Shown: in pieces, positions 1-64,000 of the stretch
Numbering within the stretch: position 1 is the stretch's first letter
How the letters are laid out: every line of letters begins with the position of its first letter
Assembly: GCA_963783725.1 (NCBI GenBank)
Contig: CAWAOJ010000002.1
Coordinates: 1,789,279-1,853,278 of the forward strand
DNA length: 64,000 bases
DNA from: an uncultured Chloroflexia bacterium
Lineage (GTDB): Bacteria > Chloroflexota > Limnocylindria > QHBO01
Reading direction: 5' to 3'
Program-made: the position numbers and the translations under genes
Notes under the pieces: model-generated
The model's input: the letters and a program-made list of their open reading frames with translations, nothing else
The model's database searches: none
Told to the model about the DNA's origin: nothing

Positions 1-1
1 G

Positions 2-307
2 ATCTCGCGGCTCATCAAGGGCGATCGCATGCCCTCCCTGGGCACCGCCACCAAGCTGGCGCGCGGCCTTCGCGAGATCCTCGACGAGTCCGAGGGACCC
101 GCCTACTTCGCCAGCCTCGCCACGCGCCAGCTGCTGCCCACCACCCGGGTCGAGTACGCCCTGCGGGGCGACGACGTCCTCAGCGAGAGCGACGTGCGTG
201 AGCTGATGCAGGCATACCTCTCCGTCCGTCGCCGCCGCGTCAGCGGCCGCATCGCGAGCGGCGGCGCCGCCGACCGCAGCGCGAACGGCCTGAGCCGCGG
301 GGCGTAG
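2..307 (+). CDS. 5'-truncated CDS; XRE-type helix-turn-helix protein (C-terminal part)
   Basis: Frame 2 is open from the window edge: ISRLIKGDRMPSLGTATKLARGLREI matches the HTH_XRE recognition-helix pattern (G.R.PSL.TL.KLA.AL). Continues to a stop at 307. No start codon in the window, so it is truncated. Confidence 0.4.
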   Translation: MSRLIKGDRMPSLGTATKLARGLREILDESEGPAYFASLATRQLLPTTRVEYALRGDDVLSESDVRELMQAYLSVRRRRVSGRIASGGAADRSANGLSRGA

Positions 308-334
308 GCCGCCCCGCTTTTCTGGCGCGGCCGT

Positions 335-1708
335 CTACGCGGCCGTCCCCGCCTCCTCTCGGACGCCCTCCTCCATCGGCTGATAGGCGTCGTCCACCAG
401 GCGACCGGCGAGGTAATCGTCGTAGGCCGCCATGTCGAAGTGCCCGTGCCCCGACAGGTTGAACAGGATCACCCGCTCCTCTCCCGCCTCGCGCGCCGCC
501 ACCGCCTCGTCGATCGCGGCGCGGATGGCATGCGACGACTCCGGCGCCGGGATGATGCCCTCGGCCTGCGCGAACTGCAGCGCCGCCGCGAAGCACGGGT
601 TCTGCCTGTAGGCGCGAGCCTCGAGGAATCCCAGGTTGTAGAGATGGCTGATCAGCGGTGCCATGCCGTGGTAGCGCAACCCACCGGCGTGGATCGGCGC
701 CGGCCGGAACTCGTGCCCCAGGGTGTGCATCTTGAGCAGCGGTGTCATGCCGATGCTGTCGCCGAAGTCGTAGCGGTACTCGCCCTGGGTCAGGCTCGGG
801 CAGGACGCCGGCTCGACCGCCAGGAAGCGCGTATCGCGCTCGCCGCTGAGGCGCGAACGCAGGAACGGGAACGCGATCCCCGCGAAGTTGGACCCGCCGC
901 CGGCGCAGCCGATCACCACGTCGGGATAGTCGCCCGCCATCTCCATCTGCCGGATCGCCTCCTGCCCGATGACGGTCTGGTGCAGCAGCACGTGGTTGAG
1001 CACCGAGCCCAGCGCGTACTTGGTGTCGTCGCGTCCCGCGGCGACCTCGACCGCCTCCGAGATGGCGATGCCCAGCGACCCGCTTGACTGCGGATCGGCG
1101 GCGAGGATGCTGCGTCCCGCCTGCGTCTCCTGTGACGGCGAGGCGACCACGGTCCCGCCGAAGACCTCGATCATGCTGCGCCGATACGGCTTCTGCTCGT
1201 AGCTGATCTTCACCATGAAGACCTTGGCCTCGAGCCCGAATAGCCGCGTGGCGAAGGCGAGGGCGCTGCCCCACTGCCCGGCGCCCGTCTCGGTCACCAG
1301 GCGCGTCACGCCCTCCTGGGCGTTGTAGTACGCCTGCGCCACCGCCGTGTTCGGCTTGTGCGAGCCCGACGGGCTGACGCCTTCGTACTTGAAGTAGATG
1401 CGCGCCGGCGTGTCGAGCTCCTTCTCGAGGTTCACGGCACGGATCAGCGGCGACGGGCGGTAGATGCGGTACACGTCGCGCACCGGCTCGGGAATCTCGA
1501 TGAACCGCTCGCTGCTGACCTCCTGGCGGATCAGCTCCATCGGGAAGAGCGGCGCCAGGGCCTCAGGCCCAATCGGCTCCCGCGTGGCGGGGTGCAACGG
1601 CGGCGGCAGCGGCACGGGGAGGTCGGCCGCGATGTTGTAGAAGTGCGTCGGAAGCTCGGCCTCGGGGAGAACGAAACGACGCTGGACGGACTGGTCGGAG
1701 GTGGTCAC
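335..1708 (-). CDS. trpB: TrpB2-type tryptophan synthase beta-like PLP-dependent enzyme
   Basis: Intact 457-aa ORF with the long TrpB2-type architecture and PLP-fold motifs (GSHK lysine region, GGGSNFAG glycine loop). AAGGAG RBS 6 nt upstream of the ATG at 1708. Confidence 0.85.
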
Positions 1709-1722
1709 CGGTGGCTCCTTTG

Positions 1723-1763
1723 TCGAGAAAACGTCGACCCCTCATCCCAAAGGACGAGGGGTC
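1723..1763 (-). terminator. GC-rich hairpin plus U-tract on the minus strand (intrinsic terminator or attenuator between nfo and trpB2)
   Basis: Perfect 8-bp stem GACCCCTC / GAGGGGTC (1736-1743 and 1756-1763) with a 12-nt loop. On the minus strand it is followed by GACGTTTTCTCG, and the trpB2 RBS follows immediately. Confidence 0.45.
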
Positions 1764-1975
1764 ATCTCGTGGTGCCACCTTTGTTCCCCGCACGGCATGC
1801 CGCGCGAGCTCGTTGCATGGTGCGCCGTGCGTGTCCCGGGTCCATTCACCGCGCTGTGCTGCCGGGGTCTCACTGCTCCCGGCTCCCTGGTGTGGTCAAG
1901 AATCGCGGCTACTCGTTCCGAGCGGCGCCGATCTTCGATTGTGGGTCGGAAGACTGAACGTTCCGCCCGTCGCTG

Positions 1976-2947
1976 TCAAGTCGAGCGGCGCAGCGACTTT
2001 CGGTTGAGCTTGAACGCCTTGGGTGGCAGCGTGGGGAGCTCCATCGCGCCGCCGTACAGCAGCCGCGCGCGGCGCAGGTTGACCGCGTCGTACCCCTCGT
2101 CCACGCCGGGCGTCTCCATCACGAACACCGTACGGCGCAGCCTCGGATCGCGCAGAAATGCGCCCAGCCCAACCGGTCCAATCTGGCCCGCGCCGATGTG
2201 CTCGTGCCGGTCGCTGCGCGAGCCCAGCGCCGATCTCGAGTCGTTGAGGTGGACCAGCGCCAGCCGGTCGAGGCCGATCAGCTCGTCGAAGCGGCCGATC
2301 ACCGCATCGGCGCCGTCGGCGGTCGAGATCTCGTAGCCGGCGCCCCACAGGTGTGCGGTGTCGAGGCAGAACGCCAGCGCGTCCGCGCCGACGCCGACCC
2401 GCTCCTGGATCTCCGCCAGCTGCTCGACCGTGGTGCCGATGTTGTCGCCGCCGCCCGCCGAGTTCTCCAGGACCAGGGTCACGCCGTGGGGCGTCGCGTC
2501 CAGCACGTACCGCACGGAGTCCACCAGGCGCCGCATGCCGGCCTCGTGCCCTTCGCCGCGATGCGAGCCGATGTGCGCGTTCACCAGTCGCGCGCCCCAG
2601 CGCGGCGCGCGCTGCACCTCGTGCACGAGACCATCCCGCGACTGCGTCGCGAACGGCTCCGCCGAACCCGCCAGGTTGATCAGGTAGCTGGCGTGGATCG
2701 CGACGGTCTCGATCCCCTCGCGGGCGCAGAACTCGACGAAGGCGCCGGCGTCGCGCGGCGGCTCGGCTCGGCGTCTCCACGCCGTCGGGTTGTCGCTGAA
2801 GATCTGCAGCGCCGTCGCGCCGATGGCCCTCCCTCGGCGCGCCGTCTTCAGCAGCCCGCCGACCACTCCGAGGTGGATGCCCACCCTGGGCGCCTCCGGG
2901 GGCCAGGTCAGCCGCCGTCGCTCGGGTCGTGCTACCGTGCGGGGCAT
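1976..2947 (-). CDS. nfo: Endonuclease IV (deoxyribonuclease IV, AP endonuclease family 2)
   Basis: 323-aa ORF with Nfo hallmarks: the N-terminal IHLG/HASYLINL region, the HLND..ALGS..DRHEHIG metal-binding block and the LVMETPG C-terminal motif. The true start may lie slightly downstream of 2947. Confidence 0.85.
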   Translation of the reverse strand: MPRTVARPERRRLTWPPEAPRVGIHLGVVGGLLKTARRGRAIGATALQIFSDNPTAWRRRAEPPRDAGAFVEFCAREGIETVAIHASYLINLAGSAEPFATQSRDGLVHEVQRAPRWGARLVNAHIGSHRGEGHEAGMRRLVDSVRYVLDATPHGVTLVLENSAGGGDNIGTTVEQLAEIQERVGVGADALAFCLDTAHLWGAGYEISTADGADAVIGRFDELIGLDRLALVHLNDSRSALGSRSDRHEHIGAGQIGPVGLGAFLRDPRLRRTVFVMETPGVDEGYDAVNLRRARLLYGGAMELPTLPPKAFKLNRKSLRRST

Positions 2948-3074
2948 GCGCCTGCCGGACGAGCCGCGAACCGGCGCCGACCTCCTGACGGTCGCGCTGC
3001 TGGTCTTCTTCCTTTCGCTGATCGTGATCGTCGGGGCGATGCTGATCCTGCCGACGCTCGTGCACTGAGGCTCG

Positions 3075-3668
3075 TCAGCGCCGCTTCCCCCGTCCCTCGT
3101 CCGCCGGCTCGATGAGGCCGTAGTTGCCGTCTGTGCGGCGGTAGAGGACCCCTATCGCGTCGCTCTCCGCGTCGCGGAAGACGAAGAACTCGTGACCGAG
3201 CTCCTCCATCCGCGCGATGGCATCCTCCTCGAACATCGGCTCGATGGCGAAGCGCTTGACCTTCACCACGCTCGGCCTGTCCGATCCGTCGTCCGCAGCC
3301 GCGCCGTCCACGCTGCCCGCTCCCTCGCGCGCAAGGACCGCCTCCAGCTCGTCCGCGTCGCGCAGTCGCGAATCGCGCGGCTTCTCCTTGAGCCGGACGA
3401 CCTGGCGCTCCAGCTTGTCGAGCACCGCGTCAAGTGCGGCGATGGGGCTCGCGCCGGAGGCGGTGGATCGGACCACCTCGCCGTCGTTGACGATGGTCAC
3501 CTCGGCGACGTGCGAGACGTCGTTGGCGCGCGAGGCGTTGGAGATCAGCTCGACGTCGGCCGCGGCGTCGGGATGAGTGATGCGGTTCAGTCGGCGCAGC
3601 TTCCGGTCGATCTGGCCGCGAAGGTGATCGCTGAGCTCGAGGTTCCTGGCCTTGACGGTGGTTCGCAC
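3075..3668 (-). CDS. hpf: Ribosome hibernation-promoting factor (long HPF/RaiA)
   Basis: GTG start at 3668 preceded by GGGGAGG. The sequence from VRTTVKARNLELSDHLRGQIDRKL to the C-terminal dimerisation region (FAIEPMFEEDAIARMEELGHEFFVFRD) is typical long-form HPF. The 141 residues upstream in the same ORF are Arg/Pro-rich and overlap comFC, so they are not counted as coding. Confidence 0.85.
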   Translation of the reverse strand: MRTTVKARNLELSDHLRGQIDRKLRRLNRITHPDAAADVELISNASRANDVSHVAEVTIVNDGEVVRSTASGASPIAALDAVLDKLERQVVRLKEKPRDSRLRDADELEAVLAREGAGSVDGAAADDGSDRPSVVKVKRFAIEPMFEEDAIARMEELGHEFFVFRDAESDAIGVLYRRTDGNYGLIEPADEGRGKRR

Positions 3669-3745
3669 GGCCCTTGCCTCCCCTTCGAAGCGGTTGGTCT
3701 CCCATGGTACCGCCGCCGGCGCGCGGGGCAGCAGGGCCGGTCGGC

Positions 3746-4397
3746 CTAAACCTCGCGCGCGATCGCGAAGCCGAACACGTGTTCCGCACCTGCGGCGCGC
3801 AGCGTCGCAGCGCACGCCTCCAGCGTCGCGGACGTGGTGAGGATGTCGTCGACCACGATCACCGTCGGCGGTGGCCGGGCGGACGAAGCCGGCACGAACG
3901 CGTCGCGCAGGTTGCGCAGGCGTTCGGCCCTGTTGAGCCGGTGCTGCCGGGTGGTCGCCACCTGCCGGCGCAGCAGGGGTCGCACCTCCATCCGCCGCTG
4001 CCGACCGATGTGAGCAGCGAGCAGCGCCGCCTGGTTGTAGCCGCGCTCCCGCTCCCGCTCGGGGTGAAGCGGAACCGGGATCAGCACGCATCGGGCGCTG
4101 ACCGCGGCCAGCACGTCGAAGGCGGGCAGCGCGGCCCGCGCCAGCGAGGTGGCAACGCGGACCATTCCGCCGTACTTCAGCCGCTGCAGCGCTCGCCGCA
4201 GCGCACCTTCATACGCGAACGCCGCCACCGCCAGCTCGAGCGCGTCTCCGACCACCACGCCGGCGTCGGGGGCATAGAACCGGTCGTCCGCGCACCCGGG
4301 GCGTCGCATGAGCCCGACGCACGCCCGGCACATCACGTGCTCCAGTTCGCCCACACGAGGCGCAGGCCGGAGGAAGAAGGATGTCGAGGAGCGCCAT
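3746..4397 (-). CDS. comFC: ComF family protein (ComFC, phosphoribosyltransferase domain); apparent frameshift near 4330
   Basis: The canonical ComFC N-terminus MALLDILLPPACASCGRTG (zinc-ribbon motif) is in one frame (ORF 4209..4397). The remainder (CRAC second Cys pair, then the PRTase motif VIVVDDILTTSATL) is in ORF 3746..4354. Gene order comFC-hpf is conserved in many bacteria. Confidence 0.7.
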
Positions 4398-4425
4398 CTC
4401 GGCGCCTAGTCTGCGGCCGAGACCG

Positions 4426-4752
4426 CTACCAAGCGCTTACGCGGGCGTTATCGAGAGCTGGTCTCCGGGCTGGGTGCCGGTCGGGGCGAGGGCTCCCGGC
4501 CCGGAGCTCGAGGCAATCGCGCGCGCCCCATGCCCACGGCACGATCCGCCATGGCTTGAGCTCGTGGACGACCTTCGTCACGCGCAGCGTCTTGTCGAAG
4601 AAGACGACGTCGATCGGGTAGCGCATGAAGAACATGTGGATGGAGCTGGTCCGCTCGATGAGCAGACCCTCGCCGGGTAGCACCTCCGGCGTCGAAAGCA
4701 GGCCCGACGACCCGATCGCGCATGGAGGAAGCAACCCGAGCGCGATCGGCAA
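4426..4752 (-). CDS. DUF192 domain protein
   Basis: 108-aa ORF carrying the DUF192 signature FMRYPIDVVFFDKTLRV...PW. Confidence 0.55.
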   Translation of the reverse strand: MPIALGLLPPCAIGSSGLLSTPEVLPGEGLLIERTSSIHMFFMRYPIDVVFFDKTLRVTKVVHELKPWRIVPWAWGARDCLELRAGSPRPDRHPARRPALDNARVSAW

Positions 4753-4794
4753 TCGTCGCGTCGCGCGTCACGTTACGGACCGCGACATTCGTAC

Positions 4795-6585
4795 CTACTG
4801 ACACGCTCCCCCAACGAGCACGCACGGTTCTATGAGATAGGGGAAGCCGTCACCCACGCCCTCGTACGTCTGCGTGACGTTGGTGCCACCGTTGAACGTG
4901 AACGTCCACGAGATGAGCTGACCGATGCCGTCGTGCTGAGGCTGCCCGGCGACCGCAACATTATCGTTGGGCGCGTAGGTCACGCCCCGCCAAGAGAGCC
5001 CGGCACCGGAGTTCACCGCGATCACGTTGGTTCCACCCGGTGCCGCGATCCCGGCCTGAGTGGGTTTGAGGACGTAGAGGGCGATACCGACCCCATTGAT
5101 GGCCGGATTGTTCTGAAGCGACGAGTCGTATAGCCACTTTCCGCCAACATTGCGGTAGGTGCTGATCCCTTTCGTGGTCCAAGCGCCGAGCGGTTGTGCG
5201 ATGCCACCGTTGGCGAGCCCCCGGTTGATGTCCATGACGCCGCCGCTGTTCGGCGAAAATTGTCCGTTCGACCCGTCGGGGCGGATCACGATCGTTACGC
5301 CGTCAGCGACGATTAGCGCGCTGTTTCCGACGTTGATCTTTCCGGTGATGTACACGATTCCGGCCTGCTGCGTCAGCGGGACATCGGTTTCGGTTGTCGC
5401 GTCGAACACGTTGGTCCGCTGCCGGTTTCCGGAGAAGATGAGGCACTTGCTGCCCGCCACGGTAACGTCGTCATACCAGCCTGGGCCCGCAACGGGCGAG
5501 TCTGAAGAGCACGTGGCGCCGGTGACCGACCCGGGATCGCTGTTGGTGATGTTCAGATCGTTGGTACCGGGCCCGCTGCTTGGCGTACTCACCGACTTCG
5601 GGATATCCAGGAATGGGCTCGCGTTGTCGATTGGCCCCGCTGGCCAGGTTGCCGCCACATTCATCGGCGGCGGCGCATAGTTCGGGTCGGCGACGAACGC
5701 CGGCAGTTTCTTGGCGCTTACTGTCGCGCCGCCGCCGTCAACAATCTGGCCCGGCGACCAGCACGAGCTGCCACACGAGATGTAGTCGCTCAAGTAGACG
5801 TTTACGGCGTCTCCGCCAGTGCCCTGCAGCACCAACCGGGAGCCGGCGCCGGGCATCTTCATACCGTAATTGCCGCCGATGTCGCCATCAACGACCGTCA
5901 GACTCGATCCGGTGCCCGCAATCTTGATGTCAGTCGTGTTGCCTGGCCCGGAATCGATGTCCGCGCCGTTCTTCCCTCGCCGCAGCGTGATGACGGCATA
6001 CCGATTCGGGAAGATTCCCGCCGTGGACCACGTGCCGACCGTGAATCCGTTCGGAACGAAGATCTTACCGAAGAAAGTGTCCCGCTGCCGTTCGGCTCGC
6101 ACGAACATGACGCCGTTCGCCGAACCGACGGTGCTCATGGCCGCCGCGGCGCCAGACCCGTTCGGGGGCGTCGATACCCAGATGTGATAGGAATCGGCCG
6201 CGCACGTCGTCGGAGCGGCACACTGGCCCGCGGCTGGCGTGTTCACGCCGGCGAATGCTGCAATGTCAGCTGCCGAAAGGCCGAGGTTGAGGTGATCGTT
6301 CAGGTAGGTCCAGGAGGCAGTGCGTGCGCACAGGGTCTTGGGCCCCGCTCCGGGAACGTCCCCGCAGGTGCCGCTGTTCAGCGGTCGGGTGAGGTAGGCC
6401 GCGCCGGCAAGCGCTGCCGCATCCGTCGCGTTCTGGTAGTCGCGTCGTGCGACGTACAGGCCGCCCACGTCCACGGTGAGTGCAGCGAACCCAACGAAGG
6501 CGATCATGCTGAACGCAAAGATGATCAGGATCTGGCCGCGCTGATCGCCTGGAGCTCCCCCGGCCCTCGTACGCCTTGCGAACAT
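4795..6585 (-). CDS. TadG-like putative Flp-pilus assembly/pseudopilin protein with large Gly/Thr/Asn-rich extracellular region
   Basis: Starts MFARRTRAGGAPGDQRGQILIIFAFSMIAFVGFAALTVDVGGLY, which is the TadE/G-like N-terminal domain (PF13400-type). About 500 aa of G/T/N/S-rich repeats follow. The ATG at 6585 overlaps the stop of the upstream tadE-like gene (ATGA), suggesting translational coupling. The N-terminal 111 residues of the raw ORF overlap the tadE gene and are rejected. Confidence 0.6.
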   Translation of the reverse strand: MFARRTRAGGAPGDQRGQILIIFAFSMIAFVGFAALTVDVGGLYVARRDYQNATDAAALAGAAYLTRPLNSGTCGDVPGAGPKTLCARTASWTYLNDHLNLGLSAADIAAFAGVNTPAAGQCAAPTTCAADSYHIWVSTPPNGSGAAAAMSTVGSANGVMFVRAERQRDTFFGKIFVPNGFTVGTWSTAGIFPNRYAVITLRRGKNGADIDSGPGNTTDIKIAGTGSSLTVVDGDIGGNYGMKMPGAGSRLVLQGTGGDAVNVYLSDYISCGSSCWSPGQIVDGGGATVSAKKLPAFVADPNYAPPPMNVAATWPAGPIDNASPFLDIPKSVSTPSSGPGTNDLNITNSDPGSVTGATCSSDSPVAGPGWYDDVTVAGSKCLIFSGNRQRTNVFDATTETDVPLTQQAGIVYITGKINVGNSALIVADGVTIVIRPDGSNGQFSPNSGGVMDINRGLANGGIAQPLGAWTTKGISTYRNVGGKWLYDSSLQNNPAINGVGIALYVLKPTQAGIAAPGGTNVIAVNSGAGLSWRGVTYAPNDNVAVAGQPQHDGIGQLISWTFTFNGGTNVTQTYEGVGDGFPYLIEPCVLVGGACQ

Positions 6586-7142
6586 CAGCAGTTGACCGTG
6601 GTCGTGATGCCCGGATCGGTGGTCAGGGTGGGATTCTCGACCCTCATCCCCTCGGTTGCTCCCAGCCGGAAGCGACTGTCGGCTGCGCCGTCGAGGCCGT
6701 CGATGATGGCACTCACGATTGGCACCAGGAGCGGATGCTTGTACTCGACGTGCACCGTCATGCGCACCGAGTACGTCGCCGTGCCGGAGTGGGGATCGGT
6801 GTACGAATCCAACGTCACGTATGTCGCACCGCCGGTCACCACGTTCGATGAGGTGTAGCCCGGCACGCGACTCATGGCATTCGGATTGGTGCCGCCCGTT
6901 CCGAGGAGGTAGTTGCACACGTTCGTGCCACTCGAGCTGGCCGCCGGCGCGTCGCTCACGGGCGACGTTGATCCGTACCGGGCGGCCTCGCGGACGGCGT
7001 TGACCACGCCGATCTGGCCCGAAAACAGGAATCCGAACTGGATGATCCCCATGAGGATCAACAGCGCAATCGGAAGGACGAGGGCGAATTCGACCATCGC
7101 CTGTCCGTCTGCTTCGCGGCGACGTCTGATCAGGCTGAACAT
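6585..7142 (-). CDS. tadE: TadE-like pseudopilin
   Basis: 185 aa with the TadE/TadF N-terminal motif GQAMVEFALVLPIALLILMGIIQFG (PF07811-type). Confidence 0.7.
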   Translation of the reverse strand: MFSLIRRRREADGQAMVEFALVLPIALLILMGIIQFGFLFSGQIGVVNAVREAARYGSTSPVSDAPAASSSGTNVCNYLLGTGGTNPNAMSRVPGYTSSNVVTGGATYVTLDSYTDPHSGTATYSVRMTVHVEYKHPLLVPIVSAIIDGLDGAADSRFRLGATEGMRVENPTLTTDPGITTTVNC

Positions 7143-7209
7143 GTCTTGCTTGGTACCTAGTGCGGTAGATCGATGCTATGGGGACCGACCTTGCGTCGAC
7201 CCTTGCAGA

Positions 7210-8731
7210 CTAGGTATCCAGTGGTGCGCGGTCGGTAGTACGTTCGTCCTGCTCGTCCGATCGCTCCGCGGGAAGCTCTATCGTGACGGTCGTACCAACC
7301 CCCGGCCGCGAGGTCAACGAAACCTCGCCCGCCATGGCCCTGACGAGACCGCGGGCCGCGTGCAGGCCGATCCCGCTCCCGTCCGGCGCCAGCCGGCGTG
7401 CGGTATCGGCACGGAAGAACTGCTCGAACGCGCGGCGCTGCTCATTGCTGCTCATTCCCGCGCCGCGATCGGCCACGCTCACACGTCCGCGGAAGCCCGC
7501 GGGATCCGCCAGCGATCCGATGGTGACCTCGACAGGACTGCCGGGCTGGCTGTATTTCACCGCGTTGTCGAGCAGCGCCCACATCACCTGCTCGAAGCGA
7601 TCGGGGTCCGCAAGCAGCAGATGTGGCGGGCCGTCGACCGTCAGAGAGAAGGATCGATCCGAGCGCAGCGCCGCCCATGCCCGGCGAATGATCGGCTCCG
7701 GGCGGAAGACCTCCTGCGAGGGCCGAAGCGCGCCTGCCTCGAGGCGCGAGGCTGCCAGCAGCTGACCGACCATGCGCCGCAGCCGATCGGCCTGGAAGGA
7801 GATCATCTCGAGGTCTGCGCTCGAGGTACCGTCGGTCGCGGTCGCCCGCAGCTCATCCGCGAGCGCGCGGATGCTGGTGAGGGGAGTCTGCAGGTCGTGC
7901 GTGACCCCGCGGAGGAAATCACGCTGGACCTCGCCCAGGCGCAACAGCTCGGCGGCCTGTCCTTCGACTCGGCGATACAGGATGGCGTGCTCGATCGCCG
8001 TCGCCGCATGCTCGGCAAGGACGGTCAACATGTCGAGGGTGGCGGCTGACGGCTCGGACCGCCCTTCGCGCGGCGAGATGAGGATGGCGCGCAGCTCGTC
8101 CCCCGAGGCGACGTCCACGACCAGAAATGCACCCCACGGCCCTTCGACCTGGCGCACCGGCGCGTCGCCAGTCACGGCCGCCCAGCGATGCACTTCGAGC
8201 AGCGGTACGGGCGCCGGCCCTGCTCAGCGGCGTAGACGCCCGGCGGGAGCAGCTCCGGATCCGAGGCGAGGAGCACCGCCAGCGACCAGGTCGGATCGCC
8301 GGTGACGGCCACGGTGGTCGCGACGACATCGGTCGCCACGGCCGTTGGCCCCCTCGTGATCGCGGCTTCGCGTGCACTGCGAGCGAGCAGCGCGATCTGA
8401 CGGTTCCGCTCTTCCAGGGCCGCTCCCGCGCGTCGCAGCGCTTCGCTCGGCGCGGCGTCGGCCTGTTCCGATGACAACGGCCCTTGCTCGGCGAGCTCCA
8501 GGAGCGAGCGCAGCTCGCCGCCGAGAAGCCGCGCGCCGACGATCGCCACGATGACCGACCATCCGATCGCTACGACCGTCACGGCGAGCAGGACCGTGCC
8601 CGCGCCGTATCGGTCGAGAATGTCGGGCGCAACCGAGGTGATCGTGGCGAAGACCACCAGGGGTGGCAGCGTGACGACGAGGAGCACGCCAAGCAGTCGC
8701 AGTGACGGGCGGCCCAGGTCCACGGGTATCA
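7210..8731 (-). CDS. Sensor histidine kinase (2 TM - GAF - HisKA - HATPase_c); apparent frameshift near 8200
   Basis: The N-terminal TM pair and start of the GAF domain are in ORF 8172..9146 (residues after the response-regulator stop). The rest of GAF plus HisKA (RDFLRGVTHDLQTPLTSI) and the ATP-binding domain (GSGIGL) are in ORF 7210..8193. The two pieces join across GGCCGGCGCC around 8200-8215. Confidence 0.7.
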
Positions 8732-8741
8732 GGAGGTGACG

Positions 8742-9441
8742 GCCGCCTCGCGTCCCGTCGCGAGCCGGTAGCCGACCCCGCGCTCGGTCAGGAGGTAGCG
8801 CGGCCGATCCGGATCGACTTCTAGCTTCCGCCGGAGGCGGCGGACGGTGACCCAGACATACGAGGGATCGGCTCCGTCCGCGTCGGACCATACTCGGTCC
8901 AGCAGTGTCTCGGTCGGAACGGTGCGGTCGAGCGACGCCGATCAGGATCTGCAGGAACCTGGTCTCGACCGGCGTCAGCGTGGCGCTGCCGGCCGAGGTG
9001 GAGACGCCGCTTGCTGGCCAGATCGATCTCGAGCTCGTCGTCGATGGTGATCGTGGAGCGCCCCGACGACGTGCGCCGCAGCACCCTCTGCACGCGGGCG
9101 ACGAGCTCATCGGGGTCGAACGGCTTGGTGATGTAGTCCTCGGCATAGTCCTCGAGCGCGCGAACCTTCGATTCCGATGCGTCCACCGCGGACAGCACGA
9201 TGATCGGCAGATCCGCCATGCGCTTGATTCGACGGCAGAGCTCGAAGCCGTCCATCCCGGGCATCATCAGGTCGGCCACGATCAGCGCCGGCCAGCCCTT
9301 CTCGAGAACCGAGAGCGCCGCGTAGCCGGAAGGAGCGGTGCGAACGTCGTAGCCCTCGCGGGTCATCCGACGCGCGAGGACGGAGAGAAGGGCCGAGTCA
9401 TCGTCGACCAGCAGGATCGCCGGCCGGATCGCCGGCAACAC
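8742..9441 (-). CDS. OmpR-family response regulator; coding sequence split over three frames (2 apparent frameshifts)
   Basis: Receiver domain (ILLVDDD...DLMMPGMDG...KPF) is in ORF 8821..9441. The winged-helix segment LTPVETRFLQILIG is in a second frame. The C-terminus YVWVTVRRLRRKLEVDPDRPRYLLTERGVGYRLATGR is in a third frame and ends about 8745. Confidence 0.7.
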
Positions 9442-9442
9442 C

Positions 9443-10364
9443 TCAGCTTCCCAGTCCGCCGCCCATGACGGCGATGACGGCCGGCCCGAGGATGACGATG
9501 AAGATCGTCGGGAAGATGCAGCCGACCATGGGGAAGAGCATCTTCACCGGTGCCTTGGCCGCGGCCTCCTCGGCGCGCTGGCGGCGCTCGATGCGCAGCT
9601 GCTGCGACTGGATCTGGAGCACCTTCGCGATCGGCACGCCGAGCTGCTCGGCCTGGACGATGGCGCCGATGAAGTTCGTGACCGGCTGCGCGTCGGCGCG
9701 GTTGGCCACGTCCCGCAGCGCGTCGCGACGGGTGCGGCCCATGCGGACCTCGGCGAGCGCCTGGCGGAACTCGTTGACGAGCGGGCCCTCCATCTTCTCG
9801 ACGACCTTGGCGAGCGCGGCGTCGAAGCCGAGGCCCGCCTCCACGGAGATGGTGAGCAGGTCGAGCGCATCCGGAAGCTGGAGAACCATCTCCATCCCCC
9901 GCGCCCGGATCTTGCGCCCCAGCCAGAACTCCGGGGCCATGAATCCGATCGGCAACCCGAGCAGGCCGAAGAGCAAGCCGCCCGCGGGGCCGGCAATGAG
10001 GCTGAGCAACAGGAAGAAGATGACCGCGAGCGCGATCGCGCCGAGCAGCTTGACCCCCATCCAATCGGCGCCGCGGAGGCCGCCGGGATACCCGGCCCTC
10101 TCGAGCTTCGCGTCGGTGCGGGCGATGACGCCGCCCTCGTCGCGCCCCCGACGCCCGATATGCGACAGCCGCTTGACGAGGGGTCGGAGGACGCGCTCGC
10201 CGAACGGCTGCTGCAGCTCGTACTCCTCCAGAGTCTTCGGCTGGACGACGAGCTGTTCGAGCCGCGCCTGGACCGCATCCTTCTGCGGTCGCGCCGCAAC
10301 GCCGAACGGTGATGAGCAGGACGGCGACGGCGGCGACGACGGCGATAAGGATCTCTGGCTGCAT
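9443..10364 (-). CDS. tadC: Flp pilus assembly protein TadC (T2SS-F domain); apparent frameshift near 10300
   Basis: Start MQPEILIAVVAAVAVLLI at 10364. After a one-base shift the frame of ORF 9443..10060 continues (PFGVAARPQKDAVQARLEQL...MGVKLLGAIALAVIFFLLL...) through a T2SSF domain to a stop at 9443. Confidence 0.7.
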
Positions 10365-10370
10365 GCTCGC

Positions 10371-11368
10371 TTACACCTTGATGTCGACGATGCGTCGGAT
10401 CAGCAGGTAGCCGATGCCCATGCTGATGAGGCCGATGATGAAGAAGACGACGCCCAGCGGAAGTCCGAGCATATTCGGCGGGCTCTTCACCATCGCGCCC
10501 ATGTAACTGGGGCTGATCAGGAACAGGATCCCGGCCAGGCCAACCGGCAGCAGCGTGATGACGTAGCCGCTGTAGCGCTGCATCGCCGTCAGCGTCTGGA
10601 TCTCACCCTGGATGCGTACCCGCTCGCGAATCGTGAAGGCGATCGAGTCGAGGACGGTCGCGAGGTTTCCGCCGACCTGGCTCTGGATGTTGATCGCGGT
10701 GACCATCAGCTCCAGGTCCTCGGACTTGCACCCGTCGCGACATGTTGTTCAGCGCGGGCTGGAGCGCCACGCCAAGGTTCATCTCGCGAACGACGCGGCC
10801 GAACTCCTCGCTGATGGGCGGCCGCGCCTCGCGCGTGATCAGCTCGACGCCCTGCAGGAAGGACGATCCGGCGCGAAGGGTGTTGGCCAGGAGCGTGATC
10901 GTGTCCGGCAGCTGCTTCGCGAACAGCTTCACCCGCTTGCCCTGCCGATAGCGGAGGTAGAAGCGCGGAAAGTACGCGCCGAACGCGAAGATCAGGGCGA
11001 GCGCAATCACGTTGTGGAGGCCGGAGAAGAGGAAGCCGAGGATGTACGCCGCCGCAACGAAGACGAACGGCGATGCGATCCAGGCCAGGATGAACTCGGC
11101 GGGCTTCAGCTTCAGGTCGGCGCGTGCCAGCTCGATGGACAGGCGGGTCGCCATGTCCTGGCGTTCGATGACGCGGTTCAAGCCCGCGACGACCGCCGAC
11201 TCGCGTTCGCCGTCGCCGGCATCTCCATCCATCCCGCCGGCGGATGCGTAGCGCTCGAGGCGGGACGCGACCTGGCCGTCGGAGCCGCTGAACGAGATGC
11301 CGATCGCAATCAGCAGCACGGCACCGGCGGCGAGCGCCGCGATGAGGATGGGGGACAGCGGCATGGCT
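10371..11368 (-). CDS. tadB: Flp pilus assembly protein TadB (T2SS-F domain); apparent frameshift near 10735
   Basis: ATG at 11368 (MPLSPILIAALAAGAVLL), 8 nt after the cpaF stop. The T2SSF domain continues to ...ALNNMSRRV, then shifts by one base into ORF 10371..10706 (SEDLELMVTAINIQSQVGGNLATVLDSIAFTIRER...). Confidence 0.7.
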
Positions 11369-11378
11369 CGGTCAGTCC

Positions 11379-12749
<1,371 letters not shown>

Positions 12750-12850
12750 GGGATTGGGCGCCGCCGACGGTCTCGGCGGTGCCCTCCGCGGCGGGCTTGC
12801 TCACCCGCTCGATCCTCTTCAGCAGTGACATGGAGGCAGCTTCCTTCCCC

Positions 12851-14092
12851 TTAGCGGCGCGCGAACAGGCCGCGCTTGGCGGCCTTGTCCTTGGTGGCGG
12901 TTGACTTGGTCTTTCCGGTTGTCGGCTCGCCCGCCAGCGTGCGCGCGAGCTTGAAGATGTCGCGGGAGAGAGCGCCATCGGGGTGGGAGACCACGAACGG
13001 CACGCCGCGGTTCACCGCCAGCACGGCCAGCCGGCCGTCGGACACGATCGTCCCGTCGATCGGACGTCGGATGGACGCCTCGACGTCGCCGATGCGAATG
13101 CCCTGGGCGGTGTCGGATCGGTTGATCACCAGGCGGATCTTCGACCGATCGTACTCCAGCTGATCGGCGACCTCAAGGAAGAGGCGGACGTTCTTGATGG
13201 TCGTGATCTCGAGCGCCGAGAGCACCACGATCTGGTCTGCGGCGTCCATGACGCCGAGCGAATGGTCGGTGAGGCCCGCGGGAAGGTCCACCACCACCCA
13301 GTCGTGCGTCTCCTTGAGGTGGTCGACCATCTTGCGCAGGTAGGCCGGCGTGACGAGGTCCGCTCCCTCCGGTGCCGGCGGCGCGAGCAGGACTCGGATA
13401 CCGGTGGAGTGGTCCACCACCACCGAATTGATGATGTCCCCATCGGGCTCGCCGCCCTCGACGGCGTCGAGCATGGATCGGTTCTTCGGATTCAGGTTGA
13501 GCAGGACGCCCACGTCGCCGAACTGCAGGTTCGCGTCGACCAGGCAGACGCGGCCGCCCGTCTCGCGCTTCAGCGCCAGCGCCAGATTCGTGGCGATCGT
13601 CGTCCGCCCGGCGCCGCCCTTGGGCGAGAAGACGGCGACGACCTGGTGGTCCTCGACGTCGCTCGTCGGCTGGCCGGCCAGCGGCGCGGGAACGAACGAC
13701 TGGAGCTGCTCGCGGCGAGCGACCTCCTTGTCGTACACGCTGCGGATGGTGGTGCTGAACTCGTCGCCGGAGAACGGCTTGACGAGGAACTCGCGCGCGC
13801 CGGCGGCGATTGCCCGCCGAAGCTGATCGGCCTCGCCGTGGACGCTCATCATGACCACCGGTGAGGTCGGCAGCCGCTGCGAGATGATCTCGGAAGCGGC
13901 GACGCCGTCCATGCCCGGCATGTTGATGTCCATGACGATCACGTCCGGCCGAAGCTCCATGGCCAGGCGCACCGCGTCCTCGCCGGATCCGGCCGTGCCG
14001 ACGACGTCGATGTCCTGCTCGAAGCCGAGCAGCCGGCTCAGGTGCTCCCTGGTCTCGGGGATGTCGTCGACGATGAGGACCTTGATCATGAT
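12851..14092 (-). CDS. cpaE: CpaE/TadZ-like pilus-assembly protein (receiver-like domain + ParA/MinD-type ATPase)
   Basis: MIKVLIVDDIPETREHL receiver-like N-terminus, followed by the deviant Walker A SPKGGAGRTTIATNLA. The raw ORF extends to 14179, but the likely start is the M of MIKVL at 14092. Confidence 0.8.
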   Translation of the reverse strand: MMIKVLIVDDIPETREHLSRLLGFEQDIDVVGTAGSGEDAVRLAMELRPDVIVMDINMPGMDGVAASEIISQRLPTSPVVMMSVHGEADQLRRAIAAGAREFLVKPFSGDEFSTTIRSVYDKEVARREQLQSFVPAPLAGQPTSDVEDHQVVAVFSPKGGAGRTTIATNLALALKRETGGRVCLVDANLQFGDVGVLLNLNPKNRSMLDAVEGGEPDGDIINSVVVDHSTGIRVLLAPPAPEGADLVTPAYLRKMVDHLKETHDWVVVDLPAGLTDHSLGVMDAADQIVVLSALEITTIKNVRLFLEVADQLEYDRSKIRLVINRSDTAQGIRIGDVEASIRRPIDGTIVSDGRLAVLAVNRGVPFVVSHPDGALSRDIFKLARTLAGEPTTGKTKSTATKDKAAKRGLFARR

Positions 14093-14203
14093 CGGGCTCC
14101 TGGGGGACTGACGGCGGCTCGCGGCTACGGCCCGGGCTCGGGCCGACCTGCTCCACGATGCCCGGCACCGGCAGGCCATAGTTCTTGACGAGCAGGTCGA
14201 TCG

Positions 14204-15011
14204 TCACGCCGGTCGTCTTCTCATTCGCGCGTGTCCTGCGGTCGAGCGGATCGTCAGCGGTGAGCGATCCCGCTCGGACATGTCCCGCTGTGCGAACTTG
14301 ACAAGCTCGGCGTCCTGATCGGTTCCGGCGACGACGACGATGAACGCGTCTCGGTGAACTGCTGCGGCTGCGTCTGGCGCCTTCTGTCCCGGGGCTTGGC
14401 GTGGCGCTTGCCTGCTGCGGCGCGACGTTCGTGGCTGACGTACAGGACGCGCTTGTTCTGGAGCACCGTCTTGACGGTTCTCGCGCTCTGCCCAGCCCGG
14501 AGACCGGCTCGAAGCGCTCGCTGCTGTGGATGTGGAATCCGCCGTCTCCTGCAGCACCTGGACGTCCTGCGAGACGACGACATCGACCATGTCGCCCGGC
14601 TTGACCAGGAAGTCGACGCCGGTGGCGCGGTCCAGCTGCAGGGTGACCGCCTTCTCGCCGGGCTTAGCTGCGCCGAGATGTCGACGGTGACCTTGCCGGT
14701 GCCGAACGTATCCTGCGAGACCTGCGATCCTGCGGGCACGGCGACGAGAGCCGGCCGACCGCCGACCTGCGACGGATCCGTGAGCGCGGTACCCGACGAC
14801 GGCGCTGGGATCGACCTGCTTGGTCTCGACCATGTCGGGCGTCACCGGCGTCGCCGATGGCGATGTCCTCTTCGCCACCAGCACGGTGGCCTTCTGCTGC
14901 TCCGGCGGAACGTCGGTTCGCGGGGTTGTTGAGCAGGATCACGATCGCCACGAAAGCGACGACCGCGAGCAGGACCCCGACGAGAATGACCAGGCGATTC
15001 GATCGCTTCAC
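14204..15011 (-). pseudogene. cpaB: CpaB/RcpC pilus-assembly protein, shattered across at least 3 frames
   Basis: N-terminus MKRSNRLVILVGVLLAVVAFVAIVILL (ORF 14664..15011). SAF-domain piece AGSQVSQDTFGTGKVTVDI (ORF 14254..14739). Pieces KAVTLQLDRATGVDFLVKPGDMVDVVVSQDVQVL and DAFIVVVAGTDQDAELVKFAQ (ORF 14204..14884). At least four frame changes. Confidence 0.6.
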
Positions 15012-15092
15012 AGACGTTCCCCTTAGAGCGCGGAATGGGTGTTGATGAGACCGGGATTGGTGAGTGCGCGAGTTGTGACTGCGCGCACCACT

Positions 15093-15434
15093 CTACACGG
15101 TGCCGTGATCGTGAATCGAGGGGACTTGTGGGCTATCCGCGCCCAGTACCGGCCTCGGAAATCGGGGCGTCGGATAACGAAGGAGGGCCCCCGCGGCGTG
15201 CCGCGAGGGCCCTCCTCGTACGGTTGAGAGCTGCGCTCTTACGTCTTGCAGGCTGGTGCCGACGTTCTGGAAGATCCGGCTCACGATCGGGCCGAGGAAG
15301 ATCAGGGCCACGATCACGATGATCGCGATGAGGGCGAGCAGGAGCCCGTACTCGACGAGCGTCTGGCCCTCCTCGTCGTCGTTGCGGAACTTTGCCAGAA
15401 GATTGCTGATGTAAGCGTTGACGATCTGAAGCAT
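15093..15434 (-). CDS. flp: Flp/Fap family pilin (prepilin with G/QTLVEYG cleavage-site motif)
   Basis: ATG at 15434 preceded by AAAGGAGG. MLQIVNAYISNLLAKFRNDDEEGQTLVEYGLLLALIAIIVIVALIFLGPIVSRIFQNVGTSLQDV is a typical Flp pilin (PF04964). The tail from about 15235 to the stop at 15093 is Arg/Pro-rich and may be read-through caused by an indel, so the functional pilin is probably about 65 aa. Confidence 0.65.
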   Translation of the reverse strand: MLQIVNAYISNLLAKFRNDDEEGQTLVEYGLLLALIAIIVIVALIFLGPIVSRIFQNVGTSLQDVRAQLSTVRGGPSRHAAGALLRYPTPRFPRPVLGADSPQVPSIHDHGTV

Positions 15435-15595
15435 GTGCTTGGTACCTCCTTTCCTCAAGGATTCGCGAGCCGCAGCGTAACTGCGGCCCTCACCCCCGTG
15501 AATGGGACATAGGTCCCACTCGTGTCCCCCGGGAGCCGTACATTGGGTCCGCGAGCCTCGCCTGTCAAGATGAGCGCGACCTCGCGAGGGCGCCG

Positions 15596-15634
15596 GACAA
15601 GAAGAAGGAGCCGTGTCTGCGGCGACACGGCTCC
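15596..15634 (-). terminator. Intrinsic terminator downstream of the LuxR-type regulator gene
   Basis: 11-bp perfect stem GGAGCCGTGTC / GACACGGCTCC with a 6-nt loop (15607-15634). On the minus strand it is followed by TTCTTCTTGTCC. Confidence 0.5.
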
Positions 15635-15800
15635 CGCACCGGAGGAGGAGACCCGGGGTCCGGGGAGGACCGAACCCCGTTGGATGAACGCCGTCGTGGA
15701 TACCCGCGACGTCGTGCCCGAAGGCTAGAAGCGAGCGGGCTGAGCGGCCATGGCACTCCGGTACTGCCTGCAGCCGGACTTCAGGCTGGGCCTGAGGCGC

Positions 15801-16487
15801 TCAGTCCTCGGGGATCTTGATCCAGCCCTGGCGCATGGCGTAGACGACGGCCTGGGTGCGGTCGTTGACCGAGAGCTTGCGCAGGATCGAGCTCATGTGG
15901 TTCTTCACCGTCTGCTCGCTGATCGACAGCGCGTAGGCGACCTGCTTGTTGGTCATCCCCTGCGCGATGTTGTCCAGGATCTCCACCTCGCGCGGCGAGA
16001 GCGGCGCGAAGATCGGCTGGGCGTCGTTGCCGTAGACGGCGAGCTCGCGGAACTCCTTGAGCACGCGGCTGGCGACCGCCGGCTTGCTGAAGACCTTGTC
16101 GTTGATGAGGTACTCGCCGGATCGGACGCGGCGGATGATGGCGGTCAGGTCCGACGGATCGATGTCCTTCAGGACGTAGGCCGCGGCTCCGGCCTTGATG
16201 GCGTCGAAGAGCTGATCCTCGTCGTCGTTGCTGGCCAGGACGATCACGCCGGTGTGCGGCAGCTCGCGCTTGAGGCGCTGCGTGGTCTCGATCCCGTTCG
16301 GTGCGGGAAGTCCCAGGTCCATGAGCACCACGTCGGGCGTGAGCTCGCTCACCACCTCCATCGCCTCGCGGCCGCTGCCCGCCTCGCCGACGACCTCCAT
16401 GTCGTCCTCGAGCTCCAGGATGTTGCGCACGCCGCGCCGGAACAGGGTGTGCCCGTCCACGATCACGATGCGCGTCTTGCCGCTCAT
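15801..16487 (-). CDS. NarL/LuxR-family response regulator (receiver + LuxR HTH)
   Basis: Receiver domain (RIVIVDGHTLFRRG...LMDLGLPAPNG) and C-terminal LuxR HTH (LSPREVEILDNIAQGMTNKQVAYALSISEQTVKNHMSSILRKL). The raw ORF extends to 16574, but the likely start is MSGKTRIVIV at 16487. Confidence 0.85.
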   Translation of the reverse strand: MSGKTRIVIVDGHTLFRRGVRNILELEDDMEVVGEAGSGREAMEVVSELTPDVVLMDLGLPAPNGIETTQRLKRELPHTGVIVLASNDDEDQLFDAIKAGAAAYVLKDIDPSDLTAIIRRVRSGEYLINDKVFSKPAVASRVLKEFRELAVYGNDAQPIFAPLSPREVEILDNIAQGMTNKQVAYALSISEQTVKNHMSSILRKLSVNDRTQAVVYAMRQGWIKIPED

Positions 16488-16573
16488 CTGACGGCGGTCG
16501 CCTCCGCGGCGACGCTCGGTGATGACCTCTGCTTCCACTGGGTTCTCCTCCTTGCGGTTGACCGATGCTGCCA

Positions 16574-17647
16574 TCAGCGGGTCTCCGGCAGCCGGAACAG
16601 GATCCGGGTGCCCTCGCCCTGGCGTGATTCGATCTGCAGCTGAGAGCCGAGCAGCTCAGCGCGCTCGCGCATGAACTGCAGCCCGAAATTGCGGCTGGCA
16701 CCGGATGCCAGTCGCATGACGTCGAAGCCGCGGCCGTTGTCGGCGATGGTGAGCTGGTCGCCCTCGAGGCAGATCCTCACCCGCGTCGCCGCGGCATGCT
16801 TCTTCACGTTCCGCAGCGCCTCCTGCACGATGCGCAGGACCGACGCCTTCTGCGACGGATCGAGGTGGTCGTCGATGCGCTCCACCTCCACGTCCACGTT
16901 GATGCCGTGGCGCGCCTCGAACTCGGCGGCCTGGTCGGCGATGGCGCGCGCCAGCCCCACGTCAACCGCGGGCGGGCGCAGCGAGCTGATGAAGCTGCGC
17001 ACCTCGTCCAGGCCGTCGCGCAGCATGGAGCGCAGGAATGCGACCTCCGACCGCGCCTCCGGCGCATCGGTCAGCATGCGGTCGATGTACTCGACCTGGA
17101 AGATCGCGTTGGTGAGCACCTGCGCGGGCCCGTCGTGGACCTCCTCGGCCAGCCGCTGCCGCTCGCCCTCCTGCGCGCCGATGATGCGCAGCTGGAGGGC
17201 GGCCGGCGACTGGTCCGCATCGGTCAGGCTCGGCTCGGGCGCCTGGGGGTCCGGGCTGTCGAGGTAGTTGCCGATCAGCTGCAGCTGGCGGCCGACGACG
17301 TCGAGCCGCTTGAGCTGGTTCTGCAGGGCGCTCAGCTCGCGACCGAGCTGGTCGTGCTCAGTGCGCAGCCCCTGCGTGGCGCTGCTCGTCGCTTCGGTGG
17401 ACGAGCGCTGATCGATCTGCGCGCGGAGGCCCATCCAGGTCGCCAGGCTGTCGCGGTACTGCTCGCGGTACCAGGTGGCCAGCTCCTCCATCCGCATCGC
17501 GGCCGCGCGCACGGTCTCGCTCGCCTGCTCGTACAGGCGCTCGAAGCTGCCGTTCGGACTACTCGTGGTGGGACCCGACACCGCGCGACCTCGCTGAGTA
17601 CTGGGCGCCGGCTGGTACTCGGCGCGCAGAACATGCTCGCGGCGCAT
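16574..17647 (-). CDS. Cytoplasmic NarX/LiaS-type sensor histidine kinase (HisKA_3 + HATPase_c)
   Basis: Starts at MRREHVLRAEYQ (ATG 17647). Coiled-coil region, HisKA_3 (GERQRLAEEVHDGPAQVLTNAIFQVEY), HATPase (DNGRGFD...GLQFMRERAELLGS). The 232 upstream residues in the raw ORF are Arg/Ala-rich with no domain support. No TM segments were recognised. Confidence 0.8.
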   Translation of the reverse strand: MRREHVLRAEYQPAPSTQRGRAVSGPTTSSPNGSFERLYEQASETVRAAAMRMEELATWYREQYRDSLATWMGLRAQIDQRSSTEATSSATQGLRTEHDQLGRELSALQNQLKRLDVVGRQLQLIGNYLDSPDPQAPEPSLTDADQSPAALQLRIIGAQEGERQRLAEEVHDGPAQVLTNAIFQVEYIDRMLTDAPEARSEVAFLRSMLRDGLDEVRSFISSLRPPAVDVGLARAIADQAAEFEARHGINVDVEVERIDDHLDPSQKASVLRIVQEALRNVKKHAAATRVRICLEGDQLTIADNGRGFDVMRLASGASRNFGLQFMRERAELLGSQLQIESRQGEGTRILFRLPETR

Positions 17648-17658
17648 TGTGCCGGCGA

Positions 17659-19299
17659 TCAACAGTACTTCGGGCCCCAAAGGTACCAGTGGCCCAGGAT
17701 CATCGAACCTCGAACACGCGCACGCCAGGAGCCTCGAAGGCGGGCGCGGCCGGAGAGGAACGAGGGATGGTTGCCCTCCGAATCGGTCGCGCTGGCGCCG
17801 TCCCACAGTCCCAGCGGATCTCGCGACTCGCCCGGGTTGAGCGTCACGAGCACCCACCGGATGCCGTAGGCCCTGACGACCCGCGCGACGGTCTGGTACG
17901 GGTCGAACGGCGGCGCCACCCCCGCTCGGCCGGTGAGCAGGTAGAGCCGCGCGGGGTCGTACGAGAGCACGCGGTCGGTGGCAGCCGCGTGCTGGGCCAG
18001 GAATGCGGCGCCGGCCTCGAGCCGCGTCTCCTGCTCGCGCCAGCCGACGAGAAGCGCCGCCGACCCGACCAGCGAGAGCACCACCGCGCCGGCCAGGCCC
18101 GCGACGAGCAGGAAGCGCTGCGCGCCGCGCCCGCCGAGGAAGCGCCAGTATCGGCCCGCCCAGTCGGCGGCCGGTCGCAGCGAGGCCACCGCCAGCGGGA
18201 ACGCGAAGGGCAGCCACGCCCAGGCGGAGTGATAGAAGGCGCCCATCGGTGCGTGGAAGGTGAAGACGAGGACCATGGCGCCGAGCATGACCCAGAAGTA
18301 GGCGAGGAACGGCGCGAGCTCGCGGCGGCGCCGCTCGCGCCACAGCCCGACGGCGAGGAAGACGACGAAGATGCCGCCCATCAGCACGGCGGTGCGTCCG
18401 GTGATCTCACCGAGGGCGACCAGCTTCGACCAGGCGATGGCGGGCAGCCCGGAGGCGAGGTAGCTCGCCGGCGACGGATCGGTGGCGATGGAGAACTGCT
18501 GGTTGTACGAGGTGATCCACAGCGTGTGGCCGCCGGCCGAGGGGAACGCCGAGCCGAAGACGGCGAGGTTGCGGGCGAGCCACGGCCCGACGGCGACGGC
18601 GAATGCCCCGGCGCTCGCCAGTCCCCAGCCGATGCGGGCAGCGCCGTCCCGCCAGCCCGACGCGAGCAGCCATCCGACCAGTGGCGCGACGGCGAGCAGC
18701 AGCCCGTCGACTCGCGCGAGCGTGGCGAGGCCGACCAACAGCCCGGATGCGGCGAGCCATGGACCGGGTCGTGGCGACCGGACGGCGCGGACAGCGGCGA
18801 GAATCGCGGCGGCGCCGGCGGCACCGAAGACGGCGAAGGCATCCACCATCGGCGCGTAGACGAGCATCGGCCCGGCGAAGAGGGCAAGGATGGCGCCCCC
18901 CAGCGCCACCGTGCGGCTCGCCCACAGCTCGCGGCCGACCTGGTAGGTGAGCAGGACGAGGCCCACCGAGAGGACGATCATCGGCGCCTGGCCGGCCAGC
19001 CACGACGGACCGAAGAGGAGCATCGATGCCGCCGCCACGACGGAGGTGAGCGGCATCCAGTGACCGTTCGAGGCGACCGGAAGCGTCGGATCGAGCGGGA
19101 GGCGGCCGCCCACCTCGAGGAAGCTCCACAGCACCGGCGTGCTGAAGCCGTGGCCGGCGGCGAGCTGCTGGGCAACGATGGTGTAGTAGGCGGGATCGGT
19201 GTACGGGGGGTGCCCGACCAGCAGCGCCGCGCCGGTGCGCAGGACGGTCGCCACGATCGCCAGCACGAGCAGATCTCGAACGATCGGGCGATTGCTCAC
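17659..19299 (-). CDS. GT39/ArnT-like polytopic membrane glycosyltransferase (PMT_2-like)
   Basis: GTG start at 19299 (VSNRPIVRDLLVLAIVATVL). Multiple TM helices with the DPAYYTIVAQQLAAGHGFS first loop and RVDGLLLAV motifs typical of PMT_2/ArnT-type large membrane glycosyltransferases. 547 aa. Confidence 0.65.
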   Translation of the reverse strand: MSNRPIVRDLLVLAIVATVLRTGAALLVGHPPYTDPAYYTIVAQQLAAGHGFSTPVLWSFLEVGGRLPLDPTLPVASNGHWMPLTSVVAAASMLLFGPSWLAGQAPMIVLSVGLVLLTYQVGRELWASRTVALGGAILALFAGPMLVYAPMVDAFAVFGAAGAAAILAAVRAVRSPRPGPWLAASGLLVGLATLARVDGLLLAVAPLVGWLLASGWRDGAARIGWGLASAGAFAVAVGPWLARNLAVFGSAFPSAGGHTLWITSYNQQFSIATDPSPASYLASGLPAIAWSKLVALGEITGRTAVLMGGIFVVFLAVGLWRERRRRELAPFLAYFWVMLGAMVLVFTFHAPMGAFYHSAWAWLPFAFPLAVASLRPAADWAGRYWRFLGGRGAQRFLLVAGLAGAVVLSLVGSAALLVGWREQETRLEAGAAFLAQHAAATDRVLSYDPARLYLLTGRAGVAPPFDPYQTVARVVRAYGIRWVLVTLNPGESRDPLGLWDGASATDSEGNHPSFLSGRARLRGSWRARVRGSMILGHWYLWGPKYC

Positions 19300-19329
19300 C
19301 GCCGCAGGGTACCCGGTAGACTCCGCCCG

Positions 19330-20796
19330 ATGTCCGAGCTCGAGCACCCGCGAGCCGTCCCGCGCTGGCTGCCGTCTCCGCTGGTGCTCATGCTCGTCGT
19401 GGCCGCGGTGATCCTCGCGCTGGTCGGGTTGGCGCACGGACTGACCGATGCGGACTACTTCTGGCACCTCACGGCCGGGCGTCTCATTGTCAATTCGGGC
19501 GCGGTCCCGACCGTCGATCCGTTCTCGTTCACCTACGCCGGACAGCCGTGGACGCCGCACGAGTGGCTGGGCGAAGTGCTGATCTACCTCAGCGTGACGG
19601 TGCTGGGGACGACGCTCACGCCCGTGGTCTTCGGTCTTGTCGCCGCGGCCGGCATCTCCGTCGCCGCGTTCACGGCGCAGCGGCTCGGCTCGCGAACCAT
19701 CGCAACCGGTGTCGCGGTCGCCGTCGGGACGCTCGTCGTCATCCCGTACGTCACCGTGCGCCCGCAGACGCTGTCGTGGCTCCTGCTGGCTGCGACTCTC
19801 GCTCTTCCTGCTGTCACTCGATGCCGCGCGACCACGGCGCGCCCTGCTGCTCATCCCGCTGTTCGTCGTGTGGGCAAATCTGCACGGTCTGTACGTCGTC
19901 GGGCTGGGCGTCGTCGTGCTGTACGCGCTGTGGACCCTTGCAGGGCGAACGCCAATGGCCCGCGCGCGCGGCTGGACGATCGCGGCCGCCGGGAGGCGCG
20001 GCGCTCGCGGCGATGGTCACGCCAGCCGGGCCCATGGGCCTGCTCTATCCGCTCCGGTACCTGGAGCCCGGCGACTGGGGCCTGGCCAACATCGTGGAGT
20101 GGCAATCACCCAACTTTCACGATCCCGCGAACATCGGGCTGCTCGATCCTCATCGTCGCACTCGTGGCGTTCGGTACGCGCGGCGTTCCGGGGTGGATGG
20201 CGGTGCTGTGCTGGCTGGGTGTCGTCATGAGCCTGCTCTCCGTCCGCAACGAGCCGATCGCCGCCATCTGGTCACTGCCCGTCATCGCGGCAAACGTCGA
20301 CCGACGCTTCCCCGCCAGCAGACGAAGCGGCGCTGAAATAGCCGCTCGGCGTGTCATGGAAACGGCCGCGGCGCTGGTCGTCGCCGTCGCAGCGATCGTC
20401 ATCATCGGCCCCCGCATCGGAACGCCGGCGCAGGCGCAGGCAGCCGCGAAGCTGCCGGTCATGGGTGTCGATCGACTGCTGCGAAACGGCGGAGCGGAGC
20501 GAGTCTTCGCGGAATACGGCTGGGGCGGGTACGTCATCTCGCGGCTGTACGACAGCGGTGGGCGCGTCTTCGTGGACGGTCGAAACGACATGTATCCGCA
20601 GGCGATCCTGGAGGACTACTCGCGTATCAGGAGCGCGCAGAGCGGTTGGGAGGCGCTGCTGGACCGCTATGGCGCCAGTGCGATCCTTCTGCCGCCCGAT
20701 GCACCCCTGGTCAGCGCGGCGGCTCGCTCAGGCTGGTGCGAGGACCTGCGGGACCAGCGCGAAGTGCTTCTCCTGAGGTGCTCGCCGGCGCAGTAA
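19330..20796 (+). CDS. Uncharacterised polytopic membrane protein, paralog of 41371..42867; at least 2 apparent frameshifts
   Basis: ATG at 19330 (MSELEHPRAVPRWLPSPLVLMLVVAAVILALVGL). Conserved blocks shared with 41371..42867: FTYAGQPWTPHEW, VVWANLHGLY, EYGWGGYVISRLYDSGGRVFVDGRNDMYPQ. The middle of the gene reads only when switching among three frames (ORFs 19637..20230 and 19548..20336). Confidence 0.5.
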   Translation: MSELEHPRAVPRWLPSPLVLMLVVAAVILALVGLAHGLTDADYFWHLTAGRLIVNSGAVPTVDPFSFTYAGQPWTPHEWLGEVLIYLSVTVLGTTLTPVVFGLVAAAGISVAAFTAQRLGSRTIATGVAVAVGTLVVIPYVTVRPQTLSWLLLAATLALPAVTRCRATTARPAAHPAVRRVGKSARSVRRRAGRRRAVRAVDPCRANANGPRARLDDRGRREARRSRRWSRQPGPWACSIRSGTWSPATGAWPTSWSGNHPTFTIPRTSGCSILIVALVAFGTRGVPGWMAVLCWLGVVMSLLSVRNEPIAAIWSLPVIAANVDRRFPASRRSGAEIAARRVMETAAALVVAVAAIVIIGPRIGTPAQAQAAAKLPVMGVDRLLRNGGAERVFAEYGWGGYVISRLYDSGGRVFVDGRNDMYPQAILEDYSRIRSAQSGWEALLDRYGASAILLPPDAPLVSAAARSGWCEDLRDQREVLLLRCSPAQ

Positions 20797-21613
20797 CTGC
20801 ACCTGCTCCGTCGGGGATGCCTCGCCACAGCGCGATGATGCCCACGAGCACGCTCGGTGCCGAGAACCACGGCACCGGAAGCGCCAGGAAACACGCGACG
20901 ATCACGGTCCAGCGCCAACCACGGAGCGCGCCGCCGACCACGATCGCGGCCGCGAGCATGAGTCGCACCCACAGCGGCCAGGTGATGGCAACCGCTGAGG
21001 CGGGAATGGGCACGCTGGAGTTGCGGCGCAGGCTGTCGGCCCACTCGAACCACAGATGCGGGGCCACGGCGAACGAGATGCCGGCGACGACAGCGGTCAT
21101 CGCGATTGCGAGCACCAGCGCCCGCCATTCGCGACGGACCGCAAACCACAGCACGCCGACGCCCGGCGTGACCTTGGTGAGCAGGTTGAACGCCCACGCC
21201 TGCGGGTAGCGGAAGCCGACGACGGCCGCCGCCGCGATCAGCAGGTGCAGGTTTCCGGTGCTGATCTCGTCGGACACCGGCGAACCGGGAAAGAGCAGAA
21301 GGATGACCCCGATGCGCGGGCCCGCCAGCCAGGCCAGCAGCGCCAGGTTCAGCGCCGACCACAAGCCGCGAAACGCCTCCCAGGGGAGGATTCCGAACGG
21401 CGCGAAGAGTTGGGCGAACGCCGGCGAGTACAGGTAGGCGTCGCGGCCGCCCACCGTGCCGCGCTCGTAGAGATGGGCGAAGTCGAAGCGCCAGTAGACG
21501 CGCGCGTCCTGCATGAAATCGCGTTGGTTGAAGTTGAGCCACAGCCAGGCGAACACGAATCCGGCCCAGGCGAGCATCAAGATCCCGGTGCGGAGCAGGC
21601 GCCGCCGCGTCAA
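20711..21613 (-). CDS. DUF2029/GT87-like polytopic glycosyltransferase (subfamily A)
   Basis: 300 aa with about 8 TM helices. Motifs AYLYSPAFAQ, GNLHLLIAAA and WFAVRREWRAL are shared with 47778..48710 and 51080..52099. The C-terminal 40 residues overlap the convergent gene and may be read-through. Confidence 0.6.
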   Translation of the reverse strand: MTRRRLLRTGILMLAWAGFVFAWLWLNFNQRDFMQDARVYWRFDFAHLYERGTVGGRDAYLYSPAFAQLFAPFGILPWEAFRGLWSALNLALLAWLAGPRIGVILLLFPGSPVSDEISTGNLHLLIAAAAVVGFRYPQAWAFNLLTKVTPGVGVLWFAVRREWRALVLAIAMTAVVAGISFAVAPHLWFEWADSLRRNSSVPIPASAVAITWPLWVRLMLAAAIVVGGALRGWRWTVIVACFLALPVPWFSAPSVLVGIIALWRGIPDGAGAVTAPASTSGEALRAGPAGPRTSLSEPPR

Positions 21614-21649
21614 GGGTCACGGCGCGCTCCAGTTCGGGCAGCGAGGCGG

Positions 21650-23876
21650 AGCGCCGATCAGCGACCACGGCCAGGGCTGCGGCCCTGGCAGATCGGTGCC
21701 TGGCGGCGGGTAGCTGCTCAGCGAATCCTCGCGGTACACGTGATCGCGCACCACGCTGAGCTGCTGCGGCCGGCTCGGACGGAGCTCTCCGAGGTAGCCA
21801 GTCAGCGCCGTGTAGCGCGCCTGATCGCAGCCGATCCGCGCGACGGCCTGCAGCGCGTGCAGCGTTGTCAGATCGTAGGGTGTCGCGCGCCTCCGCGGCC
21901 TCAGCCGCGGCCGCGTGCGTCGTCGGCGCGGCCGCGGTCTGCCAGCAGCACCGCGCGCCAGGGCGCGCCCATGTCGGACGAGAGCCGGTTGTCGGCGAGC
22001 GCCAGATCCGACCGTACCGCCGCTGGAAGCAGCGCCGCGCGCGGTCCGATCCGGGTGACGATCGCTTCAACCCGCGACCTCCACCGCCTGTCGCGGGTCC
22101 CCGCGCGGGACCGCGCGTGCGATCAGCTGGCGATCGATGGCAACCGCGATCGCGTACGCATGCGTGGCATCTGCCGTACGCCCCGCTGCAGTCCAGAGCG
22201 CCTGCCCCAGGAGAAGCGAATAACTCGGGTCGAGCACCGTCCGGCGGGCGGCCTCGGTCAGGAGACGGATGCGTTCCGCGCGGACGTTCGTCGGCATTGC
22301 CGGAGCGCGCCCCACGGCCGCGGATCGCCTGGGCTCAGCACGCGCGCCTTCTCGTAGGCGACTGCAGCGCCACCGACGTCGCCGGACTCGACTCGCGCCA
22401 ACCCGAGGCCGAGCCAGTAGCCGGCGTCAGCCGGGTAGGCGTCCGTGGCGGCGCCGAAGCCGGATGCAGCTGCCGTCCAGTCTCCACGCACCGCGGCCTG
22501 CCGCGCCTGATCGGCCGCGAAGCGTGCGCTGTCAATACCGACGACCGACGTGATCACCAGGAGGCCCGCGAGCGCCGAGCGCGGCCGGCATGAGGAGCGC
22601 CGCGAGCTCCCATCAGCCGTCTCGGAACGACGAACCGTTCCTGGAGCCCGGTCATCGGCGCCCGAGTCGGCCACGGCCCAGGCCGCCACCGTCACGACGA
22701 GCACCATCACGGCCGGCAGGGAGCTGAAGTCGTCGAAGCACGACGCCGCCGCGATGCCGACCAGCACGGCCGCCGCTGTGCGGCGGCGTGGATCGGCGAG
22801 ATGCGGTCGGACGGAGGCGGCGAGGACGACCCCGAGTGCGGCGGCTGCCGAGGCGAGGATGAGCCCGCCGTCCGCGATCGTCAGCAACGGGACGCTGTGC
22901 GCGAGCCGCACCTGTAATGGAAAGGTGTAGTCAGGGACCGTCGTCAGTCGAACCCACGAGTAGGTCGAGGGACCACTTCCGGTAATGGGGTGCGCTCGGA
23001 AGATCGCCAACGCCTCACGCCAGATCTCGCCTCGGCCGTCCAGCGCCGAATCGACGACCTGGCCGACGTGGAATGCGACGAAGACAGCAGCTCCGACAGC
23101 GCCGAGGCCGAGCAGCCCCGAGGGCGGGCACAAGCGCGCGTCTTCGCTGCAGCCAGGCGACGACGTTCGCGGGCCGAGGCCCAACCCGAGAAGGCGTCGT
23201 AGGCGACTGCCGCGGCGATCAGGCCGAGCCACCCGGCCCGACCGGCGGAGAGCGGGATCGCGATGGCGGACGCCCCAGCCCAGATCGCGACAAGGATCCG
23301 CCGCCCCGGCCCCGCCGGCTGCCAGCGCAGGAAGGGTATGGCGAGGAGCGAGAGGATCGGGAAGACGTTCGCGGTGCCCCAGATGAAGACCTGGTTCGAT
23401 TCGAGGTTTGGCACCGAGCCGAAGACCGATATCCACGCGATCTTCTCCTGGATCCACCAGACGGCGATCATCACCAACCAGAACACGAGCGCGTAGCTGG
23501 CGGCGACGGCGACGGCGGTGCGCAGTCGCTGGGCGGCGCCGAGGTCGCGCATCGCGAAGAAGGTGAGCGCGTATGCCAGCGCCAGCCCGACCGATTCGAG
23601 CGAACCCTGAACGTCGGCGCTGAACATCGAGACGAGGACCAAGGCGGCCAACCCAGCCAGGATCGCCCAGTCGAGCGCGTTTCGTGGCCCGCGCAGCCTG
23701 AGCGCGGCCCATATGACGAGCGGCGCGACGAACAGGAGCTGCGCCGCGATGCGCAGGGCGGGATAGGTCCCCAGCAGCTCGGAGCCGAAGAATCCGACGA
23801 AGAGCACGGTCCAGAGCTGGAGCGCCAGGACGAGGGCGATCATTCCTCGGCGACGGACGCCGGCAGCGGGGCACAG
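21650..23876 (-). CDS. Wzy_C (O-antigen ligase / PglL-type O-oligosaccharyltransferase-like) membrane protein with C-terminal TPR region; at least 2 apparent frameshifts
   Basis: TM N-terminus from MIALVLALQLWTVLFVGFFGS. Wzy_C core ...SAGRAGWLGLIAAAVAY then (frame switch near 23150) GRGEIWREALAIFRAHPITGSGPSTYSWV...AHSVPLLTIADGGLILAS. TPR-like tail (GDWTAAASGFGAATDAYPADAGYWLGLGLA...), which needs a further frame switch near 22300. The 3' limit is approximate. Confidence 0.55.
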
Positions 23877-23959
23877 GCGAGCTTCACACGCAGGCGGAGA
23901 TCCTCGCCAGCCACCGCCAGCGCCTCGAGCTCGACGCGCTCGCTGCCGTGACGACTCGG

Positions 23960-25700
23960 CCGCCGAGCCACCGCGGGCGACCAGGAGCGCCTCGTGATCG
24001 GTCGGGACCGGCTCCTCGCCGGGGCCGAACAATGTCTCCTCCAGCTTCTCGCCGGGCCGCAGCCCGGTGAAGGTGATCTGGATGTCCTTCGTGCCTCCCG
24101 GCACCGACAGGCGGATGAGGTCGCGCGCGAGGTCGACGATCCGCATCGGTTGGCCCATGTTCAGCACGTGGATGTCGCCCGGGCGGCCGACGGCGCCGGC
24201 AAGCAGGATCAGCCGCACCGCCTCGGGAATCGTCATGAAGTAGCGGGTCATGTCCGGATGCGTCACCGTGACGGGGCCGCCGTCTGCGATCTGCTGCCGG
24301 AAGAGCTCGAGGACCGACCCCTGCGAGCCCATCACGTTGCCGAAGCGGACGAGGACGAACCGCCCGGTGGCGCCGGCGCCGATCTCCTGCACCAGCAGCT
24401 CGCCCATGCGCTTGGTGGCGCCCATGACCGATGACGGGTCCACGGCCTTGTCGGTGCTGATGAAGATGAACGTCTCGGCGTCGTGCCTGGCCGATGCCTC
24501 GGCCACGAGCCGCGTGCCCCGCACGTTGGCGAGCACGGCGGCGCTCGACGTTCGCCTCGGACAGCGGGACGTGCTTCTGGGCCGCGGCGTGGAGGACGAC
24601 CGAGGGCCGTTCGGCTGCGAAGACGCGTTCGAGTGCCGGCTCGTCGGTCACGTCAGCCGAGCACGGCGACGATCTCGACGTCCGGGAAGCGGCGCCGCAG
24701 CTCCTCGTCGATGAAGAAGAGCGGCGTCTCGGCCCGCTCGTAGCAGCACGATGCGGCGCGCGCCCAGCGACGCGACCTGCCGGCACACCTCTGACCCGAT
24801 GCTGCCTCCCGCGCCGGTGACCAGCACGGTCCTGCCAGCGACCAGGCGGCGCATCGGCTCATCCGGAATGGCATGCGGCTCGCGGCGCAACAGGTCCTCG
24901 ACGCGGACCGGGCGGATCTTGTTGACGGTGACGCTCTGGTCGAGCAGCTCCTGGACGCCGGGGAGCGTGCGGACGGCCACGCCGGCGGCTTCGCACAGCG
25001 CGATGACTCTGCGCAGCCGGTCGCCGCCGACATGCGCGGCAGGGCGACGATCACCTCGCTCGACCTCGCGCTCCGCGACGATGCGTGGCAGGTCGTCGCC
25101 GGTCCCGGCCACCTCGATGCCATAGATGCGCTGGCCGCGCTTGCGCGGCGTCGTCGTCCAGGAAGGCAACCGGCTCCAGCCGCAGCGCGCCGGTTGCGCC
25201 GCATCTCGCGAACGAGCATGCGCGCCGGCCTCGCCCGCGCCGTAGATGAGCACCGGACGGGGCGGTCCGGCGAGCATCGGCCACCGCGCCATCGCAGACC
25301 TTCCTGGCGCACGCGCGAGGCGAACCGGATGCCGCCCAGCACCAGGACCGAGAGGATGAACTCGATGATGAGCGCGCTGCGCGGGAAACCCGACGGTGCC
25401 GGGGAAGAGCGGACGGCTGCACGACCACGAAGATGGCAAGGGCCATGACAACGGACCCCGCCGCCAGCGACGAGACCACGAGCGCCACGTCCGACACGGT
25501 CGGGTAGCGCCACACGCGCAGGTAGGCGCCGGCGAGCAGGAAGCCCGCCGGACGGACGATGGCCGCCAGCGGCACGAAGATCCAGTACGTCGCGACGGCC
25601 GCGAACAGGTTGTTGCGGTCGATGCGCAGCCCGACCGCCAGCGCCGCTGCGAGCGCCGGCCAGCGCGGCGTCGAGGAGCATCGGCGCCCCAGCGCGCGCG
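23960..25700 (-). CDS. PglF/WbpM/CapD-like membrane-anchored NDP-sugar 4,6-dehydratase; at least 3 apparent frameshifts
   Basis: N-terminal TM region (ORF 25051..25842). Rossmann VLIYGAGEAG and VLVTGAGGSIGSEVCRQ (ORF 24648..25790). DVTDEPALERVFAAERPSVVLHAAAQKHVPLSE (ORF 23884..24786). C-terminal CapD domain ANVRGTRLVAEASARHDAETFIFISTDKAVDP...GNVMGSQGSV (ORF 22944..24536). Confidence 0.65.
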
Positions 25701-25719
25701 ACGCCAGGCGTTCGCCCAG

Positions 25720-26365
25720 CGTGTATCGGCGCCGAGGGCGGTTCGACCGGCGCTCGGCCGCGCGCGAGGATGCCCGCGAACGTCTTCCACAGGAGGCCGA
25801 TGTCGCGGCGCAGCGAGTAATGGCGCACGTAGTCGAGGTCAAGCGCCAGCTTGGCGTGCATCAGCTCGCGCTGCGTAGACCTCGTCGGGGTCGCCGACCA
25901 GCCGCTCCTCCTCGTCGATATACGCGAGCTGGCTCGGTCCGGTGATGCCCGGGCGCACGCGAAGCACCTCGCGCTCCTCGTCGGTCCACTGCTCGACGTA
26001 CTTGCGGCGCCTCCGGTCGCGGCCCGACCAGCGACATCTGCCCGGCGATCGACGTTCAGGAGCTGCGGCAGCTCGTCGAGCTTCGTGCGGCGCAGCACGG
26101 CCCCGACCCGCGTCACGCGGTAGTCGTACGAGCCGGTGACGGCCGGCCCGACGCGGTCGGCGCCGCGCGCCATGGAGCGGAACTTCCACATCGTGAACTC
26201 GCGGCCGTTGCGGCCCACCCGCCGCGCCCCGTAGACGATCGGTCCGGAGGAGTCGAGCGTCACGGCGAGCGCCACCAGCGCCATGACGGGCAGGACGAGC
26301 ACGAGCGCAACGACGCCCAGAACGACGTCGATGAGGCGCTTCACAGCTGCCTGCCAGGCTTGCAT
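25720..26365 (-). CDS. PglC/WbaP-like polyprenyl-phosphate sugar phosphotransferase (bacterial sugar transferase domain); at least 2 apparent frameshifts
   Basis: KRLIDVVLGVVALVLVLPVMALVALAVTLDSSGPIVYGARRVGRNGREFTMWKFRSM...RTKLDELPQLLNV (ORF 24653..26446, from ATG 26365). RPGITGPSQLAYIDEE...DPDEVY (ORF 25839..26189). Back to LDLDYVRHYSLRRDIGLLWKTFAGIL. Confidence 0.6.
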
Positions 26366-26369
26366 GGGT

Positions 26370-27536
26370 CTAGACGTTGACCGGGTGCCGCGCGGCGTCG
26401 AGGATCTCGAGCAGCGTCGAGGCCACGCGGTCCACCTGCGCGTCACTCATCCCCGGCCAGATGGGCAGCGAGATCGACCGCTCGTAGAGCCGCTCGGCGT
26501 TCGGAAAGTCCCCGACTCGGTAGCCGTAGCGTTCCTGGTACAGCGGGTGAAGATGCAACGGGATGAAATGGACCGATGCGCCGATGCCCACCTCGCCCAG
26601 CGCGTCGATCACCGCTGCCCTATCGAGTCGCAGCGCCTCGAGCTCGAGCCGCACCACGTAGAGATGCCATGCGTGGCGGTCGCCGTCGCGGCGTGGCGGC
26701 AGCTGGACGAGTTCGGAACCAGCGAAGGCGGCGTCGTAGCGAGCCGCGATCGCGGCACGCGCATCGGCCAGCTCGTCGAGGCGCGAGAGCTGGACGAGCC
26801 CGATGGCCGCCGCCAAGTCGGTGAGGTTGTACTTGAAGCCGGGCTCGACGACCTCGTAGAACCACTTCCCGCCGGCGCCGTACCGGTTCCAGGCATCGGC
26901 GCTGATGCCGTGCAGCCGCATGATCGACGCCCGCTGCGGCGATGGCGTCGGAGTCGGTGACCAGCATTCCGCCCTCGCCGCCCGTCGTCATGGACTTGGT
27001 GGCGTAGAAGCTGAACGCGGCCGCGTCGCCCAGACGACCGGTGGGGACGCCGTTCACGGTCGCAGGCAGCGCGTGGGCCGCGTCCTCGACGAACCGCGCG
27101 CTCGGCGCGATTTCTCGCAGCGCGGCGACGTCCACGCCGAGGCCGGCGAAGTGCACGGGCATCACGGCGCGAACCGCATCGGTCAGGACCGCTTCCAGCT
27201 GCGCAGGACCCAGGAGGTAGTCGTCCCCGACGTCCGCCAGCCGCGGTCGCGCGCCCAGATAGGCGCAGACCTCTCCGCATGCGGTGAAGGTGTAGGTGGG
27301 GACGACGACCTCGTCGCCGGGACCGATGCCGACGGCCTCCAGCGCGAGGTGAAGCCCGGCGGTGGCGCTGTTGAGCGCGAGGGCATGCCGGATACCGATG
27401 CGCTCCGCGAACTTCGCCTCCAGCTCGTGCGCCTTCGCGCCGGTCGTCAGCCAGCCGGAGCGCAGCACGTCGACGGCGGCCGCGATCTCGCGGTCGCCGA
27501 TGGAGGGTCGATGGAACGGAATGGCGTCGGAGTTGG
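26370..27536 (-). CDS. DegT/DnrJ/EryC1/StrS (PglE-like) PLP-dependent sugar aminotransferase; apparent frameshift near 26920
   Basis: N-terminal two-thirds in ORF 26620..27747 (IPFHRPSIGDREIAAAVDVLRSGWLTTG...FSFYATKSMTTGEGG), with a possible TTG start at 27536. C-terminal third in ORF 26370..26921 (ADAWNRYGAGGKWFYEVVEPGFKYNLTD...). Confidence 0.75.
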
Positions 27537-27662
27537 TCTTCAATCTCGCTCGGCTCGGCGGCTCTCCGGCGTCGGGCTGGACGTGCGGCCGCAAGTCAAC
27601 AGTAGCCGAAACGAGCAATGCAGTGCGGAGCAGCAAGTTTGCACAGTCACGGGGCGCATTGG

Positions 27663-28406
27663 CTACACGGAACGACGTCGGAAGGCACGGGCGGACCGAA
27701 CGTCGGCCAAATACACCAAGTGGAACGGCCAGTGGCGTCCGCTCCACGACACCGCGAAGCCTGCCTCTCGGAGTAGCTGCTCCCCGAGGGACAAGTCGAA
27801 GACGTGGTGGTGCAAGAAGCGCGTTTCGACGTTCTTTTCGACTTGGGCCCTTAGTTCGTCTGCCGTCAGCGCCGATTCGGCCCGAGCATGGTCATAGAGT
27901 TGGATCGCTTCATCCACGTGTGTTTGATCGTCCTCCGTCATGCCCAGGTCGTGGCGGAGGTGATCCATCGTAGTAACTGGGCGGCGGCGGTCGAAGATCA
28001 GCCGACCATCTGGGATGACCATCACGAGTCTTCCAGAAGGACGCAGCACCCGTCGCCACTCGGTCAACGAGCCGAGCGGGTCCGCCAGGTGCTCGATGAC
28101 GTGCGAGGTCAGAACCGCGTCGTAACACCCATCTTCCATTGAGGATAACTGCGCCGCCTCGCCAATTAGCAATCGTCGGATGGGCACTTTGCGATCACTG
28201 CGATCCGTGTGGCGAATCTCCGTCCAAAGCGTGTCCTCGGCGTAATCCAGCAGATCGACCGATCGAAGCGCGTCATAGAGCGGCAACATCCCGCGTTCAG
28301 CGAAGACCTCACTTGGCCCGCCTATTTCCAGCGCAACCAAGTCACGGAACTGCTCGCGGGCGCCACCTGCTACCGGAAGTCGTGAGGGCCTGATGCGCTC
28401 AAGCAT
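27663..28406 (-). CDS. Class I SAM-dependent methyltransferase
   Basis: LEIGGP...HVIEHLADP...LRPSGRLVMVIPDG Rossmann-fold methyltransferase motifs. The raw ORF extends to 28520, but the likely start is MLERIRP. Confidence 0.65.
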   Translation of the reverse strand: MLERIRPSRLPVAGGAREQFRDLVALEIGGPSEVFAERGMLPLYDALRSVDLLDYAEDTLWTEIRHTDRSDRKVPIRRLLIGEAAQLSSMEDGCYDAVLTSHVIEHLADPLGSLTEWRRVLRPSGRLVMVIPDGRLIFDRRRPVTTMDHLRHDLGMTEDDQTHVDEAIQLYDHARAESALTADELRAQVEKNVETRFLHHHVFDLSLGEQLLREAGFAVSWSGRHWPFHLVYLADVRSARAFRRRSV

Positions 28407-28432
28407 GGCTCGCGCCGCCCACGCAGGGCCAC

Positions 28433-30007
28433 GTGAACGGAGCTTCAAGGCCCACCTTGCGACGGGCGCCCTGCGAGCGTGTCGCTGGCTCGAACAGTAC
28501 GGCGGTTCATGACGTGCCACAGCTAAGTTACCGTTCGCCCGTGTTGCAGTCCCCTGACGCTCACGCTCATCCCGAGGACGGAATTGGATCGCTGAAAGCG
28601 ACCGTCATCGTTGGCACCGGATCGATTGTGACGGTAGGACTCAGCGTCGTAACCGCCAAAGCGTACGCGGTGATCTTGGGCCCGGCGGGAGTGGGCTTGT
28701 ACGGCCTCATGCTGTCAGTGCTCAACCTTGGCGTGATAGTGGTCAGCGTTGGCATGGGGGTCAGTGTGGTCCAGGCGACAGCAGCGGCAGTTGCCGCGAA
28801 GGACTGGAGCCTCGTGCATGCCGTCCGGCGTACGGCACGCATTCTCGCTGTGATTGGTGGGGCGGTTGGCGGCGTGCTGCTGATCGGGCTCCGTGAGCCA
28901 ATAGCTAAGTTGGTGTTAGGCGACGCCACAAAGGATGGCGACGTCGTCATTCTGGCCGGGGCACTGCTTCTGACCGTTGCAGCCGGCGCCCAATTGGCTC
29001 TGCTGACAGGCCTGCACCGTGTCAAGGCGGTGACGCTAGTAAACGTGGCTTCGGCTCTTGTCTCGGCCGGCGCAGGAGTCGCTCTGGTCGCCCTTGTCGG
29101 CATTGCAGCGCTTGCTCCAGCACTGCTCCTGACGGCCGCCGTCCAAGCGGCCCTCTCCGTAGCTGTCAATCGCCGGTCAAGAGAAGCCGGCATCCCAAGC
29201 CCACGCGGCACAACGGCCATCCCCGGCGTCGTCGGCACGCTCGTCCGGAGGGGGGCTCGGATAGCTGCCAGCCAACTTGTCAGCACGGGCGTGCAACTGG
29301 GTGTCCCCGTCATGGTATTGCAGATGCTCGGCACGCAGGAAGTTGGTTACTATCGGGCAGCGGCGACCATTTCAGTCGGTTATCTGACCTTTTTTCTGGC
29401 CAGTTTGACGCAAGACTATCTCCCGAGGATTGCGGGGGCATCGGACAGCGGCGCCATGATTCTGCTCATCGATCGCCGGATGCGTCTTGTCATGAGTCTC
29501 GGCTTGCCGATCATCCTCGGACTCCTTGCGCTTGGTCCGTTGGCCATCCAGCTCCTGTACTCGTCCGCGTTCGCCCCAGCGCTCGATGTCCTTCAGTGGC
29601 AACTGGTCGGCGATATAGTCCGGCTGCCAGCGTGGGTTCTTGCATTCGTTCTGCTCACCGGCGACGGCGGGCCGTACTTTCGCGCGGAACTCACCGGCGG
29701 CATCGCGCTCGCGCTGGGCAGTATTCTGGGGCTAGCAACTCTGGGCCTGACTGGCGCAGGCGTAGGGTATGCGGCAGCCCAGGTCGCCTATTACGCGGTG
29801 CTGTGGATGCTGGTACGGCGCCGTCTTCCGCTGCGGCCGGGTCGTCTGCAGATGGGGCTTCTGCTGACGTCGGCCTTGTGCGCAGCCGTGTTGTTGCTCG
29901 ACGTTGCGACTGTTCCGCGGCTCGTCATCTTTGGCACAGCCACGCTTGCGCTGGCCGCCTACGCCTGGCCGCGCGCGTACCTCCTCCAGAGACGAGGTGA
30001 ACTGTGA
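28433..30007 (+). CDS. Wzx-type polysaccharide/oligosaccharide flippase (polysaccharide biosynthesis protein, MOP superfamily)
   Basis: 524-aa ORF with about 12-14 TM helices and the N-terminal SLKATVIVGTGSIVTVGLSVVTAKAYAVILGPAGVGLYGL typical of Wzx. The true start is probably an internal GTG around 28510-28545, because the first residues overlap the divergent methyltransferase. Confidence 0.75.
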   Translation: MNGASRPTLRRAPCERVAGSNSTAVHDVPQLSYRSPVLQSPDAHAHPEDGIGSLKATVIVGTGSIVTVGLSVVTAKAYAVILGPAGVGLYGLMLSVLNLGVIVVSVGMGVSVVQATAAAVAAKDWSLVHAVRRTARILAVIGGAVGGVLLIGLREPIAKLVLGDATKDGDVVILAGALLLTVAAGAQLALLTGLHRVKAVTLVNVASALVSAGAGVALVALVGIAALAPALLLTAAVQAALSVAVNRRSREAGIPSPRGTTAIPGVVGTLVRRGARIAASQLVSTGVQLGVPVMVLQMLGTQEVGYYRAAATISVGYLTFFLASLTQDYLPRIAGASDSGAMILLIDRRMRLVMSLGLPIILGLLALGPLAIQLLYSSAFAPALDVLQWQLVGDIVRLPAWVLAFVLLTGDGGPYFRAELTGGIALALGSILGLATLGLTGAGVGYAAAQVAYYAVLWMLVRRRLPLRPGRLQMGLLLTSALCAAVLLLDVATVPRLVIFGTATLALAAYAWPRAYLLQRRGEL

Positions 30008-30690
30008 ATGGCGCCACTCGAAAGCCCGAAGCCTATTACGAAGGCGCCCGTTCGGATCTGCTCGATTGGGCTGAGTCGACTGGCCGCCGGGTTCTGGAGA
30101 TCGGCTGTGGGGCCGGCGGCAACGCCCAATGGCTTCGCGGTCACGGGGCTGCGTGGATAGAAGGCGTCGAGCCGGACGTACCAAGCGCCGTGCGGGCCGC
30201 GACACGTTACGACCGCGTTCATCAGTCAACGGTAGAAGAAGCCTTTGATCGCATTGATGGCCCCTTTGACCTCATCATCTGCGCCGACGTGTTGGAGCAC
30301 CTGGTCGATCCTCTCGGCGTCCTCCGCGAACTTCGGTACAAGGCGGATCCGGCATCAGCATTGGTGATCTCAGTCCCAAACGTCCGTCATTACCGTGCCA
30401 TTGCGCGAATCGTCGCCGGTCATGGTTTTCGGCCTGAGGTTTCGGGCGTGTTTGATTCCACCCATCTTCGGTTCTTTACGAGGGCTAACCTTGCCGCGCT
30501 ACTGCTTCGCTCTGGCTGGAGACCCTTGCGATGGGGGTATCCGTCATATACGCGACTCGCCGTGATTCGCTCGATCTTGGGACGCCTGTCTGGCGGCGTG
30601 ACTGACGAGTGGCTAGCAGGGTCTTGGTTCGTCGTCGCGTTTCCGTCGACGCCGGTTAGGTTGGCCCGCTTGCCTCGAGTGGCTAGATAA
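30004..30690 (+). CDS. Class I SAM-dependent methyltransferase
   Basis: GTG start overlapping the flippase stop (GTGA). VLEIGCGAGGNAQWL...LIICADVLEHLVDP motifs. Confidence 0.75.
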   Translation: MNGATRKPEAYYEGARSDLLDWAESTGRRVLEIGCGAGGNAQWLRGHGAAWIEGVEPDVPSAVRAATRYDRVHQSTVEEAFDRIDGPFDLIICADVLEHLVDPLGVLRELRYKADPASALVISVPNVRHYRAIARIVAGHGFRPEVSGVFDSTHLRFFTRANLAALLLRSGWRPLRWGYPSYTRLAVIRSILGRLSGGVTDEWLAGSWFVVAFPSTPVRLARLPRVAR

Positions 30691-30786
30691 TCGGTGCCGT
30701 CTTGAGGCTTCAGTCTTGGCGGGATGCAGTCTGGGTTGTAGTTCCAGAGGTCTGCCGACGGCTTCCGGCTTTCGGGTGCGGCTTTC

Positions 30787-31722
30787 TCAGTAGGCGGGTG
30801 GTTGCCCCGAAATGGCTTTGAATGCCGTGCTCACGGCTTGGCCAAACATCGATGGCCGGCGAAGAGTCACACGGCTCGCGCGCGCGACCCAATAGGCGCC
30901 GATAAGGCCCTCAAACGCCACCCGCTGCACCGGGCCCAGGCGCGGACCGAAGTAACGACGCAGGCCCCAGGTGTAGTCGTGGTAGAGCCGTAGGCGCTCC
31001 AGCGGGTCCCTCGTTCCCACACCTGCGCCGGCGCGGAGGTGGATGCAGCGCACGTCATCGAACACGACGACTCGGCCCACACGATTCAGTCGGTCACACA
31101 ACTCCAGGTCGCTGACGAAGTTGAAATACGCCGCATCCAAGATGCAGCGCCCGGGGGCGGTGCGGCGGCTCAAGATGAAGGCGCCCGGCGGGTCCCAAAC
31201 CTGCGTCACGCCTTGGAACGACTCGTCCAGCATAAGAAAGCGGCGGCCGTGTCGCGTGTTGCGAAACAGCGGTTCGAACAGCAGAATCGGGAGGTCCTTC
31301 ATCGTCGGCAATCGCCGGTAGTAACGCTGCAGCTTGCCGTCGGGGCCAATCAGGTACGCGCTCAGCGCGGCCAGCTCTGGCTCCTCGCGCATATGGGCAA
31401 CCGCGCGCTCCAGTGCATGGGGCTCCAGCTGAGTGTCAGGGTTGAGCATGAGCACGAAGTCGCCCGTGGATCGCTCGAAGGCGAGATTGTTGCCGCCCGT
31501 GTAGGTCGTGTTCTTCTGTTGAGGCAACCATTGCACCCATGGATATGCGCCAGACAGCGATGTGGCATCGAAATCGGTCGAAGCGTTGTCGACGACGATC
31601 GTCTCCACGCGGTCAGCGATGCTACTGGCCGCCACTGAATCAAGGCAATCCCGCAGCAGAGGCGTCGAGTTGTAGTTGACGATGAGGATTGAGAGAACGG
31701 GGTGTCCGCTGTTACGCGCCAT
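30787..31722 (-). CDS. GT2 family glycosyltransferase
   Basis: LSILIVNYNSTPLLRDCLDSV...ETIVVDNAS...GGNNLAF GT-A fold motifs. Confidence 0.8.
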   Translation of the reverse strand: MARNSGHPVLSILIVNYNSTPLLRDCLDSVAASSIADRVETIVVDNASTDFDATSLSGAYPWVQWLPQQKNTTYTGGNNLAFERSTGDFVLMLNPDTQLEPHALERAVAHMREEPELAALSAYLIGPDGKLQRYYRRLPTMKDLPILLFEPLFRNTRHGRRFLMLDESFQGVTQVWDPPGAFILSRRTAPGRCILDAAYFNFVSDLELCDRLNRVGRVVVFDDVRCIHLRAGAGVGTRDPLERLRLYHDYTWGLRRYFGPRLGPVQRVAFEGLIGAYWVARASRVTLRRPSMFGQAVSTAFKAISGQPPAY

Positions 31723-31760
31723 CAGCCGTGTGCTCGTGGGCACGACATCGCAAGATACAC

Positions 31761-32693
31761 ACGATGACGACAGTCTCCGTTCTTGTTGTCTCGTACCGTA
31801 CTCCCGCGCTCGTCATGACCGCGGTCCAGACAGCGAGCCAACTCGCTTCAGTCACGGACGTGGTGGCAGTTGATAACGCTTCCGGTGACGATTCGGTCGA
31901 GTTGCTCAGGGCCGCTGGCGGGAATGTCCACGTGCTCGTGAACGACGCGAATCTGGGATTTGGCGCCGCGGCCAACCGGGCGGCAGCGGCAGCGACCGGT
32001 GACATCTTGATCTTCCTGAATTCGGACGCCGAGTTATCGCAATCTGCCGTTGCCACACTCGTCGAGGCGACGGGGCAACAGCGAGGATGGTGCATCGTGG
32101 GGCCCCGATTGGTCGGTCCAGCGGGTGGCGTCCAGCGCTCGGCCGGATTGCTGCCCCGTCCAGCGGACTTGGCAATTCGCGCGCTCGAATTCCACACCTT
32201 CGCCCTGATTCTTGGTCGAATTCCCCGGATCAGCGGTGTGTTGCAGCGGTCGCGACTGGCACGAGACTATGCAAGTGCTGTCAAAGCCGATGCGCCGATC
32301 GCCACCGATGTGGTCTCCGGTGCGTGCTTCGCGATCGGTAGAGAGGCCTTCAAAGAGCTCGGCGGGTTCGATGAGCGCTTCTTCATGTACTTCGAGGACG
32401 CGGATCTGTGTCGGCGAGCGTCGGCGGCCGGCATGCCTATCCGCTATGTCCCTGACGCGGTCGTGACCCACATCGGTGGCGCGAGCAGCTCGGAGGACTA
32501 CCACTTCGGCCCACTGCACGCGCGCTCGATGCGTCAGTACCTCGGGAAGTGGTACGGGCCGGCGGGATCGGCCTTGGCGATCGTGCTCCTCTGGCTGAGG
32601 GCACTCGGCTTGACCCTGGCACTGCGGCCTGCGGCGCGCCGAGCGTGGCGGGCCCTGTGGGCCGCTGTCACGGACGAGGATCAACGCCGGTGA
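31761..32693 (+). CDS. GT2 family glycosyltransferase
   Basis: VSVLVVSYRTPALVMTAVQ...VVAVDNASGD...GFGAAANR...FMYFEDADLCRR motifs. Divergent from the previous GT2. Confidence 0.8.
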   Translation, partial: TMTTVSVLVVSYRTPALVMTAVQTASQLASVTDVVAVDNASGDDSVELLRAAGGNVHVLVNDANLGFGAAANRAAAAATGDILIFLNSDAELSQSAVATLVEATGQQRGWCIVGPRLVGPAGGVQRSAGLLPRPADLAIRALEFHTFALILGRIPRISGVLQRSRLARDYASAVKADAPIATDVVSGACFAIGREAFKELGGFDERFFMYFEDADLCRRASAAGMPIRYVPDAVVTHIGGASSSEDYHFGPLHARSMRQYLGKWYGPAGSALAIVLLWLRALGLTLALRPAARRAWRALWAAVTDEDQRR

Positions 32694-33697
32694 AGTTCGC
32701 CGTTATCATCCCCGCCCGGGACGCGGGCGACCATCTGAGCGAGTGTGTCGCTGCTGTCCGCAGGCAGACCCTCCCGCCAGACGAAGTCTGGATCGTTGTC
32801 GCACCTTCCAGTGACGACACTCAGGCGCTCGCGAGGGGCTTGTCGACCGATGCGAGCGAGCTGCGCGTGTTGGACAATCCGGCGGGCGACAGGGGGTCAG
32901 CGCTAAATATGGGAATCGATCGAACGACGGCAGATGTGATTGCGTTCGTCGATGCTCAGGCCCGGCTCGCGCCCGACTATCTCGCTGCCGCACGGCGCGC
33001 ACTCGAGAGCACCGACGCGGCAGTCGTTGGCGGACCGATCCGGCCTGAGGGCCGTGGCCCCATCGGTCTCGCGCTGGCGCTCGCGCTGATTTCACCTTTC
33101 GGCATTGGGAACTCCCAGTTCCATTTCGAAGGAGACGCGCGTTTCGTTGAATCCGTCTATCTCGGGCTGTACAGGTCGCCTGTCTTCACTACCGTCGGTG
33201 GGTACAACACGGAGCTCCGTCGCACCGAAGATGACGACCTCAACTGGCGTGTGCGCGCTGCGGGAATGGCAATCTGGATGGATCCTGCCATCCGATCCGC
33301 CTACCTCTGCCGCACCGACCTGGCGGCGATCTGGCGACAGTTCTACGGGTACGGCTTCTGGAAAGTCGCGCTCGCCACACTCCGCCCCGCGGCCATTCGG
33401 CTCCGCCACGTGGTCCCGATGGCCTTCGTCATCGGACTCGTCGGGGCGGCAATAGTGTCGTTAGCAGCCTGGTGGCCTGCTCTGCCTGCGCTGTTGCTGC
33501 TGTACTTCCTCGCGGCGGCGGCGTTCGGGATCGTGATCTCGAACGGAAGCAGCTGGTCAAGTCGCGCGTTGTTCCCGCTCGTGACGTTCACGATGCACGT
33601 CGCCTATGGTGTCGGAAGTGCGCTAGGAATCCTCTCGTGGGCGCGCCTGTCGCGCGCGGCTCGCCGAGGGGCCATGTTGAGCATTCACGGCCAGTGA
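32690..33697 (+). CDS. GT2 family glycosyltransferase with C-terminal TM segments
   Basis: GTG start overlapping the previous stop (GTGA). FAVIIPARDAGDHLSECVAAVRRQT...DDT...RGSALNMG motifs, then 3-4 TM helices. Confidence 0.75.
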   Translation: MKFAVIIPARDAGDHLSECVAAVRRQTLPPDEVWIVVAPSSDDTQALARGLSTDASELRVLDNPAGDRGSALNMGIDRTTADVIAFVDAQARLAPDYLAAARRALESTDAAVVGGPIRPEGRGPIGLALALALISPFGIGNSQFHFEGDARFVESVYLGLYRSPVFTTVGGYNTELRRTEDDDLNWRVRAAGMAIWMDPAIRSAYLCRTDLAAIWRQFYGYGFWKVALATLRPAAIRLRHVVPMAFVIGLVGAAIVSLAAWWPALPALLLLYFLAAAAFGIVISNGSSWSSRALFPLVTFTMHVAYGVGSALGILSWARLSRAARRGAMLSIHGQ

Positions 33698-34395
33698 AGA
33701 ACGATCGGGTTCACGACCTCGAGCAGATACGGCAGACGTATGGCCGGTATGCGAGAGAAGGCCGGTCGCGGCTGTGGGACGTGTCGAACCCTGGCTACGC
33801 GCGCATGATGCGTGATCGAGACGCCGCGCTGGTGACGCTGCTAAGAGAGGCCCTCGCGGAGGCGCGGGGCCGCGTTCTGGATCTCGGCTGCGGCGACGGG
33901 CGGCTGGCCGATCTTGCGCGCGCGGCCGGACTGCAAAGTCGCGGCTGGACAGGAGTCGATGTCGATGCCGCGAGTATCGCGACCGCGTCGACAGCGTGGC
34001 CGTGGGCGAGGTTCGTTGAAGCTTCGGCCGATCAGCTGCCCTTCGGGGACGCATCCTTCGATGTGATCGTGGCGACGACGCTGTTCTCGTCGCTGCCGTC
34101 GCGCGCAATGGAGGGAGCAGTGGCCAGCGAGATACGACGCGTGCTCTCGAGGAACGGCACACTGCTCTGGTACGACTTGCGCTATGACAATCCCGGGAAT
34201 GCGGCCGTGCATGGCCTCTCGGTGAGTCGCGTCTCAGAGCTGTTTCCTGGCTGGCTGGTCGATCTCAGGCCGCTCACGCTGCTGCCGCCTCTCTCACGCC
34301 GGCTGGGTCGGGCGACACCGGTCCTGTATCCAGCGCTGCACGCTCTCCGCATCCTGCGCTCACACCTGATCGGGCGTGTTCGTCCCAGCGGTTAG
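33695..34395 (+). CDS. Class I SAM-dependent methyltransferase
   Basis: GTG start overlapping the previous stop (GTGA). VLDLGCGDGRLADLA...FDVIVATTLFSSLP motifs. Confidence 0.7.
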
Positions 34396-34563
34396 GCGCG
34401 GCGTCGATGCGCTTCACCGCGCCCCGGCTCCATTCCCTACCTCGCCGACCAGACCATGTCGGTCGTCGGTCTCGCGTAAGCCTCGGTACCTTGACGATCG
34501 AGACTGGGCGGGCGTCATTAGGCGGGCACTGCAGCTGCGGCCTGACCGCTCGTTGATCCTCAG

Positions 34564-36084
34564 TCATCGGTCCGCGCTTGGTGCTGCCAAGACCGCGCAG
34601 GTCTGCGAGTAGAACGGACAGCGCAGCACAAACGCGTACCCATCGCGCACCAGCTGATCTACCGGCCGCGCAGCTTCTTCTTGCTCGCGGACCATCACGC
34701 CATCCCGGTGCGCGTAATACAGCACAGCCGGCGACCAGTCTCGACCGAAGATCGCAACCCGTTGATCTGCGGGAACAAGATCTCTAACGAATCGCGCCAC
34801 GGGCAGCACTTGCATCGGATCAGGCGCATTGGGCGCATACGCGCGGCCCCAGTAGTCGATTGTGGCCAGCAGCGAAAACGCCCACACAAGTCCTAGGGTG
34901 GCTGCGACGGCGCGGCCGATCACTCGATGTCGAACCCGCCACAAGAAATCGAAGCCGAGGCCAATGAGAATGGCGACTAACGGAGCCACCGCGATCAGAG
35001 CGTATTCGTGGATGGTGAGGTAATCGGCGAGCCCCAGCCAGAACACGATGAGTGACGCGCAAAGGATGGCAACCAGTGTCCTAAGCCGTGCCGCGACCGA
35101 CGCAAAAAGCGCGACGAAAATCCATACTTCAAGCCCGCCTCCCGCTAGATACAGGTGGATGCGCCGAAGCGTTTCACCGAGTGCGTGTGGGTCAGGTGTG
35201 GCGGAGAGCACCCCGAACTGCTTCGCCAGCGCTGAACTCGTAAGGAAGGCGGTGGCTGGAGTAGCCGCCTTGAGCGCATCGGCGTACCGAATCCACGCCG
35301 CACCTGCGACCAACGCAAGGGAGGCTGCGCCAAACGACACCAAGCTCTTTGCGTCGAGCCGTGGAAACGGGAAGATCAAGGGGATCATGAGGTACAGGGC
35401 GCCCGTCGTTGGCTTGCTCATCATTGCCAGTACACCCAGGAACACGCACCCGATCAACCACGGCCAGCCCGAGCCTTGTCGCCAACGGATGCCGAACACG
35501 CAGTATCCAAGTGCGGCGGCGGTCGGCAGAAACTCGATCACCGCGGCTCTGCCCCACAAGAGTGAGAACGGAGAGAAGAGAAAAGCACCAGTCGCAGCCA
35601 GAGCGGCCACTTCGGACGTCCTGAGATGCCTCATCAAGACGAAGATGCCGATCCCTGTCGCGAGGAACATGGCCAGCCCCGTCAGGCGAAGGGCGGGATC
35701 AGGAGGGAGGCCGAGGGCTATGAGTATGGTGGCGACGGCTTGAAACGCTGGGAATTCGTGAGGAACGACAGATAACCCACCAAACACCGGAACCACTGGG
35801 TGGAGAAGGTCAATACCATCTCGGAGGAAGAGAACCGTGGTGAAAGCGGTCTGCGTTTGGCGGAACGGGTGAATCTCGACCAGCGGCTGAAATACCGTAG
35901 GGATCCGAATAAGCAGGGCGCTCCAGAACAAGCCTACGAGAGCGAGGTTTCGGGCGCGCGTGGAGGCGACCGGGGGTGCGTCGGTACATCGGTGACCGAG
36001 AGAGAGGACCGTTCGGAACCGAGGAACGAAGACGCGGACCACGGGTGAATTATCCGCGCTAGTCTTCCGCGGATGGATCGCCAC
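34564..36084 (-). CDS. Polytopic membrane glycosyltransferase (PMT_2/ArnT-like), uncharacterised
   Basis: 506 aa with about 10-12 TM helices and large hydrophobic loops. No soluble enzymatic domain. Divergent from the SpdS-like membrane gene. Confidence 0.55.
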   Translation of the reverse strand: MAIHPRKTSADNSPVVRVFVPRFRTVLSLGHRCTDAPPVASTRARNLALVGLFWSALLIRIPTVFQPLVEIHPFRQTQTAFTTVLFLRDGIDLLHPVVPVFGGLSVVPHEFPAFQAVATILIALGLPPDPALRLTGLAMFLATGIGIFVLMRHLRTSEVAALAATGAFLFSPFSLLWGRAAVIEFLPTAAALGYCVFGIRWRQGSGWPWLIGCVFLGVLAMMSKPTTGALYLMIPLIFPFPRLDAKSLVSFGAASLALVAGAAWIRYADALKAATPATAFLTSSALAKQFGVLSATPDPHALGETLRRIHLYLAGGGLEVWIFVALFASVAARLRTLVAILCASLIVFWLGLADYLTIHEYALIAVAPLVAILIGLGFDFLWRVRHRVIGRAVAATLGLVWAFSLLATIDYWGRAYAPNAPDPMQVLPVARFVRDLVPADQRVAIFGRDWSPAVLYYAHRDGVMVREQEEAARPVDQLVRDGYAFVLRCPFYSQTCAVLAAPSADR

Positions 36085-36101
36085 TACGCAGATGTCTCAG
36101 C

Positions 36102-38363
36102 GTGCTGCCCCGAACGAGACTAGTCGTCGCGATCTTCATCCTCTCCGGGGCCGCAGGCCTCATCTACGAGGTGGTGTGGGCACGGCAGCTCGTCTTGGTA
36201 TTCGGAAATACGACACAGGCTGTTTCCGCGATCCTTACTGGATTTTTCGGTGGCATGGCGGTCGGAAGCTTCCTAGGCGGGCGACTGGCGGATCGGGTGC
36301 GGTCTCCATTGTTGGCGTACGCGGTCTTGGAGGGATCAATCGCGATCGTCGTGCTGCTCACGCCGGCGTTGTTCATCGGCCTCGACGCCGTCTATCGCAG
36401 CTTCTACCAAGGAGCAGAGCTGGATGCGACATTGCTCGGCGTCCTGAAGCTGCTGCTATCCGTGATAGCACTCGCACCGGCGACCGTCCTCATGGGAGCA
36501 ACCCTCCCTGCCCTAACTCGCTATCTCAGCACTACTCACGTGGAAACGGGCCATCAGTTCGGCCGGTTGTACGCCGCAAATACGATCGGCGGGATCTTGG
36601 GCAGCGCTCTGAGCGGATACGTTCTGATCGAGCTGTTGGGACTTTCGGTCACCCTGGTACTCGGCGCCTGTCTTTCCGGTAGCGCCGCGCTCGCCGCTCT
36701 CCTGCTCAGGCGCCAGGTGTTGCCGCGCCGCCTTCACGCCGTTGTGCCGCTAACCGCTCCGAGCGCACAGACCGCCCCGCGCACGCTTGTGTTGCTCACC
36801 GCATTCATTTCGGGGTGCACGTCGCTCGGGTACCAAGTGCTGTGGACGCGCCTGCTGTCATCCGGTACGGACAACTCCACCTACGTCTTCACGACGATCC
36901 TCGTGCTGTTCCTTACCGGCATAGCGGTGGGAGCGAGGTTGCATGGTATGGGCCTCGGACGCCATCTAGACCGCTTGGACCTGCTTGGCGGCAGTCAGGT
37001 GCTCGTTGCCTTCCTGTCCATTGCGGGCGCGTGGATCATCGGGAGCCTCGGCTTTGGGGGCGCCCGGTTGATCGTTGTGCTGGTTGCCACCATCGTCATG
37101 GGATTCGCCCTACCAGTCGCTGCTGGACTGGTGAGTCGCGACGACCGGCGTATCGGAAGCGACGCTGGACTACTGCTCGCGGTCAACATGATTGGCGTGA
37201 TTGTCGGGACATCGCTGGTTCCGTTCGTCTTGATACCCCTTGTTGGCACGATGCACGGCGTGCTCCTTCTTGGGGCTGTGAATGCATTGTTCGGCGCGTT
37301 GCTTCTTGCCTCACTCCGCCCGCGCACCGTCCGGCGGTTCGCTATGGGTGCTGCCTCCGGCCTGGTCCTCGTGGCCGTCATCGGCCCATTCGTGGTGCCA
37401 CAGATGATTCGCTATCCCCATGCCGTGGAGGTAGCCAAGGCGGGGGAACTCTTCGACGCCGCGGAAGACGAGATCGCGGCCGTTGAGGCGGGAAGCATCG
37501 ATGGTAAGCAGCGACTGTGGGTCGCCGGCGTTTCGATGACGCAGCTCACCGTCGACGCAAAGCTGATGGCGCTCCTGCCGTTGATGACGCGGCCGTCCGC
37601 CGAGAGGATGCTGATCGTCGCCTTCGGCATGGGAAGCTCGTTCCGGAGTGCCTTGCGGGCAGGGCTGCGGACCGATGCCGTGGAGCTGGTGCCCTCCGTA
37701 CCAAGAATGTTCCATTACTACTACTCGGATGCCAGCGAAGTCCTGTCGGATCCTCGCGGGCGCCTGATCATTGCCGACGGCCGAAACTACGTCGAACTGG
37801 CCGACGAGCGCTACGACATCGTGGTTGTGGACCCACCACCGCCAGTTCGCAGTTCCGGCACGGGTGTGCTCTATTCACGTCAGTTCTACCAGGCGGCTGC
37901 CTCACGACTCAACGATGGGGGGGTGATGATGGAGTGGATGCCCTACGGACAGAAGCTCGATGAGTTCCGCGCCCAGGTGCACACGTTTCTCAGCGTCTTC
38001 CCGCACAGCATGTATGTCCTCTCGCCGGTTGACCTCGGGGTGTTCATGCTTGGCTCACGACAGCCGTTTGGGCTGAAATCGGACGCCGTTGCGTCGGTCC
38101 TCAACCGTGCGGGGGTCATGGCCGACATCGCTTCCTCGCCGGATGCTCCTGGTTCATCGGTCACCTTCTGGCAACGCACGTTGCCGCAGTTGGTCTTGAT
38201 GACGGACCGCGTGGCACACGAGTTTGCGGATGAAGCCCCGGTCATCACCGATGACCGGCCGTTCACGGAATACTTCCTGCTCAGGGACATGTTTGGCTCA
38301 CCGTCGCCGGAGTTGACCCGTGAAACGGTGGTCAAAGCTGTCAATGCGATGCCGGATCGCTAG
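36102..38363 (+). CDS. Membrane-anchored spermidine-synthase-like protein (about 420-aa multi-TM N-terminal domain fused to a C-terminal aminopropyltransferase/SAM-MTase-like domain)
   Basis: Intact 753 aa. N-terminal internally repeated TM bundle. C-terminal domain with spermidine-synthase fold motifs (LIVAFGMGSSF...IADGRNYV...DIVVVDPPPP...GGVMMEWMP). Confidence 0.75.
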   Translation: MLPRTRLVVAIFILSGAAGLIYEVVWARQLVLVFGNTTQAVSAILTGFFGGMAVGSFLGGRLADRVRSPLLAYAVLEGSIAIVVLLTPALFIGLDAVYRSFYQGAELDATLLGVLKLLLSVIALAPATVLMGATLPALTRYLSTTHVETGHQFGRLYAANTIGGILGSALSGYVLIELLGLSVTLVLGACLSGSAALAALLLRRQVLPRRLHAVVPLTAPSAQTAPRTLVLLTAFISGCTSLGYQVLWTRLLSSGTDNSTYVFTTILVLFLTGIAVGARLHGMGLGRHLDRLDLLGGSQVLVAFLSIAGAWIIGSLGFGGARLIVVLVATIVMGFALPVAAGLVSRDDRRIGSDAGLLLAVNMIGVIVGTSLVPFVLIPLVGTMHGVLLLGAVNALFGALLLASLRPRTVRRFAMGAASGLVLVAVIGPFVVPQMIRYPHAVEVAKAGELFDAAEDEIAAVEAGSIDGKQRLWVAGVSMTQLTVDAKLMALLPLMTRPSAERMLIVAFGMGSSFRSALRAGLRTDAVELVPSVPRMFHYYYSDASEVLSDPRGRLIIADGRNYVELADERYDIVVVDPPPPVRSSGTGVLYSRQFYQAAASRLNDGGVMMEWMPYGQKLDEFRAQVHTFLSVFPHSMYVLSPVDLGVFMLGSRQPFGLKSDAVASVLNRAGVMADIASSPDAPGSSVTFWQRTLPQLVLMTDRVAHEFADEAPVITDDRPFTEYFLLRDMFGSPSPELTRETVVKAVNAMPDR

Positions 38364-39272
38364 GTGTCACAGAACTACGACGAATCAGTCCCGACCGAGG
38401 CAATGGTGCGCAGCGACTTCGGTCCGGGATTCGTCCTCCTTATCCCGAAGGCAATCGCCGCGGCGTTCATCGTCACCTTCTTTCTCCTGTACTTTCTCAC
38501 TGGCCAACCGTTCTCAAATCCGTACCCCGGAGGCGACTTCCTCGCCTACTGGCACGCAGCCGAACGCCTGCGTGATGGAGTGGCGCTCTATCCCCCTGGC
38601 ACGGATGCCGGGCTGGGTTTCGTGTATCGCTATTCCCCCTGGTTCGCTTATGTGTTCGTCCCTCTCACGACGCTCCCCTTGAGTACGGTGCTGCTCCTGT
38701 GGCAGCTGGCCATGCTCGGTGCCGGATTCGCCCTGCTGCGTCCCCTGATGCAACCGCTCTCGCTTGCCAGCGTATTGCTGATCCTGCTATGCGCCCCGCT
38801 GCTGATCGATCTCGCCTGGGTGGGAAACGTCGAACCGCTGATGATTCTCCTGATCGCCTCACTCCTGCGACGCCCGGTTGCCGGCCCCGTCGCCGTGGCG
38901 CTTGCCGCGTCACTCAAGATCACCCCGATTGTATTCGTCGCGTACTACATCGCTCGCAGGGAGTGGATCCCGGCAGTCATGGCCATCGCGCTCGCCGTGG
39001 GACTGTGGCTTCCTGCCATCGCGCTCGGGCTCGCCGACTACCCGACGACTCCCCTTCCAACGATCGCGATCTGGGGCGTGAACCCGGAGCTAGGCGCTCT
39101 CGTCGCCGTTGTGACGGTCCTCACAACGACCTGGTTGGCGCTCATTCGGTCACGCTGGACCCTCGTGCTGGCCACCACGGCAAGCATGGCCACAAGCCCG
39201 GTCCTATTCATCACCAGCCTGCCCCGGGTGCTCATCGCCGTTTGGACTGACCCCCGCAGCGACTCGGAATGA
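38364..39272 (+). CDS. DUF2029/GT87-like polytopic glycosyltransferase (subfamily B)
   Basis: Motifs FVYRYSPWFAYVFVPLT, GNVEPLMILL and LAASLKITPIVFVAYYIARREW are shared with 40520, 42864 and 50142. Begins 1 nt after the SpdS-like stop. Confidence 0.65.
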   Translation: MSQNYDESVPTEAMVRSDFGPGFVLLIPKAIAAAFIVTFFLLYFLTGQPFSNPYPGGDFLAYWHAAERLRDGVALYPPGTDAGLGFVYRYSPWFAYVFVPLTTLPLSTVLLLWQLAMLGAGFALLRPLMQPLSLASVLLILLCAPLLIDLAWVGNVEPLMILLIASLLRRPVAGPVAVALAASLKITPIVFVAYYIARREWIPAVMAIALAVGLWLPAIALGLADYPTTPLPTIAIWGVNPELGALVAVVTVLTTTWLALIRSRWTLVLATTASMATSPVLFITSLPRVLIAVWTDPRSDSE

Positions 39273-40462
39273 GCGATCGTCGGGGCGCGCTGCTCGCCGG
39301 CCTCTACGCGTTCGTCGTCTTCTGGCTTACGGCCGCTCATCAGCTCGTCTTTCGCTGGGACTTCTACTTCCTGGCCGATGCCTTTCTTCATGGTCGCACC
39401 TGGGTCGAGTACCCGTTGCCCGGTGCCATCGACACGGTGACGCTCAATGGGCACGTCTATGTCCCGTTTGCACCGTTACCCGCCGTGTTCTTAATGCCGC
39501 TCGTCGCCGTGTTCGGCGTCCTGGCGCTCCTGCCGTGGGAGCCGACCATCAACGCGGCGCTCGCAGCCACCTGCGTCGGGCTGGCCTGGTCGCTCATCGG
39601 TCGCATTGCCGGTGGCAGCATGCGGACCCAGATCTGGCTGACGGCCTTCTTCGCGTTCAGCACCGCCCTGTGGTCGATTACCGTTCGCGGCGGCGTGTGG
39701 CATACGGGGCAGCTGATCGCCACCATGGTGACGCTCATCGGCCTGCTCGAGGCCACTGGCGCACGACGGCCCTGGGTGCTCGGCATGGTCGCCGGCGCCG
39801 GCTTCCTCGCCCGAGCGCCCCTGCTCTTTGCCGTGCCGTTCTACGCGTGGATCGCCGCTGGTGGTGGCCACGCCGACCTGCGGCCGCTTGCTGCGCCTGG
39901 GGCTCTTCGTCGCTCGACGGTCGTCGTGGGGGTCGCCGTTGTGGCGGTTGGTCTGGCCGCCGTGTACAACGCCGTGCGGTTCGGGTCGCCGCTCGAGTCG
40001 GGATATGCGCTCGCCAACCTGCCGCCGCAGTTGGCCGGGACGCGTGATCAGGGGCTCTTCTCGCTGGCCTACCTTCCGCGCAACCTGAATCTTCTGCTGT
40101 GGCACCCGCCGACGGCAGGCCCGCCGCCGCTCTTTCTGCTGCCGGATGGCTACGGACTGTCCATCTTCATCACCAGTCCGGCCATCGTCATGGTCGGCTG
40201 GGCCGATTACGGGCGCCGATTCGTCCTTGCCTGCGCCCTGACTGCGATGGTGGTATTGGTGCCCAGCCTGCTCTACTACGGTGGGGGCTGGCAGCAGGTC
40301 GGCTTTCGCTACTTCTTGGACTCGATGCCGTTCGTCCTCGTCGTCATGGCCGCCGGCTGGAAGCGCGAGGCCGCAACGGCCTGGAAGGCACTTATCGCGT
40401 TCGGCATCGTCGCCGGAATATGGGGCGTGATCTTCACCTACCTAAGCATTCTCCAGAGGTGA
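39269..40462 (+). CDS. Polytopic membrane protein, putative glycosyltransferase (PMT_2/ArnT-like)
   Basis: 397 aa and about 10 TM helices. Starts in an ATGA overlap with the preceding GT87 gene. No soluble domain. Confidence 0.5.
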   Translation: MSDRRGALLAGLYAFVVFWLTAAHQLVFRWDFYFLADAFLHGRTWVEYPLPGAIDTVTLNGHVYVPFAPLPAVFLMPLVAVFGVLALLPWEPTINAALAATCVGLAWSLIGRIAGGSMRTQIWLTAFFAFSTALWSITVRGGVWHTGQLIATMVTLIGLLEATGARRPWVLGMVAGAGFLARAPLLFAVPFYAWIAAGGGHADLRPLAAPGALRRSTVVVGVAVVAVGLAAVYNAVRFGSPLESGYALANLPPQLAGTRDQGLFSLAYLPRNLNLLLWHPPTAGPPPLFLLPDGYGLSIFITSPAIVMVGWADYGRRFVLACALTAMVVLVPSLLYYGGGWQQVGFRYFLDSMPFVLVVMAAGWKREAATAWKALIAFGIVAGIWGVIFTYLSILQR

Positions 40463-40519
40463 TACCGGCGTTCGACGATGCTGACGCGAGGCGGCTGTTA
40501 CCGGGTCTGATGCACAGGC

Positions 40520-41386
40520 CTAGCGTTTTGGCCCTTGTGACAGTTGGGACGTGGGCGGGTTTCGCGTTCCGACGAGGAGCCATGAAGGAAAGTAAGGGAC
40601 CCAGCGTGGGAGTGCGAAGAGCACCGCAATCGCGGCCGCGGTCCACGCCTCGGGCCGCCTGCGGAGCCACCACGTGGCGCCCAGCGCTGCGATCACAACA
40701 AGCCACGACCATGGGGTCGGAATGGGTGCGTCCACCAGCGAGCCGGCGTCGAAGGGGTAGTTGCGCAGATCGAACAGGAGGACCGGTGCGACGAGCGCGG
40801 CCGTCAGCATCAGCGTCCCCGCGACCCGCCACCACTGGCGGCGCACGACGTAAACCCAGACGTACAGCACGGGAACGGCCTTCAGCGAGGCCGCCGCCGC
40901 GATCCACAGCGGACCACTGCGCCGATCGACGCCCCGGACCAGTGCCGCAAGCATGAGCGGTTGGACGTTGCCGCTCGACGCGGTCCGGATCAGCACGGCA
41001 CCCAGCAGCACGCCGAGGAGGGTCCCGGCCAGGCTGCGAGTGCGGAGCGCCGGCCAGACGCAGGCGATGGCGGCCAGGACGAGTACCGCGCCCCAGCCGA
41101 AGCGCACGACATCGTGCGGTAGGAACGTCAGCGGGATCCACAACGCGGCGAACCAGGGGCTGTATCGGTAGATGTCCGGGTCTTCCAGGTTCGGGAGCGG
41201 CGGGTAGAGCGGCCCGCCCTCGCGCAGTCGCAGCGCGGCATTCCAGTAGGCGTCCGAGTCCTTCAGCCACCAGTTGGTGCCCGGTCCCGTCAGCGCGGCC
41301 AGTGCAAACCCCACGACCAGGCCGATGGCGATCGCTTGCGCGAAGCGGATCGCGAGCCGCCTCACGTTCATCAGGCGCGTACCCAC
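40520..41386 (-). CDS. DUF2029/GT87-like polytopic glycosyltransferase (subfamily B)
   Basis: DIYRYSPWFAALWIPLTFLP, GNVQPLMLAALV, LKAVPVLYVWVYVVRRQWWR. Confidence 0.65.
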   Translation of the reverse strand: MGTRLMNVRRLAIRFAQAIAIGLVVGFALAALTGPGTNWWLKDSDAYWNAALRLREGGPLYPPLPNLEDPDIYRYSPWFAALWIPLTFLPHDVVRFGWGAVLVLAAIACVWPALRTRSLAGTLLGVLLGAVLIRTASSGNVQPLMLAALVRGVDRRSGPLWIAAAASLKAVPVLYVWVYVVRRQWWRVAGTLMLTAALVAPVLLFDLRNYPFDAGSLVDAPIPTPWSWLVVIAALGATWWLRRRPEAWTAAAIAVLFALPRWVPYFPSWLLVGTRNPPTSQLSQGPKR

Positions 41387-42867
41387 ACCGCGGCGACGTC
41401 ATCGACGTAGACGGGCCTCCACTTCGCCGAAGCGTTCAGCCAGGCGCCGAGCGGCGAATCGGGCGGAAAGAGGACGAAGTCGATGGCGTACCGGTCGAAG
41501 GTCGTCTGTGGATCGATGCTCAGGCCGATGGTCCGAACGTATTCCGCGATCACTCGGTCGCCGTAGACGTCGGCCCTTCCGTCGATGAAGATCGGCTGAT
41601 CCGGCCGTTGCAGACCCAGGTAGCCGCCCCACTCATATCGGTTGAAGACGCGATCACCGGGGTCGTGCGCACGGATCCAGTCCACGGCTGCCACCGGCTG
41701 TTCTCGCGCGGTCTCCCGTGCCTGCGCGTCGGGTAACGAACGGGCGAGTGCCAGCGCCGTGCCGAGCGCGAGCACCGCGATCACCAGTACGACGAGCAGT
41801 GGGTCGGATCGCGGTCGGGTCATCCGTTCCAGCGTTGAAGCAGCCTGCTGCCCCAAGCGTGACTTCGAGACAGCCGGCCCGAGATTCACGGCAATGATCG
41901 CGGTGCCCACGGGACCGAGGATCAGCAGGAACCGGACGGCCATGAACGCCATCAGCGTGAGCCCGACGAGGATGAGCACGTCGGCCGTTCGCATCCGTCG
42001 CCACGCGAATGCGACCGTCGGCAGTACCGCGACCATGACAAACGCGACGAGCAGCTGCCCGAAGAGCGAGTCAAGGCGTGCGGGCTGCCATTCGCCAACG
42101 GCAGCCTTGAGCGTCGTCAGCTGCAGCGTGTCGAGCGGATAGCGGTAAATGTCGATGCCATTCGGATTCAGCGCGAGCACGGCGGCCGCGACGACAAGCG
42201 CGACGGCGATTGCGGCGATGTGGTGCCATGCAAGGGCCTGGCCGATCACGCCCGGGCGTGCGTGGTCGAGCATTTCCCCAACCACGACCGCGCCGCCGAG
42301 CAGGAAGAGGAGCGGCCAGCCGGCGTGCAGGTTGACCCAAGCCAGCGCCAGGACCGGCAGCCATACAAGGGTGGACGTCCGGCGTCGAGCGAGATAGTTC
42401 CACAGCACGTATAGAGTCAGTGCGCTGCCCAGCAGGTCGAAGACCTGAACTCGCACGCCGAGGGTCGGTCCGGCCAGCACCAGGCCGGCGGAGAGCCAGA
42501 CAACCCGACTGAGCCAGCCAATCGATGGCGATCGCACCGCCATGGCGCGCCACAGGACCGCGAATCCGGCAACGGCAAGGCCAGCGAAGGCAAGCGACAG
42601 GAGCGTCTCGCCCCATGCGCCAAGGCGCGCCACCAGGGCCAGAAGGACGTTCGCCCCCCAGTCCTGGCTGGTCCACGGACGGCCTGCGGCGGTGAGGCTC
42701 CAGGTATCCATCGCGGGAACCCAGCCGCTTGTAAGAACCGCATCACCGGCGCGGATGTGCCACCAGACGTCTGGATCGACCAGCGGCCAAGTCGCCCGCG
42801 GAGTGAGCGCAGCGCCAAAGAACGCGGCGATGACCGCGGCCGCCGACGACAGTCGAGGAAGCGTCAC
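41371..42867 (-). CDS. Uncharacterised polytopic membrane protein (intact paralog of 19330..20796), putative glycosyltransferase
   Basis: 498 aa. Blocks WSLTAAGRPWTSQDWG, LAWVNLHAGW and NRYEWGGYLGLQRPDQPIFIDGRADVYGD match the frameshifted plus-strand gene at 19330. Confidence 0.55.
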   Translation of the reverse strand: MTLPRLSSAAAVIAAFFGAALTPRATWPLVDPDVWWHIRAGDAVLTSGWVPAMDTWSLTAAGRPWTSQDWGANVLLALVARLGAWGETLLSLAFAGLAVAGFAVLWRAMAVRSPSIGWLSRVVWLSAGLVLAGPTLGVRVQVFDLLGSALTLYVLWNYLARRRTSTLVWLPVLALAWVNLHAGWPLLFLLGGAVVVGEMLDHARPGVIGQALAWHHIAAIAVALVVAAAVLALNPNGIDIYRYPLDTLQLTTLKAAVGEWQPARLDSLFGQLLVAFVMVAVLPTVAFAWRRMRTADVLILVGLTLMAFMAVRFLLILGPVGTAIIAVNLGPAVSKSRLGQQAASTLERMTRPRSDPLLVVLVIAVLALGTALALARSLPDAQARETAREQPVAAVDWIRAHDPGDRVFNRYEWGGYLGLQRPDQPIFIDGRADVYGDRVIAEYVRTIGLSIDPQTTFDRYAIDFVLFPPDSPLGAWLNASAKWRPVYVDDVAAVWVRA

Positions 42868-43764
42868 GAGCCGGCAGTGGTTGGAGCCGAGTCCTCACCG
42901 CTCTCCGCAATCCCTGGCAGGATGAAGGTCGTGTCGTACAGGAAGAGCCGCGGGAGCGCCAGCACCACGGCGGCCCCGGTCGCCAGCCAGGCGTAGCGAG
43001 AGCGCCGCAACGCGAGAAACAGGGCGACTGCGATCGCGGCTGCTGCTACCAGCGCCCATAGCACCGGGCTGATGTTCGAGAGGGAGTTCGACCCTCCAAA
43101 GTCGGTTACCAGTGGCGGGAGCGGGAAGAGGAGCATCGGCGCGGTGAGGATGGCGGTGAGGGCGAGCGTCGCGCTGGCGCGCCACCACTGCCGGCGGCCG
43201 ACATAGACGATCACGTACAGCAGCGGCACCGCCTTGAGCGACGCCGCCAAGCCGATCCACAGCGGTCCGCTGCGGCGCTCGACGCCCCACACCAGCCAAG
43301 CCACCATCAGCGGCTGGACGTTGCCCGACGCCGCCATGCCGATCAGCAGACCCGCCATCAGGATCGCGAGCGGCAGGGCCCGCCTTACCAAACGCACGGA
43401 TCACCGGAATCACCGCCGCGATGGCGGCGATCACCAGCAGCAGCGACCAGCCGACGTCCACGATTTGTCGCGGCAAGTACGTCAGCGGGACCCACAGGGC
43501 CGCGAACCACGGCGCGTAGCGGAAGACGGTGTGGTCCGTCGTCACCGCCGTGACCGTGTACGGATTCCCGGTCGCCCGCCACTGCTGCGCGGCGGTCCAG
43601 TACACGTCCATGTCGATCAGCTTCCAGCCACCTCCGATCGCCCATCCACTGACGATCGCGAGGGAGAACGCGGCCAGCAACGCCACGCTGAGGAGCCGCG
43701 CCGCCCGGATCACGATGGGTCGCGGAGCTCGCGTATCGGTCAACGACACGTCAGGCGCCTTCAT
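42864..43764 (-). CDS. DUF2029/GT87-like polytopic glycosyltransferase (subfamily B); apparent frameshift near 43390
   Basis: N-terminal half with TVFRYAPWFAALWVPLTYLP in ORF 42895..43764. C-terminal half (ASGNVQPLMVAWLVWGVERRSGPLWIGLAASLKAVPLLYVIVYVGRRQWWRA) in ORF 42864..43397. Confidence 0.6.
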
Positions 43765-45094
43765 CGGTCAGTCCGTCCGTAACCGATATGGCCGCGACCG
43801 CGCAGCACAGCGCGCCGATGATGAAGTAGTAGTAGTTCGCGAATGCCTGCTTGTTGAACGCGAAGAAGAAGAGGTACACCACCCCGACCGTCGCCGCGAA
43901 ACCCGACGGAGTCCGAGCGGCGCGGACGATGGCGAGGGCGCCGGCAGGCACGATCGCGGCGAAGCCGAGCGCGGCGCCGAGCGTCGGATTGTCCAGCCGA
44001 AGCCACGCTGGGTAGCTGAGTGCATCGGCCCGGAACGGCTGCTGTACCTGGAGCGCAATGAGGCTGCGCCAGAATCCGCCTGGATCCCACACCAGGAACG
44101 GAAGCGTGATGACGCCGGCGACAGCAACCGCCATTGCTGCGGCCCTGATCAGGGTGGCGCTGCTGCGCGGTGCCGGCACGAGCAGAGGTGCCATTGCCAG
44201 CACGAGCACCAAATGCTGTTTGACGGCGATGAGCAGGCCGAGGGCGACCGGAAGCAGCGCACGGCGCCAAATGCCGATCGACAACGCGATCACCAGCAGC
44301 AGCACGATCAGCGGCTCGGTCCACGCCTGCGCCACCACGAAGAGGCTGCGTGGCGTGAAGAGGAAGAGCACGGCCGCGCCACGGGCGATCGGCCCCGGTT
44401 GGAGCCTGGACATCAGCCATGCTGCAAGAACCACCGAGGCGAGTCAGTGCGTAGCGGACGTCGCCGAGCAGGTAGCCGGGAGGGTCAGGAGCAGGCTGAG
44501 CGGAGGATACGGGAGCCCGAACGTCAGATGATCGCCGACCATCGTCTCGGGTGCATAGAACGGCGAGCCCGGCCCGAACACATTGGGCATCTGCACGCTG
44601 TATGGGTCGACCCCTGACAGAAGCGCGTGGCTCCCGATCTGCTGGAACCACCACACGTCGTTCGTCGGCACGCCCGAGAGCGCGATAACCCAGAGCGCGG
44701 AAATCGTCCAGAAGCCGTACAGGGCAAGGCGCCGTGGGCCACGCAGCACCGGGCGGTCGGTGAGCTCGAGAAGTGCCAGCGGCAGGCTGACAGCGACCCC
44801 GACGCGAAACGGGACCAGCGTGGCGGCCAGTTGGAAGGGATCAGCGGGCGCCGGTGGCCAGATAAAGAGGAGGCCGAACTGCACCACGAGCGCCATGCCG
44901 AGGGCGAAGCGGACGTTGCGCTCTCGAATCCGGCGCCAGGAGGGACGTGCCAGACCCACGACCGCCAACGGAATGGCGAGCGTCAGCATCATCAGCGCGC
45001 CACCGTCCAGGCGCCCCAGGTTGAGCTGAACTCCAAACCCGATGAGGAGGGCGGCCAATGTCAAACACCAGCCGGTCGACCACCGGTCATTCAC
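43751..45094 (-). CDS. DUF2029-related polytopic membrane protein (divergent GT87-like); apparent frameshift near 44440
   Basis: ORF 44444..45094 (…LSGVDPYSVQMPNVFGPGSPFYAPETMVGDHLTFGLPYPPLSLLLTLPA) continues in ORF 43751..44434 (AWLMSRLQPGPIARGAAVLFLFTPRSLFVVAQAWTEPLIV...). A third-frame linker carries GYLLGDVRYALTRL. Confidence 0.5.
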
Positions 45095-46107
45095 GCCCGA
45101 TGAGTCCCGGTGGCTCCGGTCGGGTCTGCCGCCGCCCTGCGCAGGTTGACTCCGAGCATGAGCGCGCTGATCCCGCCGCCCAGCGCAAGCGGTACCAGTG
45201 TTAGCGCATGCACGAGGATCGCCAGCGCGAGTGCCGGCGCGGCCGCGATGCCGACCGCGGCGGCGGCGCTGGATGCGGCAAGTTCGAACGTGCCGACGTA
45301 GCCCGGGGCCGAGGGAATGATCGTCCCCAGTGACGCGACCGCCAGGATGACGAGTGCCTGCGCCGGGCGCAGCTCAACGCCAAGCGCCCTCCCCGCCAGC
45401 AGGTACAACAGGGTATCGATGCTCCACGCGGTCGCCGTCAGCGCGACCGCCCCCGCCAGCGCTGAGCGATCGGTCGCGGATGCGACGCTGAGAAAACGCT
45501 TCAGCAGATGTGCCGTTGCGCCGGTCGTCAGATGAAGTCGCTCGCGTAGCCATCCGCCGCCGGCAAGCAGGCCCCCCAGGATGATCACCGCGACGCCCGC
45601 AACCACGCCAGTTCCGGCGACCAGCCATCCCGGAGCGTGGAGCGACTACCGCCGCCAGGAAGCCGAGCAATGCGAGTACGGCTGTATCCACGATGCGCTC
45701 GAGCGCGACTGACCCGATGCTTTCCGGTACGCCGATGGTCTCGCGGCGGGCGAGCACCAGCGCCCGAACGGCCTCGCCGAGCCGCGCTGGAAGCAGGATG
45801 TTGCCGAGGTAGCCCACCAGCAATACCGGCACGAGTCGAGCCGTGGCGGGCCGTCCAGCGGCCTGTGGCAACAGCAGCCGCCACCTGGCAGCGCGGACGA
45901 CGATGCCGACCGCCACTGCGACCAGAGCGGCGAGGAGCCCCCCGGGTTGGCGTTGAGGACGAGCCCGGTTGCGGCGCTCACGTCGACAGACCGCACGATT
46001 GCCACGAGCGCCACGCCGCTCAGCGCCACGCCGCCGAGGGCCATGAGCACCGTGCGGATATGGCTCGTCACGGCGGTGAGTATGCGGTGTGGGAATGGCA
46101 GGGCCAT
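45091..46107 (-). CDS. UPF0104 / LPG-synthase-TM (flippase-like, AglD2-type) membrane protein; at least 2 apparent frameshifts
   Basis: Pieces in three ORFs: 45646..46107 (MALPFPHRILTAVTSHIRTVLMALGGVALSGVALVAIV), 45374..46231 (LLAALVAVAVGIVVRAARWRLLLPQAAG...LVPVLLVGYLGNILLPARLGEAVRALVLARRETIGVPESIGSVALERIVD), 45091..45606 (C-terminal TM half). Confidence 0.55.
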
Positions 46108-46157
46108 GGCCGGATACGCCTATTGCCGGCCTTGCCGGCCTTGGTAATCTGCCTGCC

Positions 46158-46931
46158 ATGACCCCGGAAACCGACGATACGCACCCGCCGCGTGTCGTCG
46201 TCGTCATGCCCGCGTACAACGCCGCGCGCACGCTGCATCAGACGTACGCCGACATTCCGCACGAGCTCGTGGATCGGATCATCCTGGTGGACGACGTTTC
46301 CCGCGACGAGACGGTCGAGATCGCACGCCGCCTCGGTCTCGAGGTTGTCATCCACCGCCAGAACCTTGGGTACGGCGGTAACCAGAAGACGTGCTATGAC
46401 CATGCGCTCGAGGCCGGTGCCTCGGTAGTGGTCATGCTCCATCCCGACTACCAGTACGATGCGACCCGGATTCCGGCGCTCATTGCGCCGATTCTGGACG
46501 GTCGGGCGGACCTCGTCCTCGGCAGTCGATTCCTTGGTGATCCGCTCGCTGGCGGCATGCCGAAATGGAAGTGGATCAGCAACCGGTTCCTGACGATCGT
46601 GGAGAACATGGCTTTCGGGTTGGGCCTCTCGGAGTACCACACCGGCCTGCGCGCGTACAGCCGTCGCCTCCTCGAGGCGATCCCCTACCACCGCAACAGC
46701 AACGACTTCGTCTTTGATCAGGAGCTGATCGCGCAGGTCGTGGCCGCCGGCATGCGCCACCGCATCGCCGAGATCCCGGTGCCCACGCGTTACTTCGACG
46801 AGGCGTCGTCCGTCGGCTTCCGCCGGAGCGTGGTGTACGGGCTCTCGACGCTTCGTGTCGTGCTTCGCTACCTGCTGCATCGGCTTCACCTGCGCCCCAC
46901 GCCCAAGCTCAGGCCGAACCTGCCCATCTAG
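46158..46931 (+). CDS. GT2 polyprenyl-phosphate sugar synthase-like glycosyltransferase (Ppm1/DPM1/GtrB-type)
   Basis: VVVVMPAYNAARTL...ILVDDVSRDETVEIARRL...LHPDYQYDATRIPALIAPILDGRADLVLGSRFLG is the DPM-synthase-like architecture. Divergent from the UPF0104 gene. The raw ORF extends to 46089, but the likely start is MTPETDD. Confidence 0.75.
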   Translation: MTPETDDTHPPRVVVVMPAYNAARTLHQTYADIPHELVDRIILVDDVSRDETVEIARRLGLEVVIHRQNLGYGGNQKTCYDHALEAGASVVVMLHPDYQYDATRIPALIAPILDGRADLVLGSRFLGDPLAGGMPKWKWISNRFLTIVENMAFGLGLSEYHTGLRAYSRRLLEAIPYHRNSNDFVFDQELIAQVVAAGMRHRIAEIPVPTRYFDEASSVGFRRSVVYGLSTLRVVLRYLLHRLHLRPTPKLRPNLPI

Positions 46932-47788
46932 CGCCGCATGCGCATCGGTACCAGCTCGAGTGCTGCCATCAGAAGGTAGTAGGGCAGGACGTACGGGCTG
47001 GCGGCTAGCCCCGCGAAGCCAATGCGGCCGCGCACGGTGAGCCAGACTCCCAGCGGCACTCCCATCAGCAGCCACCATGAGCCGATGAACCGCGACGGCC
47101 CGATGTTGAAGTCGCTGCCGATGTCCGCTGGGCTGTCCACCAGTCGCCCGATCCACTCCGGTCCCCATCCGACGAGCAGCACCGCCACGGCGTGGGCGGC
47201 GAAGAGCACGACCGCCCGCCAGCGCCACTCGGGATGCTGCCACAGCAGCCACGCGGCGAGCGGCAGCATGAGTGGTCGCGGGATGAGGAGCGTGGCCACG
47301 AGGAACGCGCCGATCGCCCACGGCTTACCGAGCAGCGCCCAGTACGCGACCACGACGATGAAGATCATCGCGTTGCCGCCCAGCAGGTCGACGATGAACG
47401 GCCACGACAGGCCGACAACCAGCGCCAGGCGCCAGTTGCGAAAGGCCCCCAGGGCGATGATGTGGAGGCCCGCCCAGCCGAGCGCCCCGATTGGGCTGAT
47501 GATCCAGAACAGCCAGGCGGCGACCGGGGACCAGCGAAATGCGGAATGGGTCGCCTCGATCAGGGTCGCGTATGGGTTGAGGCCCCCGGCGATCCGCTCC
47601 CCGGCGTTGGTGACGATGTTCCAGTCGATCGACTGGCGATAGTCGAGCCAGCCGGCGATCGTCCACGCCGAGTACCACGTGCTGGCGATGGCGAGCGCCA
47701 TCCACAACGCGGCAACGCGGAGCGACGGCAGGCGCCAGCTCCTCGCGGCGACCCGTTCCTCGACGGTCGCTGTCAGGTCAGGCGCCAC
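46928..47788 (-). CDS. DUF2029-related polytopic membrane protein (divergent GT87-like)
   Basis: 286 aa and about 8 TM. SAFRWSPVAAWLFWIISPIG block in the position of the YRYSPWFA motif. Confidence 0.5.
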   Translation of the reverse strand: MAPDLTATVEERVAARSWRLPSLRVAALWMALAIASTWYSAWTIAGWLDYRQSIDWNIVTNAGERIAGGLNPYATLIEATHSAFRWSPVAAWLFWIISPIGALGWAGLHIIALGAFRNWRLALVVGLSWPFIVDLLGGNAMIFIVVVAYWALLGKPWAIGAFLVATLLIPRPLMLPLAAWLLWQHPEWRWRAVVLFAAHAVAVLLVGWGPEWIGRLVDSPADIGSDFNIGPSRFIGSWWLLMGVPLGVWLTVRGRIGFAGLAASPYVLPYYLLMAALELVPMRMRR

Positions 47789-48710
47789 GGGCGGCCTCGG
47801 ATCTTGGGCGATGAAGCGGCCATGGCCATTCCCGCATCCGCTGGAGCGGTGGCCACGCGATCAGCGGGACCGCTCCGAGCAGGAGGGTGATGCTGTTCTC
47901 CCACAGCACGGGCAGTCCAATGGTCGCGGCGACCGGGACTGTCCAGCGCCACCCCCTGAGGCCGCCGATCACCGCGACGACCAGCGCGACCGGAAGCCGA
48001 ACCATCAGCGTCAGACCGAACAGACGCGGCGGCTCGACGGTATTGCTGCCGAGTATCCGGAACCAGTCGAACCACAGCTGCGGCGACAGCGCGAACGACA
48101 CGAGCACGATGGCGGCCGTCGTGGCGAGCGCCGTCGCGAGAGCGCGCCATTCTCGCCGCGCCGCGAACCACGCCAGCCCCACCCCGGCGGTGGACTTGGT
48201 GAGCAGGACGGCGGCCCAGCTGCCCGGATAGCGGAAGCCGAGTGCGATCGCCACCGCCAGCAGCAGGTGGACGTTGCCCGTCCCCACGTCGGCCCAGACC
48301 TGTGGCACCAGGAGCAGCAGCGCGGCCGCGACGGGCCCGACCAGCCAGACGAGGCACCCCAGCAGGATCGCTTCCCAGATCGCGTAGAACACGGGCCAGG
48401 GCAGCAGGTGCGCCGCGGCCAGTGCCTGTGCGGCGGCCGGCGAGTAGAGGAACGCGTTCAGCTCTCCGACGACCGCGCCGGAGTACAGATGATCCAGGCT
48501 CAGCGACCAGTAGGCGTGGGCGTCGATCGCCGAAAAGCGGATGCCGTCATTGAGGATGTACTGGACCAGGAAGAGCCACGCCCAGCCCAGGAAGACGAGC
48601 GCCGCAACGCTTGCCAGGTCACGGGTCAGCCGGATGGCGCGCGGCAGAGGCGCGGCTGCCTCAGACAGGGACATCCGCTGAGCCGGCCTCGGGATGCATG
48701 TGCGGGCCAT
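47778..48710 (-). CDS. DUF2029/GT87-like polytopic glycosyltransferase (subfamily A)
   Basis: AFLYSPAAAQ, GNVHLLLAVA and WFAARREWRAL motifs, parallel to 20711 and 51080. Confidence 0.6.
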   Translation of the reverse strand: MARTCIPRPAQRMSLSEAAAPLPRAIRLTRDLASVAALVFLGWAWLFLVQYILNDGIRFSAIDAHAYWSLSLDHLYSGAVVGELNAFLYSPAAAQALAAAHLLPWPVFYAIWEAILLGCLVWLVGPVAAALLLLVPQVWADVGTGNVHLLLAVAIALGFRYPGSWAAVLLTKSTAGVGLAWFAARREWRALATALATTAAIVLVSFALSPQLWFDWFRILGSNTVEPPRLFGLTLMVRLPVALVVAVIGGLRGWRWTVPVAATIGLPVLWENSITLLLGAVPLIAWPPLQRMREWPWPLHRPRSEAARGA

Positions 48711-49809
48711 GCGCGTGAAGGCCGCAGCTTCGCCTGTCGGCGACCTTCCGATAGACGCGACGACCGATGGCGGCGATCGGCGGCAATCGGAAAAGCGCCG
48801 CCCACAGAAAGCTCACCGGCAGCACGTATGCAATGGCCACCACGCCGTCATAGCCGCTCCGCCTTCCTTGGTGCGTGACCACCTGAAGGGCATGGAGCGC
48901 CTCGGCCTCGCTGATACCCAGTCGTTCGCGGGCGACCGCGTCCGATCCTGGAACCAGGCGGAGGGCATGCAGCCAGTCCAACCGCGTGGCCCACGTGATC
49001 CAGCTGCGGCAGAACGAGCACTGGTCATCCCAGACGACCGCCATGGACCTCGGCAGCGGGTCAAGGAAGGCCAGGTACAGCGGCAGCATGAGCGCTCCAA
49101 AGGTGATCAGCTGGCTCGTCGGCTCGAGCCAGATGGCAATCCCGGTGTGCAGGAACAGCCCGACCACGAATGCCGTCTGCCGCCAGCGTGGCAGCCACAG
49201 CGCCACGGCCAGGAATGCCTCGCACAGGACCCCCACGATGGAAAGCACGAACAGCAGCTGGAAGTTCCGCCAGTCCTGTGGCAGGGCGAGCAGACCGCCG
49301 TCGCGAAGGTAGCTGCCGACGACGCTTCCCGACAAGTACGTGGGGTTGAGCTTCGCCAACGCCGCGAAGCCGTACACGAGGGACACCTGCCAGCGCAGCA
49401 GGGCGATGGGCCAGCCTGCTGGCCCGCGTGACGAGCCGCGGCCGGCGCCGAGAGAAATCGCGATGAGGAAGGTCGCCAGCAGGAGAAGATAGAGATGGTT
49501 GGAATAGAGCTGCTGATCAGCGGCCAGGGCGAGCACAAGAGTCAGCACCAACGCCACTGCCGCGGCCCGGGTCGCAAAGCCGAGTGCGAAGAGCGCCGCC
49601 GCCGGCAGCCACACGGCGGCAAGCGCCAGGTAGAAGAAGGCTGGAATCTCGAGCCCGGCGAGGTATGGCACCCGCAGGACGGACGGGTCGGCGAGCCTGG
49701 CGAGCACCGGTGCCTCCTCCAGCCAGACGAGGAAGCCAGCCAGACCGATACCGATTCGCAGCAGCCCAACGGTCCGCGGATTCACGTCGGCCCGGGCCAC
49801 TTTCGTAAC
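48661..49809 (-). CDS. HTTM-domain (vitamin-K-dependent gamma-carboxylase-like) membrane protein fused to a C-terminal DCC1-like thiol-disulfide oxidoreductase (DUF393, CxxC)
   Basis: N-terminal LLRIGIGLAGFLVWLEEA...YLALAAVWLPAAALFALGF...LLLLATFLIAISLGAG is the HTTM pattern. C-terminal MAVVWDDQCSFCRSWITWATRLDWLHALRLVP is DUF393/DCC with a CSFC redox motif. The raw ORF extends to 49890, but the likely start is a GTG at about 49809. Confidence 0.6.
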   Translation of the reverse strand, partial: VTKVARADVNPRTVGLLRIGIGLAGFLVWLEEAPVLARLADPSVLRVPYLAGLEIPAFFYLALAAVWLPAAALFALGFATRAAAVALVLTLVLALAADQQLYSNHLYLLLLATFLIAISLGAGRGSSRGPAGWPIALLRWQVSLVYGFAALAKLNPTYLSGSVVGSYLRDGGLLALPQDWRNFQLLFVLSIVGVLCEAFLAVALWLPRWRQTAFVVGLFLHTGIAIWLEPTSQLITFGALMLPLYLAFLDPLPRSMAVVWDDQCSFCRSWITWATRLDWLHALRLVPGSDAVARERLGISEAEALHALQVVTHQGRRSGYDGVVAIAYVLPVSFLWAALFRLPPIAAIGRRVYRKVADRRSCGLHAHGPHMHPEAGSADVPV

Positions 49810-49817
49810 GCTTCGCG

Positions 49818-50138
49818 TCAGCTGCACGGCAGCACGTCCTTGGTGTTCTTGAGGGTGACGACGATTGCCTCCACCGCCGCGTCGAGGCACAGCTTGTCGT
49901 GGAGCGCCGGTATGTAGTCCGCCTCAGCCCGTCCGCGGGCGACGCGGTTCTCGACCTCGACCGCAGCTTCGGAGCCGTCCTCGTAGCGCACAGTGACGGA
50001 CGGAAGCTCCGTCAGGGCCGTGTACATCTGCCAGCCGAATCGCGCAGGCCGCGGCTGCAGGAGGCCGTAGGCAGGCACAGCCAACTGCACCGCCAGCCAG
50101 ACAGCGATGAACGCGATGACGCGCCGGTCAGGGGGCAT
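49818..50138 (-). CDS. Hypothetical small protein with N-terminal TM/signal anchor
   Basis: 106-aa ORF sitting exactly between the GT87 stop and the HTTM gene. N-terminal hydrophobic segment VIAFIAVWLAVQLAVPAY. No recognisable domain. Confidence 0.35.
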   Translation of the reverse strand: MPPDRRVIAFIAVWLAVQLAVPAYGLLQPRPARFGWQMYTALTELPSVTVRYEDGSEAAVEVENRVARGRAEADYIPALHDKLCLDAAVEAIVVTLKNTKDVLPCS

Positions 50139-50141
50139 TGG

Positions 50142-51053
50142 TCACGACCGCGCCGGTGTGGGCGACTCGCGCGGTCCGCGTATCGCGCTCGGCGGAGGTG
50201 TTCTCAGCGGTACGGCGACCTGCAGATAGGTCACGTCGTACAGGAAGAAGCGCGGCAGCGCCATCGCCACCGTGACCGAGGCCGCGAGCCACGCCCACCG
50301 CGTGCGGCCCAGCCGAAGCGTCACCGCGGCGAGCACCACGACGGCAAGGGCGTACAGCGCCGGCCAGGTGATGAGCAGCCCGGCGAAACCTGCTGAGGTG
50401 ACGTAATTCGACAGGTCGTACAGCAGCATCGGCGCGACCAGGGCCGCGGTGAGCAAGCCGGTCACCACGGCCCTGGCCCACTGGCCTCGGCCGACGTAGA
50501 CGAGAGCCAACAGGATGGGAAATGCCTTGAGGGAGGCGGCGACGGCGATCCACAAGGGTCCGGACCGTCGCTCGACCCCCAGCACCAGCAGCGCAACCAA
50601 CAGCGCGTGGACGTTTCCGTTGGCGCTGATACCAATCAGGATCGGCCAGAAGAAAGCGACCTCGAGCCAAGCCCGACGCTGTACCAGCGGCAGCATGGCG
50701 GCGCAGCTGGCTGCCACGAGAATCGCGGACCACAGCATTCCGGCGATCGTCTGTGGGAGGAACGTGAACGGCAGTGTCAGCCAGGCGAACCACGGCGCGT
50801 ACCGGTACACCTCGGACGATTCGACGTCGGTGACCGGTGGATACAGCGTGCTGCCGTCGCGCAGGCGCTCCGCCGCTGACCAGTACGCGCCAGCGTCTGC
50901 CATGTGCCACTGGGTGAACGCCCAGTACAGGTCAGTGATGCCGATCGCGATCACCACCGCGAGCGCTACGACCCGTGCCAGCCGCCAGATGCGGGGGCTG
51001 ACGGTCCAGGTCGCGAGTCGCTGCTGATGTGCCCGGAACATGGCAGACGCCAC
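50142..51053 (-). CDS. DUF2029/GT87-like polytopic glycosyltransferase (subfamily B)
   Basis: EVYRYAPWFAWLTLPFTFLP, GNVHALLVALLVLGVERRSGPLWIAVAASLKAFPIL. Confidence 0.65.
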   Translation of the reverse strand: MASAMFRAHQQRLATWTVSPRIWRLARVVALAVVIAIGITDLYWAFTQWHMADAGAYWSAAERLRDGSTLYPPVTDVESSEVYRYAPWFAWLTLPFTFLPQTIAGMLWSAILVAASCAAMLPLVQRRAWLEVAFFWPILIGISANGNVHALLVALLVLGVERRSGPLWIAVAASLKAFPILLALVYVGRGQWARAVVTGLLTAALVAPMLLYDLSNYVTSAGFAGLLITWPALYALAVVVLAAVTLRLGRTRWAWLAASVTVAMALPRFFLYDVTYLQVAVPLRTPPPSAIRGPRESPTPARS

Positions 51054-51079
51054 CGTACCCTAACGATGAAGGCCCCGGA

Positions 51080-52099
51080 TTAGTCCGATCGTCCCAGCGG
51101 GATCGATGGTTTCCCGCTCAGTTGCGCTCGCTTGCGGGCGCGCGCCCGTTGGAGGTCGGACCTCGCCAATGGAATGGAGGCGGCCATCAGGATCGGGCTG
51201 TTGTACCAGATGACTGGCAGCGACAGCCAGATCGCGATCGGGACGAGCCAGCGCCAGTCTCTACGTGCCGCAACGGCGATCAGCAACAGGCCGGCCGGCA
51301 GCCGCACGAGCAGGGAAGCCCATGCCAGCAGCTGGTCGGGATCCGTGGGGACCGGCGGGTTGGAGGCGATCCACCTAGTCCATTCGACCCAGGCGTTCGG
51401 CCCGAGCGCGAACGACACGATCACGACGATGCCCGTGGTCGCCAGTGCAACCGCGAGGCTGCGCCACTCGCGCCGGACCGCGAACCACACGAGGCCGATG
51501 ACCGGTGTCACCTTCGTCAGGACCATGAAGGGCCACACCGCCGGCGCTCGGAATGACACCACCAGACTCGCCGCGAGCAGGACGTGGATGTTCGAGATCA
51601 CCAACTCGTTGAACAGCCCCACGACTGGGATAAGGAGGAGCATTACACCCAGGATCGGACCGACCAGCCACAGCAGCGCGGCGATCTGCGCGAGCGTCCA
51701 GAGCATCGCGAATGCCTCGAATGGCACTCCACCAAGGGACGCGATGGCCTGTGCGAAAGCCGGCGAATATTGGAAGGCCTGGTCGCCTGGGCGTGCGCCA
51801 GGCGTGTACGGCGCGCTCGCGTTTTGGGCCGCGGTCCAATAGACATGCGCATCCACCGCCTCTGCACCGCCTCTGTGGGCATACACGAATGTGGCCAGAA
51901 GCGCCAGGGCCGCAAGCTTCGTCAGCAAGTGAAGGAGGTGGAGTGCGTGCACCAGCCATCGGCGTTCCCTCAATCGAGCGCAGCGATTGCGCGCATCGCC
52001 GATCAAGACGGGAACGGGGTGGGCACGCCACGAACCATCGAGGCGTGACGATAGCACGCGAATCCTTGCCCGCCGTCTGTAATCACAGTCGCGCAGCAT
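51080..52099 (-). CDS. DUF2029/GT87-like polytopic glycosyltransferase (subfamily A)
   Basis: FQYSPAFAQ, SNIHVLLAASL and WFAVRREWRSL motifs. The raw ORF extends to 52228, but the likely start is MLRDCDY. Confidence 0.6.
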   Translation of the reverse strand: MLRDCDYRRRARIRVLSSRLDGSWRAHPVPVLIGDARNRCARLRERRWLVHALHLLHLLTKLAALALLATFVYAHRGGAEAVDAHVYWTAAQNASAPYTPGARPGDQAFQYSPAFAQAIASLGGVPFEAFAMLWTLAQIAALLWLVGPILGVMLLLIPVVGLFNELVISNIHVLLAASLVVSFRAPAVWPFMVLTKVTPVIGLVWFAVRREWRSLAVALATTGIVVIVSFALGPNAWVEWTRWIASNPPVPTDPDQLLAWASLLVRLPAGLLLIAVAARRDWRWLVPIAIWLSLPVIWYNSPILMAASIPLARSDLQRARARKRAQLSGKPSIPLGRSD

Positions 52100-52130
52100 C
52101 TCAAGCGGGCCGCCCGCTACGCTTCCTTCC

Positions 52131-53419
52131 GTGAACCCGAGATCACGCACCGCCGTCCTGGGAGCCGGAGCGCTCGGTCTGACGGCGGCACTCCGACTCG
52201 CCGAGCGCGGCGACCGCGTCACCGTCATAGAGCGCGAGCCGCTTCCCGGTGGGCTCGCAGCCGGCTTCGAGCTGGAACCTGGCGTGTGGCTCGAGAAGTT
52301 CTACCACCACCTCTTTCGCTCTGACACGCGCGCCATCGCGATGATCGACGAGCTTGGCCTGAGCGACAGACTCGAGTGGCATGCGCCGGTGACGGCGACG
52401 CTGTCCGGTGGTGCGCTGCACCAGCTGGACTCACCGATGTCGCTCCTGCGCTTCTCCCCGCTGTCGCCCATCGCTCGGGCGCGGATGGGTATGACGCTCG
52501 CCGTTCTGAAGGCCATGCCGAATGCGCGTCTCATCGAGGGCCGAACGGCGGCGCGCTGGCTCGAACGATGGATGGGGCGGGACGCATACACCACCGTGTG
52601 GGAGCCGTTGCTGCGTGGAAAGTTCGGCACGGCGGCGCCGGAGATTGCGATGCCATGGTTCTGGGCGCGTGTTCACGATCGCACCCAGCAGCTCGGGTAT
52701 CTCCGTGGCGGCTTTCAGCAGCTGTACACGGCGCTCGCCGAGAGGGTCGAGGAGGCGGGCGGCGAGGTTCGTCTCGGCGAGTCGGTGACGAGCATCCGGT
52801 CTCATGCTGGATCCTTGACGAGTGGAGACGACAGCGGGCGCCGAAACGTTCGACAGGGTGGTTTCGACCCTTCCGAACCGCCTCACCGCGCGCCTGGCGC
52901 CGCAGCTGCCCGACGGATGGAGACGGCGGTACGAGTGGGGCAGTGCCTACGGCGCGCACTGCCTGATCCTCGCGCTGGATCGGCCGCTGACATCGGCCTA
53001 TTGGATCAACATGAACGACCCGGGTTACCCGTTCATGGCCCTCGTGGAGCACACGAATTACGTGCCGGCGTCCGACTACGGCGGTCGCCACCTCGTGTAC
53101 CTGGGCAACTACCGACCGATGGACGACCCGCTGCTCTCGGCCTCGAAGGAATCGGTGCTCGGCACGTTCTTGCCGCACCTCGCCGGCCTGAACTCGGCCT
53201 TCGACGCCTCCTGGGTCACGGACTCGTGGATGTTCTCCGCCCCATTCGCCCAGCCGATCGTGACCGTCGACTATCGCGACCACGTCCCGCCATTCACGAC
53301 ACCCGATTCCGGGTCTCTTCCTCGCGAACATGTTCCAGGTGTATCCGCACGACCGGGGGCAGAACTACTCCATCGAGCTTGCGGAACGGCTCGTCCGCCA
53401 CCTCGGTCAGGGAAGATTG
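52131..53419 (+). CDS. FAD/NAD(P)-binding oxidoreductase (amine-oxidase/phytoene-desaturase-like fold); at least 2 apparent frameshifts
   Basis: N-terminal dinucleotide-binding RTAVLGAGALGLTAALRLAERGDRVTVIE. The middle of the gene is in ORF 52822..53625. The C-terminus IPGLFLANMFQVYPHDRGQNYSIELAERLVRHLGQ is back in the first frame and ends 53419. Confidence 0.55.
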
Positions 53420-53577
53420 ACGTCGTAACCGGGCGGTTGGACCTCGATCTTCGGCTGGATCATCGGGCCGCCGATGGGGCCGAGCTGGTAATCGACCAGC
53501 GGCAGCTCGTGTCCGGTCGCTTTCCACGCGACGGCGAGCAGCAGCACGACGAGGACGGCGCCGAACAGGAAGCGCAT
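53408..53577 (-). CDS. Small (56-aa) predicted membrane protein
   Basis: ATG at 53577, MRFLFGAVLVVLLLAVAWKATGHELPLVDYQLGPIGGPMIQPKIEVQPPGYDVNLP, stop at 53408. Below the ORF-track size cut-off. Found by hand translation. Confidence 0.3.
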
Positions 53578-53598
53578 TCCCGCAGACTACGCTCCGAG

Positions 53599-53748
53599 TC
53601 AATCCGCGGCCGGCGGCTCCTCTGATGCGTGCTCGACATCCGCGGGTGTCGTCGTCACCGTGCGGTTCTGGGCTCGCTTGGCGTAGAAGTAGACGAACAC
53701 GAGCATCGCCACGAGAAGAAAGATGATCAGGAAGAATTCGTTCGGCAC
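53599..53748 (-). CDS. Small (49-aa) predicted membrane protein
   Basis: GTG at 53748 preceded by GAGGA. VPNEFFLIIFLLVAMLVFVYFYAKRAQNRTVTTTPADVEHASEEPPAAD. In tandem with the previous small ORF. Confidence 0.3.
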   Translation of the reverse strand: MPNEFFLIIFLLVAMLVFVYFYAKRAQNRTVTTTPADVEHASEEPPAAD

Positions 53749-53853
53749 GATGTGTCCTCGCTTGCCGGCCGCACGGCGTGCGGCTCGCCGCGCATCTATG
53801 GTGCGTGGCCACCGATCGAGATATGACCCATTCGGCCCATGCTGCGACGAGCT

Positions 53854-54600
53854 CTACCCCGCGAGCGCGACCCTCACCCGCGGCGTGAAGAGCAGCGCCA
53901 GCACGTAGAGCACCGCGACCAGCAGCGCCAAAGCCTGGTAGCCGGTGATCAGTGCCAGGTACTCGAGCAGGCCACCCACCATGGCGCCCAGCAGGTTCGC
54001 GGCGAAGCCGAGGTTCGAGGTGTCCACGTCGCGGAAGCGCTGCGCAAAGACGAGGTTCGCCGCGAAGATCGGCGTGAAGTAGACGAGGACCGCCGCCAGC
54101 AGCCGAGGCCCGAACGAAAGCCCCAGCAGCGCGTGCGGCGGGATGAGGAAGCCCACGATGACCGCCGCCACGAGCAGCGCGTAGAGGACGGTCGGCCGCG
54201 GCAGGCGGGTCCGTCGCACCACCTCGATGGCGGCCAGGACCGAGAGCAGCACGCCGCCGAACACCAGCGCGTTGACGAACCAGGTCGTGCCGAACAGCAG
54301 CGCGAACTGGACGACGCTCTTCGTCTCGAGCAGCAGGAACGCGGCTCCCATGAAGAACAGGTCCGTGTACCGGCGCATGCCGCCGGAAGGGTCCGCCCGC
54401 GCTGCGCACCAGCACCAGCGAGGCGAGCAGGATCAGCGCGATCGCGACGCAGGTACAGCGTGTGGGATCCCGCGGTCGCGCAGGTACGGGAAGGGGTAGT
54501 CGTCGGCGACGCGGGCGCGGGGGCGTCGCGGCCACGTGCGGTGGGTGCACGCCGCAGCTGACCGCATCGGGCTCGAGGCCGATGGTGAGGACCGCCATGT
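53854..54600 (-). CDS. Polytopic membrane protein (TM bundle resembling the N-terminal repeat of the SpdS-like membrane proteins); apparent frameshift near 54385
   Basis: ORF 53854..54378 (MRRYTDLFFMGAAFLLLETKSVVQFALLFGTTWFVNALVFGGVLLSVLAAIEVV...) is preceded in another frame by ...CVAIALILLASLVLVRSAGGPFRR. Either a separate gene or the C-terminal part of the upstream SpdS-like gene. Confidence 0.4.
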
Positions 54601-54639
54601 GGCGCACGGTCCCGACGCTGTCGACGCACGGCGCATGGC

Positions 54640-55869
54640 CGAAGGCGGCCGCCAGCGTCGCCGACGTACCGATCGAGCAGCCACGACTCCCGGTAGTAGT
54701 TGTACATGGCGAACGCGCCGCCGGGCTTCAGGTGCCGCCGAGCGCTGTCCATCGCCTCGCGCGTGAACAGGTAGCTCTCCAGTCGCAGCGACGACTGGCC
54801 CTGCACCAGCGTCAGCGAATCGGGCAGCGCGAAGAGGATGAGGTCGTACTTCGCATCGGTCTGCTCAAGGAAGGCACGGCCGTCGTTGATGTGCACGCTG
54901 ACGCGCGGGTCCTGGTACGGCTCGTCGGGATGCAGCTGCTGCCCAAGCTGGTACAGGCGCGGGTCGATCTCGACCGCGTCGACGTGCTTCGCGCCCTGCG
55001 GCAAGCGCGATGGCGACGTCGGTGCCGCTGCCCGCCCCGACGATCAGCATGTCGTCCAGCGCGGACGCCGCTGGCGCCGCTGGTACGGGATGAAGTAGAC
55101 CGGCGACTTCTTGCGCCGCTCGGCCACGGAGTGCATCGCTGATGTGGGATGCCGTTGACGTCGAGCTCGTAGGTGCCGCGTTCCGCCGGCACCGGCGTCG
55201 ACTGACACCTTGTAGTACGGCGACCAGCTGTAGTTGGGGACGATCGTCTCGCGCGCCAGCATGAAGACCAGCGCCGACGACCGCCGCGACCTGGAGCACC
55301 CGCCAGCCCCGCCGCTGAAGCAGCAGGAAGAGGATGCCGACGACCGTCCCCCACGCGACCGGCGGCGCCCACAGGAACGACAGCAGCGAGAACGCGCCGA
55401 TCCCCAGCACGCTGCCGGTGATGTCGAGCCGGTACGCGTCGAGCGGCTCGAACTCCACGAACGTCCGCGCCACGCCCTCGCCGATCATCGCCATCACCGA
55501 CGCCACCGCCAGGAAGATGACCGGGAGCGTGATCCAGGTCGGCAGGCCGCTGGGCGTGAAGGTGCCGAAGTAGATGATGTCGCTGCCGCTGCGGTCGATC
55601 TGGACGGGGAAGACGAGCACGAAGCCGACGAGCAGGGCCAGCACGACCGGCGCCCAGCGGAACGTGTCGTGCCTCGCCCGCCCGCGCAGGAAGCCGACCC
55701 CGATACCCAGGAAGCTCCCGAGCAGCACGAAGTTCGAGAAGTACGACAGGTAGACGACGTTCGACCCCAGCCACCGGATCAGTGCCAGCTCCACGAACAG
55801 CATCGAGGAAGCTGAGCAGCACCAGCCGCAGGCGGGGGTCCATCGCGGCGGATGGTACGGCATGGCCAC
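54640..55869 (-). CDS. Membrane-anchored spermidine-synthase-like protein (TM domain + aminopropyltransferase-like domain); apparent frameshift near 55040
   Basis: ORF 54865..55869 has the TM bundle (MLFVELALIRWLGSNVVYLSYFSNFVLLGSFLGIGVGF...) ending in the SAM-binding MLIVGAGSGTDVAIALAAG. It continues in ORF 53949..55004 (AKHVDAVEIDPRLYQLGQ...INDGRAFL...YDLILFALPDS...GGAFAMYNYY). Similar to the C-terminal domain of 36102..38363. Confidence 0.55.
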
Positions 55870-56064
55870 GCACGGGAGCGGTCGCGACCGTATCGGTCCG
55901 ATTCCGACCCCTTAACTCGGCGACCGACCGCCGCGACCCTCTTACGGGTCCCCTGACGACCCGGTAACGCCCAACCAGGCCACCCGCGCGCCGTTAAGGG
56001 GTCGTCGTCGGACCCTTACCGCCTGCGCCCAGCGAACCCCCCCGGCTGTGCGGCCGGCCGCCGC

Positions 56065-56835
56065 TCACCCGTGCGCGGCGGCGTTGGCCTTGATCGCGTC
56101 GTGGAGGTACTGCGCCAGCCCCGGGGCGATCTTCTCGTAGGTTGCCGTGAAGCGCGGATCGGCCAGGTACATCTCGGCCAGGCCGACGTGCATCTCGTAC
56201 GAGCACGGGTAGAACGCGTCGTCGATCTGCTTCCGATGCGCCTCGGCGCCGGCCATCGCCTCCGCGCTGTCCGCGGGCTTTCCCGACCGCATGGCCGACA
56301 CGACCTGCGCGATCGCCGCCTCGCCCTGCGCCTTGATGCGCTGCCAGTCCGCCTTGGTGTACTGCGACGCGCGCCGGGCTGACTCGCGGTACGCATCGGT
56401 CTCGCCCCAGCGCTCCTCGACCTCGGCCGCGTGCTGGTCGGGGTCGAAATCGCCGAACACCTCGAGGCGCTCCTCCGGCGTCAGATTGATTCCCATGCTG
56501 TCTGCCTCCATTGCCTTCTCGACGGCCGCGCTCATCCGCTCCAGCCGACCGATGCGGTCGCGCAGCATTGCGTGCTGGCGCCGCAGATGACCGATGCGGT
56601 TCGTGCCGCCGTCGTTCAACACGCTCTTGATCTCGTCCAGGCCGAACCCGAGCTCCCGGTAGAAGAGGATCTGCTGCAGCCGATCCAGATCGGCGTCGCC
56701 GTAGCGCCGGTAGCCGGCGTCACTCCGCGCCCCTGCGTGCAGCAGCCCGATCTCGTCGTAGTGGTGCAGCGTCCGGACGGTGACGCCCGAGAGCCGCGCC
56801 ACCTCGCCGACCGTGAGCCCCTCGGTTCGTGCCAT
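56065..56835 (-). CDS. MerR-family transcriptional regulator with TipAS-like C-terminal domain (TipAL/Mta type)
   Basis: LTVGEVARLSGVTVRTLHHYDEIGLL MerR HTH, coiled-coil, then a TipAS-like antibiotic-binding domain. Confidence 0.8.
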   Translation of the reverse strand: MARTEGLTVGEVARLSGVTVRTLHHYDEIGLLHAGARSDAGYRRYGDADLDRLQQILFYRELGFGLDEIKSVLNDGGTNRIGHLRRQHAMLRDRIGRLERMSAAVEKAMEADSMGINLTPEERLEVFGDFDPDQHAAEVEERWGETDAYRESARRASQYTKADWQRIKAQGEAAIAQVVSAMRSGKPADSAEAMAGAEAHRKQIDDAFYPCSYEMHVGLAEMYLADPRFTATYEKIAPGLAQYLHDAIKANAAAHG

Positions 56836-56887
56836 GCCGCGCACCATAGACCCTCACGTTACGTCAGAGTCAAGGGCGGCCAGCTCG

Positions 56888-57280
56888 CTAAGGCCCGCTC
56901 CCACCGCCGACGAGCCGCCATGCTCCATCCGCCTGCTGCTTCAGGCTGTAGAACCAGGTGTTGTCGCCTTGGTTCATCGACTCGTCCGCGCCGCTGACCG
57001 TCAGCGTCGTCATGAACGTCAGCTCGCCGGGATCGAACCGAACCGGTTCGCCCTCGACCCTCGTGGCCAACACGCGGACCTGCCCACAAAGGTCGCCGTT
57101 GGAACTCGTCATCGATTCAGACGCGAGCGCGTGGGCGGTCGTGCAATCTCCGGCGCGCAGAGCGGCGAGGTACGCGTCGAGGACTTCCCGGGCGGGAGCC
57201 TCAGGTCTTGGAAGCGCTGCGGGAGTGCAGGCCACCAGGACCACTGTGAGCACACCGAGACACCAGGCCGTCGATCTCAC
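56888..57280 (-). CDS. Putative lipoprotein, hypothetical
   Basis: Signal peptide with lipobox LVAC. 130 aa. No recognised domain. Confidence 0.45.
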   Translation of the reverse strand: MRSTAWCLGVLTVVLVACTPAALPRPEAPAREVLDAYLAALRAGDCTTAHALASESMTSSNGDLCGQVRVLATRVEGEPVRFDPGELTFMTTLTVSGADESMNQGDNTWFYSLKQQADGAWRLVGGGSGP

Positions 57281-57410
57281 CGTACGTTGCTCCCTCGGCC
57301 CGTCGCTTTCGCTCGAGCGTGACGTTCGACGCTCCCTGTGTCAACGCATGGACGAGATAAAACTCGCCGAACTTTGACTGGCGGACCGCTTTGGCATCCA
57401 AAGCGCTACG

Positions 57411-58736
57411 ATGCCGGCCATGACCCCCGCTCGCTCGCCCGGCCGCTCCTCGCCCGATCACGAGGGCGCCATCGGCAGCGCGGCCTACCACCGTCACCGG
57501 CGCACGCATCGGTCCAGGGGACACGACCGGCCGCGCATCCTGCAGCTGCTCGCCACCGGGGGAACCGGCGGCGCCCAGGAGAGCTACACCGGGCTGCTGC
57601 TGCACCTCGATCGCGAGAAGTACGACGTCCGGGCGCTGTCGCTCTCTTCGGGCAACGCCGTCTCGCGTCTGGGACGTCTGGGCGTGCCGGTGGACGTCAT
57701 CGACGAGGCCGATGACGAGGCCGCCGTCCGCGAGCTGGCCGCGTACCTGCGCCGCGAGGAGATCGACCTCGTCCACGCGCACATGTACCGCGCCGAGGTG
57801 ATCGGGACGCGGGCCGCGGTCGCGGCCGGGACGCCGGTGATCGTGGCGACCGTGCACTCGTCGCGCGTCCGCTCCGCGGAGGACGTCGAAACGCTGGCGG
57901 CACTGACGCCGCAGATCGACCGGCTGATCGTGCCCTCGGAGAGCATCCGCGCCAAGGTCGAGCGCGAGGGGCGGGCGGGCGCGGAGTTCGCGGTGATCCC
58001 CAACGGCATCGACCTGTCGCGCTTCTCGCTGCCGACGCCGCGCTGCTCGCTGCGCTCCGACTTCGCCATCCCCGCGGATGCGTTGCTGGCAGGAGTCGTG
58101 GCGCGGCTGGAGCCGGAGAAGGGGCACGCCTACCTGATCGACGCCTGGCCTGCGGTCGTCGCCGCCGTCCCCGACGCCTGGCTGGCGATCGTGGGCGAGG
58201 GCTCGCAGTGCGCCGCCCTGAAGGCCCGGGCGCGGGCGCTCGGCGGCCGCGCGGCCGCGCAGGTCGTCTTCACCGGCCGCCGCGAGGATGTCAGCGCGCT
58301 GACGCGCGACCTCGACATCGCGGTCCTGCCCAGCCTGCGCGAGGCGCAGGGCATCTCGATCCTGGAGGCCATGGCGCGCTCGCGCCCGGTGGTCGCCTCC
58401 GCAGTCGGCGGCATCCCCGAGGTCATCACCGACGGCGTGGACGGGCTGCTCGTTCCTCCGGCGTCCGCATCGGGCTTGGCCGATGCGATCGTGCGCCTGG
58501 CGAACTCGCCGGCACTGCGCGCCGAACTGGGCGCTGCCGGGCGCCGAACGGTCGAGGACCGCTTCAGCCTGACCGCGATGGTGCGCCGGGTCGAGCAGAC
58601 GTACGACGAGGACCTGCTGCGCGCCGGCGCGCTCCCCCCGACGCGCCCGGCGCGCGTCGCGTCGCGCCGCTCACGGGCGGCGGGCTCAGCCCGCGGACCG
58701 CGCCGCGCTCGAGGTGCCGCCCGTCTGAGACGCTAG
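57411..58736 (+). CDS. GT4 family glycosyltransferase (glycosyl transferase group 1)
   Basis: ILQLLATGGTGGAQESY N-terminal GT-B domain. C-terminal E..E motif region (LPSLREAQGISILEAMARSRPVVASAVGGIPEVI). The first about 40 residues of the raw ORF are Arg/His-rich, so the true start is probably near 57530. Confidence 0.75.
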   Translation: MPAMTPARSPGRSSPDHEGAIGSAAYHRHRRTHRSRGHDRPRILQLLATGGTGGAQESYTGLLLHLDREKYDVRALSLSSGNAVSRLGRLGVPVDVIDEADDEAAVRELAAYLRREEIDLVHAHMYRAEVIGTRAAVAAGTPVIVATVHSSRVRSAEDVETLAALTPQIDRLIVPSESIRAKVEREGRAGAEFAVIPNGIDLSRFSLPTPRCSLRSDFAIPADALLAGVVARLEPEKGHAYLIDAWPAVVAAVPDAWLAIVGEGSQCAALKARARALGGRAAAQVVFTGRREDVSALTRDLDIAVLPSLREAQGISILEAMARSRPVVASAVGGIPEVITDGVDGLLVPPASASGLADAIVRLANSPALRAELGAAGRRTVEDRFSLTAMVRRVEQTYDEDLLRAGALPPTRPARVASRRSRAAGSARGPRRARGAARLRR

Positions 58737-59188
58737 GCGACGACCGGCCCGCTGCGATCGCCGAGCCGAAGGACGGCGAGGATCAGCAGCTCGATCAGGA
58801 TCCAGCCGACCAGCGCGACCGTGGCAGCCACGTCGAACACGCTGCGCCCGACCGGTCGGACCTGGTCGATGGTGAAGATGCCGCGGAACGGCGCCACGAA
58901 CGGCTCGGTGATGCCGTAGATGCCGTCCACGATCGCGTTGCCCTCGTTCGCGCCGAGCAGCAGCAGCACGATGCGCAGCAGCAGCAGCGCGAACAGGATC
59001 CCGAACAGCAGCGCGATCACGCGCCGCGCGTAGTAGAGCGGGCCGGGGCCGGTGGCGACCGTGGTTCCGCCCACGTTCACGTTGGATGAGACGGGCGGTG
59101 CCGCGACGACGGGTCGCTCGCGTTCCACGATGCGCTCGCGCTCGACGACCTCGGTGTCATCGGTCAGTGGATCTCGCTCGTAGGTCAT
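58733..59188 (-). CDS. YggT-family membrane protein
   Basis: ATG at 59188 preceded by AAAGGAGG. YGITEPFVAPFRGIF YggT motif and two TM segments. The upstream part of the raw ORF is rejected. Confidence 0.6.
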   Translation of the reverse strand: MTYERDPLTDDTEVVERERIVERERPVVAAPPVSSNVNVGGTTVATGPGPLYYARRVIALLFGILFALLLLRIVLLLLGANEGNAIVDGIYGITEPFVAPFRGIFTIDQVRPVGRSVFDVAATVALVGWILIELLILAVLRLGDRSGPVVA

Positions 59189-59253
59189 GGTGATTCGAGC
59201 CTCCTTTGGAGCCTGCGCTGCACCGAAGCACGGACCATGCCAGCGCTCGGCCG

Positions 59254-59937
59254 CTATTCGAGCGGGAAGCCGTGCGCGCCGAGAAGCGGGACGAACACCA
59301 CCGAGTCGAGCTCGCGCGTGCGCAGCTCGCCGCCGTGGCGCTCGACCAGGGTCAGCACCTGGTGCTCGCGCGAGCCGACCGGCATCACCAGCCGGCCGCC
59401 CTGCGGCGATACCTGGTCCAGCAGCGGCTGCGGAATGCTTGGTCCGGCGGCGGTGACCAGGATCACGTCCCACGGCGCGCCGCCGGGATCGCCCAGCGTT
59501 CCATCACCGATGCGGATCGTCACGCGCTCCCCGTACCCGGCGGCATCCAGGCGCCGTCGCGCCCCGTCGGCCAGCTCGGGGAGTCGCTCGATGGTCGTCA
59601 CCACGGCGCCCAGCTCGGCCAGGATCGCCGCCTGGTAGCCGCTCCCGGTCCCGATCTCCAGCACCCGTGCCCCGGTCCACCCGCTCGGCGGCCGTGCGAT
59701 GTGCGTCATGGCCGCCACGACGTACGGCTGGGAGATCGTCTGCCCGCCGGGCAACGGCAGGGCCCGATCGTCGTACGCGTCGCGCGGGTTTGCGCCGGGC
59801 GGCAGGAACGCCTCCCGCGCCACGGTGCGGAAGGCGCGCAGGATGTCCGGATCGGTCAGTCCGCGGGCGGCGATCTGCTCGCGAACCATGCGCTCGCGCG
59901 CGTCGACCGATGCGGCGCGTGCGTGAAGCCAGCGCAT
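59254..59937 (-). CDS. pcm: Protein-L-isoaspartate O-methyltransferase
   Basis: GQTISQPYVVAAMT, VLEIGTGSGYQAAILAELG and IERLPELA motifs. 227 aa. Confidence 0.85.
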   Translation of the reverse strand: MRWLHARAASVDARERMVREQIAARGLTDPDILRAFRTVAREAFLPPGANPRDAYDDRALPLPGGQTISQPYVVAAMTHIARPPSGWTGARVLEIGTGSGYQAAILAELGAVVTTIERLPELADGARRRLDAAGYGERVTIRIGDGTLGDPGGAPWDVILVTAAGPSIPQPLLDQVSPQGGRLVMPVGSREHQVLTLVERHGGELRTRELDSVVFVPLLGAHGFPLE

Positions 59938-59970
59938 GCCGCGCGGCTCGCGCCCAGCGGCGCGAGCGGG

Positions 59971-60255
59971 CTATGCCTGGGCTGGGGTGGTCGTGCTGCT
60001 GGCGCTGCGCGTGCGGCTGCGGCCGTTGCCGGCCTTCGCCTCGGTCTTGCCCTCGTCCGTCGCCGACGCCGAAGCGCCGTTCGCGCCCGAGTCGAAGGTG
60101 CCGAGCGTCGCTGCGTCGAGCACGTCGTTGAGCAGGCGGTCAGCCTTCTCGCGGACCATTCGTCGCGTCTCCGCGCCGCTCCGGGGAGCGAGCAGGATGC
60201 CGACGGCCAGGCCCATGAAGAAGAAGCGAACCGCGATTCGTACGCGGCTGAACAT
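59971..60255 (-). CDS. YtxH-like (DUF948) small membrane-associated protein
   Basis: FFFMGLAVGILLAPRSGAETRRMVREKADRL is the YtxH N-terminal pattern. Confidence 0.5.
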   Translation of the reverse strand: MFSRVRIAVRFFFMGLAVGILLAPRSGAETRRMVREKADRLLNDVLDAATLGTFDSGANGASASATDEGKTEAKAGNGRSRTRSASSTTTPAQA

Positions 60256-60332
60256 GCGTCAACCCTCGATGCGTGTGCGGGTGGTTGTAGCGCAAGAAGG
60301 ATACCACCCGTCCCTGCGGGGCCTGTCCGCGC

Positions 60333-61784
<1,452 letters not shown>

Positions 61785-62403
61785 TCGGAGCCTCCGTGTT
61801 TGCCGTCGCTGAGCGACAGAAGGACGACCAGTATGCCAGTCGTCCGCTAACCGTACAAGCGAGGGATCAGGGACTGGGCGCCGCGGACGAGGAGATGCTC
61901 GGCGCCAGGCTGAAGCTGGAGCTCGGCCCTAGCGAGGGGATCGGCTCGAACCGTCGGCGCGGGAAAGAAGCGCGACGGAACGCCGACGAACGCCAGCACG
62001 AACATCAGGACGAAGGCGGCCACCACGACCGCGACCCACGGCCGGGCCAGCGCGTCGCCGCGTGGCGGCAGCGCACCGCGGTAGCCCGGGGCTCGTTCGG
62101 CCGGCGTGCTGCCGCGTCGGTTCGGTCGCTCGTCGCTCATCGGTCTCCTTCTCGTCGCCGGATCGCGGCCGAGGCGCGCCGCAGGCCGGCGTCAATCGAC
62201 GATGCCCTATCAGGGAGCCGCGCCTCCGCATCGGTCAGGCGAGCCTTCCATCGTCCAACGTCCGCGCGACCGCGAGGCACGCCGTGCTGTGCGGCGTCCC
62301 ACAGGGTCCAGGCGAGCAGCCCCAGCGCGCCGCTGACGACCACCGCCAGGGCGACGACGGTCAGCTCCAGCAGCAGTTCCACGGCGGACGAAGGCTAGCA
62401 GAC

Positions 62404-63975
62404 CTAGCGCGCGTTGCGCATGGCGGGCAGGAAGGCGCCGACGAGGCCGGCCGCTGCGCCGATGCCACCACCGGCGATCATCACCAGCGACGGCCCGATG
62501 ACCTGCGCGGCCCACCCCGCCAGACCCATGCAGAGCGCCATGACGCCGAAGACGAGCGCCTGGCGCGTCGAGATGACGCGGCCCATCAGCCGCTGCGGGG
62601 TGCGCTCCTGGAACAGGGTGATGGTCGGCACCAGCCAGACGACGTTGAAGGCGCCGATGCTGAAGAAGGCGACCAGCGCGGGCACCGGCTGGTCGGTGAA
62701 CCCGGCGGCGGCCAGGCTGAGCCCCATGCCCACGAACCCCACGATGGCCAGCGGACCCTTGTTCCAGCGCTTGGGCAGCTGACCGATGAGCAGGCCGGCG
62801 ACGACGCTGCCGAGCCCCAGCGAGGCCATCAGCAGCGCGTAGTTCTGCGGGAACGGGATCCAGCTGTGGTCGAGGACCTTCTCGGCGTAGATCAGGCTGC
62901 CGACGATCTCGGTCGCGACCGCCACCTGCGCCACGGTGCTGACCAGGGTGTTGGTGAACAGCTCGCGCTGCCGTACGAGGAAGCGCCAGCCCTCGACCAT
63001 CTCGCGCCAGATGGACGCGGGAGCGACGGCCGCCTCGCCCGATTCGGGGTGGCCGACGATGATCGACCACAGCAGCGTGGCCGATACGAGGTAGGTCACC
63101 GCGTCGAGCAGGAAGGCGGCGCTGATCAACGTCCCGAGCGCGCCGACGACGACGCCGGCGATGGGATAGCCCAGCAGGTCGGCGATCGTCTCGTTCACCG
63201 TGCTGGCCGAGTTCGCCGTGACCAGCTCGTCCTCGCCCACGATCTGCGGGATGAGGGCGTTCTTCGCTGGGCGGAAGAGCAGGCTGACCGTCGCCACCGC
63301 GAAGGCGATCAGGTAGACCAGCGCGACGTTGATCTCGATGGCGATCGGGACGAGCAGCACCAGGCCGCTGCGCACGACGTCGGAGACGATCATCGTCCAG
63401 CGCCGATCCCATCGGTCCACCAGCGCGCCCGCCAGCGGGCCGAGAAGGACGTTGGGCAGCGCGGTCGCGGCGAAGGTGATCCCGATGTCCACCTCCGTGC
63501 CGCGCATCACCAGCAGCGAGCCGAGCGCGATCTGGTGGATGCGGTCGCCCATGAACGAGATGAGCTGCCCGGTCCAAAGCAGGCTGAAGTTTCGGTTCCG
63601 AAGGAGGGTGAGGTAGGGAGACTGCCCGCGGGGCGCTCTCGGCGCTTCGACCTCGGCGCCGGCCTCCCTCGGCTGCGGCAGCGAGGGCACGAAGCCGCCC
63701 GGGGCGGGCAGGGCCGCGGTTCCCGCGCCGAAGCTGAGGTTGGTCCGGAAGTCGGCCGGAGCGCTGGGACGGAGCGCCGTCGGACCCAGGTTGAAGGCGG
63801 GCAGCGAGCCGCGCTGCGGCCGCGTCATGGAGTAGACGATCGTCCAGAAGATGCCCATTGCCAGCAGGATGTCGCCGACGCTCACGACGTCGCGCAGGAA
63901 TGGCAGCGGGATGGGGATGACGTCGCCGAAAATGCCGCCGGTCGCCACGAACTGCGCAGCCGTGGCGGCCGGCAA
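62404..63975 (-). CDS. MFS transporter (with about 110-aa N-terminal extension/linker of uncertain status)
   Basis: From SPYLTLLRNRNFSLLWTGQLISFMGDRIHQIALGSLLV onward there are 12 TM MFS features. The N-terminal about 110 residues (hydrophobic segment then Pro/Ala-rich linker) remain open to the window edge and may belong to a separate upstream gene truncated at 64000. Confidence 0.6.
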   Translation of the reverse strand: MPAATAAQFVATGGIFGDVIPIPLPFLRDVVSVGDILLAMGIFWTIVYSMTRPQRGSLPAFNLGPTALRPSAPADFRTNLSFGAGTAALPAPGGFVPSLPQPREAGAEVEAPRAPRGQSPYLTLLRNRNFSLLWTGQLISFMGDRIHQIALGSLLVMRGTEVDIGITFAATALPNVLLGPLAGALVDRWDRRWTMIVSDVVRSGLVLLVPIAIEINVALVYLIAFAVATVSLLFRPAKNALIPQIVGEDELVTANSASTVNETIADLLGYPIAGVVVGALGTLISAAFLLDAVTYLVSATLLWSIIVGHPESGEAAVAPASIWREMVEGWRFLVRQRELFTNTLVSTVAQVAVATEIVGSLIYAEKVLDHSWIPFPQNYALLMASLGLGSVVAGLLIGQLPKRWNKGPLAIVGFVGMGLSLAAAGFTDQPVPALVAFFSIGAFNVVWLVPTITLFQERTPQRLMGRVISTRQALVFGVMALCMGLAGWAAQVIGPSLVMIAGGGIGAAAGLVGAFLPAMRNAR

Positions 63976-64000
63976 CAGGACGTGGAAATGGTCACCGGCC

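Follow-up and report, generated by a model that had tools for sequence, protein, structure and literature searches.

A small membrane protein and an HTTM-DCC fusion as a possible split GGCX-like enzyme in an uncultured Chloroflexia bacterium

An HTTM (gamma-carboxylase-like) membrane protein that is fused to a DCC1-like domain, encoded directly after a 106-aa protein and placed in a run of GT87 genes raises the question of what the bacterial relatives of GGCX do, since GGCX itself is medically central and the function of these relatives is almost unknown. The locus lies in a window of 64,000 nucleotides, i.e., the whole stretch of DNA that was analysed (contig CAWAOJ010000002.1, assembly GCA_963783725.1, positions 1,789,279 to 1,853,278), and points to a minimal, naturally split GGCX-like enzyme in which TM9 and the loop LL9, regarded as essential for carboxylation, are carried by a separate protein of about 100 residues. 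This reading would provide a concrete annotation for a large partner family (537 cluster representatives, no Pfam model) that is the constant companion of one HTTM clade, a testable idea of what the catalytic core of GGCX comprises, and a candidate role for the DCC/DUF393 domain as a quinone or epoxide recycler. The general idea has already been proposed for a DUF5819 partner, and novelty is limited because that 2026 preprint predicted a similar complex of DUF5819 and HTTM-DCC proteins (bioRxiv 10.64898/2026.08.19.745780).

A sequence-only reading had placed an ORF with an N-terminal HTTM domain and a C-terminal DCC domain bearing a CSFC motif at 48661..49809, and had named PF05090 and PF04134 as the Pfam models for confirming it. 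Both models were recovered well above their cut-offs in the 409-aa ORF 48661..49890(-): PF05090 (HTTM) at 52.7-53 bits against a cut-off of 27.7 (residues 36-249, profile positions 4-232 of 259) and PF04134 (DCC1-like) at 56.1 bits against 27.8 (residues 285-387). These two residue ranges are those of the 409-aa ORF; K159, E203, C270 and the other residues named below are numbered in the 388-aa protein. The start at 49809 did not hold, the codon there being GTT, which is no start codon. The likely start of the fusion gene is the GTG at 49827, where the identical 388-aa database copy (P0001) begins and which has AAGGA 9 nt on its 5' side. The features of the fusion gene are as follows:

48661..49827, minus strand: HTTM-DCC fusion gene, 388 aa from GTG 49827 (Pfam, AF2 model, identical database copy P0001)
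49066..49785, minus strand: HTTM membrane domain of eight helices, residues 15-254 (Pfam, model helices, GGCX profile alignment)
49495..49518, minus strand: DQQLYSNH motif, residues 104-111 (invariant columns, GGCX alignment)
49351..49353, minus strand: codon of the invariant K159, counterpart of GGCX K218 (alignment with PDB GGCX chains)
48730..49038, minus strand: DCC1-like thioredoxin-fold domain, residues 264-366 (Pfam, beta-alpha pattern in the model)
49009..49020, minus strand: CSFC within WDDQCSFC, the motif of the DCC1-like domain
48724..48726, minus strand: codon of C368, third invariant cysteine (homologue alignment)

The AF2 model of the fusion protein (pLDDT 90.7) contains eight membrane helices. 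D267, C270, C273 and C368 are invariant in the DCC part of an alignment of 30 homologues, in which the DxxCxxC pattern is present, and the homologue alignment has zero conserved cysteine in the HTTM domain. A total of 153 homologues were found and, among the 120 listed, all 120 carry both domains (327-402 aa). The earlier concern that the fusion results from a stop codon missed through an indel can thus be set aside, since many homologues have the same architecture.

Directly upstream lies the gene of the small protein, for which the following features were delineated:

49818..50138, minus strand: small partner gene, 106 aa, with an N-terminal TM helix, the RPARFGWQMY motif, a small beta-rich ectodomain and two invariant cysteines
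50064..50126, minus strand: TM helix, residues 5-25 (AF2 model), proposed equivalent of GGCX TM9, aligned to GGCX 361-381 by hhalign and HMMER
50022..50051, minus strand: RPARFGWQMY, residues 30-39, with W36 and M38 invariant, proposed equivalent of GGCX LL9 (YGYSWDMM, W399/M401)
49824..49889, minus strand: segment between C84 (49887..49889) and C105 (49824..49826), both invariant in 47 family members
49818..49827, minus strand: 10-nt overlap of the small gene's stop (49818..49820) with the GTG start of the fusion gene (sequence)

The overlap suggests that the two genes are translationally coupled, and it is a conserved trait: at 38 of 38 loci, a start codon falls within -13 to +8 nt of the stop of the small ORF. 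A gene of the partner family is found directly upstream of the HTTM gene at all 40 related loci, which span several phyla and encode HTTM proteins with or without DCC, so that the proposal of the 106-aa ORF as partner of the HTTM-DCC protein is well borne out. At 17 of the loci, the HTTM protein consists of HTTM alone (about 280 aa) and the partner is still present; a family-specific profile detected no separate DCC gene within 10 kb of these 17 loci. The constant unit is therefore the small protein plus HTTM, and DCC is optional. No third conserved neighbour or substrate gene is common to the HTTM-only loci, none recurs outside Chloroflexota, and no substrate gene recurs beside the module. 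The module is found in many phyla, and a search of a plasmid collection returned one haloarchaeal match with the same two-gene layout and a partner of 254 aa without a Pfam match. The pair is also carried by cultured strains, Nocardioides sp. Root240 (L039) and actinobacterium LLX17 (L037), which makes genetics and biochemistry feasible.

The TM anchor that had been attributed to the 106-aa ORF is reproduced by its AF2 model (pLDDT 88.8), with a helix at residues 5-25 and an ectodomain of only about 65 residues, in which C84 and C105 probably form a disulfide on the outer side. Seven close homologues have 98-119 aa, and the wider family comprises 537 cluster representatives (match at E<=1e-3), the best 150 of which are all small stand-alone proteins, with no fusion to HTTM among them. 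The 106-aa ORF has no Pfam or NCBIfam match at E<=10, including to the Pfam SdpA model, which likewise matched none of 47 family members; the Pfam DUF5819 model matched none of these 47 at E<=1.

The resemblance to human GGCX is best seen in the fusion protein. The profile of the fusion family matches human GGCX chains in the PDB (E=1e-16), a broader profile aligns to GGCX 53-310 (E=3e-26), and the top 16 Foldseek matches of the fusion AF2 model are all GGCX. In GGCX, K218 is the catalytic base (PMC12647623), N159, H160 and F299 hold the substrate carboxylate and CO2 (PMC12647623, PMC13486548), and roles have been described for the catalytic residues K218, D263, N159, H160, F299 and W223 as a set (PMC12647623, PMC13486548). 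K159 aligns to K218 of the PDB GGCX chains, the invariant E203 to D263 (the D263E mutant of GGCX retains 25% activity; PMC13486548), N110 and H111 to N159 and H160, F243 to F299, and Y164 to W223, a position occupied by Tyr or Phe in the family. The N159, H160 and F299 equivalents are invariant or nearly so, and the same is true of the LL9-like loop. Of the claim of a redox or quinone-linked step, the quinone half is therefore kept as plausible, given the conservation of the GGCX residues by which the quinol is acted on; the other half, a coupling to glycans, does not hold for the module in general.

Against the nine TM helices of GGCX (PMC12647623), the fusion model shows eight and the partner contributes one more, which again makes nine. 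Residues 374-418 of GGCX, i.e., the end of TM9 and LL9, are described as essential for carboxylation and are missing from viral HTTM-only “epoxidases” (PMC13486548); LL9 and M401 have a described role, the loop with W-x-M covering the quinone and contacting the catalytic lysine (PMC12647623). The HTTM-DCC chain lacks this segment, and a weakly similar one is found in the separate 106-aa protein. In a targeted comparison, the partner profile aligned to GGCX 359-423 with E=6e-4 but a probability of 28% in hhalign and with E=1.6e-4 in HMMER, pairing W36 with W399 and M38 with M401 (GGCX YSWDMM). The score was attained by 1-2 of 2000 shuffles and by 0 of about 4,488 unrelated ORFs (P about 1e-3). 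Database-wide, GGCX was absent at E<=10 when the partner-family profile was run against PDB sequences, and Foldseek returned zero match to the PDB for the partner model; significance was thus reached in the targeted comparison only. At the position of the substrate-binding residue Y395 of GGCX the partner has Ala32, and N290 has no clear equivalent. Carboxylation of protein Glu in the manner of GGCX is thus unlikely here, because Y395 is replaced by Ala, N290 has no clear counterpart, and the propeptide clamp and jelly-roll are missing.

Taken as a whole, the pair is somewhat more probably than not a GGCX-like enzyme of two subunits that depends on menaquinol and O2 and has a DCC domain that possibly recycles the quinone, as judged from alignments, predicted models of the separate proteins and gene linkage. 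The 106-aa and 388-aa proteins would form a heterodimer, in which the HTTM part would supply eight helices with the quinone pocket and the catalytic lysine, facing the outside of the cell membrane, and the small protein would supply the ninth helix and the W-x-M loop, its small, probably disulfide-stabilised ectodomain replacing the large lumenal domain of GGCX. The pair would bind menaquinol, which K159, helped by E203, would deprotonate; reaction with O2 would then yield menaquinone epoxide and a strong base, and this base may take a proton from an acidic substrate on the outer side of the membrane, possibly followed by carboxylation of that substrate. The DCC domain, predicted on the cytoplasmic side by homology to GGCX topology, would be attached where the eighth helix ends in the cytoplasm, at the place of the cytosolic loop of GGCX, and its CxxC and third cysteine could draw on thiol reductants of the cytoplasm to regenerate quinol from the used quinone or its epoxide. 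In animals, this return from quinone or epoxide to quinol is performed by VKOR. In this genome and among its Chloroflexota relatives, where GT87 genes surround the pair in an operon-like run, its substrate may belong to a cell-envelope glycoconjugate pathway, which is the weakest step of the scheme.

The cytoplasmic CxxC would be distant from the quinone head group in the outer leaflet, which counts against the scheme.

A bolder version of this scheme is improbable: a complete two-gene, VKOR-independent “vitamin K cycle” with TM9 and LL9, the “carboxylase signature” of GGCX, provided in trans by a protein of roughly 100 residues, with DCC as a built-in cytoplasmic menaquinone-epoxide or quinone reductase and, in Limnocylindria-like Chloroflexota, with a GT87-made glycoconjugate or lipid that is carboxylated or base-activated. 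If true, it would assign a first biochemical role to the DCC/DUF393 family, which is widespread, and define a minimal carboxylase core.

The genes on either side of the pair are the following:

50142..52228, minus strand: two upstream GT87-like genes, 50142..51053 and 51080..52228, in a tightly packed run (Pfam, paralogue BLAST)
46928..48710, minus strand: two downstream genes, a GT87 gene (47778..48710) and a gene for a 286-aa membrane protein (46928..47788) (Pfam, BLAST)

Against a gathering score of 25 bits for GT87 (PF09594), 51080..52228 scores 44 bits and 47778..48710, which overlaps the 3' end of the fusion gene, 39.7 bits; 50142..51053 falls just below with 23 bits but shares 43% identity with a paralogue above the cut-off. 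The fourth gene, 46928..47788, has no Pfam match, and BLAST shows no resemblance between it and the GT87 paralogues. Across the loci surveyed, a GT87 gene lies within 3 kb at 14 of 21 fusion loci vs. 0 of 17 HTTM-only loci. Within Chloroflexota, the adjacency persists through gene-order shuffling at 45-65% protein identity; the link to GT87 genes is real in that phylum and absent outside it. Because this adjacency is limited to the Chloroflexota/Limnocylindria fusion clade, a mechanistic coupling to glycan assembly is possible in that lineage and does not extend to the module at large; the link could also be inherited synteny. Promoter/terminator, Rfam and tRNA scans yielded nothing informative.

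Several other readings of the pair have to be weighed against a split GGCX-like enzyme. The absence of any third gene that recurs outside Chloroflexota, the lack of GT87 adjacency at all 17 HTTM-only loci, a weak DoxX match of the HTTM domain (E=0.033) and the spread over many phyla and a haloarchaeal plasmid would suit a self-contained module for quinone-pool or oxidative-stress housekeeping, DoxX-type in spirit and with no dedicated substrate, for which GT87 would be lineage-specific synteny only. We consider this unlikely, since the conserved equivalents of N159, H160 and F299, residues of the carboxylate and CO2 site, and the LL9-like loop argue for a second substrate besides quinol, and the Chloroflexota GT87 adjacency outlasts the shuffling of gene order. 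Alternatively, HTTM could bind polyprenyl-phosphate sugars or a lipid-linked glycan in place of a quinone and serve the GT-C glycosylation machinery as an accessory that handles polyprenyl lipids, be it as a scaffold, by aiding a flippase or by modifying the lipid. The tight run with GT87 genes fits this, as do a nearby polyprenyl-phosphate sugar synthase-like GT2, a flippase-like LPG_synthase_TM gene and a PRK07233 flavoprotein, CrtI/HpnE-like, that would act on the same isoprenoid; 12 fusion loci have the flavoprotein as a recurring neighbour and 15 have GT87, and the GGCX pocket takes an isoprenyl tail (PMC12647623). Such an accessory role is nonetheless very improbable, for conservation is centred on the K218 and D263 equivalents, by which the quinol head group is deprotonated, and 17 loci have the module without any glycan genes.

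The cysteines could instead suggest a disulfide-forming or isomerising system resembling DsbB or VKOR-thioredoxin, in which DCC oxidises or reduces cysteines of exported proteins (the partner's own pair, glycan-assembly enzymes) and electrons pass to the HTTM quinone. VKOR-Trx fusions are an established case of a quinone-binding membrane domain joined to a Trx-like domain. They stand as a precedent for this reading (PMC13486548), together with the thioredoxin-like beta-alpha pattern of DCC, its invariant CxxC at a helix start and the two invariant cysteines of the partner. This system has, however, only a slim chance of being the right one: DCC follows the eighth helix and, if the topology is that of its homologue GGCX (PMC12647623), would be cytoplasmic, conserved cysteines are lacking in the HTTM domain, unlike in DsbB and VKOR, and the 17 HTTM-only loci keep the partner with its cysteine pair and show no DCC, either fused or, within 10 kb, as a separate gene. 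Finally, frame switches or in-frame stops affect at least four genes near the pair in the window, as might be expected if an error-prone assembly had created the fusion or the small ORF by an indel, or if the locus were a decaying pseudogene; no obvious homopolymers lie at the frameshift sites. For the two genes themselves, this explanation is refuted and deserves practically no credence: both are intact with the lengths of their homologues (388 vs. 327-402 aa; 106 vs. 98-119 aa), the two-domain architecture is found in all listed homologues, and the gene pair recurs at 40 loci.

SdpB of Bacillus subtilis, from its Pfam assignment, is presumably an HTTM protein. As in the present pair, the gene of the HTTM protein in the SdpA/SdpB system (and YitP/YitO) comes right after that of a smaller partner; the processing of SdpC into the SDP toxin depends on SdpB, and SdpA and SdpB are jointly needed for this one step (PMC6818787). 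The systems differ in that DCC is absent from SdpA/SdpB, the substrate gene sdpC lies in its operon whereas no substrate gene recurs here, and the small ORF described here lacks a Pfam SdpA match (E<=10). MloH, the malonomycin aspartyl alpha-carboxylase (Law et al., 2018, as cited in bioRxiv 10.64898/2026.08.19.745780), appears from that citation to be likewise a bacterial HTTM enzyme, performing vitamin-K-type carboxylation of a non-Gla substrate; it differs, as far as it is described there, in having HTTM and the region corresponding to the partner fused in one chain, in belonging to a natural-product cluster and in having no DCC reported. Together with the GGCX-like model of the preprint, these examples mean that bacterial HTTM proteins, contrary to what had been assumed, are not wholly uncharacterised. 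The giant-virus vitamin K epoxidase-like HTTM proteins encoded beside VKOR share with the present protein a truncated HTTM, a retained K218 and Glu at D263, and are read as using the epoxidation of quinol to serve a chemistry that is not protein carboxylation (PMC13486548). They lack GGCX 374-418, and no small ORF was found to supply this segment, as the small ORF here appears to do; their redox partner is VKOR or a desaturase instead of DCC.

A close counterpart is the DUF5819 and HTTM-DCC1-like pair of Melghirimyces thermohalophilus, for which an AF3 model of the complex resembles whole GGCX, the partner helix matching a GGCX helix (bioRxiv 10.64898/2026.08.19.745780); it serves as an independent precedent for the split GGCX-like reading. 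Both systems have adjacent genes, a partner in which a TM helix at the N-terminus precedes an ectodomain, an HTTM and DCC1-like fusion, and likeness to GGCX. They differ in phylum and in the size of the partner, which is about half as large here (106 aa; DUF5819 alone covers residues 35-192 there); the 106-aa protein and 46 relatives have no Pfam DUF5819 match at E<=1, and the same partner family also accompanies DCC-less HTTM proteins here. With GGCX itself, the pair shares the HTTM membrane fold, the equivalents of K218, D263 (Glu here), N159, H160, F299 and W223 (Tyr/Phe here), and a TM9 and LL9 (W399, M401) matched by the partner, nine helices altogether. Unlike GGCX, it is made of two polypeptides, split at the cytosolic loop between TM8 and TM9; Y395 and the conserved cysteine at the C99 position are not kept, clamp A/B, the jelly-roll, the C-terminal domains and the propeptide site are absent, and the fusion ends in an added DCC domain that is predicted to be cytoplasmic.

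Six minus-strand genes of the window lie head to tail, overlapping or separated by gaps of no more than 26 nt, and a scan of this run found no promoter- or terminator-like signals breaking it beyond those expected by chance:

51080..52228, minus strand, GT87 gene (Pfam, 44 bits)
50142..51053, minus strand, GT87-like gene (23 bits; 43% identity to a paralogue above the cut-off)
49818..50138, minus strand, small ORF, third of the six genes
48661..49827, minus strand, HTTM-DCC fusion gene, fourth of the six
47778..48710, minus strand, GT87 gene (Pfam, 39.7 bits)
46928..47788, minus strand, gene for a 286-aa membrane protein, not demonstrably GT87, which closes the run

The sequence-only reading had described a single ORF with HTTM and DCC domains lying among GT87 genes, and in this it is confirmed once its start codon is corrected and one flanking gene is set aside: two neighbours are GT87 and a third is GT87-like, but 46928..47788 cannot be demonstrated to be GT87. 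Counted from its earliest possible start, the fusion ORF spans 48661..49890 on the minus strand (409 aa), and Pfam places both PF05090 HTTM (52.7 bits; cut-off 27.7) and PF04134 DCC1-like (56.1 bits; cut-off 27.8) on the same polypeptide, with the CSFC motif at 49009..49020 within WDDQCSFC. The start formerly placed at 49809 is a GTT codon and is unusable; an identical database protein of 388 aa (P0001) starts at GTG 49827, with AAGGA 9 nt before it and a 10-nt overlap with the end of the small ORF (stop codon 49818..49820). An indel artefact was rejected as the origin of the fusion, as each of the 120 homologues listed, of 153 found, bears both domains (327-402 aa).

Both genes of interest are intact, unlike four interrupted neighbours: a 448-aa membrane protein (43751..45094, minus strand) with an in-frame TGA at 44444..44446, an LPG_synthase_TM-like gene (45091..46231, minus strand) with two frame switches, a CrtI/HpnE-like FAD oxidoreductase gene (52131..53625, plus strand; NCBIfam PRK07233 “hypothetical protein,” 434 bits) with frame switches near 52811-52819 and 53303-53313, and a SpeE-like membrane protein gene (53854..55869, minus strand) with several. 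No obvious homopolymers were found at their junctions, and the interruptions may reflect either indels in the assembly or decay of the genes. The 286-aa multi-TM family matches no Pfam model, shows no similarity to the GT87 paralogues and is seen again in several related loci (L011:16800-18443, L014:17532-19001, L002:15276-16253).

The small ORF has neither a Pfam nor an NCBIfam match, yet seven close homologues show it to be a real gene, and its family profile recovered 537 relatives at E<=1e-3 (242 at E<=1e-10) from 1.84 billion cluster representatives; the best 150 of the 537 are nearly all stand-alone proteins of ~95-130 aa. The proposal that it is the partner of the fusion gene is strongly supported by gene order in 38 loci from a scan of one genome per species and three added by protein look-ups. 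A small-family member lies immediately upstream of the HTTM gene, on the same strand, in all 40 loci having upstream DNA, and in 38/38 non-redundant loci an HTTM-frame start codon falls -13 to +8 nt from its stop (4-nt overlap in fifteen, 10 nt, as in the window, in eight). Fusion proteins with the upstream gene occur in Chloroflexota/Limnocylindria, Bryobacteraceae and Acidimicrobiia. At 17 further loci, from Pyrinomonadaceae, Actinomycetota, Roseiflexaceae, Longimicrobiaceae, Nocardioides sp. Root240 and actinobacterium LLX17, HTTM proteins of only ~250-300 aa lack DCC and the small gene is still upstream. The constant unit is therefore the small protein plus HTTM, to which DCC is an optional addition. 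The Root240 (L039) and LLX17 (L037) strains, which bear the HTTM-only module, are cultured and are practical genetic hosts. A two-gene layout like that of the window also occurs on a Halobaculum megaplasmid (L042; NZ_CP126159.1, 190360..192397), where a 254-aa TM partner, with a TM and W-x-(K/M)-F segment resembling that of the small family, shares an 11-nt overlap with a 427-aa protein that is annotated “DUF393” and whose membrane half is too divergent for a Pfam HTTM match and keeps the Lys but not the N-H motif.

The HTTM part resembles human vitamin-K-dependent carboxylase (GGCX), whose sequence was checked against the PDB chains. A profile of 30 fusion homologues matches these chains at E=1e-16, and a broader profile, with HTTM-only relatives added, covers GGCX residues 53-310 (E=3e-26). 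The top 16 Foldseek matches of the AF2 model (pLDDT 90.7) are all GGCX structures (for those spanning 266-313 alignment columns, query-normalised TM-scores 0.50-0.57 and rmsd ~4-5 A). In the alignments, equivalents of GGCX residues assigned catalytic roles by cryo-EM (PMC12647623, PMC13486548) are invariant or near-invariant, with no clear equivalent found for N290:

K159 = GGCX K218, general base for quinol deprotonation
E203 = GGCX D263, helper of K218 (GGCX D263E retains 25% activity; PMC13486548)
Y164 (Phe in most homologues) = GGCX W223, stacks on K218
N110, H111 = GGCX N159, H160, hold the substrate carboxylate
F243 = GGCX F299, CO2 pocket

GGCX has nine TM helices (PMC12647623) whereas the HTTM-DCC model has eight, and the small protein was therefore tested as the equivalent of TM9 and its conserved lumenal loop LL9 (YGYSWDMMVHS). 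Family alignments show an N-terminal TM helix, the motif RPARFGWQMY with invariant W36 and M38, and two invariant cysteines (C84, C105); the AF2 model (pLDDT 88.8) contains a short beta-rich domain. Against GGCX 357-523, hhalign aligned the family profile to TM9/LL9 at E=6e-4, with a probability of 28%, and HMMER at maximum sensitivity returned the identical alignment against GGCX 48-523 (E=1.6e-4). The real score was reached by 1/2000 full shuffles, 2/2000 block shuffles and none of ~4,488 unrelated ORFs from related loci. The alignment pairs W36 with W399 and M38 with M401, and places an Ala opposite Y395. In GGCX, LL9 covers the vitamin K pocket and the M401 backbone hydrogen-bonds K218 and bound bicarbonate (PMC12647623).

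DCC begins a few residues past the eighth helix of the model, and TM8 of GGCX ends in the cytosol, followed by a cytosolic loop (310-360) and TM9 (PMC12647623); relative to GGCX, the chain is thus cut at the TM8-TM9 loop. DCC would have been added at one cut end, and TM9 with LL9 shifted into the upstream gene. By homology, DCC is predicted to be cytoplasmic and the partner's ectodomain outside, which fits the invariant Cys pair of the latter. DCC has an invariant DxxCxxC where a helix starts and a third invariant Cys (C368), and could, we infer, pass cytoplasmic reducing power to spent quinone or epoxide, an unproven step that would correspond to the role of VKOR in animals. On balance, we lean toward the pair being a split two-subunit GGCX-like enzyme, dependent on menaquinol and O2 and acting on a substrate at the outer membrane face, with cytoplasmic DCC possibly recycling the quinone.

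The run lies within a single large envelope-glycan cluster of ~32 kb (~24650..55900) with Bac_transf, DegT, a Wzx-type flippase, four GT2 genes, methyltransferases, PMT_2-like and weakly STT3-like GT-C proteins, at least six GT87 paralogues (mutual identity 29-51%), a polyprenyl-phosphate-sugar-synthase-like GT2, a flippase-like LPG_synthase_TM gene, the PRK07233 flavoprotein and two SpeE-like membrane proteins. The latter, spermidine-synthase-like and membrane-anchored, flank the GT87 array (36102..38363, plus strand; 53854..55869, minus strand), and one (753 aa) carries a fused MFS-like multi-TM domain. G+C content falls to 0.62-0.65 across the Wzx, GT2 and methyltransferase part (28000..40000), against 0.67-0.73 elsewhere, and this part may have been acquired separately. 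Elsewhere in the window, two very long ORFs overlap on opposite strands (17647..20796, plus, 1049 aa; 17659..19854, minus, 731 aa).

With a profile built from Pfam-verified paralogues, a GT87 gene was found within 3 kb of the module at 14/21 fusion loci versus 0/17 HTTM-only loci. Pfam GT87 accounts for 19 of 120 neighbour ORFs around fusion loci and amine-oxidase-type flavoproteins for 10; both fall outside the 25 commonest families among the 98 neighbour ORFs at HTTM-only loci. BLAST clustering of neighbours left HTTM and the small protein alone common to both sets, and added GT87 (15 loci), the PRK07233 flavoprotein (12) and SpeE-like proteins (7) at fusion loci. The association with GT87 is thus genuine, yet specific to one clade. 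As it survives gene-order rearrangement at 45-65% identity, a functional link within this lineage is mildly favoured, though unproven. Of the earlier interpretation, the partner role finds strong support and can be stated more specifically; coupling to glycan assembly is unproven and would apply within one lineage only. The PRK07233 flavoprotein, slightly less frequent than GT87 near the fusion gene, lies within 6 kb of it in 12 fusion loci (L003:6691-7965 and 11 others); an isoprenoid of the same pathway, polyprenol or quinone, might be its substrate.

GGCX is the closest structural and mechanistic relative of the pair. Orthology was rejected, as the pair lacks the clamp, jelly-roll and C-terminal domains and does not conserve Y395, and the fusion chain does not contain the 374-418 segment. 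SdpA/SdpB of B. subtilis is likewise a partner and HTTM pair, SdpB being the HTTM protein. Both SdpA and SdpB are needed to process SdpC into the SDP toxin (PMC6818787). In giant-virus HTTM “epoxidases” the 374-418 segment is missing, and a small ORF that could provide it was not found (PMC13486548), whereas in the window the small ORF appears to supply it. Of the systems described so far, the nearest is the DUF5819 and HTTM-DCC pair of Melghirimyces, whose AF3 model looks like whole GGCX (bioRxiv 10.64898/2026.08.19.745780); the partner in the window is half the size of that DUF5819 protein, is unrecognised by the DUF5819 model (0/47 small-family members match) and belongs to a family that also serves HTTM proteins without DCC.
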